Origin: Scenedesmus sp. PABB004
Lineage: Eukaryota
Length of the DNA: 64,000 nt
Assembly: GCA_014905635.1 (NCBI GenBank)
Contig: JABVCE010000003.1
Coordinates: forward strand, 248,001-312,000
Reading direction: 5' to 3'
The translations under genes were made by a program, and so were the position numbers. Of this stretch, positions 1 through 64,000 are shown piece after piece (position 1 is the first letter of the stretch; each line of letters opens with the position of its first letter). Below the pieces are notes generated by a model. The model saw only the letters and a program-made list of their open reading frames with translations, had not been told where the DNA came from and did not search any database.

Positions 1-95
1 GCCGACACCGGACGGCGCCGCATGCACGGCCCCCGCGCGCATGCGCAGCGCGACGCACGCCCGCGCCAACGCCGGCGCCGCAACCGCATCTGCAG

Positions 96-714
96 GTGGC
101 CATGCCGCCGGCGCTGGCGGGCAGCAGCGGCGGCGGGCGGGGGCCGGAGTTTGACTACGACCTGGAGCGCCAGGTCATGGCCGCGGACGCGTCCACCTCA
201 TTCGACGCGTTCCTGGCCAAGCCGGAGGTGCGCCGCCGGCGCGCCGCGCACCACGACCGCGCGCTGCTGCCGCGGCACGCGCCGCGCGGGGGTGCCTACG
301 GCTAGCCTGACCCCGCGCCCGCGCGCGCGGCTTGCAGGACTCGTTCTATGACAACACAAAGGCGGCGCGCTTTGTGCGCGCGGGCTTCAGCCCCGCCGTT
401 GTCAACCTGGCGCTCGCGTACCACGCGGCCAACCGCGGCGGCGGCGACGACCAGGCGCGCCCGCGCTGCGCCGCGCCGCGCTGCGCCGCGCCGCCGCGCC
501 GCCGGCCGCCCACGCGCTCACCCGCGCCCCCGCTGACCGGCCACCGCGTGCGCGCGCGCTGTGCCGGTCCCGCGCGCAGATCATGGCGTTCTGCGAGAAC
601 TTCCGCACGCTGACGCAGGAGATGAGCTTCAGTGCGGCGCTGGCGGCGGGCGCGCTCGTCAAGACCAAGAACGACCTCGCCGCCGCGGCCAACCTCATAA
701 CCGAGCTCAGCTGA
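96..714 (+). CDS. UBAP1-like ESCRT-I subunit (UMA-like motif + UBA-like C-terminus); probably 5'-partial
   Basis: Exons 96-227, 338-454, 580-714 splice to ...PEFDYDLERQVM...RFVRAGFSPAVVNLALA...IMAFCENFRTLTQEMSFSAALAAGALVKTKNDL..*. This resembles plant UBAP1-like proteins (FDFxLERKVL motif and tandem UBA-like helices). An acceptor TGCAG at 91-95 implies upstream exons outside the window. Confidence 0.7.
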
Positions 715-755
715 CCGCCCCAGCCGCTGCGGAAGCGGCGAGGCGCGGCGCGGCG

Positions 756-760
756 TGTAA
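756..760 (+). terminator. TGTAA chlorophyte polyadenylation signal
   Basis: TGTAA about 40 nt after the stop at 714; UGUAA is the established chlorophyte near-upstream element. Confidence 0.6.
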
Positions 761-794
761 GTTACGACGCCTGGACGCCTGGCTGCGCACGCGC

Positions 795-1603
795 TCACGG
801 CGCCGCCGCCAGCAGCGGGTCGGCCTCCGCCAGGCGCTGCGCCAGCGCCGCCACCTGCTCGCGCTCGGCGGCGGCCGCCAGCAGCCGCCGCAGCTCCGCG
901 CGGCGCTGCGCGCTGAGCGTGCTGCACCCCGGCGCCAGCCGGATGCCCGCCAGGCGTGGCTGCGCGGCGTCCGCCGACGCCGCAGCGCCGCCCCCGGCTG
1001 CGCCGCCGTCGGCCGCGCCCTGCGCCAGGGCGGCGCCGCTGTGGCCACTCGCAGGCGCCTCGCCGCTGGAGCTGGCGCTGCTCGCGTCGCTGTCGGCGTC
1101 GCTGTCGGCGTTAGACGCATACCCGCCGCTGGTGCTGGCGCCCTCGCTCTCGTCGCTGGCGTCGCTCGCGTCGCTGTCGCTGGCGCCCTCACTCGCGTCA
1201 CTGCCGCTGCTTTCTTGCTGTGCCAGCCGCGCCGCCACGGCGGCCTGGAACTCCAGCAGCAGGCCGTCGCCGGGCGCGGCCGCGAGCGCTGCGCGGCGCG
1301 CGCGCGGCGGCGGCAGGGGGGTCGGGCGCGCCCCCCGCCGGCGCGCCCACGCGCACAGCCCCCGCAGCGCAGCCGGCGGCACGCACCTTGCCCCAGGGCG
1401 GCGGACGCGGCGGCGTAGTCGCCGCCCCGCACCGCCGCGACGAGCGCGCGCTTGGCCTGCCACGGCGGCGCGGGCGGGCAGCGCTCGGCGGGCGTCCGCG
1501 GCGCGCTCGCAACCGCAGAGCGCGCTGCTCCACGCGCAGTCCTCAGGCGCACCTGCAGTCCCGGCGGGCCTGCGCCGGACGGCGTTGCCGCCGCCTGCTG
1601 CAT
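795..1603 (-). CDS. Hypothetical protein: TPR-like helical hairpin followed by acidic Ser/Asp-rich tract
   Basis: Two GT-AG introns join MQQAAATPSGAGPPGLQ|AKRALVAAVRGGDYAAASAALGQ|ALAAAPGDGLLLEFQAAVAARL to SDASDASDESE low-complexity sequence; stop at 795. Confidence 0.6.
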
Positions 1604-1911
1604 CGCCAGTCCGCCGGACTGAGTCCGGTCGGCGCGCGTTGACCGGGGCGCGCGGCTGGCCGCAGGCTGCCTGTGACCGGTGGTGGCGAGCAGTGGGCGT
1701 GCACGGCCAGCACGGCTTTTGCGCCTGCGCGCGCGCAGCGCACACACGCGCGACGTCGCGCGGGCGGCGCAGCTTGCGAGAGCCCCGGCGGCGCGCGCAC
1801 CGCGTGCCGCTGCCGTCGGGCGCGCCGCTGCGCACGCCAGTCCCCCGCACCGCGCCGCGATCGCCTCCAGCGACGCGCCCGGGCATGTAGGCGTCCGCGA
1901 GAGCGAGCGCT

Positions 1912-4900
1912 ATGTCGGCCAAGCGCACCGCGCTGCGGGAGGCGCGGGAGGCGCTCAGCGCGGGCGCCTGGCGCGACGCCGTGACCGCCTGCAAGGCGGC
2001 GCTGAAGGATGACCGCGCCTGCTATGAGGCCTACGTGTGAGCAGCAGCTCCGCCATCTGGCGCCCCGCACCGCGCGCCGCGGCGCCCGGCGGGCCCCGCC
2101 TGCAGCGCTCCGGCCGTGCGATCGTGATCTCCCGGCCCTGCCCGCGGCGCGGCGCGCCCTGAGGCCTGCCCGCCCCGCACGCCGCGGCCAAACGCTGCAG
2201 GTACCTTGGGAAGGCTGCCTACCACCTGGCGGAGTTTGAGCAGGCGCGGCGCGGGCCACGGCGTCGCACGCGCGCGTCAGGGATCGCGCAGCGCGCGGCG
2301 GCGGCGGCGCCGGCGGCGGCGGCAGCAGCAGCGGCAGTTGCGCCGGGCGCCGCGCCGCGGCGGCGGTGCGCGGGCACGCGGCAGTGGGCTGAGCCAGCCG
2401 CGCCGCGCCGGCGCAGGCGGAGGCGAGCTACCAGAAGGCGACCGAGCTCAACGACAAGGCGGCGGCGGCATGGCAGGGCCTGTCGCAGCTCTACCACGAC
2501 ACGCAGCAGTGGGTCAAGGCCGCGGACGCCGACCAGACGCTGGTGGGCGGTGTGCTTGTGTGTGTGTAGGGGGGGGGGCAGCGGCGCCAGCGCGCGCAGC
2601 GCAGCTCACACCACCGCTCGCCGCCGTGCCCCCGCCGCGCCCCCGCTGCGCCGCCAGGTCGACCTCGCGCTGCGCGGCGACGCGGGCCTGGCGGCCAAGC
2701 TGCCGGGCCTCGTGCGCCGCCTGGGCGAGGCGCACGTCGCGGCGGGGCAGCTGGAGGAGGCGGAGGTGTCGCTGCGCGAGGCGCTGGGGCGCGACATGCC
2801 GCGGCACGAGCGCCTCGACATGCTCGCGCAGCTCGCCGACGTGCAGCTCGCGGAGGACGAGACGGAGCTGGAGGCCAAGGTCGCGGCCAAGCTCGTCGCG
2901 GCGCTCGCCGCGGCGGGCGGCGACGGGGGCAAGGTGCGGCGCCGGGGCGGCGGCACCGCCGCCGCGGCCGCGCGCGCCGGCGCCGGCGCGGGGGCCCACG
3001 CCCCGCGGCGCCCCGGGCGCAGGTGTGCGAGGAGGCGGTGCGCAGCGCGGTGCTGTCCGAGGCGGCGGACGAGGCGCTGGAGCTCGACTGCGACCACGCG
3101 ACGCCTACGCTCAAGGAGATTGTGTGCTTCGCCGCACCGACGCCGCCGTACGTCAAGTACCACGACGCCTACCTGCGCAGGCGCGCGCACGACAGCTGCG
3201 GCTGCGGGGCGCCGCGGCGGGGCGCCACGGCGGGGCGGCACGGGGCGCCGCGGCGGGGCTGCGGGCGCCCGCGACGGCGGCCGGCGGGCGGCGCCGACGC
3301 CGCGGCACGCCGCAGGCTCCGCCGCGCGGTCAACGTCGCGGCGCCGGGGTCGATGGACCGCCACAACCGGCGCGTCGCGGTGCTGGAGGTGTGCCGCGCG
3401 ATGATGGAGGGCCGCTGCGCCGCGGCGCCGGAGCGCGCGCGCGGCTGCGCGAGCGCGTACGCGTACGAGACGGCGCTGCGGCTGCTGGAGATTGAGGAGG
3501 AGATCGCCGGCGCCAGCCTGCCGCGCGTCAGCAGCCAGGTGCGCGGGCGCGGCCGCGGCCGGGGGCGCGGCGGCGGGCGCCGGGCCGCGCGCACCCTCAC
3601 CGGCGCCGCCCGGGCGCCGCCGCCGCTGCAGGAGTTCACCGCCGGCATGCGCGGCAGCCTGTCCGGCATCGCCTCGCCGCGCAGCGGCCTCGCGACGCCC
3701 ACGGCGTCGGGCCTTGCACCGTCGGCGTCGCTGCTGAGCCCCGGCAGCTTCTTTGGGACCTCCCTGCTCGGCGGCGGGCGCGTGGGCTCGCTCGCCGACG
3801 GCGGCCTGCGCAGCGGGCTCGCCACGCCGCGCGGCGGGAGCACGGCGGGCCTGCAGGCCATGGCGGGCGGCATGCCGCCGCTGGGGCCGGGCACGCCGCG
3901 GCGCGACATGTCGTCGGCGCGGCTCAGCGAGCTCGTGCACAACCCCATGGCCGGCGCAGCGGCGGCGGCGGAGGCGGGCATGGCGGAGCAGGAGCGCGAG
4001 AGCTTCAGCCAGCTCGCGGCCGAGGCCAGCTGCGGCGGCTCCGCCGCGGTCACACCCCCGGCGGGCTCCGCCGCGGCGACGCCCCTGGCCGGCGCCGGCT
4101 CGCTCGCCAACGGCAGCGCGTTTGCGGCCGCCGCGCCCGTGTCGCCGGGCGCGGCGGCCTCGCCGGACGGGCCCACGGCCGCGCCGCCGCGGCTGAACAT
4201 CCCGCGCCGCAGCTCGGGCCGCCTCGCCGGCGCGGGCGGCCTGTCCCTCGCGGTCGGCTCCGCCACGGCCGGCGGCGGGCTGGTCAGCCGCTACTCGTCG
4301 GCGGAGATGCTGGCGGCCGGGAGCCCCCGCTTTGCCAGCAGCCTCAGCGGCGGCGTCGCGGCGCTGCTCACGCCGCGCACGACCGCCGGCGGCGTGCTGC
4401 CCGCCGCGGCGCCGCTGCTGATGGCCGACTTGCAGATGGTCAGCCGCCGCCTCGCGCACGCGTTTCCCTGGAACGCGACCGCGCGCGTCCACGTGGCCAT
4501 GGCGCTGCGCCGGCGCGAGGCGTACGTAGCGTCGGCCGCGGCGACCGTCAAGCTCTCCTGCGACTGGCAGGGCCCGGGCGTGTCCGACCTCTCCTGCTCG
4601 CCGCTCGCGCAGCGCCTGCGCGCGGAGCGGCCGCGGCAGCTCGCGCGGCGCGCGGCGCTCATCAACCTGCTGGGTGCGGCGCCCCGCCGCCGCCGGCGCG
4701 GCCCCGCCGCAGCGCCGCCGCGGCGGCCGCGCGCGCGGCGGCCCCGCCCGCCGACCCGCCGCCGCCGCACGCGCGCGCCGCGTCCGCCGCGCAGACAAGG
4801 GCCTCGCCGCGGGCGCGCCGGTCGTGTCTGGCATGATCGGCCTCGCCGAGCTGCGCCTCGAGGCGGGCGACCCCCAGGGCGCGCTGGAGGCGGCCAAGCG

Positions 4901-7900
4901 CGGCATACAGTTTGTCTTTGAGCGCAACAAGGTGTGTGGGGCTGCGCCGCGCCGCGCCGCCCGCGCCCGCCCGCCCGCAGGAGCCCCTGCGGCGCGCACC
5001 CTCTAGCACGCCCCCCCCCCCCCCCGCCGCCACCGGCCGACGCGCATGCCGCCCGCCGCCGCTCGCGTGTGCGCCGCAGGTCGGCAAGGAGCGCGCGCGG
5101 CACGCGGCGCTCGTGCTCAACCTGCTGGCCGCCCAGGCGCTGCTCGGCTGCGGGCAGGCCACCGACGCGGGGCGCATCTTTGTGAGGCTCGCGGCGCGCG
5201 TGAGCGAGGGCGAGGTCGCGTTTGGCAGCGAGGCGCTCGGCATGCCCGCGACCAGCATCCGCCAGCAGGCCATCCGGTGCGTGTGTGTGTGTGGGGGGGG
5301 GGGAGGGAGAGGTCCACAAGCGCGCGGCGGCGCGGCTGGAGCGCGGCTGGAGCGCGGCGCTGACACAGCGCGCGCACGCCGCCGCACGCACGCCCGCGCG
5401 CGCGCGCGCAGCGGGCTGGCGCAGGTCGCGCTCGCGCAGGGCGACAGCTGCCAGGCGCTGCACCATTACGGCGAGCTCGTGTCCAAGGCGCTCATGGGCC
5501 GCGGCAGCGCGGAGCACTGGGCGTACGCAGAGTACGGCTGGCTGCTCTTCCAGGCGCGTGCGGGAGCGGGGAGCGCGGGAGCGGCGCGGGAGCGCGCGCG
5601 GCCGGGTGTCTGCGCGCTGCGGGCGGCCAGGGAGGGCGCTGAGGGCGGGGGCCAACGTGCGCGCCGGCGCCGCGCGGTGTGCCGCCGCGCGCAGGAGGGC
5701 AACGCCGACGCGGGGCGGTACCAGCTCGAGGCGGCGCTCGACGTCCTCGCCCGCGCCGCGCCGCTGCCGCCCGCCGAGGCGGAGGCCGTGGCGGCAGACT
5801 ACCACTACAAGCTGGCGCGGTGCGTGTGTTGTGGTTGGGAATTGGGAGGCGGCAGCGGCGGCGTGACGGCGGCGGGCCGCAGGCTGGGCGGGGGCCGGCG
5901 CGCGCTGGCTGCGACGCCGACGCGCGCCGCGCCGACGCCGACGCCGCACGCCGCGCGCAGCATCTACTGGGCCCTGGGCGGCGCGTGGCGCGCGGAGCGC
6001 GAGCACTGCCACACGCACCTCCTCGACGCGGCGGCGGTGGAGGGCCCGCAGCAGGCGACCGCGTTTGAGTGGCTCGGCCACTGGTACGCCCAGGTCGGCG
6101 ACGACGAGGCGCGCGCGCGCAAGTGCTACCAGCGCGCGCTCGCGCTCGACCCCACGCTGGTGAGCGCCGCGGCGTGCCGGCGCGGCGGCGGCGCGCAGAG
6201 CGCGCAGCGCGCGCGCCCACGCGGCCGCCCCACGCCCCGCGCGCGAGCAGGAGGGCGCCGGCAACGCGCTGTGCGACCTGCTGCACGCGCGCGGCGGCGG
6301 GGGCGCGCCCGCGCTGGAGGGTGGGCTGCTGGCGGAGATGCTCGCGCGCGCGCCCGACGCGGCCTGGGCGCGCGTGCGGCTGGCGCGGCTGGAGCTCGAG
6401 CGTGGGCGCTACGAGCCGGCCGTCGCGGCTCACCAGGCGGCTATTCGGTGCGGCCCACCCGGGCGGCGTGCCGGCGTGCCAACGCGTAGCCACCGGCGCA
6501 ACCGCCGCCGCCGACACGCACCCGCGCGCCGCCGCCGCCGCCGCAGCTCGGCGCCCAAGGACGCGTGTCTGTGGGAGGCCCTGGGCGCGTCGTACCAGGC
6601 GCTCGGGCGGCACGCGTCGGCGCTCAAGGCGCTCACGCGCGCGCTGGAGCTCGACCCGGCGCGCCCGTACGCGCTGATGGCCTGCGGCGCGCTGCACTAC
6701 ATGGCCGGCGCGTACGAGGACGCGGCGGCGGCGTACCGCGGCGCGCTGGCGCTCGCGCCCGGCCACCCCGCCGCGCTGCTGGGCCTGGGCGAGGTGCTGC
6801 TCGCGTCGGGGTGCCGCCACGCCGCGATGGGCGCCGCCGGCGCGGCGGCGCTGGAGCTGGGCGAGGCCGCGTCGCGCGCGGGCGAGGCGGCGCGCGGCGC
6901 CAAGTTTGCGCCGGCCGGCGCCGGCGAGGCGGCAGCGGCGCCGGCGGGCGCCGAGGCGCCCGGGGGGCCGAGGCGGCGCCGGCGGAGCCGCGGCTGGCGG
7001 CGAGCAGCAACCTCGTGACTGCGTGGAAGCTGCTGGGCGACGTGCAGCTGCAGCAGCACCTGCTGCAGCCGTCGGCGGCGGCGGCGGCCGACGCGCCGGG
7101 CGGCGGCGGCGGCGGCGAGCCCACCGTCGCGGCCGCGCTCGTGCACCTCGCGTCGCGGCGGGGGCTGCTGCGCTCCGCGCGCCGCGCGTACGCGCACGCG
7201 CTGGCGCTCGACCCCGCCTCGGGCGAGCTCTGGGGCGACGTCGCGCTGTGCTACAGCTACGAGGCGCAGCTGCTGCAGCAGCTGCAGCCCCCCGGCGGCG
7301 CGCCCGGCGCGCCCGCCGCCGCCATCGCCGCCGCGCGGTCCGCCGCGGTGTCGACCGCGCGCGGCGGGCTGCGGCTCGCGCCCACGAGTGCGTGGCTGTG
7401 GGGCGTGCTCGCCGGCGCGCTCGCGGCGGCGGGCGACCCCGCGGCGGCAGAGTACGCCTACAGCCGCGCGCTCGCGCTCGACCCGCGCGCCGCGGCGACG
7501 TGGGTGGCGCTGGGCCGCCTCTACAGCCGCCACGGCTCAGGTGAGAGTGCACTGAGCGGGCAGGGCTGAGCCAGCGGGGCGGCCGTCGGCGGGGGGCGCG
7601 CGACGCCGCAGCGGCGCGCTGCGCCGGCGTCCGCCCGCGGCTCACCGTCGCACCGCGCCGCCGCAGCCGAGCTCGCGGAGCAGTGCTACGAGGCGGCGCG
7701 CGGCTCGGAGCCGACGCTCGTGTCGGTGTGGGAGGCCATGGCCGCGACCGCGGCCGCGAACGGCAGCGCCGCCGGCACCGCCGCCGCGGGCGCGGCCGCC
7801 GAGCACGCGGTGGGCCTGGGCGGCGGGCCGGAGTCGTGGCTGGCGTACGCGACGGCTGGGCTGCGCAGCCGCGACGGGCAGCAGGAGGGGCTGCTGCTCG

Positions 7901-8555
7901 CGTGCGCGGCCAAGGCGAGCGCGCACCAGCCGCTGCTGCTGCCGCCGCACGCGGCGCTCGCGGCGGCGCTCGAGGCGCGCGGGCAGCACGGCTCGGCCGC
8001 CGCGGCGCTGCGGTACTGCCTCGCGCTGCTGCGTGCGGGCCAGGCGCAGGGCAGCGACGGCCTCGCCGCGCTGGGCCTGTCGGGCGTCGGCGACGGCTTC
8101 CTGCAGGCCACGCACCGCCTGCTGCTGCTGCCGCCCGCCGCGGGGAGAGGCGCCGCGCCCGCGCCCGCGGGCGGCGCGACGGCCGCCGCCGTCGAGGCGG
8201 CGCTGCGGCTCGCGCTCGCACGCAACCTCGCCCTGTCCGGCGACTCCGCCGGCGCGCTCGCGCTGTACGGCGAACTGGAGGCCGACGGCGCGCTCGGCGG
8301 CGACGCGGCCAGCCCCGACACCCCGAGCTGGCTTGCGTACGGCCACGCCGCGCTGGCCGCCGGCCAGCCGGGCCTGTGCGGCCGCGTGCTGCAGCGCGCG
8401 GTGGAGGAGGCGGCGGACGAGCGCGCGCGCCTTGCCGCGGTCATGGCGCTGCTGCAGGTGCGCCGCGGTCGCCGCCGCGTGTGCTGTGTGGGCTGCGCAC
8501 GTCGCTGGCGCCCCGGGGCGGCGGCGGCCCCGCCCGGCCCCATCCGCGCTCACGC

Positions 8556-8594
<39 letters not shown>

Positions 8595-10580
8595 CCCCCG
8601 CGCCGCCAGTTCCACATCGCGCAGGGCAGCCTGGAGGCGGGCTTCGCGCTGCTGCTGCAGCACCTGCCGTCGCTCGCGAGCGAGACCACTGCGCTCGCGG
8701 GCCCGTGCGCCAAGGCCTGGCTCGCGCTCGTCGTCGCCGCGGCGGCGGCGCGCGCGCCCGAGGTGCTGGCCCAGGTCACCGAGGTCTTCCGCCAGGTGGT
8801 CGCCGGCCAGGCGCCGCACCTCGACGCGGCGTGGGTGAGTCGCGCCGCGGCGGCGTGCGGGGCAGGGAGGGCCGGACCACGCGGGCCCCGCGGCCCCTCC
8901 GCCGCGCGCCCCCGCGCCGACGCCGGCGCCGGCGCGCCGCGCGCGCCGCAGGTCGAGTGCGAGCTGCTGTGCGTGACCGCCGCGAGCGAGGCGGCCGGCG
9001 GCGCCGCGAGCGCGGCGGTGCGCGCGCTCGCGCGCGGCGTGCACACCTGCCCCTGGCACGTGCCCGCGCGGCTGCGCCTCGCGCAGGCGGTGCTCGCGGG
9101 CAATCCGCGCGCCGCGACGGCCGCGTACCGCGCGTGCCCGGTGCTGCGCCCGGAGGCCTACGCCTCCTCGGCGAGCGGCGCGAGCCTCGGCCTCGCCCCG
9201 GCGGCGCCGCCGGCGGGGCAGGCGCAGCACGCGCGGCCGGCGGCGGCGCCCGGCGGCGACGCGGCGGCGCTCGCGCTCGGCGAGGTGCTGGCCGCGGCGT
9301 CGGCGCGCGCGACCGCGCTGTCGGGCCAGGTCGCGGCGGCTGTCGCGGCGCAGGCGGGCGCGGAGGTCGCGGCGCTGCAGCGCCTGCTGCACGGCCTTCC
9401 GTCCAGCCCCGACGTCTGGTACTGCCTCGCCCTGTCCGCGCTGCTGCGCGCCGTCGGCGACGGCCAGGCGCACCACTTCCGCGCCGCGCGCCGCGCCTGC
9501 CTCGCCGCGCTGTCGCGCGTCGACGCGCTCATCGCGACCGCGGGCGAGCGCCCCGACGCCGGCGGCGCCGCCCCCGGCGGCCCCGCGTCGCTGCTGCACT
9601 GCAGCCGGGCGCAGCTGCAGGAGGTGCGCGTGCGGCTCATGGTCGCGGTGAGCGAGTGCGCCCAGCACAGCCGCCTGCCGGGCTGCCACGACGACGCGCG
9701 CACGTGGGCTATGGACGCGCTGTCCGCGGCGCTCGGCGCCGGCGGCGTCGGCACCGCGACGGCGCACCGCCAGGTCGGGCGCATGCTCGCGCTTGAGGGC
9801 ATGGCCGCGCAGGCGGAGATGGCGTACCGCCAGGCCGTGACCGCAAGCGGCGGCGCGGCGGCCGGCGCGGTGCTGGAGCTCGCCAAGCTGCTCGCGGGGC
9901 AGGGGCGGCAGGCGGAGGCCGTGGAGCTGCTGCACGGCATCTGGGGCGCCGCCGCGGGCGGCCTCGCCGGCGACGGCGCGTCGGCCGCGCCCGCTGCCGG
10001 CGGCGGCGGCGGCGGCGACGCGCTCGGCCCGGGGTCCACCTTTGTGGAGGCGGCTGCGCTGGAGGAGGCGCTGCTGCTGGCGGAGCTGGGGCAGTGGGAC
10101 GCCGCGCGCGCCGCCGCGGCCGAGGGGCTGCGCCTCGCGCGCGCGTCGGGCGACACCGCGCCCGCCGCCGCGGAGCTGGTGACCGCGAGCGTCGCGCTCG
10201 CGGCGGCCATCGCGGCGGCGCCGCCCGGCGCCGACGCCGACGCCGCGCGCCCGCTGCTGCTCGAGGCGCGCTGGGCGGCGAGCGGCGCCGCCAAGAGCGG
10301 CATGGCGCTGCCGGGCAACGTCGGCATCTCTGCGGCGGGCATCGGCGCCGCGGTGCTCGCGGCGGTCGAGCTGGCGCGGGGCAAGTTGCAGAAGGCGTAC
10401 GAGGCGATCGGCATGTCGTTCGGCGCGTGGGTGGACCAGGCCGTGCCCGCGGCGGTGCTCGTCGCCGCGGGCGGGCTCACGGGGGAGGTCTCGGACTGCG
10501 CCGCCGCGGTGCACACCGCGCCCTGGCTGCCGCAGGCGTGGGAGCGCCTGCGGCTCGCCGCCGCCGCCGCGGGGCGGTGA
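1912..10580 (+). CDS. SKI3: Superkiller complex TPR protein SKI3/TTC37
   Basis: N-terminus MSAKRTALREAREAL..WRDAVTACKAALKDDRACYEAYVYLGKAAYHLAEFEQAEASYQKATELNDKAAAAWQGL matches the SKI3 N-terminus. Later AFEWLGHWY..DEARARKCYQRALALDP, LWEALGASY and AWKLLGD TPRs. About 16 introns; one apparent frameshift near 6962-6967. Confidence 0.88.
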
Positions 10581-10900
10581 CGCCGGCCGAGGGGTGGGGG
10601 CGGGGAGGGGCGGGGAGGGGCGGGGCGGGGCGCGGGGCGGGGGCGGGGGGCGGCGGGCTGCCTCGCCCGCGGCAGTTTTGTGCAGTTGACCAGGGAGCGA
10701 GGAAGAAGAAGAGTGAACGTCATCACGGCACATGGTCACAGTGGCGGCGGTTGTGCGGGGCGTGCGGCGCGCGGCGGGTCGTGCTTTGAAATCGAGTGGC
10801 CCGTGCTCGCGCGCCACTCGATCTGTCCGCTCGGGGCCTCACTCTCGCCCGGCGCCCGGCGACCCTGGGCGCAGGCGTCGAGCAGCGTTGAGCAGCGGCG

Positions 10901-12552
10901 ATGGCTTCGCTCGCAGCCGCCGCCCCGCGCTGCCCGCGCCCCGCGCCGCCACCGGCGCCCGGCCCGCGGTGCTGCCGCCCCGTGATCCCGGCCCCGGCGC
11001 GCCGGCAGCTCACAGCAGCGCGCGCGAGCGCGGCCGCCGCCGGCGGCGCAGCGCCGTCGTCGTACGGCGAGCTCACGCAGCGCCTGGTGGGCCTCAGCAG
11101 CCTGCCCTTCACCTTCATCGTGGTGCCCCAGGTCCTGCAGAACCTGGCCAACATCCAGGCGGGCCAGCTCGCGGCGCTCGCGGCGATCAGCTGGGTCGGG
11201 TGCGGACGCGCGCGCCCCCGCCGCCGCCCGGCGACCGCCGCCGCCGGCTCTGCAGCCCCTGCGCCCCGCCCGGCGCGCGCAGCCGGCGCCGCAGCCCCAC
11301 GCGCGCGCGCCTGCCGCCGCCGCCGCCGCCGCGCGCCGCGCGCCGCGGCGCAGCTGGTGCGCGGGGCTGGCGGGCAACGGTCTGATGGCGGTCTACCTCG
11401 CCGCCCGGGGCGAGCGCACCGCGGTCAACGTGCAGCTCATCGGCATCGCCTCCAACCTCGCCGTCCTGGCCCAGCTCTGGCACGCGCAGGTCATGCCGAC
11501 GCAGGCGTTTGCCGCGGTGCTCGTCGCCGCGGGCGCCGTCGCGGCCGCGAGCGCGGCGCGCGCGGCCGGGCGGCTCGGCGACGCGCAGTGGCTGCCCTTC
11601 GAGGCGCTCGCGGGCGCCGTGGGCGTGGGCGCCGCGCCGCAGGTGCGCGCGGCAGGCGGCCGGGGCAAGCGGGCGGGGGTTTGGCGCGGCGCCAGCCGCG
11701 CGCCACCGCCGCGCCCGCCGCGCCGCGCCGCAGGTGCTGTGGTCGGCCTTTGTGCCGGGCCCGGCCAGCCCCGCGCCGTCCCTCGTGGCGGCGGCCGCCG
11801 CGGCGCTGTGGCTGAAGCAGCGGCAGCTCGGCTCGCAGCAGGCGCTGCGCAAGGCCATCTCGCAGCTGCCGGGCCTCTGCGCGACAGCAATGTTTGCGCT
11901 GTCGCCCATCCCGCAGCTGGTGCGCGCCGCCGGCCACCGCGCGCGCGCGCCGCGCCGGACGCGCCGCGCGTGCCGCCCGCTCGCCTGCGATACCCGCCGT
12001 GCGCGCGCGACCCCCGCCGCCGCCGACCACGCCGCCGCCGCACGATCCGCCGCCGCCGCGGCGCGCCGCGCCGCCCTGCTGCGTGTGCGTGCAACCTCTA
12101 GGTGCGCAACTTCTCCGACCTCTCCAGCCTGGCGGGCCTGAGCCTGGGCACCATGCTGCTGGCGCTGCTGGGCAACGCGGTGTGCATCCCGCGCGCGCTC
12201 TTCACGCGCGACCCCGCGTGGACCTTTGGCGCGACCTGGGGCTGCCTGCTCATGGGCTGGGCGCAGCTGCTCAGCCTCGCGCTCGGGACAAACCCCGCGA
12301 CCGGGTGCGCGCGGCGGCGGCCCTGCGCGGGCGGGGCCGTGCCCGCTGCGACTGGCTGTGCCCGCCGCCGGCTGACCGGCGCGCGCCGCGCGCCGCAGCG
12401 CGCGCTTCCTGCCCGTGCCGGCGTTCCTCGCGCTGAGCGCGTCGCTGTTTGGCTACCTGTCGTGGGTGGTCACGACCGACGCGCGCGAGAAGGGCCTGCC
12501 GCCGCTGGCGAGCTACGCCGACGTGTACTGGCCGCAGCGCCGCGCCGCGTGA
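10901..12552 (+). CDS. MEX1: Plastid maltose exporter MEX1/RCP1-like
   Basis: Transit-peptide-like N-terminus, then LTQRLVGLSSLPFTFIVVPQVLQN..GLAGNGLMAVYLAARGERTAVNVQLIG..LAQLWHAQVMP and ATAMFALSPIPQLVRNF..LGNAVCIPRALFTRDPAW; 4 introns. Confidence 0.85.
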
Positions 12553-12592
12553 CGCGCGGGCGGGGCAGCGTGAAACCAAACACCCGACCCCG

Positions 12593-15566
12593 TCACAGCC
12601 GCACGCTCCACCAGCCCTGCTCCGCCCACGCCGCGCCCGCGCCGCCCTCGCTGCCGCCCTGCGCTCGCTGCCCGCCGCCCTCGCCGGCCTCGCTGGGAAA
12701 CGCCGGCTCCCACGCCGCCGCCGACGCGCGCGCGACGGGCGCGCCAGCGGCGCGGCGTGGCGCCGCCAGCCCGGGTGCCGCGCCCTGCGCCGGCCCGCCT
12801 GCGTGCGCCGCGCCCTGCGCCGCGGCCACCACGCGGCCGGCCGCCGTGACGGCCGCCGCTGCGCCAGCGGTCATGCGCTGCAGCGCGGCGCGCGCCGCGC
12901 TGAGGCCGGCCGCCGGCGTCGGCGGCACCGGCGCCGGTGCCACCGGCCTGGGCGCACCAGCCTCGAGGCCGAGCTCGGCCGGCTGTGGCGGCACAGCTTC
13001 CCTGCCGCCCTGCCGAGGCGAGCTGTCGGCGGCGTGCCGCTGCGCCGCGGCGAGCTGCGCCGCCGCACCGCGCTCGGCGGCGGCCTCGCTGCGCCCGCTG
13101 CTGGCACTGCCGTCGCTGTCGCTGCCGCTGCCGTCCTCCTCGCTGTCGCTGAGGATGGGCGCCCGGAACGGCATGCGCATCGGCACCGGCGCGCCGCCCG
13201 GCCCCCGGCCGCGAGCGGCAGCGCGGCCTTGCCCGCCGGCGGCGGCGGCGGCGGCGGCAGGGAGTAGCTGCCGGTGCGTGCGTGGCCGCGGCCGCGCGGC
13301 GGCGCGCCGTCGCCCGCGGCGGCGCTGCCGCCGGGCGCCGCAGCTGCTGCCGCCGCCTGCTCGCCGCCGCCCGCCGACGACCTACGGCCGGGCCGCGCCC
13401 CGCCGCCGCTGCGCCGCCGCGGCGCGCGCCGGGCGCGCCCGCCGTCGCTGCTGGTCCGCGCGAGCGCGCCCGGCTCGCGCACCGCCTTGATGCCGCCGAC
13501 GCCGCCGGCGTCGCTGCCGCTGTCGGACGAGCCGACCTGCTGGCCCTCGTCCGCGCTGTCCATCGCGTCCGAGTCGGAGTCCAGCAGGATCGCCTGGTTC
13601 CTCTGCGCCTCCAGCTTCTTGCTGGCGCTGCGCGCGGGCGTCGCGCTGCGCCGGCCGCCCGGCTCCGCTCTGTCGGCGTCGCCCTCGAGCGGCCGCTGCT
13701 CCATGTTGGCCATCAGCCCGGCCTTGGGGTGCTCCCCCGCTGCGCAGCGCATGCGCGGGCGGGCGGGGCGGGCGCTGAGCCGCGCCGGGCCGAGCCGCAG
13801 ACGTCGGCGCGGCGGCGCGCGGGGAGTCGGTCATGCCAACCACACCTGCGGCGCCCGTCTGGCCGCGGTACTTCTTGCGCTTCACGTTGTCGGCGGGCCC
13901 GCCGTCGCTGTAGAGCACGTAGTCGCTGTACATCGGCGCAAACTGGCGGCCGCAGCGGCGCCGCGCGGCGCGTGAGCGAGGGCCGCGCGCGCGCGTGCGC
14001 GCGCCGCGCGCTGCGCGCGGCCGGCGCGCGCACCACGTGGATGGTGTCGTGCACCACGTCGCGCACGCTCGCCGCGTGCGCGATCGCGCCCCAGCGGAAG
14101 CGCTGCGTCGAGCCGCCGATGACGTACTCGCTCGCCGGGAACGCGGCGAGCAGGCCGACGCCGGCGAGGGCCATCTCGACGCAGATCATGAAGTTCTGCA
14201 GCGCCTTGCCGTCCTCGGGGTCGCTGATGTCGCCCGCGGTGTTGACGTAGCTGATCGCGATGCCCTGCGCGACCGCGCGGCGCCGGCAGGGCTCGCGCGC
14301 GGGCGGCGGCCGCACCCGGCTGCTGTGTGCGGCGGCCGCGGCGAGCGCCGGGGCCGGCCCAGCGCGGCGCGCGTGCGCTGCGCGCCTGCCAGAAGGTGAG
14401 GAAGACGACCGACTTGACGAGCACAAACTTGAGCAGCGGGTTGAACGGCTGCAGCAGCTCGCTCGCGCCGATCCAGAACAGCATCAGCCCGTACAGCGCA
14501 AAGGTGTAGCTCAGGTTGTAGAGCATGGAGATGTAAAAGTAGCTGCGCGGGCGACAGGCGCGGCGGCGCGCGTGGCCCAAGGCAAGGCGGCGCGGCGGCG
14601 CGCTGCGCACGCAGCGCGGCGCGCTGGCGCGGCGCGGCGCGGCGCGGCGCACCCGTTGGAGGGGCTCATGTCGCCGTCTGTGTAGGCGCCCGCGGCGTAG
14701 AGCACGACCGTGAGCGTGGCCATGACGGGCTTGAGCAGCACAAACTGCAGCGTGCCCTGCTTGCAGCGGCGCAGGAAGAAGCCGTCGACGTGCATCGTCG
14801 GCAGGCAGCAGGTCATGTGCGACCACGACGGGTGCACCGCCTTGCCCTCCGCCTTGACCACCACCGCGCCGGGGCCGCCCACGTACGCGAGCAGCAGCGA
14901 GCTGAAGTTGTAGATGATCCACGCCTCGTAGCTGCGCGCGCCCCAGGGGTGCAGGGCGTGCAGGCGGGGTCAGGCGCGGCGGCAGGCAGGCGCGGGGTGC
15001 GGCTCGTTGCCGGGCCAACGCCGCTGCTGCCAAGAGAGCTGGCGCCGCCGCTGCCGGCACTGTTGCCGCCGCCGCATGCGCCGCGCCGCGCCGCGCGGCG
15101 GCCGCCGCTGCGGCCCCCGCGCGCACCAGTCGCGCGCCGTGTCAAAGTAGATCGCGCGCTCCCGCCACTTGAGCGAGCAGAGCGAGCCGATGGCGTAGGC
15201 GGGCACCATGAAGATGATGCGAATGATGTAGCGCTGCGGCGGCGCGGCGCGCCGCGGGCGGGCGCGCGGTCGGTCGGCGGGCGGACGGCCTCCTCCAGCG
15301 GCGCGGCGCGCGCGCAGGCGGCGGGCGGCGGCGCCGCGCCGCGCACCTGGAACACCGGCTCCGTGTAGGTGCGCAGGTGGCACAGAATCTGCGGCGCCGC
15401 GGCGCCGCGGCGCGCGGGCGGGCGGTGAGCGCGCGCCCTGCCGCCGCCGTGCGCGCTGCCGCCGTGGTGCCTGTGCGCCGCGTGCGCGCGCCTGGTACAG
15501 CGACACCGCGATGCCCAGGCAGGCGAACACGGCCGCCGCCTCCAGGGAGGCGAGGCTGTGGAGCAT
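12593..15566 (-). CDS. TMEM184 / LAZ1 / OSTalpha-family transporter
   Basis: HLRTYTEPVFQRYIIRIIFMVPAYA..YFDTARDCYEAWIIYNF..CKQGTLQFVLLKP..KFVLVKSVVFLTFWQG..LQNFMICVEM. Long disordered C-tail with an apparent 1-nt frameshift near 13200, so the 3' end is uncertain (12593 or 12871). Confidence 0.88.
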
Positions 15567-16006
15567 CGCGCCGTTCAAGCTGGGTCAACGGGCGCGCATG
15601 CCGGCTCGGACGGGCCGGCGGCCGGGCGGGCTGCTGGAGGCCGTGCGGGGCCCCGGCGGTGCTGTCGGGGGGAGCCCGGGGTGTGCGGCGCCGCAGCCAC
15701 GCCTGGGCAACTGAACAGGTACTGCTCGCGCGTCGTGTTGCCGCGCCGCCGCCGCCGGGCAGCCTCGTCGTCCGGCGGCACGCTCACACCTTTCCGCCGT
15801 CCCCGCGTCGTGTCCCACGCCCCCGTAGCGCCCGCCCGACCGCCCGCAGCGCGGCAGCAGCGGCAGCGCGGCGCGCCGCAGCGCCCGCTGGCGTGTCGCG
15901 GTCCCGCCGGCGCCGCGGGCCCAGGCAGGAGCTAGAGGACCGCCTGGGAGGACCGCACGTTCGCCGCATGGCGTGCGGGGGCGCGGCGTGAGGGGGCAGC
16001 GCGGCA

Positions 16007-18856
16007 ATGAAGCGCCCGCGCTCGGCGCCGCCGCTGGTGGACGCCCTGCACGCGTGTCGGGGCGGGAAACGGTTCAGCTTTGCCACCTACAAGCTCCTGG
16101 CGCTGGTGCTGACCTTCTGGTGCTATTGCCTCTTTCACGCCACGCGCAAGCCGCCCAGCGTCGTCAAGAGGTGCGTCGTGGCGTCGTGGGCTCGAAAGAA
16201 CGCCACAGGGCCGTGCGCCCGGGGCCCACGCGGCCCAGCGGCGACGCGGGGCGATGGTTGGCGCCGCGCCCAGCCCAGCGCGCCCCTGGCGTGGCCCCCG
16301 GGCCTGCGCCGCAGCTCCCAGCGCGATCAAGCACACACCCCCTCTCGCTGCCCGGCCACTGCCAGGGCGGCGCGGCGCCGCCGTGGGCGCGGCCGAGTGC
16401 CGCTGCTGCTGCCGCTGCCGCCGCAGCGTGCTCAAGGGCGACCGGCAGCTCGGCAAAGCAGCAGCAGCGGACGACCCGCCCACCAATTATGGCTGGGCGC
16501 CCTTCAACGGCCCCAACGGCCAGGTGCGGCGCGGCTGCTGGCGCGTGCCGTGCCTCGGCGGCAGAGCGCTGGGCGGCGACGCCAGCTCTGGCGGCGTCAG
16601 CTGCGGCGCCGGCAGCGGCGCCGGCAGCAGCGCCGGCAGCAGGCGCCGAGCCGTCCCCCGCGCCGCCGCCGCGCGCCGCAGTCGCTGCTGGGCCAGGTGG
16701 ACCTCGCGTTCCTCGCCGCGTACGCGGCGGGCATGTTCTTCGCGGGCCACCTCGGCGACCGCACCGACCTGCGCCTCTTCCTGTCCGTCGGCATGGTCGG
16801 CAGCGGCGTCGCCTGCGCGCTCATGGGCATGGTGCGCGGCGGCGGCGCGCCGCGCGCGCGCGCGCCGGGCTCCCACGTGTGAGCGCGCTGAGCTGGTGGC
16901 GCGCCCGCCCGGCCGCCCGGCGCGCCGCAGGCGTACCTGTGGGACATCCACAGCATGCCCTACTTCATCTTCGTGATGGTGCGGGGGGGGGGGGGGGCGC
17001 GGCCGCCGTCGGGCGGGCAAGCATGGACGGGCGCGCACGGGCGGGCCGCCCGCCCGGCGCCGGGCGGGCCGGCCGCCGGACCCGCGCGGCCGCGCCACCG
17101 CCGCCCCGGCCGGCGCGGCGCGCAGGTCGTCGGCGGCGTGTTCCAGAGCACGGGCTGGCCGAGCGTGGTGTCGATCCTGGCCAACTGGTACGGCAAGGGC
17201 AAGCGCGGGCTGGTCATGGGCCTCTGGAACGCGCACACGAGCCTCGGCAACATCCTGGGCACCGTCATCGCGGCCGCGTGCCTACAGTACGGCTGGGGCT
17301 ACGCCTTCATCGTCCCCGGCGTCGCCATCACCGCGCTCGGCCTGCTCGTGGCCGCGGTGCTCGTCGTGCAGCCGAGCGACGTCGGGCTCAGCGCCGCCGC
17401 GGGCGGCGCCGGCGGCGGCGGCGGCTACGAGGCGGTCAAGGCGACCGACGGGGTGAGCGCCGGGCCGCTGCTGGGCCACAGCGGCAGCGCCGGCGCGCTC
17501 GCCGGCGCGGGCGCGGCGGCGGGCTTCAACGGCGCCGGCGGCAGCGGCCGCGCCGAGCCCGGCGGCGGCCACGGGCTGGCGGTCGCGGCGGAGCACGCGA
17601 AGCTGCTGCCGGACGGCGTCGCGCGCAGCAGCAGCGCCGCGCGGCACAGCAGCCGCGAGCGGCAGGACGCCGCGCGCGGGGCGGCCGCGGGCGGGGGCGG
17701 CGGCCGGCCGCCGCGGCCGCCCGAGCCGGAGCTGCAGGTGCGGCCCGGCAACGGCGGCCGCGGCGGCGGCCGCGGGGGTGGCGGGCGGGCGGCAGCACGC
17801 GACGTGCACGCGGCGGGCGGGGCTCCAGCGGCGCAGCGCGGCCGCCCCGCCCAGCGCCCCTGCCTCGCGGTCGGCCGCCCGCGTGCGCGCGCCGCGAGCC
17901 CCTCCCCACGCGCCCCGCCCGCCCCGCGCCGCCGGCCGCCCGTACCGCACCGCGCCGCGCGCCGCGCAGGGCTACGACGACGACGACGCGAAGGACAAGC
18001 CCGAGGCCGAGGGCGGCGAGGGCGGGGTGGGGTTTTGGCGTGCGTGGGCGATCCCGGGCGTGAGCAGCTTTGCGTTCTGCCTCTTCTTCAGCAAGCTCAT
18101 CGCCTACACCTTCCTCTACTGGCTGCCCTACTACATCAAGTCCACGCCCATCCAGGGCCGCCTGCTCAGCGCCAAGCAGGCGGGCGACCTCTCCACGCTC
18201 TTTGACGTCGGCGGCGTCGCGGGCGGCGTGCTCGCGGGGCACCTGAGCGACAAGAGCGGCGCGCCCGCGCTCGTCGCCGCGGGGTTCACCGTCGCGAGCG
18301 TGCCCTTCCTCTGGCTGTACCGCTTCTACGGCGCGGCGAGCCTCGGGCTCAACGTCGGGCTCATGATGGCGGCGGGCTTTTGCGTCAACGGGCCCTACGC
18401 GCTCATCACGACCGCCGTCTCGGCCGACCTGGGCAGCCACGAGAGCCTCGCGGGCAACGCCAAGGCGCTCGCGACGGTGACGGCCATCATCGACGGCATG
18501 GGCAGCATCGGCGCCGCGATCGGGCCGATGCTGACCGGCGTCATCAGCGAGGCGGGCGGCTTTGACGGCGTGTTCCTCATGCTCTACCTCTCCGCCCTCG
18601 CCGCGGGCCTGCTGCTCGTGCGGCTCTGCATCAAAGAGGTGACTGGGGCGCGGGCGCGGGCGGCGCGCGGCGGGGGCGGCGCGGGCGGCGAGGGTGGTGG
18701 GGGCGCGGGGGGCGGCGGCGCGCCGCGCCGGGCCGCGCGCCGAGCCGCTGCCGCGCCGCGGCCGCGCTCGCGCAGCTGCAGCACATGAAGGCGGACCGCA
18801 AGCTGGGGCTCGGCCTGCGCGTGTCGTCGGGCGTGCAGCTGGCCAGCAAAGCCTGA
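16007..18856 (+). CDS. Glycerol-3-phosphate permease (SLC37/G3Pp, MFS)
   Basis: [122 protein letters not shown]; 6 introns. Confidence 0.92.
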
Positions 18857-19018
18857 GCCGCGCCCGCTGCAGCGGCAGCGGGCGGCGGCGGGCGGGCGGC
18901 CTGGCGAAAAGTTGCGGCGCAGCGCTGCGGGAGGACAGGGCGAGAGCGTTGCAGCAGCGTGATCCGTCATCGGGGGAGCGAGCAGTTGAACCACACATCC
19001 GTCCCCGCGTGTCGTCAG

Positions 19019-19027
19019 GACCGTCAC
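19019..19027 (+). promoter_or_regulatory. Candidate promoter motif GACCGTCAC (also at 34918, 41341 and 43960 reverse)
   Basis: The same 9-mer occurs in four separate upstream regions. Confidence 0.35.
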
Positions 19028-19219
19028 AAGCGCAGGCGGGCCGAGCCGCGTGCGCGTGCCGCGCCACTGCAGACCGGTCTCGTCCTCGTGGGAATCCGTC
19101 TAGGCCAGGCAGCATGTGGGCCGCAGCAGCGCGCCGGCGCCCGTGAGCGCAGCAGCAGCGCGCCGCTGCGGCGGCCGGCGCGGACGCGGGGCGCCGGGAG
19201 CGGCGCGCCGGCGGTCAGC

Positions 19220-20312
19220 ATGTCGGGAGGAGAGGTTCCCAAGCCGGCCAGCGAAGAGCAGGGCCTCTGGGGCGAGGCGCGGGCCTCGCTGCTTAAGGGC
19301 TGCTTAATTTTGGCAGTGGCGGGGCTGGCGTTCGGCGCTTTCGTTCTGAGCATGCCACCGCTCAAGGTGGGCGCGTCGCCCGGGCCGGCGCGCGGCCCGA
19401 GGCGTGGCGGGGCAGCCGCGCAATGGCGCGGACGGGGCAGCCGCGCCATCGCTGCTCGAGCGCGGCTGCTGCCGCGCCGCAGGCGCAGGAGCTCGAGGCG
19501 CTGGTGGCCAACTTCCCTCCCTCCAGCCTTCCCGCCGTCGTCACGCTGCGGGACACGCTGCTCGCGTACGCCGAAGCGTACCCGGTGCGTGCGCGCGCGG
19601 GCTCCGCGCTGCCGCTGTGCCGCGCCGACGCCGCCGCGCGCCGCTCCGCCGCGCGCCGCAGCTGCGCGTCGCGGTGGGCATCCTCATGCTCTATGTGATC
19701 ATGCAGACCTTTGCAATCCCGGGCACGATCTCCCTCTCGCTGCTCAGCGGGGCGCTGTACGGAAACGCGCGGGGCTTTGCGCTCGTCGCCGCCGTGTCGA
19801 CGCTCGGCGCGTGCAGCTGCTACGGCATGTCGTGCCTCTTCGGGCGCCCCGTCGCGCGCGCGATCTGGCGCACGCGCCTCGACGACTTTCGGCGCGAGGT
19901 GCAGCGCCAGCGCCACGACCTGCTCAGTTACGTCGTCTTTCTCCGCGTCACGCCGCTGCTGCCAAACGTGTTCATCAACGTCGCCAGCCCCATCGTGGGC
20001 GTGCCCTTCCTGGACTTCCTGCTCGGTGCGCGCCGCGGCCGCGGCGGCGGCGGCGGCGGCGGGGCGCGCGCGGGCGGACCCGCGGCGCGGCGCGCGGCGC
20101 GGCGCGCGGCCGACCCGCGCCCCGCGGGCGGCGGCGCAGGCACGCTGATCGGGTGCGCGCCCAACAACTTTATTGCCGCCAACGCGGGCGACCACCTCTC
20201 GGACCTCGGCTCGCTCGCCGACCTCTACCGGCCCCGCACGCTGCTGCTGGGCCTGACCGTTGGCTGCGCCGCGCTGCTGCCGGTGTGGGCGCGCGCGCGG
20301 TGGCACTTGTAG
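19220..20312 (+). CDS. TMEM41-like DedA/VTT (SNARE-associated) membrane protein
   Basis: LYVIMQTFAIPGTISLSLLSGALYG..STLGACSCYGMS..YVVFLRVTPLLPNVFINVASPIVGVPF; 3 introns. Confidence 0.88.
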
Positions 20313-20617
20313 CGCGGGGCGGCGCGCCGCCGCGGCGTGCGGTTCGGCTCGAGCCGTTGTGACGCGGTTCTGCTCCGGAGCCTCGCGCCGCCTGACGCAG
20401 CCGCGCGGCGGGGTCATGACCCCGCCGCGATCTGACCAGATCGCAGAGGGCTCGCCGCCGCAGCCGCAGCCGCGCGCACGCTCCGCGGCCGCCGCCGCCA
20501 CAGCATCAGCGCGCGCCGCTGCGCGCGTCGCTGCCGCCCGTCCCCAGCCCTGCTCGGCCCGCTGCTGCGCCTGGCAGCACGCCCGCGCCCCGCCAAGGCG
20601 CTTGAAGCCGCAGCGAG

Positions 20618-21809
20618 ATGGCAGAGCAGTCGCTGCTCTGCCCGTTCTGCCCGGCCGGCGCCCGCCGCGCTGTCTTCACCTGCGCCGAGGCGCTCGCGCA
20701 GCACGCCCTGTCGAAGCACCCGGACGCGTTGGCCCTGGGTGCGCCGCGCGAGCGCGAGTTCTCCGTGCGCACGCACGCCGATGCCTGAGCGCCGCCGCGC
20801 CCGCGCGCGGTGCGCAGAGGAGGCGCCCGGCGTCAACGTGCACAAGGCGGCCCTCGCGCGCGTGCGGGAGCTGCTGGCGCTGGCGCAGGCGCCGGCGTCG
20901 CTCGACGCCACCCTCCAGGGGGCCGCGGCCGGGCCGGGCACGCCCGCGGAGGGCGCGCGCCGGCCGCCGGCGCTGGCGCCGGCGCCGGCGGCCGCCGCGC
21001 AGCCGCACGACCAGCGCAGCTGCAGCGACACGCGCGCCGGCCTCAGCCGCCTGCCCGCGGAGGTCCTCACGTCGCTGTGGGCGCACCTGGACGCCCCCGC
21101 CGCCGGCGCGCTGCGCCTCTCGAGCCGCGACCTCGCGCGCGCGGTGCTGGCGTGGCGCATCGCCGACGCGGGCGGGCCGATCGGCGTGGCGCTGGCGGCG
21201 CTGCGCAAGCTGCTGCCCGAGGGGCGCCTGGGCGGCGGCGACAGCGGCAGCGAGCAGGAGCGGCTCGAGCAGGAGCGGCCCGCCGACGGGGCGGGTGAGG
21301 GGGACGAGCCAGACCTGGCGGCGAGCGCGACCGTCACACACGGCGCGCGCGCCTACAAGCTGGCGGCCGTGCACGACCCGCGGCAGCTGGCCTTCCTGCA
21401 GCAGGCGCTCGGCGGCGCGCTCGCCGCCGGCGCGCCCGGCAGGCCCGCCGGCAGCACGGCGGCGCCACCGCTGGCTGGCGGCGCGGGCGGCGACAATGGT
21501 TGCCCCGCCGCGAGCGAGGCCGGCGCGCAGGGGGCGCGCGCGCCGGCGGTGAGCGCGGCGCTGAGCGTGACGCTGGCCGCGCCGTCGCGCGCCGCCGCGT
21601 GGGCGATGTGGGACGCGCTCACGGGCCGCGGCCTGCTGACGTTCATTGAGCGCGTGCTGCCGCGCTGCGTGGCGCTGACCGTGGCCGTGGGCGTCGCGTG
21701 GCCCAGCCCCGGGCCCCTCGGGTGGGCGGGGACGCAGGGGTGGGCCGCGGAGGCCCGCGGGTGGGCCGCGCGGATGACCGTCACCACGAGCGGCAGCGCG
21801 CCCTGCTGA
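20618..21809 (+). CDS. Hypothetical protein with N-terminal C2H2 zinc finger and F-box-like segment
   Basis: Exon 1 MAEQSLLCPFCPAGARRAVFTCAEALAQHALSKH (C-x2-C...H-x4-H); intron 20739-20817; exon 2 contains LSRLPAEVLTSLWAHLDAPAAGALRLSSRDL (F-box-like LP-E-L pattern). Confidence 0.6.
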
Positions 21810-21990
21810 CCCCTGGCCCGGTGGCGGCGGCGGCGGCGGCGCGCGCGGTCACCGCGAGTTGAATGCAACACGTGGCCGCCCTCACCGCCTCGGATCGCGC
21901 GCCCTCGCTCGCACGCCGCTCGCTCGCCCACACCCCCCTCTCGCTCGCTGCTCGCTCGCCCGTTGATCACGCGTCGCTCGAGGGTGAGCC

Positions 21991-23192
21991 TCAGGGGTAG
22001 ACCCACTTCAGCTCCGGGTGCTCGCGCAGCTGCTGCGTGATGCCCAGCTCCTCCCAGCGCCCCTTGGCGCTCCAGCCCTCGAGGCCGCCGGCGACCTCGT
22101 CCATCACGCGCTTGGCGTGGGGGTCGCGCTGCAGCGCCGCCCACCACGCGGCGAGCTTGGGGCGGCCGGCAAAGACGTCGGGCCAGCCAAAGTAGCGGGG
22201 CAGGATGTAGGTGCAAAAGACAAAGGTCGGGAACAGCGCCGAGTCGCCGGCGGTGATCGCGTCGCCGGCGATGTAATTGGGGCCGACGCAGAGGCCCTCG
22301 AGCACGTCGAGCTGCTTCACGAGCGCCGCGAGCAGCGCCGCGCGCTCCACCGGCTCCTGCTTGCGGTACATGCACGCCTGGCGGACGCGGCGGCGGGCGC
22401 GGCGCGGGCGCGGTGGTCGGCGCATTGTCGGCGGCGCGTCGTCGGCGCGCGTCGTCGGCGCGCGCCGGCGGCACGCTGTGCTCGGGCGGCGCGCGGCGCG
22501 CGGGCGGGCGGGCAGGCGCGCCGCGGCGCGCCTGGATGGGCGTGATGTACTGGTCGTGCAGCCGCGCCGCGAGGGCCGCGACCGCGCGCAGCTCGGGCGT
22601 CGCGGCGGTCATGGCCGGCCCGGTGCCCGCCCAGCGGTCGATCAGGTACTGGGCGATGACCTCGCTCTCGGGCAGCACGCCGCCGCCCGGGAGCAGCAGC
22701 ACGGGCATCTGGCGCCGCACGGCGCGGGGCACGGGCGTGGGCGAGAGGCGGTGAGCGGGCCCGGCGGCGACGGCGTGGCTCGAGCTGCAGGCGCGCGGCG
22801 CCGCGTGGGCGGGCCGCCGGCGCCAAACTGCTGCTGCAGGCCCCGCGGCGCGGGCCCGGGCGGCGGCGGGGGCGCCGGCGGCGGCGCACCTTCCCCTGGG
22901 GGTTGGCCGCCTGGTACTCTGCCGAGCCCAGACCCCCCAGCGCCGCGGGCGAGGCGATGTCGATCTCGCCCTCCAGGCCCTTGGCGTAGATGATGTGCCG
23001 CACCCGCGCGCCGTGGTTGCTGACGGGGACGTCAATCAGCGTGGGCTTGTCCACGCTGAAGGCGGCGCCGGCGGCGGCGCGCGGCGGCGCGGCCCGGCCG
23101 GCGCGCGCGGCGCCGCGCGCCGCCGGCGCGCCACGGAAGGGCGCGGCCGGGGCCCGCGCGGTGCGCTGGAGGAGGGAAGACGGCGCCGCCAT
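21991..23192 (-). CDS. Glutathione S-transferase family protein with plastid transit peptide
   Basis: SNHGARVRHIIYAKGL..YQAANPQGK|MPVLLL..LPESEVIAQYL..YIAGDAITAGDSALFPTF..PKLAAWW; 2 introns. Confidence 0.9.
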
Positions 23193-23655
23193 CGCGCGCG
23201 GCGGCGGGCGGCGGCAGCAGCGGCCGGCAGCGATCGGCAGCAGCGATCGGCGCGCGGCGCGGCCGTGCGTGCGTGCGTGCGTGGCTGCGTGCGTGGCAGC
23301 GGCCGCTGGGGCGGGGGAAGTACTGCTGGGGAGCACGGGCCGCCTGGTGCGCGGCGGCGCAGGCGGCGCAGGCGGCGCAGCAGCGAAGAACCGCTCGCGC
23401 CGACCGCCGGAGTCGCCGTGCCGCCAGCGTCCGCGCTGCCAGGCCTGCCGCCACAGTCCACGCCGCCCGGGCGCGGTGGCTCAGTCTTTCTTCTTCTTGC
23501 TCAAATTTTGCCGAGCAGAAAGCCGCGCCCTGGCCGTCGCTCGCGTCCCGCTCGCCCGCTCGAGCTGCTCCCGGGAGCGATCACAGCGACCAGCGCGACC
23601 GGGGGCGCGCATGGCCAGCGGGCGGCGCGACTGAGCGCTGCAAGGGCCTGCTCTC

Positions 23656-23663
23656 GCGCGAAT
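23656..23663 (-). promoter_or_regulatory. E2F-like site ATTCGCGC upstream of RFC1
   Basis: Fits the plant E2F consensus WTTSSCSS and lies 27 nt before the RFC1 ATG; a short motif, so chance is possible. Confidence 0.25.
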
Positions 23664-23689
23664 CGGCGCCGCTGAGGCCCGGGCGCGCC

Positions 23690-26600
23690 ATGGTGGGCGA
23701 GCGCTGCTCACCCGCAGAGTACCCGCCGCGCCGCCGCGCTGCGCTGCTCACGCGCCGCGCCCCTGGGGCCCATCTCGCACTCGCTCGCAGGACATTCGCA
23801 AGTTTTTCGGCCCCAAGCCGGGCACGGGTGCGCTGGGTCGACGACGGGCGGCCTGGCGCAGTCGCGGCGCCCGCGCCGGCGCGCCGCGGCGGCCGCACGG
23901 CGGCGCCGCGCCGAGTGCTGAGTGCGCTGCGCGCCGCCGCTGCTGCGCGCGCGCCCGCAGGCGCGGGGGCGCCCAAGAAGGAGAAGAAGCAGGCGAGCGG
24001 CGGCGGCCGGGCGCGGGGCGGCGCCGCGCCTGCACAGCTGCGGCAGCGCGCACGCGCTGGGCGCGCGCCCACGCCGCCGCGCATCCGCAGGAGCCGGCCG
24101 CCGCGGCCGCCCAGGCGCCCGCGCCGGCGCCCGCTGGCGCCGCCGACGCGCCCAGCCCCGCGGCCGCTGCCGCGAAGAAGCCCGCGCGGAAGCGCAAGCT
24201 GCAGAAGAAGCACGACAGCGACGACGACGTGGTGCGCGGCCTGGCGCGGCGGCAGCGGCGGGGCCTGGCGCGGCCGTGGGGGCGCAGTGCAGCAGCCGCG
24301 TCGCCGGCGCTGGCGGCAGCAGCAACAGCGGCGGCAGCGGCGGCGCCAGCGGGCGCGGCGCGCGGCGCGCGCCGACGGGGCCGCCGCCGCCGCGGCGGCG
24401 CGCGCAGGTGCTGGTTGACAGCGACCTCGAGGACAGCGACTATGAGGAGGAGGGCATGGACCTGGACGGCGGCGCGGGGGACGACGACAGCGAGGTCGTC
24501 GACCTCGTCGACGACGACAGCGACGACGAGCCGGCGGCCAAGCCCGCGAAGCGCGCCAAGCCGTCGGCGGCGGCCAAGCTCAAGCTGTCCGCGCCCGGCG
24601 CAGGGCAGGGCCCCGGCAAGGCCAAGGCCAAGGCGAGCCCCAAGGCCAAGGCGCCGGGCCGGCCGCGCAAGGCCAAGGGCCCCGAGATGGTCATCGAGCG
24701 CAAGGCCAAGGGCGACGCGGAGGGCGCCGAGGGCGGCGCCGCCGCGCCCTCGCCGGCGAAGCGCAAGAAGAGCATGGAGGCACGCCGCGCGGCCGGGGGG
24801 CGGGGGGCGCCGGCGGCAGGGCGCGCAGCGCGCCGCGCGCGCGTGCGCGCCCGCGCCCACGCCGACGCCCGCCGCCGCGCCGCCGCGCGCGCGCCGCAGG
24901 GCCAGGACGCGCCGCTCGCGCCCAAGAGCGCGCGCAAGACGACGGTGAAGAAGACGGCGCTGTCGGACGCGGCGCAGGAGGCGGTCGACGCGGTCGAGGC
25001 GACCGCCGCGTCGCTGCCAGAGGTCGCCAAGTCGAGCGTGCTGTTTGCCAACCCCACCAACTCCTACGCGCCCATTGAGCAGGAGCCCGCCGCGCCCGGC
25101 TCCAAGGTGCGCGGCGCCGGCGGCGCCGGCGGGTCGCGCGCGCGCTGCGCCGGCTCACGTGCCGCGCGCGCACGCCGCGCGCGCGCACGCCTCGCGCCCA
25201 GGCGGTCCCGCGCGGCCACCCCGACGCGTTCACGGGCAAGGCGTTTGTGTTCAGCGGCGTGCTGTCCAGCATGTATCGCGACCAGGCGCGCGAGCTCGTG
25301 CTCGCGCACGGCGGCCGCGTGACGACCGAGGTCAGCAGCAAGACCGCGTTCCTCGTCGTCGGCGACAACGCGAGCGAGCGCAAGTTTGAGCGGGTGCGCG
25401 CGGCGCCGGGCGGCGCCGCCGCGCGCCGCCGCCCCCGCCGCCGCGCGCCGCGGCCGCCCACGCGCGCCCGCTCGCGCGCGGCCCCGGCGCGGCGCAGGCG
25501 CGCGACTGCGCGGGCACTGGCTGCCGCATCATCAACGAGGACGGCCTGCTCGCCCTCGCGGCCGCAAGCGAGCACCCCGACGGCCCCCTGCCGCCGCCGC
25601 CGCCGCCGTCCGCGGCCGGCCTGCTGCCCTCGCAGCCGCAGCCCAGCCCGCTCGCCGCGAGCGGCAGCCAGGGCCAGCGCGGCGCGGCGACGCCGGGGTC
25701 GGCTGCGGCGCCCCCGAGCCAGCGCGGCACGCCGCCGAGCGCGGTCGCGGCGGGCAGCTTCCACCGCGGCGGCGCCAGCGGGCACGCCGGCGGCGCGGGC
25801 GCGTCCGGCGCGGCCGGCCCGAGCGGCGCGGCGCGCGCCGGCGGCGGCGACGGCGGTGAGGGCGGCGCCCCGCGCCGCGCGCCGCGCCACCCCGCGCGCG
25901 CCGCCCCGCGCCGCCCCGCGCGCGCCGCCCGAGCCCTGTCCGCCCGCGCACCGCCGCGCCGCGCCGCCGCGCCAGGGTCGAGCCTGTGGGTGGACAAGTA
26001 CAAGCCCAAGTCGAGCACGGAGCTGGTGGGCAACGGCACGATTCAGTCGGTGCTGCGCCAGTTCCTGCACCAGTGGGAGGCGGTGCACCTGCGCGGCGCG
26101 ACGCCGCAGCAGGCCGCCGACGGCGGCAAGAAGACCTACGAGATGGGCAGGAAGGCCGTGCTGCTCAGCGGCCCGCCCGGCATCGGCAAGACCAGCGCCG
26201 CGCACATCATCGCGCGGTGCGGCCCGCCGCCGCCGCGGCCGCCGCCGGCGCCGGGGACGCGCGCGCGGCGCCGCGCCCGCGGCTCAGCCCCGCTGGCACT
26301 GGCGCCACCGCCGGCGCTGACGCCGCACCGCCGCCGCCTGGCGCGCCACGGGTGGGTGCCAGGGAGGTCGGGTACGAGGTGGTCGAGGTCAACGCGTCGG
26401 ACGCGCGCGGCAAGAGCGACAACAAGACCGCGGCGGGCATCGGCGGCAAAATGGCCAACGTCGTGCGCGAGATGGTCACGTCCAACGCGCTCGCCCGCAG
26501 CGGCGGCGCGCGGCGGCGCCAGGTGCTGGTCATGGACGAGGTGGATGGGATGTCGGGTGAGACCGCCGCGCGGGGGCTGGGGCACCGGGGGGGGGGGGGG

Positions 26601-29171
26601 GGCGCCGGCGGGCACCTGCGGCGGCGGCGGCGGCGCTCACGGCCCGCGCCTGCCGCGACGCGGCGCGCCCGGCGCAGCCGGCGACCGCGGCGGCGTGGCG
26701 GACCTGATCGCGACGATCAAGCTGAGCCGCATCCCCATCATCTGCATCTGCAACGACAAGTACAGCCAGAAGCTGCGCTCGCTGCGCAACCACGTGAGCG
26801 CCGCGGCCGCCGGCGTGGCGGCCGCCGACGCAGCGGCCGCCGGCGCGCGTGCCGCCCACGGCGCGCGCGCCGCCGCGCCGCGCCGCGCGCAGACGATCGA
26901 GCTGGACTTCCGCAAGCCGACCGCGATCCAGGTCGCGGCGCGCATGGCGCGCATCGCGGCGGCGGAGGGCCTCGCCGTGAACGACGCGACGCTGCGCACC
27001 ATCATCGAGGGCGCCAACGGCGACCTGCGCCTCGTGCTGGGCCAGCTGCAGGCGCGTTGCCGCGCGCGCGCGGCGCCGCCGCGGCGCGGGGGGCACGCGC
27101 GGCGGCGGCGCGCGCGCGCGCGCGCGGCGCGGGCGCCGCCCACGCCCCGCACGCGGCCGCGGCGCCGCGCGCAGATGGCGCGGCTGCGCGCGACCGCGCT
27201 CGACTTTGCGTCGGCCAAGGCGATGGGCGCCAACGGCAAGGACGCCGACATGAGCCCGTTCAAGGCGGTCGACCGACTCATGGGCAGCCGCGGCGCGGAG
27301 CGCCCGCCCAGGCGCGCCGCCGCGCCGCGCCGCGCCGCGCCGCCCGCGCCGCCCGCTCCCCCTCACCCTGCCGGCCCGCGCCGCCGCGCCGCCGCCCGCG
27401 TTGCCGCCCGCGCAGCGTGAACGACCAGCTGGAGCTCATCTTCTCGGACGCCGACTTTGTGCCGCTGCTGGTCGCCGAGAACTACATCAACTACCGGCCA
27501 GAGATCGCGCAGAGCAACGTGCGCGCGCGCGGGCGGGCACGCGCTGCCGCCCCCGCGCGCGGCGCGGCGCGGCGCGGCGCAGCAGCGCGGCCGAGCGCGC
27601 CCGCCCACCCGCCCCCGGGCGCGCCCGCCGCGGCGCGGCGCGGCGCGCGCGCAGGACAAGCAGAAGGGCATGGAGCTGCGCATGCGCGCGCTCGCCAAGG
27701 CGGCGGACAGCATCAGCGCGGCCGACGTCGTCAACGTGTCGGTGCGGCGCCACGGCAACTGGGGCCTCATGCCCTTTGGCGCGGTGCTCGGCGGCGTCGT
27801 GCCGGCGGCCTACATGCACGGCTACCGGGAGGGCTTTGACACCTGGGACGTGAGCGACGCCGCGCGCCGGCGCGCGCGGGCCCCGCCACCCGGGGCAGGG
27901 CGCTGCGCTGCAAACGCCTTGGCGCGCGGCTGGGCGCGACGGCTCACGGCGCGGCGCCGCCGCCGGCCGCGCCGCCCGGCGCAGACCTACACGCGCTTCT
28001 CGGCGTGGTTTGGCAACAACAGCCACCAGGGCAAGCAGAAGCGGCTGCTGGCGGAGCTGTCGTGCAACATGGCCGCGTCCGAGGCGTTTGCCTCGTGCGG
28101 CCGCGCCAGCGTGCGCCTCGACTACGCGCCCGCGCTGCGCCAGGTGCGGCGGGCGGCGGCGCCGCGCCGCGCCGGGCCCGCGCGCCGGGCCGCGCGGCGC
28201 GCGCGCCGACACGCCGGCGCCCGGGCGGCGCGGCGCGCAGGTGCTGACGCAGCCGCTGGTGTCGCGCGGCGAGGCGGGCATCCCCGACGTGGTGGCGGCG
28301 ATGCAGAGCTACTGCATCACGCGCGACCAGCTGGACTACGTGCTCGACGTGACCAAGTTCAAGAGCAAGGCCGAGTGGGCCAAAAACCCCTACGACGCCG
28401 TGGAGTCGCGCATCAAGGCCGCCTTTACGCGCACCTTCAACAAGGAGGCGCGCGCCGCCGCCGCGCCGCCGCCGCCGCCGCCGCCGCCGCGCCGGGCGCC
28501 CGCGCGTGCACGCGGGCGCGCCCGTCGCAGCGCCGCCCGCGCCCGCACCCGCGCCCGAGCCCGCCTGTGCCGCGCCGTGCCGCGCCGCGCCGCGCCGCGC
28601 AGTGGGGCAAGGTCATGCCGCGCAGCAGCGCGCTCATGCCCGAGGTCAGCCTGCGCCCGCTGGCCAAGGGCGGCAAGGGCAAGGCCGCCAAGGCGCCCAA
28701 GGCCAAGGCCAAGGCGCGCAAGCCCGCCGGCGACGGCGAGGCCGACGAGCTCGCGGGCGAGGGCGTCGCGGCGGACGCGGAGGGCGGCGCGGCGCTGGCC
28801 GAGGAGCCCGCGGGGCTGGGCGACGGCTCGCCGTCCAAGGTGCGCGCTGGGCGCGGGCCGCCCTGCCCGCGCCCCGCGGCCGTGTGCGCGCGGCGCGCGC
28901 GCCCTCACGGCCGCCGCCGCTGCCGCCGCCGCCGCACGAGCTGCAGGTGAAGAGCGAGGAGGAGGAGGAGGAGCTCACGCCGGAGCAGGTCGCGGCGCGC
29001 ATGCAGGGCGGCGGCATGCAGTTTGAGGCGCGGGCCGAGGGCGGCAGCGGCGGCGCCAAGTCGGCCGGCCGCGGGCGCGGCAGCGGCCGCGGCGGCGCGA
29101 GCGGCGCGGCGCGCGGCAGCGGGCGCGGCAGCGGGCGCGGCAGCGGGCGCGGGCGCGGGCGCGGCAAGTGA
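23690..29171 (+). CDS. RFC1: Replication factor C subunit 1
   Basis: M|DIRKFFG N-terminus; BRCT domain (GKAFVFSGVLSSMYRDQARELVLAHGGRVT); LWVDKYKP; Walker A GPPGIGKT; VEVNASDAR; Walker B VMDEVDGMS; IPIICICND; GDLR; RIKAAFTRTFNK. Confidence 0.95.
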
Positions 29172-29320
29172 GCCTGCCGCGGCTGTGGCGCTGACTGCGG
29201 TGGTGGCCCAGGGCGTTGCTGCCGGGCGGGGAGTTGTTGCAGCAACCTGTTGCGTGCCGAGCCGCCGACCCAAAACTCGCGCACGCGCCCCGCTCCGCAC
29301 GCGGCAACCGCACGCGCCCG

Positions 29321-29372
29321 CGCCCGACGCCCGCGCCCGACGCCCGCGCCCGACGCCCGCGCCCGACGCCCG
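29321..29372. repeat. 13-bp minisatellite (CGCCCGACGCCCG)x4
   Basis: Four perfect units between the convergent 3' ends of RFC1 and the small TM gene. Confidence 0.85.
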
Positions 29373-29422
29373 CGGCTCGACGAGAAACGGAGCGCGCGGC
29401 GCCGCACAAAAAGGAACGCTCA

Positions 29423-29832
29423 TCAGGGGATGAACGCCTCGGGCGGCGGCGGCTGCAGCTCGCCGCCGCGCAGGTCCAGCAGCTGCACCAGCACCAAGTA
29501 CGCGACGCCAAAGATGACGCTGATCGCGCCCGTCACGATCGCGGTGCCCTGGCCCTTGGCCAGCAGCGGCGCGGCGCCGGGCTGCTGCTCCACCTCTGCG
29601 CCCGCCGCCGCCGGCGGGGGCGGCGGCGCGGCGGCCTGCTGCGGCTGCTCCCCGCACCACCGGGCGCGGCGCCCTCGGGCTCGGCGGCGGCGGCCACGCG
29701 CCGCCGCGGCGCGCTGCGCTGCTGGCCACGCGCCGGCGGCGCGGCGCGCGCGGCGCCCGCGGGCGCGCCGCCGCGGGCGCGGCCGCCTGGCCGCGCGGCC
29801 CTGCTGCCGCAGCGCTGCGCCGCGAGCTGCAT
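29423..29832 (-). CDS. Small plastid-targeted single-TM protein (cyanobacterial-type AIxTGAIS..AYLxLVQLLD.RG motif)
   Basis: Arg/Ala-rich transit peptide, then GQGTAIVTGAISVIFGVAYLVLVQLLDLRGGELQPPPPEAFIP*. The two frames are joined either by a ~62-nt intron or by a 1-nt indel at 29650-29653. Confidence 0.75.
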
Positions 29833-30504
29833 GGCCGTCGCCTCGGCGCGCGGAGAGGGCGGGTCGGTGGTGGTGGCGGGCGCGCGCGGCGACGACGCTG
29901 GGCAGGTCGCTGGTGGGCGCGCGAGTGAGTGTTCAGGCCGTGGCCGGGCGGCGCGAGCAATTGAGGCGCTGAGGCGAGCGCGGCGGGCACTCCTCCAAAC
30001 CCCGGAGGCCTCCTGCTCAGCAGCGCATCGCGCCGCTCGCGCCGGGCGCCGCGCCGTCCCTGGCCCGCCACAGCGCTCGTGCCTGGCGCGCCACCCCGGC
30101 CTGCCGGCGACAGCGCCCACCCTGGGCGATTGCTCGAGCGTGCAGCGCGCGCTCCGCCCGCGCGCGCGGCCGCAGCGGGCCGTGTCGGCAAGGAGGGCGT
30201 TGGGCGGCGTTGGAGGCACGATATTTTGAGCAGCGGCGCCGCGGGGAGCGCCCGGCCGCAGCAGCAGCGCGCCGCAGCAGCACGCCGGCGCGCGGCATGG
30301 CCTGAGGTGCGCCCCCGGCCGGAATTGGAGACGACGCGGCGTCAATGCACGCGCGCGCCGCGGGGCGCGGCGCCCGAGCGCGCTGCGCGGCGCGGCGGCC
30401 CCGTGCGCCGCGCGCGCGGCGCGGGCGGATCACCCGCGGGCGCCCACGCCTCACCCGCGCTCCGCAACCGTCGCAGGCGCGCCGCGAGGAGCAGCAGGCC
30501 CGCC

Positions 30505-33494
30505 ATGGCGCCGGGAGCGGGCCCCGCGCCAGCCATGCGCCAGCAGCAGGCGCCCGGCGCGCCCTCCCGCGCGCTGCGGCCGCCCGCCCGCGCCAGGAGC
30601 GGCGCGGGCGCCGTGCGCTGCAGCATCGGCGGCACCAGGTGCGCTGCGGGCGCCGCCGCGGCGCGCGCTGGCGCGCGGCGGCCGCAGCAGCAGCAGCGCG
30701 CGCGCGCCGCGGGCGCGGCAGCAGCAGGGCCGCCGGCAGCGCCGCCGTCGCCGCTGCTGGGGCCCCGGACGACGCGCGCGCGCCGCCCGGCCGCGCGCGC
30801 GCATGCACGCGTGCCGCTCATGCGCGCCGCCCGCCCGCCCGCGCCGCCAGCAGGCGCACCGGCAGGCACAGCCGGTCGCCGCAGCGCACGCAGGTCAGCT
30901 GCCCCGCGGTGGAGCAGGACACGGAGCTGCCGTCCGCCTCCAGCCGCGCGCACAGCAGCGAGGGTGCGCGAGGCGGCGCCGCGCGCGGGGGCGCACGCGT
31001 CGGGGCGCGCGCGCGCGCGCGCGCCTGCCCGCCCGCTCGCCATCGAGCGCGCGCGTCAGCCGGCGCGCCGCGCGCAGAGTTCTCGCTGCACGCGCTGTAC
31101 GGCGACGAGCTGGCGCTGGGGCAGCTGCCTGAGTTTGACCAGGCGGCGGAGCGCAAGGCGGAGCTCAAGGCGCTCAGTGCGCGCATCAAGGGGTGAGAGC
31201 CCCGCGCAGCGCCGCGCGCACGCAACGCGCCCGCGCGCGGGCGGCAGCAGCGCGGCCCACCGACGCGCTGCCGGCGCCCGCGCCTGCGCCCGCGCGCGCG
31301 CCGCCGCGCCGCCGCAGGGCGGGCAGCCTGCCGCTGCTGTGCGCGGTCATCCAGGCCGAGGGGCACGCGTTTGAGCACAAGACCGCGAGCCACGCACTCT
31401 ACCGCCTCAGCTCGCTCTGCCGCGCGTACTTCACGCAGTTTCACTGCGCGCAGCTCACGAGCCGCGAGGCGCAGCAGGCGGCGTGGGCGGGGTACGTGGA
31501 GCCCGCGCTCGCCGCGCTCGGGCAGCTGCTCATCCGGCACATGCCTGGCTGCGACGCGTGGGGCGTCGCGATCAGCTTCTGGGCGTACGGCAACCTGCAG
31601 GCCGCCGACGAGGCCGTGTTTGGCGCGCTGTGCGAGCGCGGGCTGGCGGTGATGCCCGACTTCACGCCCCTCGACTGCGCGAGCGCGCTCGTGGGCATCG
31701 CCAAGCTGCGCCTGCGCCCGCGCTGCGCGCGCGAGTTTGTGGACCACCTGCTCAACCACACGCACGAGCTGCTGCAGCGCGTCGACGCGTGGGGCAGCCA
31801 GGAGGTCGCAAACGTGCTGTGGGCGCTCTCGCGCATCGGCGCCGCCGGCCCGCCGCGGCGCGCGCTGCTCGAGGGCCTGCTGGAGATGGCGCTCTGGCGG
31901 CTGCCCGACTTCAAGCCCCGCGAGCTCGCGCTCATCATCTACTCGGCCGGCCGGCTCCGCCTGCGCCTGCCGCTGCAGCTCTCGCGCCTCACCGCGCACC
32001 TGTGCGCCCGGCTGGGCGAGCTGTCGCCGCTCGACGCCGCGCACGTGATGTGGGGCTGCGCCAAGCTCGACTTCAACCCCGGGCACGAGCTGCTCGACCG
32101 CCTGCCGGGCGTCATGGTGCCGCGACTGTCCGAGTTCAAGCCCCAGGTGCGCCGCCGCACCGGGCCCGCGCGCGCGCCGCCGCCGCTGCGCGCTGCGCGC
32201 TGCGTCCTGCCCCGCGCCGCGCGCCCTGCCCCGCCGCGCGCGCCCCCGACCGCCGCCCGCCCGCGCCCCCGCGCAGGAGGTGTGCAACCTGCTGTACGGC
32301 TACGCCAGCCTCGGCCACGTGCACGCGGGCCTGCTCGAGGGCGTCGCGGCGGCGTGCGGGCCGCGGCTGTCCGAGTTCTCCAGCCAGGACCTCTGCCTCA
32401 CCGTGTGGTCGTACGGCATGCTGCGCTACGCGCCGGCCGACCCCGCCTTCTTCGACGCCGCGTGCCGCGTGCTGCTCGCGCGCTCGGCGCGGCTGCTGCC
32501 GCTGGAGCTCGCGATGGCGGTCAAGGGCTTTGCGCGCGCGGGCTACCAGCCGCCGCCCGAGTTCATGCGGTCCGTCGCGGGCCTCGCGGCGGCAAAGCTG
32601 CACCAGTTCAGCCCCGTCGAGTACGCGCAGCTGCTCTGGGCGTACGCGGCGCTCGGCTACCGCGACGTCCCGCTCTTTGAGGCGGTCGTGGGCCACGCGA
32701 TCGCGGGCCTCTCCACCTACAGCCGCCGCCTGCCCAAGACGACGGTCGACACCATCGTGTATGCCTGCGAGCGCGTCGGCTTCTGGCCGCAGAGCCTCGT
32801 CGACACGGCGGAGATGCGCGGGCTCTACGTCAAGACCAGCGCCAAGGCCGAGCGCGTCGACGGCATGGAGCGCCTGCTCGGCGCGGCGGGCGGCGGCGGC
32901 GGCGGCGCCGACGGCGGCGGCGGCCTCGGCGCGGCGCTCGCCGGCGCGCTGCTCGCCGGCGACCTGCAGCAGGCGCAGCTCGCGGCCGGCGGCGCCGCGG
33001 CGCGCGCGCAGCAGCAGCAGCAGGAGCAGCAGGAGCCGGCGGCGGCGCGGCGGGCGCGGCAGCAGCAGCAGCAGCAGCTGGCGGCGCAGGACGAGCTGCA
33101 GGCGCAGCGTCACGCGCAGCAGCCGGAGCCGCAGGAGCAGCAGCAGGATCAGCAGCAGCAGCAGGGCGGCAGGGCGCAGCCACGAAGCGGCAGCCCGCGG
33201 CGGCCCGGCGGCAGCAGAAGCGCCGCCGGCAGCAAAGCGGCGCCGGAGCAGCCGCCGGCGTCGCTGCAGCTGCTGCACCCGCCGCGCCGCCTGCCCGCGC
33301 AGCCTCTCCTGCCGGGGCTGGCGGCGGTGCCGCCGGCGGCGGCGCGGGCGCCTGCGGTGCCGCGGCCGCCGCCCAGCCTGCTGCCGTCCAGGGAGGTCGG
33401 CGGCACTGCGGCAGCGCGAGCGGGCAACGGCGGAGCCGGCCAGCGGCCCACGCTGCTGCAGATGCAGCAGCAGGCGGCGCAGCACCTCTGGTGA
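30505..33494 (+). CDS. Octotricopeptide-repeat (OPR)-like organellar RNA-binding protein
   Basis: Repeated ~38-aa units: WGSQEVANVLWALSRIG, FKPRELALIIYSAGRL, FKPQEVCNLLYGYASLG, FSSQDLCLTVWSYGML, FSPVEYAQLLWAYAALG; Gln-rich tail. Start codon less certain. Confidence 0.85.
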
Positions 33495-33512
33495 GGCAGC
33501 ACCTCTGGTGAG
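33479..33512. repeat. 17-bp tandem duplication spanning the OPR stop codon
   Basis: GCAGCACCTCTGGTGAG x2. Confidence 0.9.
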
Positions 33513-34069
33513 GGGCGTGCCGCCAACGCGCGGCGCGCGCCCCAACAGCGCTGTGAGCCCTGTGAATGAAAGCGGCTGGCGGGCGGCAGCGCCGCAGCCG
33601 ATCGACGCCGTCTCTCTTTGTTTGTGGCGAAACGGAGCACGCGGCGCTCCGCCGGCGGTGCCCGCGTGCAGGCGGCGCCTGGCGCAGCGCGGGCAATTGC
33701 CCGGGCGCGGCGGCGCGCTCTCTGTTGCACGCGAGGTAACGCCCCTGTACTTCCGCTGCGCTCGCCCACCCCCCGCCCCCCTGTCCGTCAAGAGAGCAGT
33801 CCTGCCGCCCCCGCCCGCCCGGGCGCCGCCCCGCCGCTGCGCCTGCAGCGGCGGGGCGCCGCGGCGCCCGTCCCTCCCATCCCAGCGCCGCTGCCGCTGC
33901 CGCTGCTGCTCTGCTGCTCTCCCGCCACTGCCACACTGCCGCCGCCGCCGCGCCGCAGCCGCTGCTGCCGCTGCCGCGCCTGCCGCGCCGCCGACGCTCC
34001 GGGAGGGAGAGCGGCGCGTCGCGTGTCGTCGGCGCGCGGCAGGCCCCGGCTGGTCGGGCGCAGCTGCCG

Positions 34070-34703
34070 TCAGACCTCGTCCTCGTTCAGCAGCATGTTT
34101 GGGATGCCCTTGGCCACGGGGAAGCGCCGCCCCGACTCAGGGCACACCAGCGCGCCCTCCTCCAGGCACACCTGCGGCGCGGCGCGTCGGCGGCGCGCCG
34201 CGCGGCGGCGGCCGCGCGGTCTCCGCCGCGCCGCGCCGCGCCGCGCACCTCGAGCAGCGCGTGGTGGAAGCGTTGCAGGAAGCCGTCTTCTTGCAGCAGC
34301 TCCTCGCCCACCTCATCGGGCAGGCCCTCCCCGCACCCCATCTGCGAGCGCCAGGGCGCGCAGCCGTGGGCGTGCCGACGGCCGTGGGGGCGGCCGGGGG
34401 CCGCCGGCGCAGCCGCTGCCGGCCGTGCGCGCGCGCACCGCCTGCGCGCCCTCCCGGAAGGCCTTCCAGTCTAGCCGCTGGTACATGGAGCGCAGGAAGT
34501 CTGGAGGCGCGGGAGCAGCGCGTGAGCGCGCCGCCGGCGCGGGCGGCGGCGGCGGCCACGGCAGCAGCGGCGGCCGGCGCGCGCGCACCGGGGTCGTAGT
34601 CGGCCGTGCGCTCGTCGATCTTGACCGCCTCTATGCGCAGCGGGTAGCCGTTCTTCACGCCCTTGACGTGGCACTGCAGAAAGTTGTGCGTGAGCAGCTT
34701 CAT
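34070..34703 (-). CDS. TRM112: Methyltransferase activator TRM112
   Basis: [73 protein letters not shown]; 3 introns. Confidence 0.96.
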
Positions 34704-35083
34704 GCCGGCGGCGCTGCTCCGGCGGCGCGCCGGCGGGCCCAGGAGCGGCGCGACTGCAGAGTGGGCCAGACGCGGCAGTGGGGGCGTGGAGCGCTCCCTG
34801 AGCTGCGGGGCGCCGCGGTTTGGGCGCTTGAGCCCGCCAGCGCTCGGCCAGCTCCCCGGTGCAGCGCCGGCCGCCCGCGCCGCGCAGCCACTCCTCGACG
34901 CTCCCTCACACCGGCGCGACCGTCACAGCTCCGCCCGAGCAGCAACAGCAGCAGCAGCAGCGGCGGCAGCGGCGGCGGCAGCAGCGGCACCTGATTGTGC
35001 TGGCGCCGGCGCGCAGGGGCTACGCAGTGCGCCTGCAGCAGCGCGCGCGGTGACAGTCCCGCCGCCAGCTCCAGGGGGGCGCC

Positions 35084-38000
35084 ATGGCGAAGCGGCGCTC
35101 CAGCACGGAGCTGGCGGCGGCGGGCGTCGAGCTTGGCGCCGGCGCCGACGGCGTGGACGTCTCCTCCGTGCGCATCACGCCCCTGGGCGCGGGCCAGGAG
35201 GTGGGGCGCTCCTGCATCATCCTGGAGTACGCGTGAGTCCGGCGTGGGCGGCGCTGTCGACGCTGTTGGCACTGCAGCCGCAGCGCCGGCGCCGGCGCCG
35301 CTGCCGCAGGCGCTGCCGGCGCGCCTGGCGCCGCCCTCGCGCCCACCCCGCCGCCGCGCCGCAGCGGCAAGAAGGTCATGTTTGACTGCGGCATCCACCC
35401 GGGCCTGAGCGGCGCCAACAGCCTGCCGTTCCTGACCAACGAGGACCTCGACGAGGTCGACGTCGCGCTCATCACCCACTTCCACCTCGACCACTGCGCC
35501 GCGGTGCCCTTCCTGCTCGCACACACCACCTTCAAGGCGCGCCCCGCCGCGCTGCACACCCCCGCGCACCGCCGCGCTGCACACCCCCGCGCCCCGCCGC
35601 CCCCCTCTCCCCCTCCCCCACCCCACCTACCCCGCGCCGCGCCGCGCCGCGCCCTTACCCTGCGCGGCGCTGGCCGCCGCCGCCCACCGTGTCGCCGCCG
35701 CCGCCGCCGCCGCCGCGCAGGGCCGCATCTTCATGACGCACCCCACCAAGGCCATCTTCTACACGCTCGTGTCAGACTTTGCGCACCTCAGCGCGGCGGG
35801 GGGCGAGGAGCCGCTCTTCACCAAGCGCGACGTCGAGGCGGCGCTGGACCGGATTGAAGTGCTCGACTTTGACCAGACGATCGAGGTCGCCGGCATGCAG
35901 GCGCGTGCGGCGCCGCGCGGCGCGAGGGGCGAGGGGCGAGCGCGCGCGCCCGCCGGCCGCGGGGGCGGCGGGCCGCGGCACCGGGCAGCCCGCGGCGGCC
36001 GCGGGGTGCGCGGGCGCGGGCGCGCGGCGCGGGGGCGTGACGACGCGGCGGCGCCGCGCCGCGCCGCGCCACGCCACGCCGCGCCGCGCAGATCACGCCG
36101 TACCGCGCGGGGCACGTGCTGGGCGCTGCGATGTTCATGGTCAACATCGCCGGCATGCGCGCGCTCTACACGGGCGACTACAGCCGCGTCACCGACCGCC
36201 ACCTGCCCTCCGCCGACATGCCGCCCGTGACGCCCCACATTGGTGTGGCGCGGCGTGGAGCGCGCGGCGCGGCACCGGCGCGGCGCGCGTAGCCAGCGCA
36301 GCGCGGCGCGCTCACCGCGCCCCGCGCCGCAGTGATCGTGGAGAGCACGTACGGCACGCAGCTGCACGGCCCGCGCGAGGCGCGCGAGCGCCTCTTCACC
36401 GAGCGCGTCGCGGCGACCGTGCGCGCGGGCGGGCGCGTGCTGGTGCCCATCGTCGCGATCGGCCGCGCCCAGGTGCGGCGCGCGGCGGCGCGCCCGCGCG
36501 CCCGGCGGCGCGCCCAGGCGCCCGGCCGCCCGCGCGGCGGCGCGGCCCGTCGCCCCACGCCCGCCCCACGCCCGCCCGCCCTGCCCCCTCCCCCAGGAGC
36601 TGCTGCTGCTGCTGGACGACTACTGGGCCCGCCACCCGGGCCTCGCGGGCGTGCCCATCTACCAGGCGAGCGGCGTCGCGCGCAAGGCGCTCAACGTGTT
36701 CCAGACCTACGTCGGCATGATGAACGACGACATTCAGGCCGCCATACAGGCGCGGCCGCCCGGCGGCGCCGCGCCCGCGCTCCGCGCAAATATCGAGCGC
36801 CCGCGCGCCGGCCGCGCCGCGCGCCGGCGGCCAGCGCGCCGACGCCGCCCGCCGCCGCCGCCCGCCCGCCGCCGCGCCATCCGCCGCCCGCCGCCGCGGC
36901 GCAGTTCCGCAACCCCTTTGCGTTCCGTCACGTGCAGGTGCTGCGCAGCGGCAGCGTGATCGAGGAGAGCGGGCCGTGCGTGGTGCTCGCGACGCCGAGC
37001 ATGCTGCAGAGCGGGCTGAGCCGGGACCTGTTTGAGGCGTGGTGCGAGAGCCCCGCCAACACGGTCATCATCGCTGACTTTGCGGTGCAGGGCACGCTCG
37101 CGCGCGACGTGCTCTCCTCGCCCACGCACGTCATGAGCCGCACCGGCGTCAAGGCGCGTCGCGCGGCGCCGCGCACGACACGTTGCGCGCCGCCGCGCGC
37201 ACGGCGCTGCGCCGCGCCGCGCTGCGCACCGCGCCGCGCCGACCCCGCTCCCGCTCCCCCGCCCGCGCCGTCCGCGCGCGCCGTGTGCGCGCCCGCGCAG
37301 CTGCCGCTGCGCTGCAAGGTCGAGGCGATCAGCTTCAGCGCGCACGCTGACTATGACCAGACGAGCGGCTTCCTCGACGAGCTGCGCCCGCGCCACGTGG
37401 TGCTGGTGCACGGCGAGTTCAACGAGATGATGCGACTCAAAAACGTGAGGGCGCAGGGTACCTGTGCAGGGCGACAGCGGCCGCCCAGCCCTCCCGCGCC
37501 CCCCGCGCCGCGCCCTGCCACACGCCGCCCCGGCCAAGCGCTGCGCCGCCGCCGCCGCCGTCGCCGCCGCCGCCGCGCAGGCGCTCGAGCGCACGGCGGC
37601 GCAGAAGGGCTGGGACCGCACGCTGCACACGCCCAAGACCGACAGCAGCATCTTCATCCCCTTTGCGCACACGCACACGACGCGCGTGCGCGGGCGCCTC
37701 GCCGAGGCGCCGCCCAAGGCGGGCGCGGCGCTGCGCGGCGTGCTGGTCGCGCAGGGCGGCGCCGACGAGCTGCTGCACCCCGCCGACCTGGCCACCTTCA
37801 CCAAGCTCACCGCGGGTGCGGCGCCCGCGCCCGCGCCTGCACCTATGCGCCCACGCGCCGCGCGCGCGCCGGGTGCGCGCCGCGGGCCTCACGCCGCCGC
37901 GCCGCGCCGTCCGACGCAGGCAAGGTGCTGCACCGCCAGGCGGTGGCGGTGAGCAAGCCGTTCAGCGAGGTGCGGCTGGCGCTGGAGGTGATGTTTGAGG

Positions 38001-38560
38001 GCATCGAGGGTGCGGGGCACCTCCCCGTGCGCGGCGTCTCGCCCGGCGCGGCGCAGCGGCAGGGGCAGCAGCAGCAGGAGGAGGAAGATGAGGGCGAGGC
38101 GGCGGTGAGCGTGGGCGACGTCGTGATCGTGCGCTACCGCCGCGGCGACGCGGCCGCGGGCACGGAGCCGCACGTGGTGCTCGAGTGGGCGGGCGGGTCC
38201 AAGGGCGACGTCGTCGCCGACGCGGTGCTCGCGGTGCTGCTCGCCAACGCGGCGGAGCCGAGCGGCGCGGCGCGGGCCGAGGCCGCGCGCCAGGCGGCGC
38301 TCGCCGACGGCGACGCGCGCGGCGCGCTCGCGGCGGAGGTGCGGCTCGCGGGGCTGCTGCTGGGCGCGCAGTTTGGGCCGGTGAGCGTGGACGAGGGCCT
38401 CGCCCGCATCGTGGTGGACGTGGACGGCGCGGAGGTGGTGGTGGACCACGTCGCGGGCAAGGTCGACTGCGCGTGCGACGCGCTGCGCGGCCGCGTGGAG
38501 CGCGTGCTGCGGCGCATCCACGAGGCGCTCAAGCCCTGCGCGCTCGACTTTGAAGACTGA
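35084..38560 (+). CDS. CPSF3: Cleavage and polyadenylation specificity factor 73 kDa endonuclease
   Basis: [90 protein letters not shown]. Confidence 0.96.
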
Positions 38561-38685
38561 GGCGAGCTCAGTGGCCGCGGGGCGCGCGCGGTCCTGCAAG
38601 AGGGACCCCGCGTCGGCGGCCGGGGCGTCGTACGTGCTTGCAACGCGCGCGCCTCCCACCCTCGCCCGCACCGCGCGGCGCCCGA

Positions 38686-38922
38686 TCACTTCTTGCTGCT
38701 CGCCGCCGCGACCACCGCGGGGCGCCCGCCGAGCTGGTGGTGCGCGCGGGCCGCCGCCTCGACGTACTTGACAAACTCGTCGCGCCGCTTGTGGTGGGAA
38801 GTGTCAAACGCGCCGTGCGCGCGCATGAACTCGACCTGCAGGCGCGCGAGCGCGCGACGGCGGGCTCGGCCGCGCGCGCGCGCCAGCTCGCTGCCGGCCT
38901 GCTGCGGGCCTCGGCCAGCCCC

Positions 38923-38974
<52 letters not shown>

Positions 38975-39302
38975 GCACCGCGTCGGCGTCCCACGTGAAG
39001 TCGCTGTGCGCAGTCCCGGCCATCGCCGCGCCGTTGCGCAGCAGGTAGCCCGGGTTGGCCGCGCCCCACAGGCTCTGGCTCATGCCCGTGGCCACGCTGA
39101 GCTCGGTGTCGGCCTTGTAGCTCGCCGCGAAGGCCGGCAGGTCGACGCCGCGAGTCGGCGCGGGCGGCGGCGGCGGCGACCAGGACATCAGCCGACCCGC
39201 TGCGAGCTCGCGCTCGAGAAACTGGCGCTGAATCTTCTGCTCCTTGCTGATTGTCTCGTGAATAATAGCAGCCCGCTGGGCGTCGAGGTAGAACGGCGCC
39301 AT
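38686..39302 (-). CDS. Small FAM183/CFAP144-like (flagellar microtubule inner protein-like) protein
   Basis: Two exons: QRAAIIHETISKEQKIQ..LMSW..TAHSDFTWDADA|VEF..HHKRRDEFVKYVE. The motif order parallels FAM183 proteins as I recall them; the family call is tentative. Confidence 0.5.
38923..38973. repeat. (CCG)n microsatellite, about 17 units, intronic
   Basis: Perfect CCG run inside the intron of the FAM183-like gene. Confidence 0.9.
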
Positions 39303-39625
39303 GGGCGCGCCGCGGCGGAGCGCGCGCCGCTGCTCTGCGGGCGCGCTGCGGTGGGAGCTCGCGGCGGGCTGCGGGTTGAGCACGGCAGACTCGCAGGGCC
39401 ACAACTGACGGGCGGGCCAGAGCGCGGGGCGGTCGGGGCGCTTCGGGGCGTGGACCTCGCGGGCTTTGACGCGCGCGAGCTCGCGGGCAGTCGCGCGGGA
39501 CGCCCAAGAGCTCGGAAAGAGCTCGCTGAGACGCTGCGAGCTCAGCGGAGTGCGCAGCGCGGCGCAGCGCGCCGCTCGAGCGCCGCCCGCCGCTCGCCGC
39601 TCGCGCGCCGTGCTGAGAGGGTTGG

Positions 39626-39630
39626 TTACA
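39626..39630 (-). terminator. TGTAA poly(A) signal of RPS17
   Basis: TTACA on the + strand about 110 nt past the RPS17 stop. Confidence 0.6.
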
Positions 39631-39739
39631 GCACGAGCAGCAGTCGCCGCCTGCTGCGTGGCCCGGCAGCCGCCTGCCCGGCGGCTGCGCGCGCTGCTGC
39701 TGCTGCTGCCGCCGCCCCCAAGCCCCGATGCGACGCCCT

Positions 39740-41306
39740 TTACTTGCGGAAGCCGCCCTTGAAGCCGCCGGGCGGGCCGCCGGGCGGGCCGCCACCGCCA
39801 GCCGCGGCCTGCGGGCGCGCGGCAGGGCGGGCAGAGGGAGGCGGGGTGAGCGGGCGGGGACGGCTGCGTGGCGCGCGGCTGCGTGGCCGGCGGCTGTGCA
39901 GCCGGTCGCCGCCTGCTGCGTGGCAAGCCCGCCACGCACCGCCTGCAGGGTGATGCCGGGCAGGCCGACCATGTTGATGGACTTGAGCATGTCCAGGGTG
40001 TCGCGGTCCACCTGCGCGCAGCAGCAGCGCGCGCGTCGGCGGCGGCTCGCTGGCCGAGCCCCGCCGCCGCTGGCGCTGCTACTACTACCGTCGCTGCTGC
40101 CGCCGCCGCCACTGCTGTCGCTGCCACCGCCGCTGCTTCGGCTCGTGTGCCTGCGCGGCGTGCTGCCGCGGCGCACCTCGATCGTCTCGGTGTTGATCGC
40201 CGACTCCTCGGGCACAAAGTCCATGCGGCGCTCGCGCTCCTCCTCCTGCGGGGCAGCGCCGCGCGGCGCGTGAGCGCATGGCGCCGCTGCGCTGCCGGCG
40301 CAGGCGCGGCTGAACGCGCTGCCGTGGCCGCCCGCGTCGCGCTGGCTCCCCCCGCGCGGACGCTCCCGCGAGCCCGCCTGCCGCCATTGCAAGCTGCTGC
40401 TGCGACTGCTGCTGCCGCCCGCCTGCTGCCGCCGCTGCTGCTGCGACCGCTGCTCCCGCCTGCGCGCCCGGCCTGCAGGGGCCTCTCCAGCGCAGCTCTG
40501 CCGCCGCCGTGGCCAGGCGCCGCCGCAGCCGCCCAGCGCCGCCGCCGGCGCCCGCCGCTCTCCGGCCAGCCTCCGCGCACCTGCAGCTTCAGCGAGATGC
40601 CGCGCACCGGGCCGCGCTGGATGCGCTTCATCAGGTGCTGCGGCGGCGGCGGCGGCGGCAGCAGCGGCGGCGCCCGCCGTCAGCCAACCGGCCGGCGCGG
40701 CCGCGGCGCACCGCAGGTCCGCCCCAGCTGCCGCGCCGGGCCGCCAGTGTCGTGCCGAGCCGCCCGCGGCCGCGCGGCGGCCGCGGCCACGGCGCGGCCG
40801 GCCGCGGCCGCCGCGCGCGCGGCAGCAGCAGCAGCGACGGCTGCGCCGCGCGCGCCGGCGCGGCGCGGGGCGCCCGCGGCCCGACGCGCCGCGCTGCCGG
40901 GCCGGGCGCGTGGCGGGCGTCCCAGAGCGGCCCCTGGGGGCGCCTGCGGCGCGTGCGGGGCCTCACCGTGGTGAAGCCAGCGATCTTGTTGCGCAGCCGC
41001 TTCGTCTGGATGACCGCAATCTCCTCGCACACCCGCTTGTTGGTGTCAAAGTCCATGGTGAGGCGGGAGTAGTACTTCTCGATGATGACACGAGAAGCCT
41101 TCTTCACGGTCTTGGTGCGCACGCGACCCTGCGGCGGTGGGCATGCCGGTGCCCCCGCTGAGCCGCCGCCCCCCGGCGCCCGCCGCCGCACGCAGCGACC
41201 CCATGTCGCCGCCCGGCGCCGCCAGCGCGCCCTCTCGCCCCCGCCGGCGCGCGCTGCCGCGCATCGCCCGGCGCCCGCCGCCCGGGCAGCAGGGGCGACG
41301 CACCAT
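39740..41306 (-). CDS. RPS17: 40S ribosomal protein eS17
   Basis: [87 protein letters not shown]; 5 introns. Confidence 0.98.
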
Positions 41307-41555
41307 CCTGGCTGGCTGCGCAGGACACCACGCGGGCCGCGACCGTCACGCAGGGAAGAGGCCGAGCGCAGCGGCGGCGCGGAGGACGAGCTGCTCGCGG
41401 CCTGGACCCCGAACCGCGCGGTGGCTGCGGCCCTTGCACGCTCGCGCCCCCGGTCTGCCACAACGGCCCGGCGCTCCCGATCATCGCTCCACCGCGCGCA
41501 CGCCGCGCCGCCGCCGCACCGCCCGCCGGGGCAGCACCCGACGGCGCCGGGCGCG

Positions 41556-42955
41556 ATGGCGCAGTATGAGCTCTCCCGCACGCTCGCGCGCTTTCTGGAC
41601 AAGCACCTCTGCTTCCCGCTGCTCGAGTTCCTGCAGGACAAGGGCGTGTACAGCGAGGAGGACATCATGAAGTCCAAGATTGCGCTGCTGCAGAACACAA
41701 ACATGGTCGACTTCGCCATGGACATCCACAAGGAGCTCTTCCAGACCGAGGACGTGCCGGAGGCCATGATGGAGCGGCGCCAGGAGGTCGTGCAGCGGCT
41801 GCGCACGCTCCAAAAGGCGGTCGACCCCATCATCGGCTGCCTGAGCAACCCGAACGTCATCCGCAACTTCAGGCGCGCGCCAGGGCCGCCCGGAGGGGGC
41901 CGTGGGCCTGGGGGCACGCGCCCGGACGCGCGCCGGCCCCGTGCGCCCCGCAACCGCCCCGCAACCGCCCAGCCCCCGCGGCAGCCGCCGCCGCTGCCGC
42001 CGCCGCTGCTGCTGCAGCGCGGCGCCGGCAGCGCGGCGCCGGCAGCGTCGCGCGGCTCGCCCGGCAGCGCCCGCCCGCGCCCGGCAGCGGGCGGCGGCCG
42101 CCCCTCGCGCCGCTCGCCGCGCCGGCCGCCGCCGGCCGCGCGCGGCCCGGCCCGCCCACGCGCCGCCCGCGCGTCGCCGCCGCGCAGGCAGGACCGGGCG
42201 TTCAACCTGCAGTTTCTGAAGGAGGAGTTTGACATCGGCCCGGAGCAGATCGAGGCGCTGTACCAGTACGCCAAGTTCCAGTTCGACTGCGGCAACTACA
42301 GCATGGCCTCGGAGCTGCTGCAGGCGCGCGGCGCGCGCGCGCGCCTGGCAGCGCCGCCGGCGGCGCCGGGAGCGGTGGCAGCGCAGCGCCAGCGCCAGCT
42401 GCGGCGCGCCAGACGCGGCGCGGCAGCGGGCGCGGCAGCCTGGCGCGGCTCGGCGCGCGCCGCGCCCGCGCGCCTGCCCCGCTCACGCGCCCGCCCCGCG
42501 CGCCCCGCGCTGCGCAGGCGTACAAGCCGCTGTGCACCACGAGCGAGCGCAACATGAGCGTGCAGTGGGGCAAGCTCGCGGCCGACACGCTGACGCAGAA
42601 CTACGAGCAGGCGAGCGAGGACCTGCTGCGCCTGCGCGAGTCGCTCGACAACCAGAGCTTTGCGACGCCGCTGATGCAGCTGCAGCAGCGCACGTGGCTC
42701 ATGCACTGGAGCCTGCACGTCTACTGGAACACCGAGAACGGCAAGAACGCGCTCATCGACCTCTTCCTGCAGCCGCCCTACCTCAGCGCGATCACGATCA
42801 ACGCGCAGCACCTGCTCCGCTACCTCGCCGCCGCGGTCGTGGTCAACCGCAAGCGCCGCAACGTGCTGCGCGAGCTCATCCGCGTCATCCAGGCCGAGGC
42901 GTACGAGTACAGCGACCCCATCACCCAGGTGCGCGCGCCGCGCCGCGCACACACC

Positions 42956-42986
<31 letters not shown>

Positions 42987-43510
42987 GGTGGGGCGCCTGC
43001 GGCAGAGCGCGCGCGCGCGCGCCGCGCCCCCGCGCGCCGCGCCCGACGCCCGCCCCGCCCCGCGCCTGCGCCGCGCGCCGCGTCCAGTTCCTGGAGTGCC
43101 TGTTTGTGCACTACGACTTTGACGGCGCGCAGCAGAAGCTGGCCGAGTGCGAGGGCGTGATTGAGCACGACTACTTCCTGACCGCGATCAAGGCCGAGTT
43201 CCTGGAGAGCGCGCGGCTGTTTGTGTTTGAGACCTACTGCCGCATCCACCAGTGCATCAACATCGACATGCTCAGCGAGCGCCTCAACATGGACCAGGGC
43301 GCGGCGGAGAAGTGGATCGCCAACCTCATCCTCAGCGCGCGGCTGAACGCAAAGATCGACTCCAAGGCCGGCACCGTGGTCATGGGCCAGCAGAGCAGCA
43401 GCGTGCAGGAGAGCCTCGCCGAGAAGGCCAAGGCGCTCAGCGTGCGCACGTTCACGCTCGCAAACGCCGTCGTCGGCGCGCCCGCCGCCGCCGCGACCAA
43501 GGTCGCGTGA
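41556..43510 (+). CDS. EIF3E: Translation initiation factor eIF3 subunit e (INT6)
   Basis: [93 protein letters not shown]; 3 introns. Confidence 0.97.
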
Positions 43511-43667
43511 GCGGCGCGGCGGCGGGCGCCGGGGTGGCGGGCGGGCGAGGTGGGGGGCGGCGGGCGGGGGCGGGCGGGCGGGGCGTGCGCGGCGGTGCTG
43601 GCGCGCGCAGCGGGCGGCTGCGCGACTGCGCCGGGCGTGCGCGCCGCGGGCGATGCAGTTGGAGAGG

Positions 43668-43790
43668 GCGGCCGGGCGCCGCGCCGCGCTCGGCGCGGCG
43701 GCTGTGTGCGTGCCCTGTTTGCGTGAGCAGGCGCGCCCGGGCCCTCGAGTTTGCTGCGGCGGGGTCGCTGGGGTCGCTGGTGACACGCCG
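43668..43790 (+). repeat. Direct repeat A, copy 1 (downstream of eIF3e)
   Basis: Aligns with 46767-46890; shared core CCTGTTTGCGTGAGCAGGCGCGCCCGGGCCCTCGrGTTTGCTG..GCGGCGGGGT..CTGGTGACrCGCCG. Confidence 0.9.
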
Positions 43791-43830
43791 CTCAAGCGCC
43801 GCCCAACGCCGCTCAAGCGCCGCCCAACGC
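43785..43830. repeat. 21-bp tandem duplication
   Basis: ACGCCGCTCAAGCGCCGCCCA x2, located at the A/B junction. Confidence 0.9.
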
Positions 43831-43834
43831 GCCC

Positions 43835-43896
43835 CCCAGCGCGGCCCGCACGCCGCCGCCCGCGACCGAGCAGCCGCCCCGCTCCGCTCAGCCCTC
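43835..43896 (+). repeat. Direct repeat B', degenerate copy of the RME-8 stop codon and proximal 3' UTR
   Basis: CCCAGCGCGGCCCGCACGCCGCC (23 nt) is identical to 50099-50121, followed collinearly by GCCGCCCC-GCTCCGCTCAGCCCTC versus GCCGCCCCAGCTCGCCTCAGCCCTC (50149-50173). Confidence 0.7.
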
Positions 43897-43903
43897 AGGG
43901 GGA

Positions 43904-43937
43904 CGGTCTCACCAGCGGCTGCGGTCTCACCAGCGGC
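43904..43937. repeat. 18-bp tandem duplication
   Basis: CGGTCTCACCAGCGGC(TG) x2. Confidence 0.9.
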
Positions 43938-44190
43938 GCGCGGGGTTGCGCCGGCGAGTGTGACGGTCAGGCCGCGGCGGCGCCAGATCCAGCCCGGCCG
44001 GCGATCGAGGGCCACTCCCTGTCCGCAATCTCAGTGGCGCGGGCATCCCTAGCTCGCCGCTGATGGTCCTTCTGGCCCGCTGTTGAGGAGGGCGCGCCTC
44101 TCGCGCCCTGGCCCCGCTGTTTGCCGCTGGCCGCACCCGCGGCCGCGGTTCGGATCGGAGGGGCGGGCCAGGCAGCAGTAGGAGCCGGAG

Positions 44191-46704
44191 ATGGTGCGCC
44201 GCAGCGCGGCGGCGGCGCGAGCGGCGGCGCGCGGGCCGCCGAATGCAGCCCGCCGCCGCTCCCCGGACTCCACGAAGGCATCCACGGCGGCCAGTGCGGG
44301 CGACGCAGGCAGCGGGCCGCCGGCGCCCGCCGCAGCCCACCCGCCGCCCGCCGCCGCTGCCTGCCCGCCGCTGGTCGCCCCGCGCCCGTGCGCGCAGATG
44401 CCGGCGGCGCCAGGGGCGCCGGCGGCGGACGCCGACGTCGTCGTGGAGGTGGCCGACGCGGGCCTCCCCGGCTGGCGCAGCGACCCCAAGTCGCTGTCGC
44501 TGCCCGGGGCGCACGCGAGCGTCCCGCTGCCGGCGGCGGGCGCGCCGCGCTGGCGCATGGCGCTCAGCTATGTCGGCATCGGCGCGACCGTGGCGGTGGG
44601 GTACATGGAGTGCGTGCCGCCGCGCCGCACGCGCGCGCGCAACGCGGCGTGGCGGCCGCGGCAGCGCGCGCCGAGGCCCGGCCCCGGCGGCGCTCACGCG
44701 CTCACGCGGCTCCGCGCGCCCCGCCGCGCGCCGCGCGCGCAGCCCCGGCAACTGGAGCACGGGCCTCGCCGGCGGCGCGCGCTACGGCTACGCGCTGCTG
44801 TGCGTGGTGCTGGCGTCGAGCGCGTTTGCGGTGCTGCTGCAGCACCTCTCGCTCAAGCTCGGCGTCGCGGCGGGGCGGGACCTCGCGCAGGCCTGCCGCG
44901 ACGCGTACCCGCGGTGGGTGCGCGCGCCCGGCGGCCACGCGGCCAGCGCGGCGCGGCTGCACGGGACCCGGCGCGGCGCGCAGCGCGCTCCGCGGCGCTC
45001 ACGGCCCGCGCGCGCCGCAGCTGGGCGGTGTGGCCGCTGTGGGTGCTGGCCGAGGTCGGCATCGCGGCGACCGACCTGGCGGAGGTCATCGGCGCTGCGG
45101 TCGCGCTGCGCCTGCTCACGGGCATGCCGCTGTGGGCGGGCGTGCTCATCACGCTCGGCGACGTCGCGCTGCTGCTGCTGCTCGAGGGCCGCGGCTTCCG
45201 CTGGCTCGAAGCCTTTGTGATGCTGCTCATACTCTTCATCTTTGGCTGGTGCGCCCCCGCCGCGCGCGGCGCCAGGGCGCGCCAACACGCGGCGCCAGGG
45301 CGCGCCAGCGCGCGCCGCGCGCGCCCGGCTGGCAGCGGCGCCGCCGCGCGCGCCGCGCGCGCCGCGCGCGCCCCGCGCCCAGCGCGCGCCCCGCGACGCA
45401 CACGCCGCCCGCCCGCGTGCGCGTGCGCCCGCGCGCAGCTTTGTGTATGAGCTCGCCGCCGCGTCGCCGGCGTGGGGCGACGTCGCGGCCGGGCTGCTGC
45501 CGCGCGCGTCGCTCTTCACCGACCCGGGGCAGCTGTTTGTCGCCATCGGCATCCTCGGCGCGACCGTCATGCCGCAGTGCGCCGCCGCGGCGCGCGCGCA
45601 ACGGCCGCAGCGCGGGCGCCAACGCGCGCCCTGCGCTCACCGCGCCCCGCCCCTCCGCCCGTCCGGCGCGCGCAGCAACCTGTACCTGCACAGCGCCGTC
45701 ATCCAGACGCGCGCGTTCCCGCGCACGCGCGCCGGCCGCGCATCGGCGATCCGCTACGGCGGCGTGGACAGCGCGCTGAGCCTGGGCTTTGCGTTTGTGG
45801 TCAACGCCAGCATCCTCATCCTCTCCGGCGCGGCCTTCTTCTACAGCGCCCACCCCCACAGGCGCGGCGCGGCGGCAGCGCGGCGCCAGCGCGGCGCGGC
45901 GGCGCGGCGGGCGCGCGCGGTGCCCCGGCCGCGGCCCGCGCGTGCGCGCGCCCACGACGCGGGCGCGCCGCGCAGGGAGGGCGTGGACATCTCCGACGCG
46001 TACCTGCTGCTGTCGCCGACGCTCGGCGCGCGCGCGGCGTCCATCGTGTTTGCGCTCGCGCTGCTCGCGGGTGCGGCGGCGGCGGCGCGGCGCGGCGCGG
46101 CGCGGCGCGGCGCAGCGCGGGGCGGCGCGGCGCGGCGCGGGGCGGCGCGGCGCCCCGTCTCGGCGGGGCTGGGCGTGCTCACGCGCCCGCCGCCGCCGCG
46201 GCCGCGCGCACAGCCGGGCAGAACTCAACGGTCACCGGCACGCTGGCGGGTCAGGTCGTCATGGTGCGCGCGCCGCCGGGGTGCTGGGGCCCCCGTGCTG
46301 CCGCCGAGGCGGCCGCCGCGCGCCGCGCGTCACAGCCGCACCCCCCTCGCCCGCGCCCGCGCCCGCGCCCGCAGGAGGGTTTTGTGCACATCCGCCTGCG
46401 CCCCGCGCCGCGCCGGCTGCTCACGCGCAGCGTCGCGGTCGTGCCGGCCGTTGTCGTCGCGGCGGTGCTCGGCGACCACGCGGTGGGGCAGCTGCTCGTG
46501 GTGAGCCAGGTCGTGCTGAGCATGACGCTGCCCTTTGCGGTGTGGCCGCTCATCCACTTCACCTCGGCCGCCAAGTTCTGCGGCCCCCACGCCAACAGCC
46601 GCGCCACGACCGCCGTCGCCGCGGGCGTGGCGGGCCTGATCACCGGGCTAAACGCCTACCTCCTCGTCGCGCTGCTGCGCGACCCGGCCGCGGCGTTTGC
46701 GTGA
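44191..46704 (+). CDS. NRAMP/MntH-type divalent metal (Mn/Fe) transporter
   Basis: Spliced product has [66 protein letters not shown] and [16 protein letters not shown]; 8 introns; alternative start at 44398. Confidence 0.95.
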
Positions 46705-46766
46705 CGGGCAGCGCGCGGCGCGGCGGAGCGCGGCGCGGCGTTGCGGAGCGCGGCGCGGGCTGGCGA

Positions 46767-46890
46767 GCGGCCGGGCGCCGCGCCGCGCGCGGCGCGGCAG
46801 CTGTGTGCGCGCCTGTTTGCGTGAGCAGGCGCGCCCGGGCCCTCGGGTTTGCTGGCGCAGCTGCGGCGGGGTTCCACTGGTGACGCGCCG
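46767..46890 (+). repeat. Direct repeat A, copy 2 (downstream of NRAMP)
   Basis: Matches 43668-43790 with a few substitutions and small indels. Confidence 0.9.
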
Positions 46891-47173
46891 AGCAGCCCGT
46901 GGTGCCGCCGCGCCGCCGCCGCGCAGCCAGCCCGCCGGGCAGCGCCCCGCAGGGGACCACGCCTGGCTGCTCCCTGGGCAGCTCCGGAGCTGGCGGCGGC
47001 GCGCTGGGTGCGGCGGCGCGGTTCCGCCAAACCCCGCTGCGCCGCCTCAGTAGCTGCGCGCCTCCCGTGCGCTCGCTCAGAGCTGCTGCCAGCAACCTGT
47101 CGGCGAGCTCCTGACGACGCTGTGACACTCACCACACCCGCCACACCCGACTGCAGCACTGCTGTCGAGCGAG

Positions 47174-49928
47174 ATGCTGTCCACCGCACGCGCGGCGCGC
47201 GTGGCGCTCGCGGCGGCCGCAACCAGCGCGTCTGTGCTTCGTTTTATCCGTCAGCGCTCGCGGGTGCGTCGGGGGGCAGGGCAGCGTTCCGCTCCCAGAA
47301 GAGTGCGGCGACCGACGAGCGCGTGCTCCAGCCCGCGAGCTCTCCTTGCTCGCGCCCGTAAAAAGCGCAGCGCTTGCATTCCACGAGCTCCCAGGCCGCA
47401 GGCAGAACGCGCAGCGCGGCCGCGCGGCGGCGCGGCGTCTTGCTAACCCTTTCTCGCGCCGCTTTGTTCCGCAGGTGAGGGCGCGCGAGCTCGCCGAGCT
47501 CTCAGCTGCTGAAGACGAGGAGCGCGCGACGCGCGAGGCGGCCGTGCGCGGCCTGGTCGCAGGCGCGGTTGCCAAGGCGGTGGCGCAGGTGCCGCCTCCC
47601 CGCCGCTCGAGCCGGCCCCACGGCGCGGCCACGCCCGCGCGGGCGCCCTGCCAGCTCGCGGCGCGGCTCACGCGCGGCGCCCTGGCGCGCGCGGCGCAGG
47701 CGGAGCACGAGGCGGCGCAGGCCGCGGCGGCCGAGGAGCTGGAGCGGCGCCTGGTGTGCGGCCAGGCGGCCAAGGCCGCGGTGGCGGCGGTGGTGGCGGC
47801 GCAGGTGCGGGGCGGCACGGCACGGCGCGCGGCACGGCGCCCAGCCCCTGGCGCCGCCGCGCTCACGCGGGCGCTGCACCGCGCGCTGCGCGCCCAGGTG
47901 CACGACGCCAGGCTGGCGGCGCTCGGCGCGCGCCTCGCTGCCAAGGACGAGCGGCTCGCAAACCTGACCGAGCAGCGCGACGGCTGGCGGGTGCGCCCCG
48001 GCGAGCGCGGGCTGGCTGGCTGGCAGGGCCAGTGCCTGCCCAAGGCTGCCGCTGCCGCCGCCAGCCCTGCGCGCTCACGCCGCCCGCCCGCCCGCCGCCG
48101 CCGACATGCAGGCGCGGAGCGCCGACCTGGCGGCGCAGGCCTATGACCTGCGCGTGATGTACGACCGCCGCGCCGTGGCCGACGCGGCCGCCGCCGAGGA
48201 GCGCGCGGCGCGCGAGGTGGCCGTGCGCGGCCTGGTCGCGGGCGCGGTCGCCAAAGCGGTGGCGCAGGCGGAGCACGAGGCGGCGCAGACCGCGGGCGCC
48301 GAGGAGCTGGAGCGGCGCCTGGTGTGCGGCCAGGTGGCCAAGGCCGCGGTGGCGGCGGTGGTGGCGGCGCAGGTGCGGGGCGGCAAGGCGCGGCGCGCGC
48401 GTGGCGCCCAGCCCCTGCCGCCGCCGCGCTCACCCGGGCGCTGCACCGTGCTCTGCGCGCTCAGGCCCAGGACACGCTCAGCGCGCGCCTCGCCGCCAAG
48501 GACAAGCGCCTGGCCGACCTGACCGAGCAGCGCGACGGCTGGCGGGTGCGCCGCGGCGAACGAGGGGTGGCTGGCAGCGCCCCAGCGCCTGCCTAAGGCT
48601 GCCGCTGCCGCCGCCAGGCCTAGGCAGGCCTGTGCGCTCACGCCGCCCGCCCGCCCGCCGCCGCCGACCACGCAGGCGCGGAGCGCCGACCTGGCGGCGC
48701 AGGCCTACGACCTGCGCGTGATGTACGACCGCCGCGCCGTGGCCGACGCGGCCGCCGCCGAGGAGCGCGCGGCGCGTGAGGTGGCCGTGCGCGGCCTGGT
48801 CGCGGGCGCGCTCGCCAAGGCGATGGCGCAGGTGCGGCCGCCGCCTCTTGAGCCGCCCCCACGGCGCGGCCACGCCCGCGCGGGCGCCCTGCCAGCTCGC
48901 GGCACGGCTCACGCGCGGCGCCCTGGCGCGCGCGGCGCAGGCGGAGCACGAGGCGGCGCAGACCGCGGGCGCCGAGGAGCTGGAGCGGCGCCTGGTGTGC
49001 GGCGAGGTGGCCAAGGCCGCGGTGGCGGCGGTGGTGGCGGCGCAGGTGCGGGGCGCCACAGCACGGCGCGCGGCGCGCGTGTGGCGCAGCCGCCGCTGCG
49101 CTCACCCGGGCGCTGCACCGCGCGCTGCGCGCCCAGGTCCAGGACACGCTCAGCGCGCGCCTCGCTGCCAAGGACAAGCGCCTGGCCGACCTGACCGAGC
49201 AGCACAATGGCTGGCGGGTGCGCGGCGGCGAGCGCGGGCTGGCTGGCTGGCAGCGCCCCAGCGCCTGCACGAGGCTGCCGCTGCCGCCGCCAGCCCTGCG
49301 CGCTCACGCCGCCCGCCCGCCCGCCGCCGCCGAGCCGCAGGCGCGGAGCGACGACCTGGCGGCGCGCGCAGACAAGCTGCACGCGCTGTATGAGCGCCGC
49401 GCGGCGGCCGACGCGGCTGCCGCCGAGGAGCGCATCAGCGCCATCAGCACGGCGTGCGCGGGGGCCGTGCGCCGCATGGTCGACGACACACTGGACAGGA
49501 AGGCGGCGCGCGACGCAGCGCTCGCTCGCGCGCGCGCGTCGCACGAGGACTGCGACAGCCCCCGGAGCGCCGGCAGCACCGGCAAGCTGGCGACGGGCGA
49601 GCTGGCCCCCGCCGCGACCCACCGCGCCGCCGGAGCGGCGGCGATGGCAGCCTGCGCCGGCCTGGCCACGCGCGCCGCGAGCAAGGGCCGGGCCGCCTGG
49701 GCGGCGGCGTCCGAGCAGCCAGGCAGCCCGGGCACGCCGGCGAAGCGGAGCTCCTCCGAGAGCGACTGCTGGTTCGCCGGCAGCGGCACGTGGCGCGCGG
49801 GGCTGGCCAGCAGGAGCAGCAGCGGCCGGCGCCAGTCTCACAGCGGCGGCGGGCACGCAGGCGGCGTGGCCCCCGCGCAGGCGGCAGCTGCCGTCGCGGC
49901 CGCCAGCGCCGCCATGGTGGGCGCGTGA
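47174..49928 (+). CDS. Orphan helical/coiled-coil protein built from tandem exon-intron block duplications (~114-aa unit)
   Basis: ATG 47174; exon 1 ends 47263 (donor GTGCGT); intron has a GCTAAC branch site and acceptor at 47474. All later exons are phase 0 and open (ARSADLAAQAYDLRVMY..AVRGLVAGAVAKAVAQ|AEHEAAQ..VAKAAVAAVVAAQ|..LAAKDKRLADLTEQRDGWR); stop at 49928. Confidence 0.7.
47517..49431 (+). repeat. Tandem ~560-670-bp units (47517-48111 partial, 48112-48675, 48676-49340, 49341-49431 partial)
   Basis: Both exons and introns are recognisably homologous between units. Confidence 0.92.
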
Positions 49929-50164
49929 GGCGGCGGGAGTCGTCGGGAGCCGGCAGGCCGAGGCTACGCGTGCGTGGTGGCAGCACTGGAGGGCGCGCGC
50001 GCTGTGTGGGGATTTGGGCTGCTGCGGCAGGCGCCAGGGCGGGTCGCGCGGGCGCGCGTGCACAGGAAACGAGAGAGGTTGCACCCCCTCTCCGCCAGCC
50101 CAGCGCGGCCCGCACGCCGCCAGCCGCCGCCGCCAGCGTGCGCGCGCGGCCGCCCCAGCTCGCC

Positions 50165-53100
50165 TCAGCCCTCGGGCGCGGGGAGCGCGAAGCGCGCGGT
50201 GTCGCCCGCGGTCAACAGCCCCACGACGCCCGACTCTGGCGTCGCGCCCGAGGGCAGGAACATGTCGTGCCGCTGGTCGCGGTACGCCGCCCACACCGCG
50301 CTGCCCGCCAGCGCCGCGCCGACCTGCTCCCCGTACGTGCCCTCCTCGGCCAGCAGGCGCAGCACGTCCACCGCGAGCGCGCGCTCCACCGCCGCCTCCT
50401 GCTCGCCGGCGCCGGCGCCACGCCCGCCGGCGCCGGTCCCCTCCCCGCCCGCCTCGGCGGCGTGTCCGCCGCTGCGCCAGTCGAGGCGCGCGAGCAGGCG
50501 GGCGGGCATGCCCGCGCTCAGCGCCTGCGCGACGAGCGTGTCGCGCTGGCGGTTGGCGGGGCTCAGCGCGCGCTTGAGCGTCTCCAGCACCAGCAGGCTC
50601 GCGCCGTGGCCCCACGCCATCGCCGCCGCGAGCGTCGGCACGAGCGGCGCGCCCGCCGACGCCGCGAGCGCCTCGGCCGCGCCCGGCGACGCCGCGAGCG
50701 CGTGCAGCAGGCGCAGCACGCTGCCGCCGAGCTCGTCGGGCGGCGCGGACGCAGTCAGCCCCGCCGCGCCTGGCGGCGCGCCGGGCGGCGGCGCCGGGAT
50801 GCGCGCGGTGCGGCCGGCGAGCAGGCCCAGCAGGCGGCCGGCGTAGCCGAGCTGCGCCACGTGGTCGGCGAGCAGGCCGTGCCCCGCGAGCAGCGCGACC
50901 GCCGCCGCGGAGAGCAGCAGGCAGCGGTCGGCCGCGCGGCGCGCGCCCTCGCCGCCGGCGCACGCGGCGCGCAGCTCGGCCAGGTAGCGCTCCGCCAGCG
51001 CCTCGGCAAACGCGGCGGGGTCGCGCACGGCAAAGGTGGGGTTCTTCAGGTACAGCCGCACGTAGACGCCGCCCACAAACAGCTCGTCCGCGAGCCCCGC
51101 GCACGCGGCGGCGGCGCCCGGCGGCGGCGCCCACTCGTACGCGCCGCCCGCGTGCGCGCGCCGCACGCCCGCCGCGAGCGCCGCGACCTCGGCCGACGCG
51201 GCGGCGGCCATGCGGCCGTCCCACAGGCACTCGGGCGTCTCCACGGTCTGTGGCGCGGGCGGGGGCAAGCTAGTTTGAAACGCGGGGGGGGGGGGGGCAT
51301 TGGCGCGGCACGCGGCGGCCGCGGCGCCCCGCACGCACCTGCGCCAGCGCGCGCAGCACCGCCTCGGGCGGGCCCTCGGCGATGGTGGCGACCAGCCCCG
51401 GCGGCAGCAGCTTGCCCAGCAGCAGGCTCACGCGCGGGCCGTGCGTGGGCTGCGCCAGCAGCGCGCGCAGCACGTCAGCCGCCGCGGCGCGCGCGGGCGC
51501 TGCCTCCGCGTCCGCGTCGGCCGCGTCGCCGCCGGGCCAGGACCAGCTGCGGGTGCGGCGGGGGGCGGCGGGGCCTCAACCGGGGCGTGCGCGAGCGCCG
51601 CCGCCGCGCGGCGCGCAGCGCCCAGCCCCAGGTCGGCGCCGGCGCCGCCCCGCCTGCGCAGGCGCGCGCAGCCCCCTGCCGCCGCGCACCTGCCGCTGTG
51701 CAGCAGCACCGACAGCAGCAGCACCGCGCCGCCCTGGTAGCCGGCGACGCTGGCGGCCAGCGGCGAGCCGCACAGCCGCCGCAGCAGCGCGAGCGCGCCG
51801 CACAGCACGCGCGGCGAGGGCGGCTGCACCGCGAGCCAGAAGAGCTGGCGCAGCAGGCCCTCGTCGGTCAGCGCGTCGGTGACCGCCGCGTTGGCCGTCG
51901 CGCGCGCAAGCAGCGCCAGCCCCAGCGCCGCGAGCTGCTCCGCCGTCGCCGCGAGCGCGGCGGCCTCGGCGCTGCCCGGCGCCGGCGCGCCGCCGGCGCC
52001 GGCCGCGCCGCCGGCCGCGTCTGAACCGCCGCCGCCGCCGCCGGCCGCGGCCGCCTCGTAGAGGGGCGGGAAGGTCGCCGCGGCGGGCGTGACGCACGCG
52101 ACGAGCGGCGAGAGCGCGCTCTTGTTGGACAGCAGGCCGAGCAGGCGGGGCTCGGCCTCGAGCAGGCCGCCCAGCGCCGCCACGACCTCCAGAACGTCAC
52201 CGACCTCGCCGCCCGGCAGCAGGTGCAGCTCGCGGCCGCGGAAGCAGCGCTCCACGAGGCGCTCGTACAGGAAGCGCACGAGGGCCTTGCAGAACCCTGC
52301 GGGGTCGGACGGCTGCCCGCCGCCCGGGCCGCCGGGCGCGCCCGCCGGCGCGCCGCCCGGCGCGCGCGGCGCGACGCCGCCCGTGGCCGTCGCGGGCGGC
52401 GCGGCGGGGCCGCCGGGCGCCGCCGCGGCCGCGCCGCCGGGCGCGGCGGCGGACGACGTCGCGGCGGTGACGGTCGCGTTGCTCGCGTTGGCGCCGCTCG
52501 CGCCGCGCTGGTTGAACACGCGCACAAACACGCCGCCGACCTGCAGCTCGCCCGCGAGGCTGGTGAAGGCAAAGCCGGTCAGCGCGGCGAGGTCGGGCCC
52601 GCGCGCGCGCTGCGCCGCGAGCGCCTTGCTCAGCTCTTCGCGCATGCCGCTGTTCCAGATGACCTGCGCCGTCTCCATGCTGCTGTTGAGGCACGTCAGC
52701 AGGCCGCGCGGGTCGGGGTCGGCGAGGCGCGCCGCGAGCGACTGCGTGAGCAGCGCGGCCAGCGCGCCGGCCGCCGCGTCGTTGCGCGGCGTCGCGTGCG
52801 GCTCGGGCAGCACGCCTGGCGCGCGGGCGGTCGGTCGGCGCGGCGCGGCGCTGGTCAGCGGGGGCGCCGGGGGGAGGGCAGGGGCGGGCGGCGCGCGGCG
52901 CGCGGCGCGCGGCGCGCGGCACCACCAACTAGCCCAGGCCGCCAGCCGCCGCCCCCCGCGCACCTGCGAGCCGCGCCAGCGCCTGCGCCGCCAGCAGCGC
53001 GTGCTGGCTGCGCGCCTCCTGCATGTTGGGCCGCACGAGCGCGCTGTCCAGCAGCCGGAAGCCTGCCAGCGCGTCGCCGCCGCCGGCCGCCCGCGCGGGC

Positions 53101-56100
53101 GCCGCCGGCGGCGCGGGCACGAGCGCGGCGGCCAGCGCGGGCGCGAGCGCCGCGGCCGGCCCCGCGCCGCCGCCGGGCGCCGCGCCGCCGCCGTCGCCCG
53201 CGCCGCCGCCGCCGGCGGCGCCGGCGGCGCTGAAGGGCAGCGCCAGGCGCGCGGCGGCCTCGGCGGAGAGTGTGACATCATACTCCAGCAGCAGCGGCAC
53301 CACGTGCGGCAGCACGCCCACCTCCAGCAGCGCCTCCTGCAGCGCCGGCGCCGCGGCGAGGTGGCAGATGGCCACCAGCGCCGCGTCGACCGCGGCGGGC
53401 GCGCGCTGCAGGCCGCAGCACCTGCGCGGCGGCGGCGGCGGTTGCTCGGGCGGCGCGCGGGCAGGCGGCGCACGGGCGAGCGGCGCGCAGGCGGGCGGGC
53501 GGCGCGCGCCGCCGCCCCCGCGGCCGGGCCGGCGCGGGCTCACTTGACGATGTCGGCCACGAGCTGGCGCTGGCCCGCGATGTCGCGGCGCGCGGGCTCG
53601 ACCCCGGCGAGGCCGGCGAGGCTGCGCAGGGCGTGGGTGGTGATGACGGCCTCGGGGCTCGTGGGCGCCGCGTCGAGGGGCAGGATGCCGACGCACCTGG
53701 CGGGGGCGGGGGGGGGGGGGCGCGTGAGCGGCGCGGCAGCGCGGGCTGCACAGGCGGCGGCGGCGGCCGCACAGGCGGCGGCGCCGCGGCGAGCAGGCTC
53801 ACCGCGAGAGCAGGCCGGCGAGCAGGGGCAGGCCGCCGCTGCGCAGCAGCTCCTCGGCGTTGCGCCGGCTCGCCACGCACGTGAGCCAGCACAGCTCAAT
53901 CGCCGCGAGCACCTGGCCCACGCGCTCGCCCGACAGAAAGTGCCCGCCGCCGCCGCCGGCGCCGCCGCCGGCGCGCGCGTCGTCGCCCTCTGCTGCTGCA
54001 GCGCCGCCCTCCGCGGCGCCCCCCTGCGCCGCCGCGCCCGCGGCGCCGGGCGCGCCCGCCTGCGCCTGGCGCAGCACCTCGAGCAGCTGCGGGTAGCCGG
54101 CGTACTTGAAGGGCGCCAGCGCGGCGCCGTAGCGGCGGAAGAGGATGCACTGCGCGCGCAGCATGAGCAGTAGGCGCCACGCCTGCGGGCCCTGCCCGCC
54201 CGCCGCGCCGGCCTGCAGGCGCTCGTACGCGCGCTGCACGGTGAGGAAGCGCGCGCGGGCCTCGGGGCTGGGGTTCTTGTCGGGGTGGAACCTGCGGCGC
54301 CGCGGCGGCGCACAGGCGCGGGCGCGGGCGCGCGGCGGCGGCGCGGCGGTGGGTGCGCGGCGCGGCGGGGCCGCGAAAAAGCGCACAACGGGGCCGGGCC
54401 CGTCTCCCGCCCCAGGGCGCGGTCGCTCACTTGCGCGCGAGCGCGCGGTACGCGCGGCGCATGTCGTCCTCCGCCACGACGCCGCCGGGGCCGGGGGATA
54501 GCTCGAGCGCCTCGCACGCCTGCGCCTCCGACATGGCCAGCGGCTGCCGCGCCAGCTCGGCGCGCCACTGCTCCATGAGCGCCTGTGGGCGGTGCGGCGC
54601 GGCGCGGCGCGGCGGTTCGCGGCGGGCGCGGGCGGCACCGGGCCGAGGCAGCCGCCGCGCGGCGCGCGCGGGCACCTGCAGCAGCGGGATGTGGTCCACG
54701 ATGGGCCAGCCGGCGAAGCGCTCCTCGTCGCAGAGGTTGCGCAGGTAGTACCTGGCGGTGGGCAGGAGGAGCGGCGCGGGGCAGGGGCGGGACCATTAGG
54801 GGGCAGGAGCGTGGCCGCGAGAGCGCGGGCGCGGCGGCGGCGCGGCAGGCGCGGGCGCGCGGCGGCGCAGGGCTCAGCCCGCGGCCGGGGCCCCAGGCGC
54901 CGCGCCGCACCTGTGGCACCACACCTCGTCGCCGAGCTCGGGCCAGGCGAGCGGCGGCGGCGGCGTGTACTCGTACACCGCGTGGCAGTGCTGCGAGAGG
55001 CGGTGGGGGAAGTCGCCGAGGTGCTGCACGGCGCGGCGGGCGCGGGGGGGGGCGGGGCGGGGGCGGGCGGGCGCGGGGCGCGGGGCCGGGGCGGGGGCGG
55101 GGCGGGGGCGGGCGCGGGGGCGGGGGCGGGGCGGGTCGGCCGAGCGCGGCGCGGCGGCGGGCAGGCGGGGCCTGCGCGCGGCGCGCCGCCAGCCGCGCGG
55201 CCGCACCTGCAGCATCGCCGGGATGAGGCGCTGCTGGCGCATCGCCGCCGTCCAGACGACCTCAGGCGTGTCGTGGTCGCCGGCGAGCGCCGCGGCAAAG
55301 ACGCCGCCGCCGTAGCTCTCCAGCAGGTGCAGCAGGCTCTCCGGCAGCAGCGCGCCCAGGTAGCTTCGCTGCACGAGCGGCAGCCCCGCCGTGAGCTCGG
55401 CGGGGCCCCTGGCGGGCGGGCGGGCGGCGGCGCGGCGCGGCGTCGGCGTCGGCGCCAGCGGGGCGGCGGCGCGCGCGGGGCTGCGACGCGCCGGCGCCGC
55501 ACCTGAACGCCTGGCCGAGGTGGACGACCTTGAACAGCTCGGCCAGCTCCTCCAGGTTGCTGCCGCAGTAGGCGAGGCCAAAGATGAAGGCGCCGCTGAG
55601 GTAGAGGCGCGACAGCGCGGCGGGATTGTGCGCGAGCACGGTCGTCAGCAGCGCCGCGGCCGCCGACACGAGCGCCGGCTCGCCTGCGGCGGCGGCGCGC
55701 GCGGCGGAAGGGGCTGGGCGGTGGACAGGGGGGGGGCGCTGGGCAGGCAGGCGGCGCCGCGCAGCCGCCGCGGCCGCCGCGTCGTCGTCGTCCCGCCGCG
55801 CTCGCACCGGTGAGCATGACCTGGACGATGTGCGGCAGGCAGGCCGGGTCCGCGAGCCCCCGGTGCGCGCGCGGCAGCGGCTGCAGCACGCTGCCGTGCT
55901 CGTCCACCGCCGGCTGCAGCAGCGCGAGCTGCTGCAGGATCTTGAGCGCGACGAGCGCGGCGTCAAAGGGCCCCAGCAGGCCCAGGCCCGTGCCGCACAT
56001 CCAGCGCAGCTCGCGCACGCGCCCGAGCTGCGCCGGCGCGGCCATGCCGGCCGCCCACACATGCGTCGCGTCGCCCAGCACGCCGCGCGCGTGCAGGTGG

Positions 56101-59100
56101 CGCAGCGCCTCCTTGCTCAGCGGCCCCGCGCGCCCGCTCTCGTCCGGCCCCGGCACGCGCTCGTCGCCCACGACGTACGCCGGCTCCGCGGTGCTGGCCT
56201 GACTGCCAGCCTCGCCGGCGCGCGCCTCGTCGCTGCCGGCCGCGCCCGGCGCCGGCGCTGGCGCCGGCGGCAGCGCGCCGCCGTCGGGGCGCCAGCCGTG
56301 TGGGTAAAAGTACCACTCCTTTGGCGCGGCGGCGTGGCTGATGCTGGTGATGAGGTGACCCGCGCCCGCGGACGCCGCCGCGGCGGCGCCGCCGGCGCCC
56401 GCCGACGCGAGGCGGCGCTCGCTGCACTCGTGCGCGCCTGCGACAAAGTCGACGAGCAGCTCCAGCCCGCCCGCGTCCATCAGCGCGTAGCCGTTGGCCT
56501 GCGCCGCGCGCACCGCGGCCGCGAGGCCGGGCGGGGCGGCGGCGGCGCCGCCGCCGCGCGCGGCGCGCCGCCGCCCGCGACGTTGGGCAGGCCGCCGCCG
56601 CCGCGGGCGCCGCCGGGCGCCGCGCCGCGCGCCGCCGTGGCGGCGGTCGGCGGCGCGAGGTCGCCGGCCGCGCGCGGCGCAATGAGCGCCTGCAGCAGCA
56701 GCAGCAGCCCGTGGCGCAGGCTGCGGCGCGGCGTGGCGTCGAGGAGCTGCAGCAGGTGCGCCACGCCCTCAAACGGCCCGATCGCGCCCGCGTGCGCGCT
56801 GTAAGCCGCGGCCATGGCCTTCACGCACAGCTGCTGCGTGATGCGAGCGCCGCCGGGCGCCGACGCCGCGTCGCCGTCGCCGTCGCCGCCGGCGTCGGGG
56901 CAGGCCAGCAGCGTGTGGTAGCAGGCGTTGAAGAACTCCCGGGGGCTGGCCAGCTTGTCCACCGCGGCTGCGCGCGGCGCGGCGCGTGGCGGCGGCTGGG
57001 CACGCCGTGCCGCGCTGCGCTGCGCCGCGCAGAGCGTGCGCCGCGCGCCGCGCCGAGCGCGGTGTGCGCACCCGCGTCGCCGCCCTCGAGCAGCAGGCGC
57101 ACGTAGACGCCTCCGATGCAGAGCTGGCTGGCGGTGCTCGGGTAGCGCACGGAGAACTCAGCCCAGTTCCAGCTCGGCCAGCCGCCGCCGCCCTGCCGGG
57201 CGAGGCGTCGGCGACGGGGCGCGCGGGTGCTGGTGAGGCGCGCCGGCCGCGCGCCAGGCGGCGCGCCCGCGCGTGCGGCTTGACCGGCGCCCCGTCGGGA
57301 GGGCCGGCCGGCGCACCTTGGCGACGCGCGTGCGTGCCGCGCGCAGCCCGGCGAGCTCGCGCTCCAGAGCGTCGCGCAGCTCGCGGCGCGTGGACTCGTT
57401 CCATATGAGTCCCGCGTGGCAGTGGTCGCGCGCCGCGGCCGCCCACAGCGCCGGCCAGTTGCCGCGCAGCCCGCCGGCGGCCTGCGCGCACGCGGGGCGG
57501 CGGGGCGGCGCGGGAGGGGCAGCGCCAAGCGTGAGCGCCGGCGGCAGCTCGCTTGCCGGGCACGCAGCGGGCCCCCAGCGCGCTTCGCACCGCGGGCAGG
57601 ACGGGCGGCCTGTGGGCAGGGCTGGGCCCGGCCGGCTGCTGCGGCGGCGCCTGCTGCGCCTGCTGCGCGCTGCCGTCGGCAGCTGCCTGTGCGCCAGCGG
57701 TCGTTGCCGCATGGGCGGTGCCGTTGGCAAGGGCCTGCTGCGGGGCAGCTGACCCCGGCGTCACCGCGCCCTGCGGCGCTGCGCCGCCGCCGCCGCGGCG
57801 GCAGCGGGGGCGGCCAGCGGGTCGCTGCTGGCCGCCGGCGCACCGCCGCCGGGGCCAGGCCCCGGTGCCACCAGCGGCGCGGCCGCGGGCGGTGCCGGCG
57901 CCGCAGGTGCCGTGGGCGCTGCCGCCCCGGGCGCCGCCGCCGGCTGCTGCGGCTCCGTGGGCTGCGGCGCGGGCTGCAGCGCGGGCTGCGGCGCCGCCGG
58001 CTGCGGCGCTGGCTTGAGCGCTGGGGCTGGCTGGGGCTTGGGCACGCTGAGGTAGCGCAGCAGACCGGGCGGCAGGACGCGGCGCAGCAGGCCCAGCGCC
58101 GGGCCGTACTCGTCCGCCCAGCTCGCCACCAGCTCCTGGCTCAGCTGGGCCTTGTCGCCTGCGCGGAGCGGCGCGGTGAGCGGCGCGTCGAGGCGCGGCG
58201 CGCCGAGGCGCGGCTGCGGCGCGGGCGGCGGCACCCTCGCCCCGCGGCCGCTGCCCCTCCGCCCTCCGCCGCGCACCCGAGCTGAAGAGGGCAATGCTGA
58301 GGTGGTGCAGGAGCGCGCCCTCGCGCAGCGCCGCGTCGCGCATGGGCGCTGCCGCCGCGGCGCCGCACTCGGCAATCGACCGCATCAGCACCGCCGCGCC
58401 GTCCGCCACGCGCGCCGCGGGGTGCGCAAACAGCTCAAACAGCGGCCGCCCGAGCGCCGCGGCCGCGCGCAGCGCCGCGTCCTGCAGCGAGGCGTCGGTC
58501 GTGCGCGCCCCGGGGTCTGGCGGGCGCGGCGGCAAGCGGGCAAGCGGCGGGCGGCGGCGCGTGAGCTGGCGGCGGCGGCGGCGCGCGCGGGGCCGACGCC
58601 CCGGCCGCCCCGCAGCCGCCCGGCCCTCACCCACGGCCAGCGCGGTGACGACCTCCAGCAGGGCCATGGCGGTCAGCGGCGCCGCGCCGCCCGGGCGCGC
58701 GAGCGGCGCGAGCAGCACTGCCAGGCGCTCGGCCGCGAGCTGGGGCGGGAAGGCGAGGAGCTTGGCGGCGCGTGCGAGCGCGTTGTCCTCGCGGCTGTTG
58801 GTCAGATAGAGCTCCTCCCCGCCCAGCGGCGCGGCGCCTGGGCGCGCGCGGGGCGGCGGCCGGGGCGGCGGCCGGGGCGGCGGCCGGCCGGGTGTCAGCG
58901 GGAGCCCCGGCGCGGAGCGAGCCGAGCCGTGCCGCGGCGCGCGCACGCGCTGCGCCGCGCCGCCGGGCCTGTCCACCCCGCGCTCACCGCGCAGCAGGCG
59001 CCAGGGCGGCGCGCCGTGCCGCGCAGGCGCGGGCGCGAAGAGCCGGACCAGCAGGCGCGCCGCCTCGGCGGCGACGTGCTCGCTGCCGCAGGCGAGGCAC

Positions 59101-62030
59101 GCCCACACGCGCGCGAGCGCGACGGGCGCGGCCAGCACCTGCTCCGCCATGTGCGGGTGGCTCGCGAGGCGCTGCAGGCAGTGCAGCACCGCCACCGCCT
59201 GCGCGTGCGGCGGCGGCGGCGACGGCGCGGGGCGGCGCGGCGGCGTGCGCGGGCGCCTCGGCGTGCTGGCGCGGCACTGGCCCCGCCGGCGCGCGCGCGC
59301 GGCGGGCGGTGCCGCGCCTGCTTGATGTCGTCCGGCGCCAGCGCCGGCGCGGCCAGGCCGGGCTGCAGGTCCTCCGGGAGCAGAGCGAGCACCGCGACGA
59401 TGGCCTGGGGGTCGAGCTCGCAGCCCTCGCCCGCGACAAGCGAGACGCCCGCGTAGGGCACGCACGCATTGAACTCGTACACGCACTCCAGCATAACGTT
59501 GGCCGCGTCCTGCGCGCTCAGCGCCTCGCCCGGCGCGCCGCCGCGGTGCGGCGCGCCCGCGCCGGCGCCGCCGCCGCCGCCGCCGCGCGCCGCCGCGGCG
59601 GCCGCAGCGGCCAGCGACGGCGGCGCGCCGCCGCCGCCGCCGCCGCCAGGGCTGGCGGCGAGGTCGGGCAGCGCGGCGCGGCTGGCGCGCGGCGAGGAGC
59701 TGAAGCTGATGTGGCTCTGCGGGGTCGGGCACGGGGTGTGGGTGAGCTCACCCCCGCGCGTGGCATGGCACGGGGCACGCAGCGTGCGCGGCGCGCGCCT
59801 GGTAGAAGAGGCTGGACGAGCCGTTGAGCGCCGGCGCGACGTCGCGCCCGCGCGCGCTCAGCTCCGCGACGTACAGGCGCGTGAGCTCGGGCTCGGGCTC
59901 GCTCGCGGGCGCGTGGCTCGCGTGCTTGTGGTCGGTGATGACCACGTCGCCGGGGCAGGTGAAGCCTGCGGCCGCGGCGCCAAGGGCGGCCAAGGGCACG
60001 CGGGCGTGACGGGCGAGCGGGCGAGCGGGCGCGGCGGCGGGCGGGGCGGCGGGCGCGGCGGCGGCACGGGGCTCACCAGGCATGACCGCGATGGGCCGCC
60101 CCGCCGCCGCCTGCGCCGCGCCGAGCACGGCCGCGAGCACGGCGTCGCGCGCGGGCGTGACAAACTGGCTCGGCGCCGCGCCGTCCTCCCACTCGACAGC
60201 GAGCAGCTTGGGGTCGTCTGCGGGCGCGGCCGTGCCGCGCACGCGTGTGCGCGGGCAGGCTCCAGCAGCTGCGCGGGCCGAGGGCCCGCGCGGCGGCAGG
60301 ACGGGCGCGCTGCCGCCGGCGCCGGCGCCGCACCCGCAAAGCGCACGAGCGCCGCGACGGCGCTGAGCGGGCGGCGCGTGACGACGTCGTGGCTGTCCAC
60401 GCGGCGCGTGATGAGGCTGCTGGGCGTGACCACGAGCCGGCGCGCCACCGTGTTGGCGCCTGGACCGGCGCGGCGCCGCGGCGGCGCTGCTGTGAGCGCG
60501 CAGCGGGCGCGCGCGCGCCGCCCGCCGCCGATCGCGCCCCCGCCCCGTCCGGCGCCCGCACCCGCCGTGACCAGGACGTCAGCCATGCCCGCGAGCGCCT
60601 CCAGGCTCAGCTTGCGCGCCGACTGCGCTGGGCTGGCCTGCAGCAGCTGCGGCGGCAGCAGGTCGGCGCGGCCGCGCAGCGCCTCGACCTCCCACTGCCC
60701 GAGCGGCGCCTCGCCCGCCTCGCTGCTGCTGCTGCGCTCCGCGAGCAGCACCGCCTCCAACAGCTCCTGCAGGCTGGTGCGCGCCGAGCCGTCAACTGCG
60801 GGCGTTCAGGCGCGCGGCGGGGCGGCGTGGGCGGCGGCGCCGACAAGGCCGCGCGGGCGGGCACGCGGCGCGCAGCCGCCGCCGCGCCCACTCACGTGTG
60901 ATGTGCGTGGCGAGCTTGCTGCGCGCCGCCGCCTGCAACTGCGACAGCAGCGCGTCGCGGCCGCGCAGCGCAAACACGCGCGGCGTGCTGCGCCCGAGGC
61001 GCGTCATCACCGCAAACACGCCGCCCTGCGCCGCCGCCGCCGCCGCCGTCGCCGCAGCGGCCGCGTCCGCGCCGCCGGCGCCCCCGCCGCCCGGCGGCGC
61101 TGGTGGCGGCGCGTAGGGCGCGAGCAGCATGATGCCGGGCGAGGACAGCCGCGCGTAGTCGCACCGCCACTTCACCGCGCCTGCGGCCGGCGGCGCGGCG
61201 GACAGCAGTTCTTCGTGCGGGGCGGCAGAGGCCGCCGCGCGCCCGGCGCGGGGCTGCGACGGGCCGCCGCCGCGCCGCGACGGGCCGCCGCCGCGCCGCC
61301 ACGCGCGCGCACCGGTCGCAGGGTCGAGCGACTCCAGGCCGTACGCCGTCACGCGCAGCTTGATGGGCTTCCAGCAGCCACCGCTGCGCGACCACTTGAC
61401 CGCCGCGTGGTCGTGGTGCGGCCTGCGCGCGGCGCGGGCGGCGTCGGCCCCACTGCCGCCGCCGCCGCCGCCGTCGCCGCCGCCGTCGCCGCTGGCGGGC
61501 GTGCCCACCCGAGCACGCGCGCCGCGACCGCGCAGCGCCCCATCGCCGACGCCGCGGCCATGCATTGGAAGAGGTCCGTCAGCAGCAGCTGCCGGTGGCG
61601 GCACGTGAACTTGAGCGGCTTGAACTTGCTCTGCGCCGCGGCGCAGGGCAGGCGCGGCGCGGCGCGGCGCGCATCGCCCGCGGCGGCGGCGCTCGGGGCT
61701 CCTCTGCTGCCCGCGCGCCGCGCGGCGCCGCGCGCGCGGCGGCGCCGCGCCGCGCCGCCGTGTCACCTTTTTGTCCTGGCGCGCGGTGATGACGAACTCA
61801 AACTCGTCCGCCCCGAGCGCCACGCTCTCGATGTCCGAGTCGCCGGCAAAGGCGTACGAGTTGGTGAGCAGCAGCGTGCGCTCCGGGTTTTGCGTGTGCA
61901 CCGCGCTCGGGGTGATGCAGAAGATGCGGCGGTAGCGCTTGTACCAGGCGTGCTTGGTCGTCACGTAGCGCGCGAGGCAGTCGGGCGGCTTCAGCTCCGG
62001 CCGCGCGCGCCGGCCGAGCAGGCGGTCCAT
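50165..62030 (-). CDS. DNAJC13: RME-8 / GRV2 / DNAJC13 endosomal J-domain protein
   Basis: LARYVTTKHAWYKRYRRIFCI..TNSY N-terminus; IWN-type repeats (LIWNESTRRELRDAL, VVWTAAMR, VIWNSGMREEL, CLWDGRM); GYF2-like KEWYFY..GPLSKEAL; WCHRYYLRNLCDE; J domain FHPDKNP; FKYAGYP; GGVYVRLY; YRDQRHDMFL. More than 25 introns. Confidence 0.96.
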
Positions 62031-62591
62031 GCCGGCGCGGCGCGGCGCGGCGCGCTCGCCAGCAGTCCTGCTGGCTCACACACGCGCGTGCCGCTGCTGC
62101 GCCGCGCCGAGCCGGCGGGGGCCGCGGGGCATGGCCTGCGCCGGAGCCAGCGGCTGCCGCCGTGTGCGCGGCGGCGGGGCTGCGGCGGCGCCGCGAGGCG
62201 GTTGGCAGCGGCGCGCGCCGACGTTCGGCGGGGGCCTGCGCGGCGAGGCCTGTGCGGCGAGGGCTGTGCAGCGGCGAGGGGGACTCTGCCGGGCGGTCTG
62301 GGGGGCGATCGGAGCTGCAGCGCGCTGACAGCAGGGCAGCAGGGCAGCAAACCCTCGCGCTTCTGCAGTCTGCCCTGCTGTCATGCTTTGAGCGCCCGCA
62401 CCCTCGCCGCAGAACGCACCGCCAGGACGATCCACCCACGCCGCCACCACGCGCAGCTCGGCACGCAGAGAGACAGCGCCCCAGCTCGCAATCACCGCCC
62501 CCCAGCGCCCCGCCCGCCGCGCCAGCGCGCTTGCCCGCTCGCCCCGACACCCCTCCGGAGTCCCCGGCGCCTCACGAGCAGCCGCAGCGCC

Positions 62592-63418
62592 ATGGTGCGG
62601 GACCGGCAGGCGCCGGCGGGGGCCGCCGCTGCTGCCGCCGCCCGGCGCTCACGCGCTGCCGCGCCGCGCCGCGCCGCAGGAGATGCACCACAAGCTCCGC
62701 CGCGACCCGTCGTGGCACCCCAACGGCTGCAACCTCTGCGGCCAGGTGCGCTGGCGGCGCCAGGCGCTGCCGAGCGCGGCTCGCCGGCCGCGGTCGCTGA
62801 CGCCGCGCGGCCGCTCCCGCCCGCCGCTGCGGCGGCGCGCAGCTGGGCCACCAAGCGGCGGAGTGCCCCAACGGCACGGTGAACTGGAAGGCCATATACG
62901 GCGAGGACACGTTTGTGCTGCGGCCGCCCGTGTACGAGAGCCAGCTGCGCGAGCGGCGCAAGCTCAAGACCGTCGACGCCGCCGACCTGACGCGCCGCGC
63001 CGAGGAGTTTGCAAAGGCCGCGCTCGAGAAGCAGGGCAAGGCGTGGGAGGAGGTGCAGCGCGAGGCGGAGGCCTCGCAGACCGCCGTGCAGCCGCCGGCG
63101 GCGCAGGCAGCAGCAGACGCGGGCGGCGCGGCGGCGCAGCCGGCGGCGGCAGGTGCGCGCGGCCGGCGGCGGCGGCGGCGGCGGCGGGCCGCGCGTGCGC
63201 CCGTGCGCCCGTGCGTGCCGCGCCAAAGCCCACGCCGCCGGCCCCGCGCGGTGCTGGCCGCCCGCCCCGCCCCGCCGCCGCCGACGCCAGGAAGCGCGCC
63301 CAAGCCGGACGAGGGGCTGCCGGAGGGCTGGGCCGTCGCGCACGACCCCAACGGCAAGCCCTACTACTGGCACAAGGCGACGCAGAAAGTGCAGTGGGAC
63401 AAGCCCACCGCCGCGTGA
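62592..63418 (+). CDS. CCHC zinc knuckle + WW domain protein
   Basis: M|EMHHKL..GCNLCGQ|LGHQAAEC (C-x2-C-x4-H-x4-C) and C-terminal LPEGWAVAHDPNGKPYYWHKATQKVQWDKP; 3 introns. Confidence 0.85.
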
Positions 63419-64000
63419 GCAGTGGCGGCGCGGTGTCGGCACTTTGCACGTCCGGCGTCGTAACCCGCGCCGGCGTGTGACCGCGTGGCGCCCCCGCCAC
63501 TGGCGAGCAAGCAGGCTCAGCAGGGCGGTCCCGATCCGCTGCCGGCCGACACCGCCGCCGCTGCGGAGCCCCGACCGTTGCGCCGCCGCCGCTGTCGCCG
63601 CGGCCTGGCTGCCCGCCCGCCCGGCCCTCGAGCCGGCAGTCCACACGCCCGTCGTCGACACGCACACGCGCACGCCAGCGCTCGCCCGCCGGCGCGTTGG
63701 AGGGGCCGTCGCTGCTGCTGCTCCCGCGCTCGCGCGGGGCGGGTGGGCAAGCTGGGCTGTGCGGGCTCCAAGGAGGCTGATCGCGAGCCCGTCGGGAGCA
63801 GCGACGCGTGCGTGTGCCACGGGCCGCGCTCGCGCCCGCCGACTGGCGCCCACGCGCCCCGGATCGGCCGCGCCGCCCGGCCCCGGCTCGCGGCCCGGCT
63901 CCTGGCGCGGCCTGAGCGCGCGGGCTGAGCGCGGCCCGCTGCCTCGCCCGCGCGCAGGTCAGCACCAGCACCCGGCGCCAAGGGGCAGCAGCCCGCTGGG

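Follow-up and report, generated by a model that had tools for sequence, protein, structure and literature searches.

Vaughn and Bennetzen are said to have described, in 2014, natural insertions in rice that form short duplications, whether tandem, partly tandem or ectopic, and Wicker et al. reportedly described, in 2010, genes inserted non-collinearly in grass genomes through double-strand-break repair. Transposons typically generate target-site duplications of only a few bp. Rice insertions measuring 10-1000 bp, in which short duplications of ectopic origin are present and frequently trace to more than one location, are treated in section 4.3 of PMC7407515, and filler DNA has been found at plant end-joining junctions (PMC8395108). 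In the portions of these two sources available to us, most templated insertions fall short of 123 bp in length, and their donors usually lie closer than 3-6 kb. In a genome study of Oryza brachyantha, 41 of the 56 analysed insertions were without a transposon signature (PMC3615480).

We analysed a 64 kb stretch of DNA (hereafter the window) from Scenedesmus sp. PABB004, a green alga whose genome is very GC-rich (79% GC) and, as reported in PMC12571836, strongly reduced (39.8 Mb, 7,092 genes) with a repeat content of 1.31%. A preliminary description of this DNA had noted two genes, NRAMP and an orphan, lying between eIF3e and RME-8 and bounded by duplicated pieces of the 3' ends of these neighbours (repeats A and A', segments B' and B), and had proposed that both genes arrived there by relocation without a transposase. 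The order and orientation of genes and repeats that it gave, [A][B'] NRAMP [A'] orphan [B], held in our analysis. As to origin, we tentatively favor, at somewhat below an even chance, the reading that positions 43668-43940 are a mosaic scar, left by error-prone repair of a break or during replication, and not the footprint of a gene transposition.

The locus resembles filler DNA and other templated insertions, which are attributed to end joining of the polymerase-theta type or the synthesis-dependent microhomology-mediated type or to template switching, in that short pieces from nearby sequence in cis stand in a row, small tandem duplications occur at the joints and no transposase is involved (PMC7407515, PMC8395108). 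It differs in that the 123-bp copy of A and donors at 3.1 and 6.3 kb fall at the large end of the range described in the available portions of these sources. The rice short duplications, which span 10-1000 bp and are ascribed to staggered nicks and end joining, provide the published mechanism closest to a long target duplication in the part of PMC7407515 concerned with them; here, in contrast, 3 kb of sequence that includes an entire gene separates the copies, and the organism is a green alga. Non-collinear insertions of grasses are likewise cases of transposase-free gene relocation (PMC3615480), but they rest on donor, acceptor and ancestral sites, whereas the PABB004 locus rests on none of the three, and target duplications of hundreds of bp are not among the features described in the available part of that source. 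The direct repeats around a gene-sized insert also recall the target-site duplications of DNA transposons, LTR elements, Helitrons and Pack-MULE capture, from which the locus is set apart by repeats of at least 123 bp and by the lack of transposase, reverse transcriptase, integrase and terminal inverted repeats. For repair scarring, for long target duplication and for tandem duplication with subsequent deletion, mechanisms of the same kind are on record from plants.

Genes of the interval and their neighborhood in relatives

The gene identities proposed earlier for eIF3e, NRAMP and RME-8 were confirmed by Pfam matches to PCI/eIF3e, Nramp and RME-8_N, respectively (Table 1), and the order of the genes agrees with that of three consecutive GenBank protein accessions. 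The eIF3e protein is 92% identical to eIF3 subunit E of Tetradesmus obliquus, its homologs contain PF09440 and PF01399, and a protein identical to it is named TIF3E1 at NCBI (KAF8069421.1). Our NRAMP model has an open frame, contains one GC-AG intron (45862-45975) and is matched by Pfam Nramp on three exons; its C-terminus can be aligned to the end of a transcript-like ortholog (P0004). The last exon of RME-8 translates to a C-terminus of FALPAPEG followed by the stop, and RME-8 is a 100% match to NCBI GRV2 (2817 aa). A search of the genome contig collection with this last exon returned 585 pattern matches, none of which was confirmed.

Table 1. Positions of genes and duplicated segments in the window
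Feature	Position	Strand	Details
eIF3e last exon	43088..43510	+	stop 43508-43510; Pfam PCI, E 8e-16
Repeat A	43668..43790		157 nt past eIF3e stop; ends 401 nt ahead of NRAMP ATG
9-bp tandem duplication in A, missing from A'	43761..43780		TRF period 9, 2.2 copies, 100%
Segment B'	43835..43899		probable partial copy of RME-8 3' end (proximal 3' UTR, stop codon and the two codons before it)
NRAMP (MntH-type)	44191..46704	+	8 exons, 538 aa (model of this analysis); stop 46702-46704
Repeat A'	46767..46890		62 nt past NRAMP stop; ends 284 nt ahead of orphan ATG
Orphan gene	47174..49928	+	10 exons, 557 aa (model of this analysis); stop 49926-49928
Segment B	50099..50175		RME-8 3' UTR 50099-50164, stop 50165-50167 (minus strand), last codons
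RME-8 / GRV2	50165..62006	-	stop 50165-50167; Pfam RME-8_N on 61749-62006

The absence of a transposase and of terminal inverted repeats, both part of the earlier account, was borne out. Among the 50 ORFs of at least 90 aa found in six frames across 43511-50165, Nramp was the sole match (in four ORFs), with no reverse transcriptase or integrase domain in the same set, and four end-to-end reverse-complement comparisons for terminal inverted repeats all fell within the shuffle null. The breakpoints bear no transposon signature, and the direct repeat, at 123 bp (or ~230 bp counting B'), is unlike a short target duplication of fixed length. As NRAMP has kept seven introns, it is not a retrocopy. 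Self-blast of the 64-kb window revealed no second copy of NRAMP or of the orphan elsewhere within it.

The adjacency of eIF3e and RME-8 that the earlier account expected of relatives is not the arrangement we observed. In two T. obliquus assemblies the two genes are on the same chromosome but 36-39 locus tags apart (OEZ86_000524 versus OEZ86_000485, 39 apart; OEZ85_010574 versus OEZ85_010538, 36 apart), and by these sequence comparisons the eIF3e-RME-8 interval of PABB004 is rearranged or reduced relative to Tetradesmus. In L001, the sole metagenomic relative with long flanks, a CPSF3-like gene comes next after eIF3e, and neither RME-8 nor NRAMP is found within 10 kb of eIF3e; in the closer relatives L014 and L020, the sequence stops within or shortly past eIF3e. 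Tetradesmus and L001 are not close enough to PABB004 for their gene orders to speak against an adjacency of eIF3e and RME-8 that was short-lived in this lineage. Among 73 matches to NRAMP there was no named green-algal ortholog beyond the protein itself, while the transcript-like ortholog P0004 is present; these matches are weak evidence that the distribution of NRAMP may be patchy.

Structure of the duplicated segments

The two ~120-bp repeats noted in the preliminary description are a true direct duplication, with 108 of 125 columns identical in a global alignment of A and A' (43668-43790 versus 46767-46890). Within it, blastn recovered an 89-bp core (43668-43756 versus 46767-46854) at 94.4% identity with an E value of 4.9e-32. 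Repeat A occurs as two copies only in the 64-kb window: a self-blast at E<=1e-8 yielded 22 non-self rows, among which the only ones outside low-complexity sequence were A/A' and four rows internal to the orphan, and the 34-nt exact core of A/A' exceeds in length all others among the 106 exact shared runs of at least 23 nt (window, orphan excluded). The core carries a UG-rich stretch (CTGTGTG...TGTTTG) and may have been retained for a role as a putative 3'-end signal of eIF3e and NRAMP. The motif CTGTGTG is found five times on the plus strand of the window and never on the minus strand, and three of the five copies fall within 3' flanking sequence, namely that of eIF3e, NRAMP and the orphan.

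Two candidate extensions of this duplication were rejected. Homology past the ends of A and A' scored 36, near a null mean of ~33 that was taken from a region pair of similar size, and a possible third copy of A in the 3' flank of the orphan scored 22 where the null mean was 24-26, the short CTGTGTG motif alone being shared. We also compared the eIF3e 3' UTR of the closer relative L020 with both repeats; its score against A' was 52, which none of 2000 shuffles reached, yet real tiles of the window reach 55, and its score against A itself was only 27. An exact 26-nt pattern from the core of A had no matches in the metagenome contigs and prokaryote genome collections, which is weak evidence, Rfam returned nothing for A at E<=1, and folding gave no indication of a structured RNA (z-scores 0.08, 0.16, 0.57 and -0.12).

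The features cited for B' as a copy of the 3' end of RME-8 were recovered, but the signal behind them is marginal. On the positive side, an exact 23-mer is shared between 43835 and 50099, a second block is collinear with it, the nine nucleotides GAG GGC TGA found in B recur in B', and the two segments are reciprocal best matches. Against the weight of the 23-mer, there are 105 other exact runs of at least 23 nt, nearly all of them microsatellite-like, with a handful that are not. The Smith-Waterman score of 43791-44000 against 49929-50250 was 70, which tops 1000 dinucleotide shuffles, but barely (mean 33.2, maximum 68; none reached 70), and was unmatched by 772 real tile-strands of the window (maximum 62). 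When B was compared with 1264 tile-strands of the window, B' was its best match (70, with the runner-up at 63; Gumbel p ~1.5e-3 per tile). A global alignment matched 59 of 78 columns with four gaps, the best-scoring path runs in a register other than that of the 23-mer, and an extension reaching from B' further into the coding part of RME-8 was within the null. On these alignments, the copy relation between B and B' is probably real but just above background.

The earlier account had also placed tandem duplications of 21 and 18 bp at the junctions, and both were recovered. The first, at 43785-43830 between A and B', comprises 2.2 copies at 100% identity (TRF) and makes up the whole of the 45-nt gap between these segments; the second, at 43905..43940 just past B', includes an exact 15-mer at 43905 and 43923 (0 expected from shuffles). 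Positions 43668-43940 can thus be laid out as [A][21 bp x2.2][B'][18 bp x2], 273 bp in all. As the only other match to the 21-bp unit in the window has three mismatches, the unit is without an evident donor elsewhere, and the search for a counterpart at A' or B remained within the null. Small perfect tandem repeats are frequent across the region. Given that the microduplications are 100% identical, whereas A/A' stand at 86-94% and B/B' at ~76%, they may be younger and the product of unrelated slippage. Microhomology at the putative switch points was at most 1-2 nt by eye, where divergence and low complexity make the segment edges indistinct.

A proposed repair scar and its competing explanations

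In the reading we tentatively favor, a break would have occurred in the eIF3e-NRAMP spacer, and repair synthesis would have switched among nearby templates on the same chromosome, which we infer to be the directly oriented A' and B, located 3.1 and 6.3 kb downstream. The resulting patch would be composed of 123 bp copied from the segment 62 nt past the NRAMP stop, the 21-bp duplication, a probable copy of ~65 bp from the stop-proximal 3' UTR of RME-8 and the 18-bp duplication, with the slippage duplications added in the same or later events; neither gene movement nor a transposase would be needed. If the similarity of B and B' were due to chance, the patch would instead amount to a single ectopic duplication of ~120 bp, which could have run in either direction. 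The candidate donors are indeed in cis, within 6.5 kb and in the same orientation and order, although B/B' is marginal, and the flank past eIF3e differs in L001, as the interval does in the non-collinear Tetradesmus. Because the eIF3e-RME-8 interval is rearranged or reduced relative to Tetradesmus, a junction scar would be expected there. A scar is one complex event, whereas the model of the preliminary description requires two gene arrivals and a prior adjacency. Against a scar stand the length of the A copy and the distance of its donors, the slight microhomology by eye, microduplications that may be younger than the copies, and the order of A and B', which mirrors that of A' and B exactly as a duplicated A-B spacer would produce. 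A repair origin would make this locus an ordinary and clean case of break repair reshaping short spacers in a strongly reduced, extremely GC-rich algal genome, and would show in addition that copying between neighboring genes can involve short stretches of 3' UTR.

The mirrored order is what would be left had eIF3e and RME-8 once been convergent around an A-B spacer into which NRAMP inserted, with ~230 bp (A plus B) duplicated and the orphan arriving later between A' and B. NRAMP would have come with ~295 bp of upstream and 62 bp of downstream sequence, staggered breaks would have been filled in, and A' would have served as a ready-made 3' end. We consider this unlikely. It agrees with the layout [A][B'] NRAMP [A'] ... 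[B] in both order and orientation, a staggered cut would permit B' to end 2-3 codons inside the RME-8 coding sequence, just 62 nt of NRAMP's own 3' flank precede A', the patchy distribution of NRAMP (73 matches) agrees weakly, and transposon-free gene movement by break repair is documented in Oryza for those 41 of 56 insertions (PMC3615480). Yet eIF3e and RME-8 are 36-39 tags apart in both Tetradesmus assemblies, L001 has neither RME-8 nor NRAMP after eIF3e, and two independent arrivals in one spacer of ~370 bp are demanded. Moreover, no target duplication flanks the orphan (score 16 versus a null mean of 21.5), the 21-bp unit is without a counterpart at A' or B, the marginal B/B' similarity bears much of the argument, and a UG-rich stretch resembling the RME-8 poly(A) region sits unduplicated to the left of B. 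The relocation scenario was therefore not substantiated, with the adjacency missing in Tetradesmus and with no remnant, orphan target duplication or donor copy in the window that was searched. Its broader form is distinctly unlikely: that a compact genome of 79% GC moves intact intron-bearing genes without transposons, that ~230 bp of the spacer was duplicated by insertion at widely staggered breaks, that NRAMP thereby took over eIF3e's signals for 3'-end formation via A', and that the spacer, hit a second time by the orphan, would be an arrival hotspot. Were the insertion reading true, transposon-free gene movement, known in grasses, would extend to chlorophytes, with the twist of a long target duplication that supplies a working 3' end.

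Tandem duplication followed by loss of the redundant copy is a frequent course of events, and it too would yield the observed order and orientation if an ancestor with eIF3e, NRAMP, A, B and convergent RME-8 had duplicated the segment [NRAMP-A-B], with the right breakpoint 9 nt inside RME-8, and had then lost the upstream NRAMP to leave [A B'], the orphan arriving or expanding later between A' and B. The strong reduction reported for this genome (39.8 Mb, 7,092 genes; PMC12571836) is in line with such a loss, but three events would be required with the entry of the orphan between A' and B still to be added, and no remnant is found left of A, where 43511-43667 scored 28 against the NRAMP upstream region (null mean 28.2) and 42 against the NRAMP 3' end (null mean 46.8); we hold this course to be improbable. 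Quite improbable is a different proposition, namely that A is a dispersed short element or a regulatory module shared by many genes (a 3'-end signal, or a promoter of NRAMP and the orphan) and that the likeness of B and B' is due to chance. It would account for the similar distances of A and A' from the ATG that follows (401 and 284 nt) and their position soon past a stop (157 and 62 nt), and for the strand bias and 3'-flank placement of CTGTGTG. Only two copies exist in 64 kb, however, with no third copy in the orphan 3' flank; the repeat content reported for the genome is 1.31% (PMC12571836), the scans of the metagenome and prokaryote collections with the 26-nt core were empty (weak evidence), and structured RNA was not detected. 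That the duplications are an assembly artefact or a chance similarity has nothing specific in its favor and a close to negligible probability, given an E value of 5e-32 for A/A', copies that have diverged (86-94%) and are thus neither collapsed nor identical, and the agreement in order with the three consecutive GenBank accessions.

The orphan gene and its annotation

Pfam gave no match on the two orphan exons that were searched, and the last exon had no relatives among 1.84 billion representatives. The orphan model has an open frame and GT-AG introns, and its protein contains three repeats of ~114 aa, which derive from DNA repeats of 555-680 bp at 87-88% identity. In GenBank, the orphan is joined to mntH in a single model (P0003) that runs across A', a fusion that is probably wrong. 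Users of this annotation should therefore be aware that the public model merges NRAMP with an unrelated repeat protein.

Genes of the locus and their models

The window has a GC content of 79.6% and contains intron-rich eukaryotic genes. At the locus considered here, eIF3e and RME-8 converge on two further genes, an NRAMP transporter and an orphan, in the order eIF3e> [A][B'] NRAMP> [A'] orphan> [B] <RME-8, with spacers of 680 nt (eIF3e-NRAMP), 469 nt (NRAMP-orphan) and 236 nt (orphan-RME-8). Exon translations are 100% identical to the Scenedesmus sp. PABB004 proteins TIF3E1 (KAF8069421.1), mntH (KAF8069422.1) and GRV2 (KAF8069423.1) at NCBI, which carry consecutive accessions on a single 1.84-Mb contig. 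The genome is described in a comparative paper, PMC12571836, as 39.8 Mb with 78.5% GC, 7,092 genes and 1.31% repeats.

Genes and repeated segments of the locus (window positions)
Feature	Position	Strand	Description
eIF3e	end at 43508-43510	+	PCI domain; homologs named eIF3 subunit E
A	43668-43790		direct-repeat copy
B'	43835-43899		probable partial copy of B
NRAMP	44191-46704	+	predicted 8-exon model, 538 aa; Pfam Nramp on three exons
A'	46767-46890		direct-repeat copy
orphan	47174-49928	+	predicted 10-exon model, open 557-aa frame, three ~114-aa repeats
B	50099-50175		RME-8 3' UTR, stop and last codons
RME-8 (GRV2)	~62006 down to stop 50165-50167	minus

The public model P0003 ("mntH", 1147 aa) joins NRAMP with the orphan across 44191-49928, translating through several introns and passing from ...GLNAYLLV straight to RARELAEL..., thereby omitting the NRAMP C-terminus and stop, A' and orphan exon 1. 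As the omitted C-terminus aligns to residues 490-500 of the 506-residue protein P0004, this fusion is probably an annotation error. NRAMP also appears to contain a GC-AG intron (45862-45975, donor GCGCGG), which P0003 reads as 38 additional Arg/Ala-rich residues; with this segment spliced out, NRAMP agrees in length with its ortholog P0004 (...GTSGEHRRSVDIQDAY).

P0004, an unnamed transcript-like protein of 506 aa (61%), is the sole close relative of NRAMP among 73 matches. In that set, no named green-algal ortholog was found beyond the organism's own protein, an absence that is weak evidence, and the other named matches are bacterial MntH proteins with ~45-52% identity over the last exon (e.g. 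Desulfovibrio, Methylacidiphilales). Because NRAMP contains 7 introns and shares an N-terminal extension with P0004, any transfer of this gene would be old. For the orphan, two of its exons had no Pfam match, and a search of 1.84 billion cluster representatives with its last exon (195 aa) gave 0 matches at E<=0.001.

Duplicated segments in the spacers

The A/A' repeat is real. Its 89-bp core is 94.4% identical (E 4.9e-32), which bears out the preliminary description of the two segments as direct repeats, and over the full extent (123/124 nt) the copies match in 108 of 125 alignment columns. No homology was found past the ends of the repeat, where the score was 36 against a mean of ~33 for a null drawn from a region pair of similar size. 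When the whole window was compared with itself at E<=1e-8, the 22 non-self rows consisted of 4 rows within the tandem repeats of the orphan, A/A' (1 row) and 17 rows of low-complexity GC repeats, so A/A' is the sole normal-complexity dispersed repeat in the 64 kb.

The claim that B' copies B probably holds. Outside the orphan, the window contains 106 exact shared runs of at least 23 nt, nearly all of them (GCC)n-like and a handful otherwise; the 23-mer common to B and B' is therefore little proof by itself, as had been cautioned. The B/B' alignment scores 70, a value that neither 1000 dinucleotide shuffles (maximum 68) nor 772 real tile-strands (maximum 62) reached, and B' is the best match of B in the window (runner-up 63; 1264 tile-strands). 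The case is weaker than that for A/A' and the margin over the shuffles is small, and we regard B and B' as probably, by no means certainly, homologous. Tandem duplications of 21 bp and 18 bp, both perfect, were found as described, together with a further perfect one of a 9-bp unit, in a region rich throughout in small perfect tandem repeats. The preliminary description saw neither transposase nor terminal inverted repeats, and we concur: 50 scanned ORFs yielded Nramp matches alone and no transposase-like domain, and 4 tests for terminal inverted repeats gave 0.

Gene order in relatives and origin of the arrangement

The preliminary description held that NRAMP, and then the orphan, had inserted between once-adjacent eIF3e and RME-8 genes, and it predicted that these two would be neighbors in relatives. 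They are not in Tetradesmus obliquus, where eIF3e and RME-8 (OEZ86_000524 and OEZ86_000485, contig of 8,847,849 bp; OEZ85_010574 and OEZ85_010538 in a second assembly, contig of 7,636,537 bp) are linked, with sharing of a contig inferred from the matching sizes, and lie 36-39 genes apart across the two assemblies; the four-gene order of the window is likewise absent there. In Volvox africanus, a contig of 4,514,952 bp is given for eIF3e (Vafri_3839) as well as for RME-8 (Vafri_4396), the proteins P0113 and P0200. As in Tetradesmus, the two genes may be linked on one chromosome, even across distant lineages, or this may be chance.

When the last exon of eIF3e was used to scan metagenome sequences, 20 loci were returned, of which only one (L001; 65% GC, 75% identity) has long flanks. 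Of 18 window peptides compared with it, those of RME-8 and NRAMP gave no match. Its CPSF3-like gene (L001:15699-20333) lies ~5 kb downstream of eIF3e in convergent orientation, whereas the window homolog (35718-37459) lies upstream of eIF3e on the eIF3e strand, which indicates an inversion or transposition breakpoint right beside eIF3e in one lineage. A second locus (L014, 71% GC) retains the upstream neighbors and stops within eIF3e. A third (L020, 72% GC) extends 528 nt past the eIF3e stop, and there A' scores 52, no better than real-sequence controls, which reach 55; the score of A itself is 27.

Three routes could yield [A][B'] NRAMP [A'] orphan [B]. The one that we tentatively favor, at somewhat less than even confidence and including a reduced form in which A/A' alone is real, would begin with a break in the eIF3e-NRAMP spacer, into which two short nearby segments would be copied while the genes stay in place. 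It costs one complex event and accommodates donors in cis as well as the mosaic layout [A][21 bp x2][B'][18 bp x2]; a junction scar is plausible here because the interval is clearly rearranged or reduced relative to Tetradesmus. Such copying would resemble the short duplications in rice whose ectopic donors often lie at more than one location (PMC7407515, section 4.3), and the filler DNA reported where plant ends have been joined (PMC8395108). Against it, the length of the A copy and the distance to its donors are both large for this class, microhomology at the switch points is by eye 1-2 nt at most, and the perfect microduplications may postdate the copies.

Insertion of NRAMP with a long target duplication, followed by the orphan as a second insertion, is unlikely. 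This route requires the earlier adjacency that Tetradesmus lacks, and entry of the orphan exactly between A' and B. The latter is equally required if NRAMP and its spacer were duplicated in tandem, one NRAMP copy deleted and the orphan acquired later, which we consider improbable; a remnant of the deleted copy was looked for and not found. No duplication flanking the orphan was detected, nor any counterpart of the A-B' junction unit at A' or at B. That the repeat is instead a dispersed or functional element seems improbable as well. The gene-relocation account is unproven, and its one testable prediction did not hold up. Gene movement by break repair in grasses is said to have been described by Wicker et al. 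in 2010. Transposase-free gene movement through break repair is established in grasses: the Oryza brachyantha paper (PMC3615480) reports no transposon signature for 41 of 56 analyzed insertions, and PMC7407515 cites Vaughn and Bennetzen 2014 as proposing 10-1000 bp duplications from staggered nicks in rice. Relocation, if true, would thus add a case to a known class and would not be a new mechanism.

Possible role of A/A' and introns of the orphan

A' could possibly serve NRAMP as a putative ready-made 3' end. A starts 157 nt past the eIF3e stop and A' 62 nt past the NRAMP stop, and the two copies share CTGTGTG...TGTTTG. In the 64-kb window, the plus strand has only 5 instances of CTGTGTG (8484, 14323, 43702, 46801, 50002) and the minus strand has 0; the last three sites fall 70-200 nt past the stops of eIF3e, NRAMP and the orphan, within their 3' flanks. 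TGTAA, the chlorophyte signal, does not occur within 40-52 kb; CTGTGTG may be the 3'-end signal used by this alga, whose GC content is very high. A promoter role is also possible, since the next ATG lies 401 nt downstream of A and 284 nt downstream of A'. Tests of A/A' detected no structured RNA.

Within the orphan, repeat copies 1 and 3 contain a ~110-nt intron (47589-47699 and 48832-48940) that copy 2 lacks (48268/48269). The 261 nt of exon 5 correspond to exons 7 and 8 combined (156 and 105 nt), the repeat periods differ to match (568 vs 673 nt), and the copies are 87-88% identical. On the predicted exon model, this is a precise intron gain or loss within a young tandem repeat.
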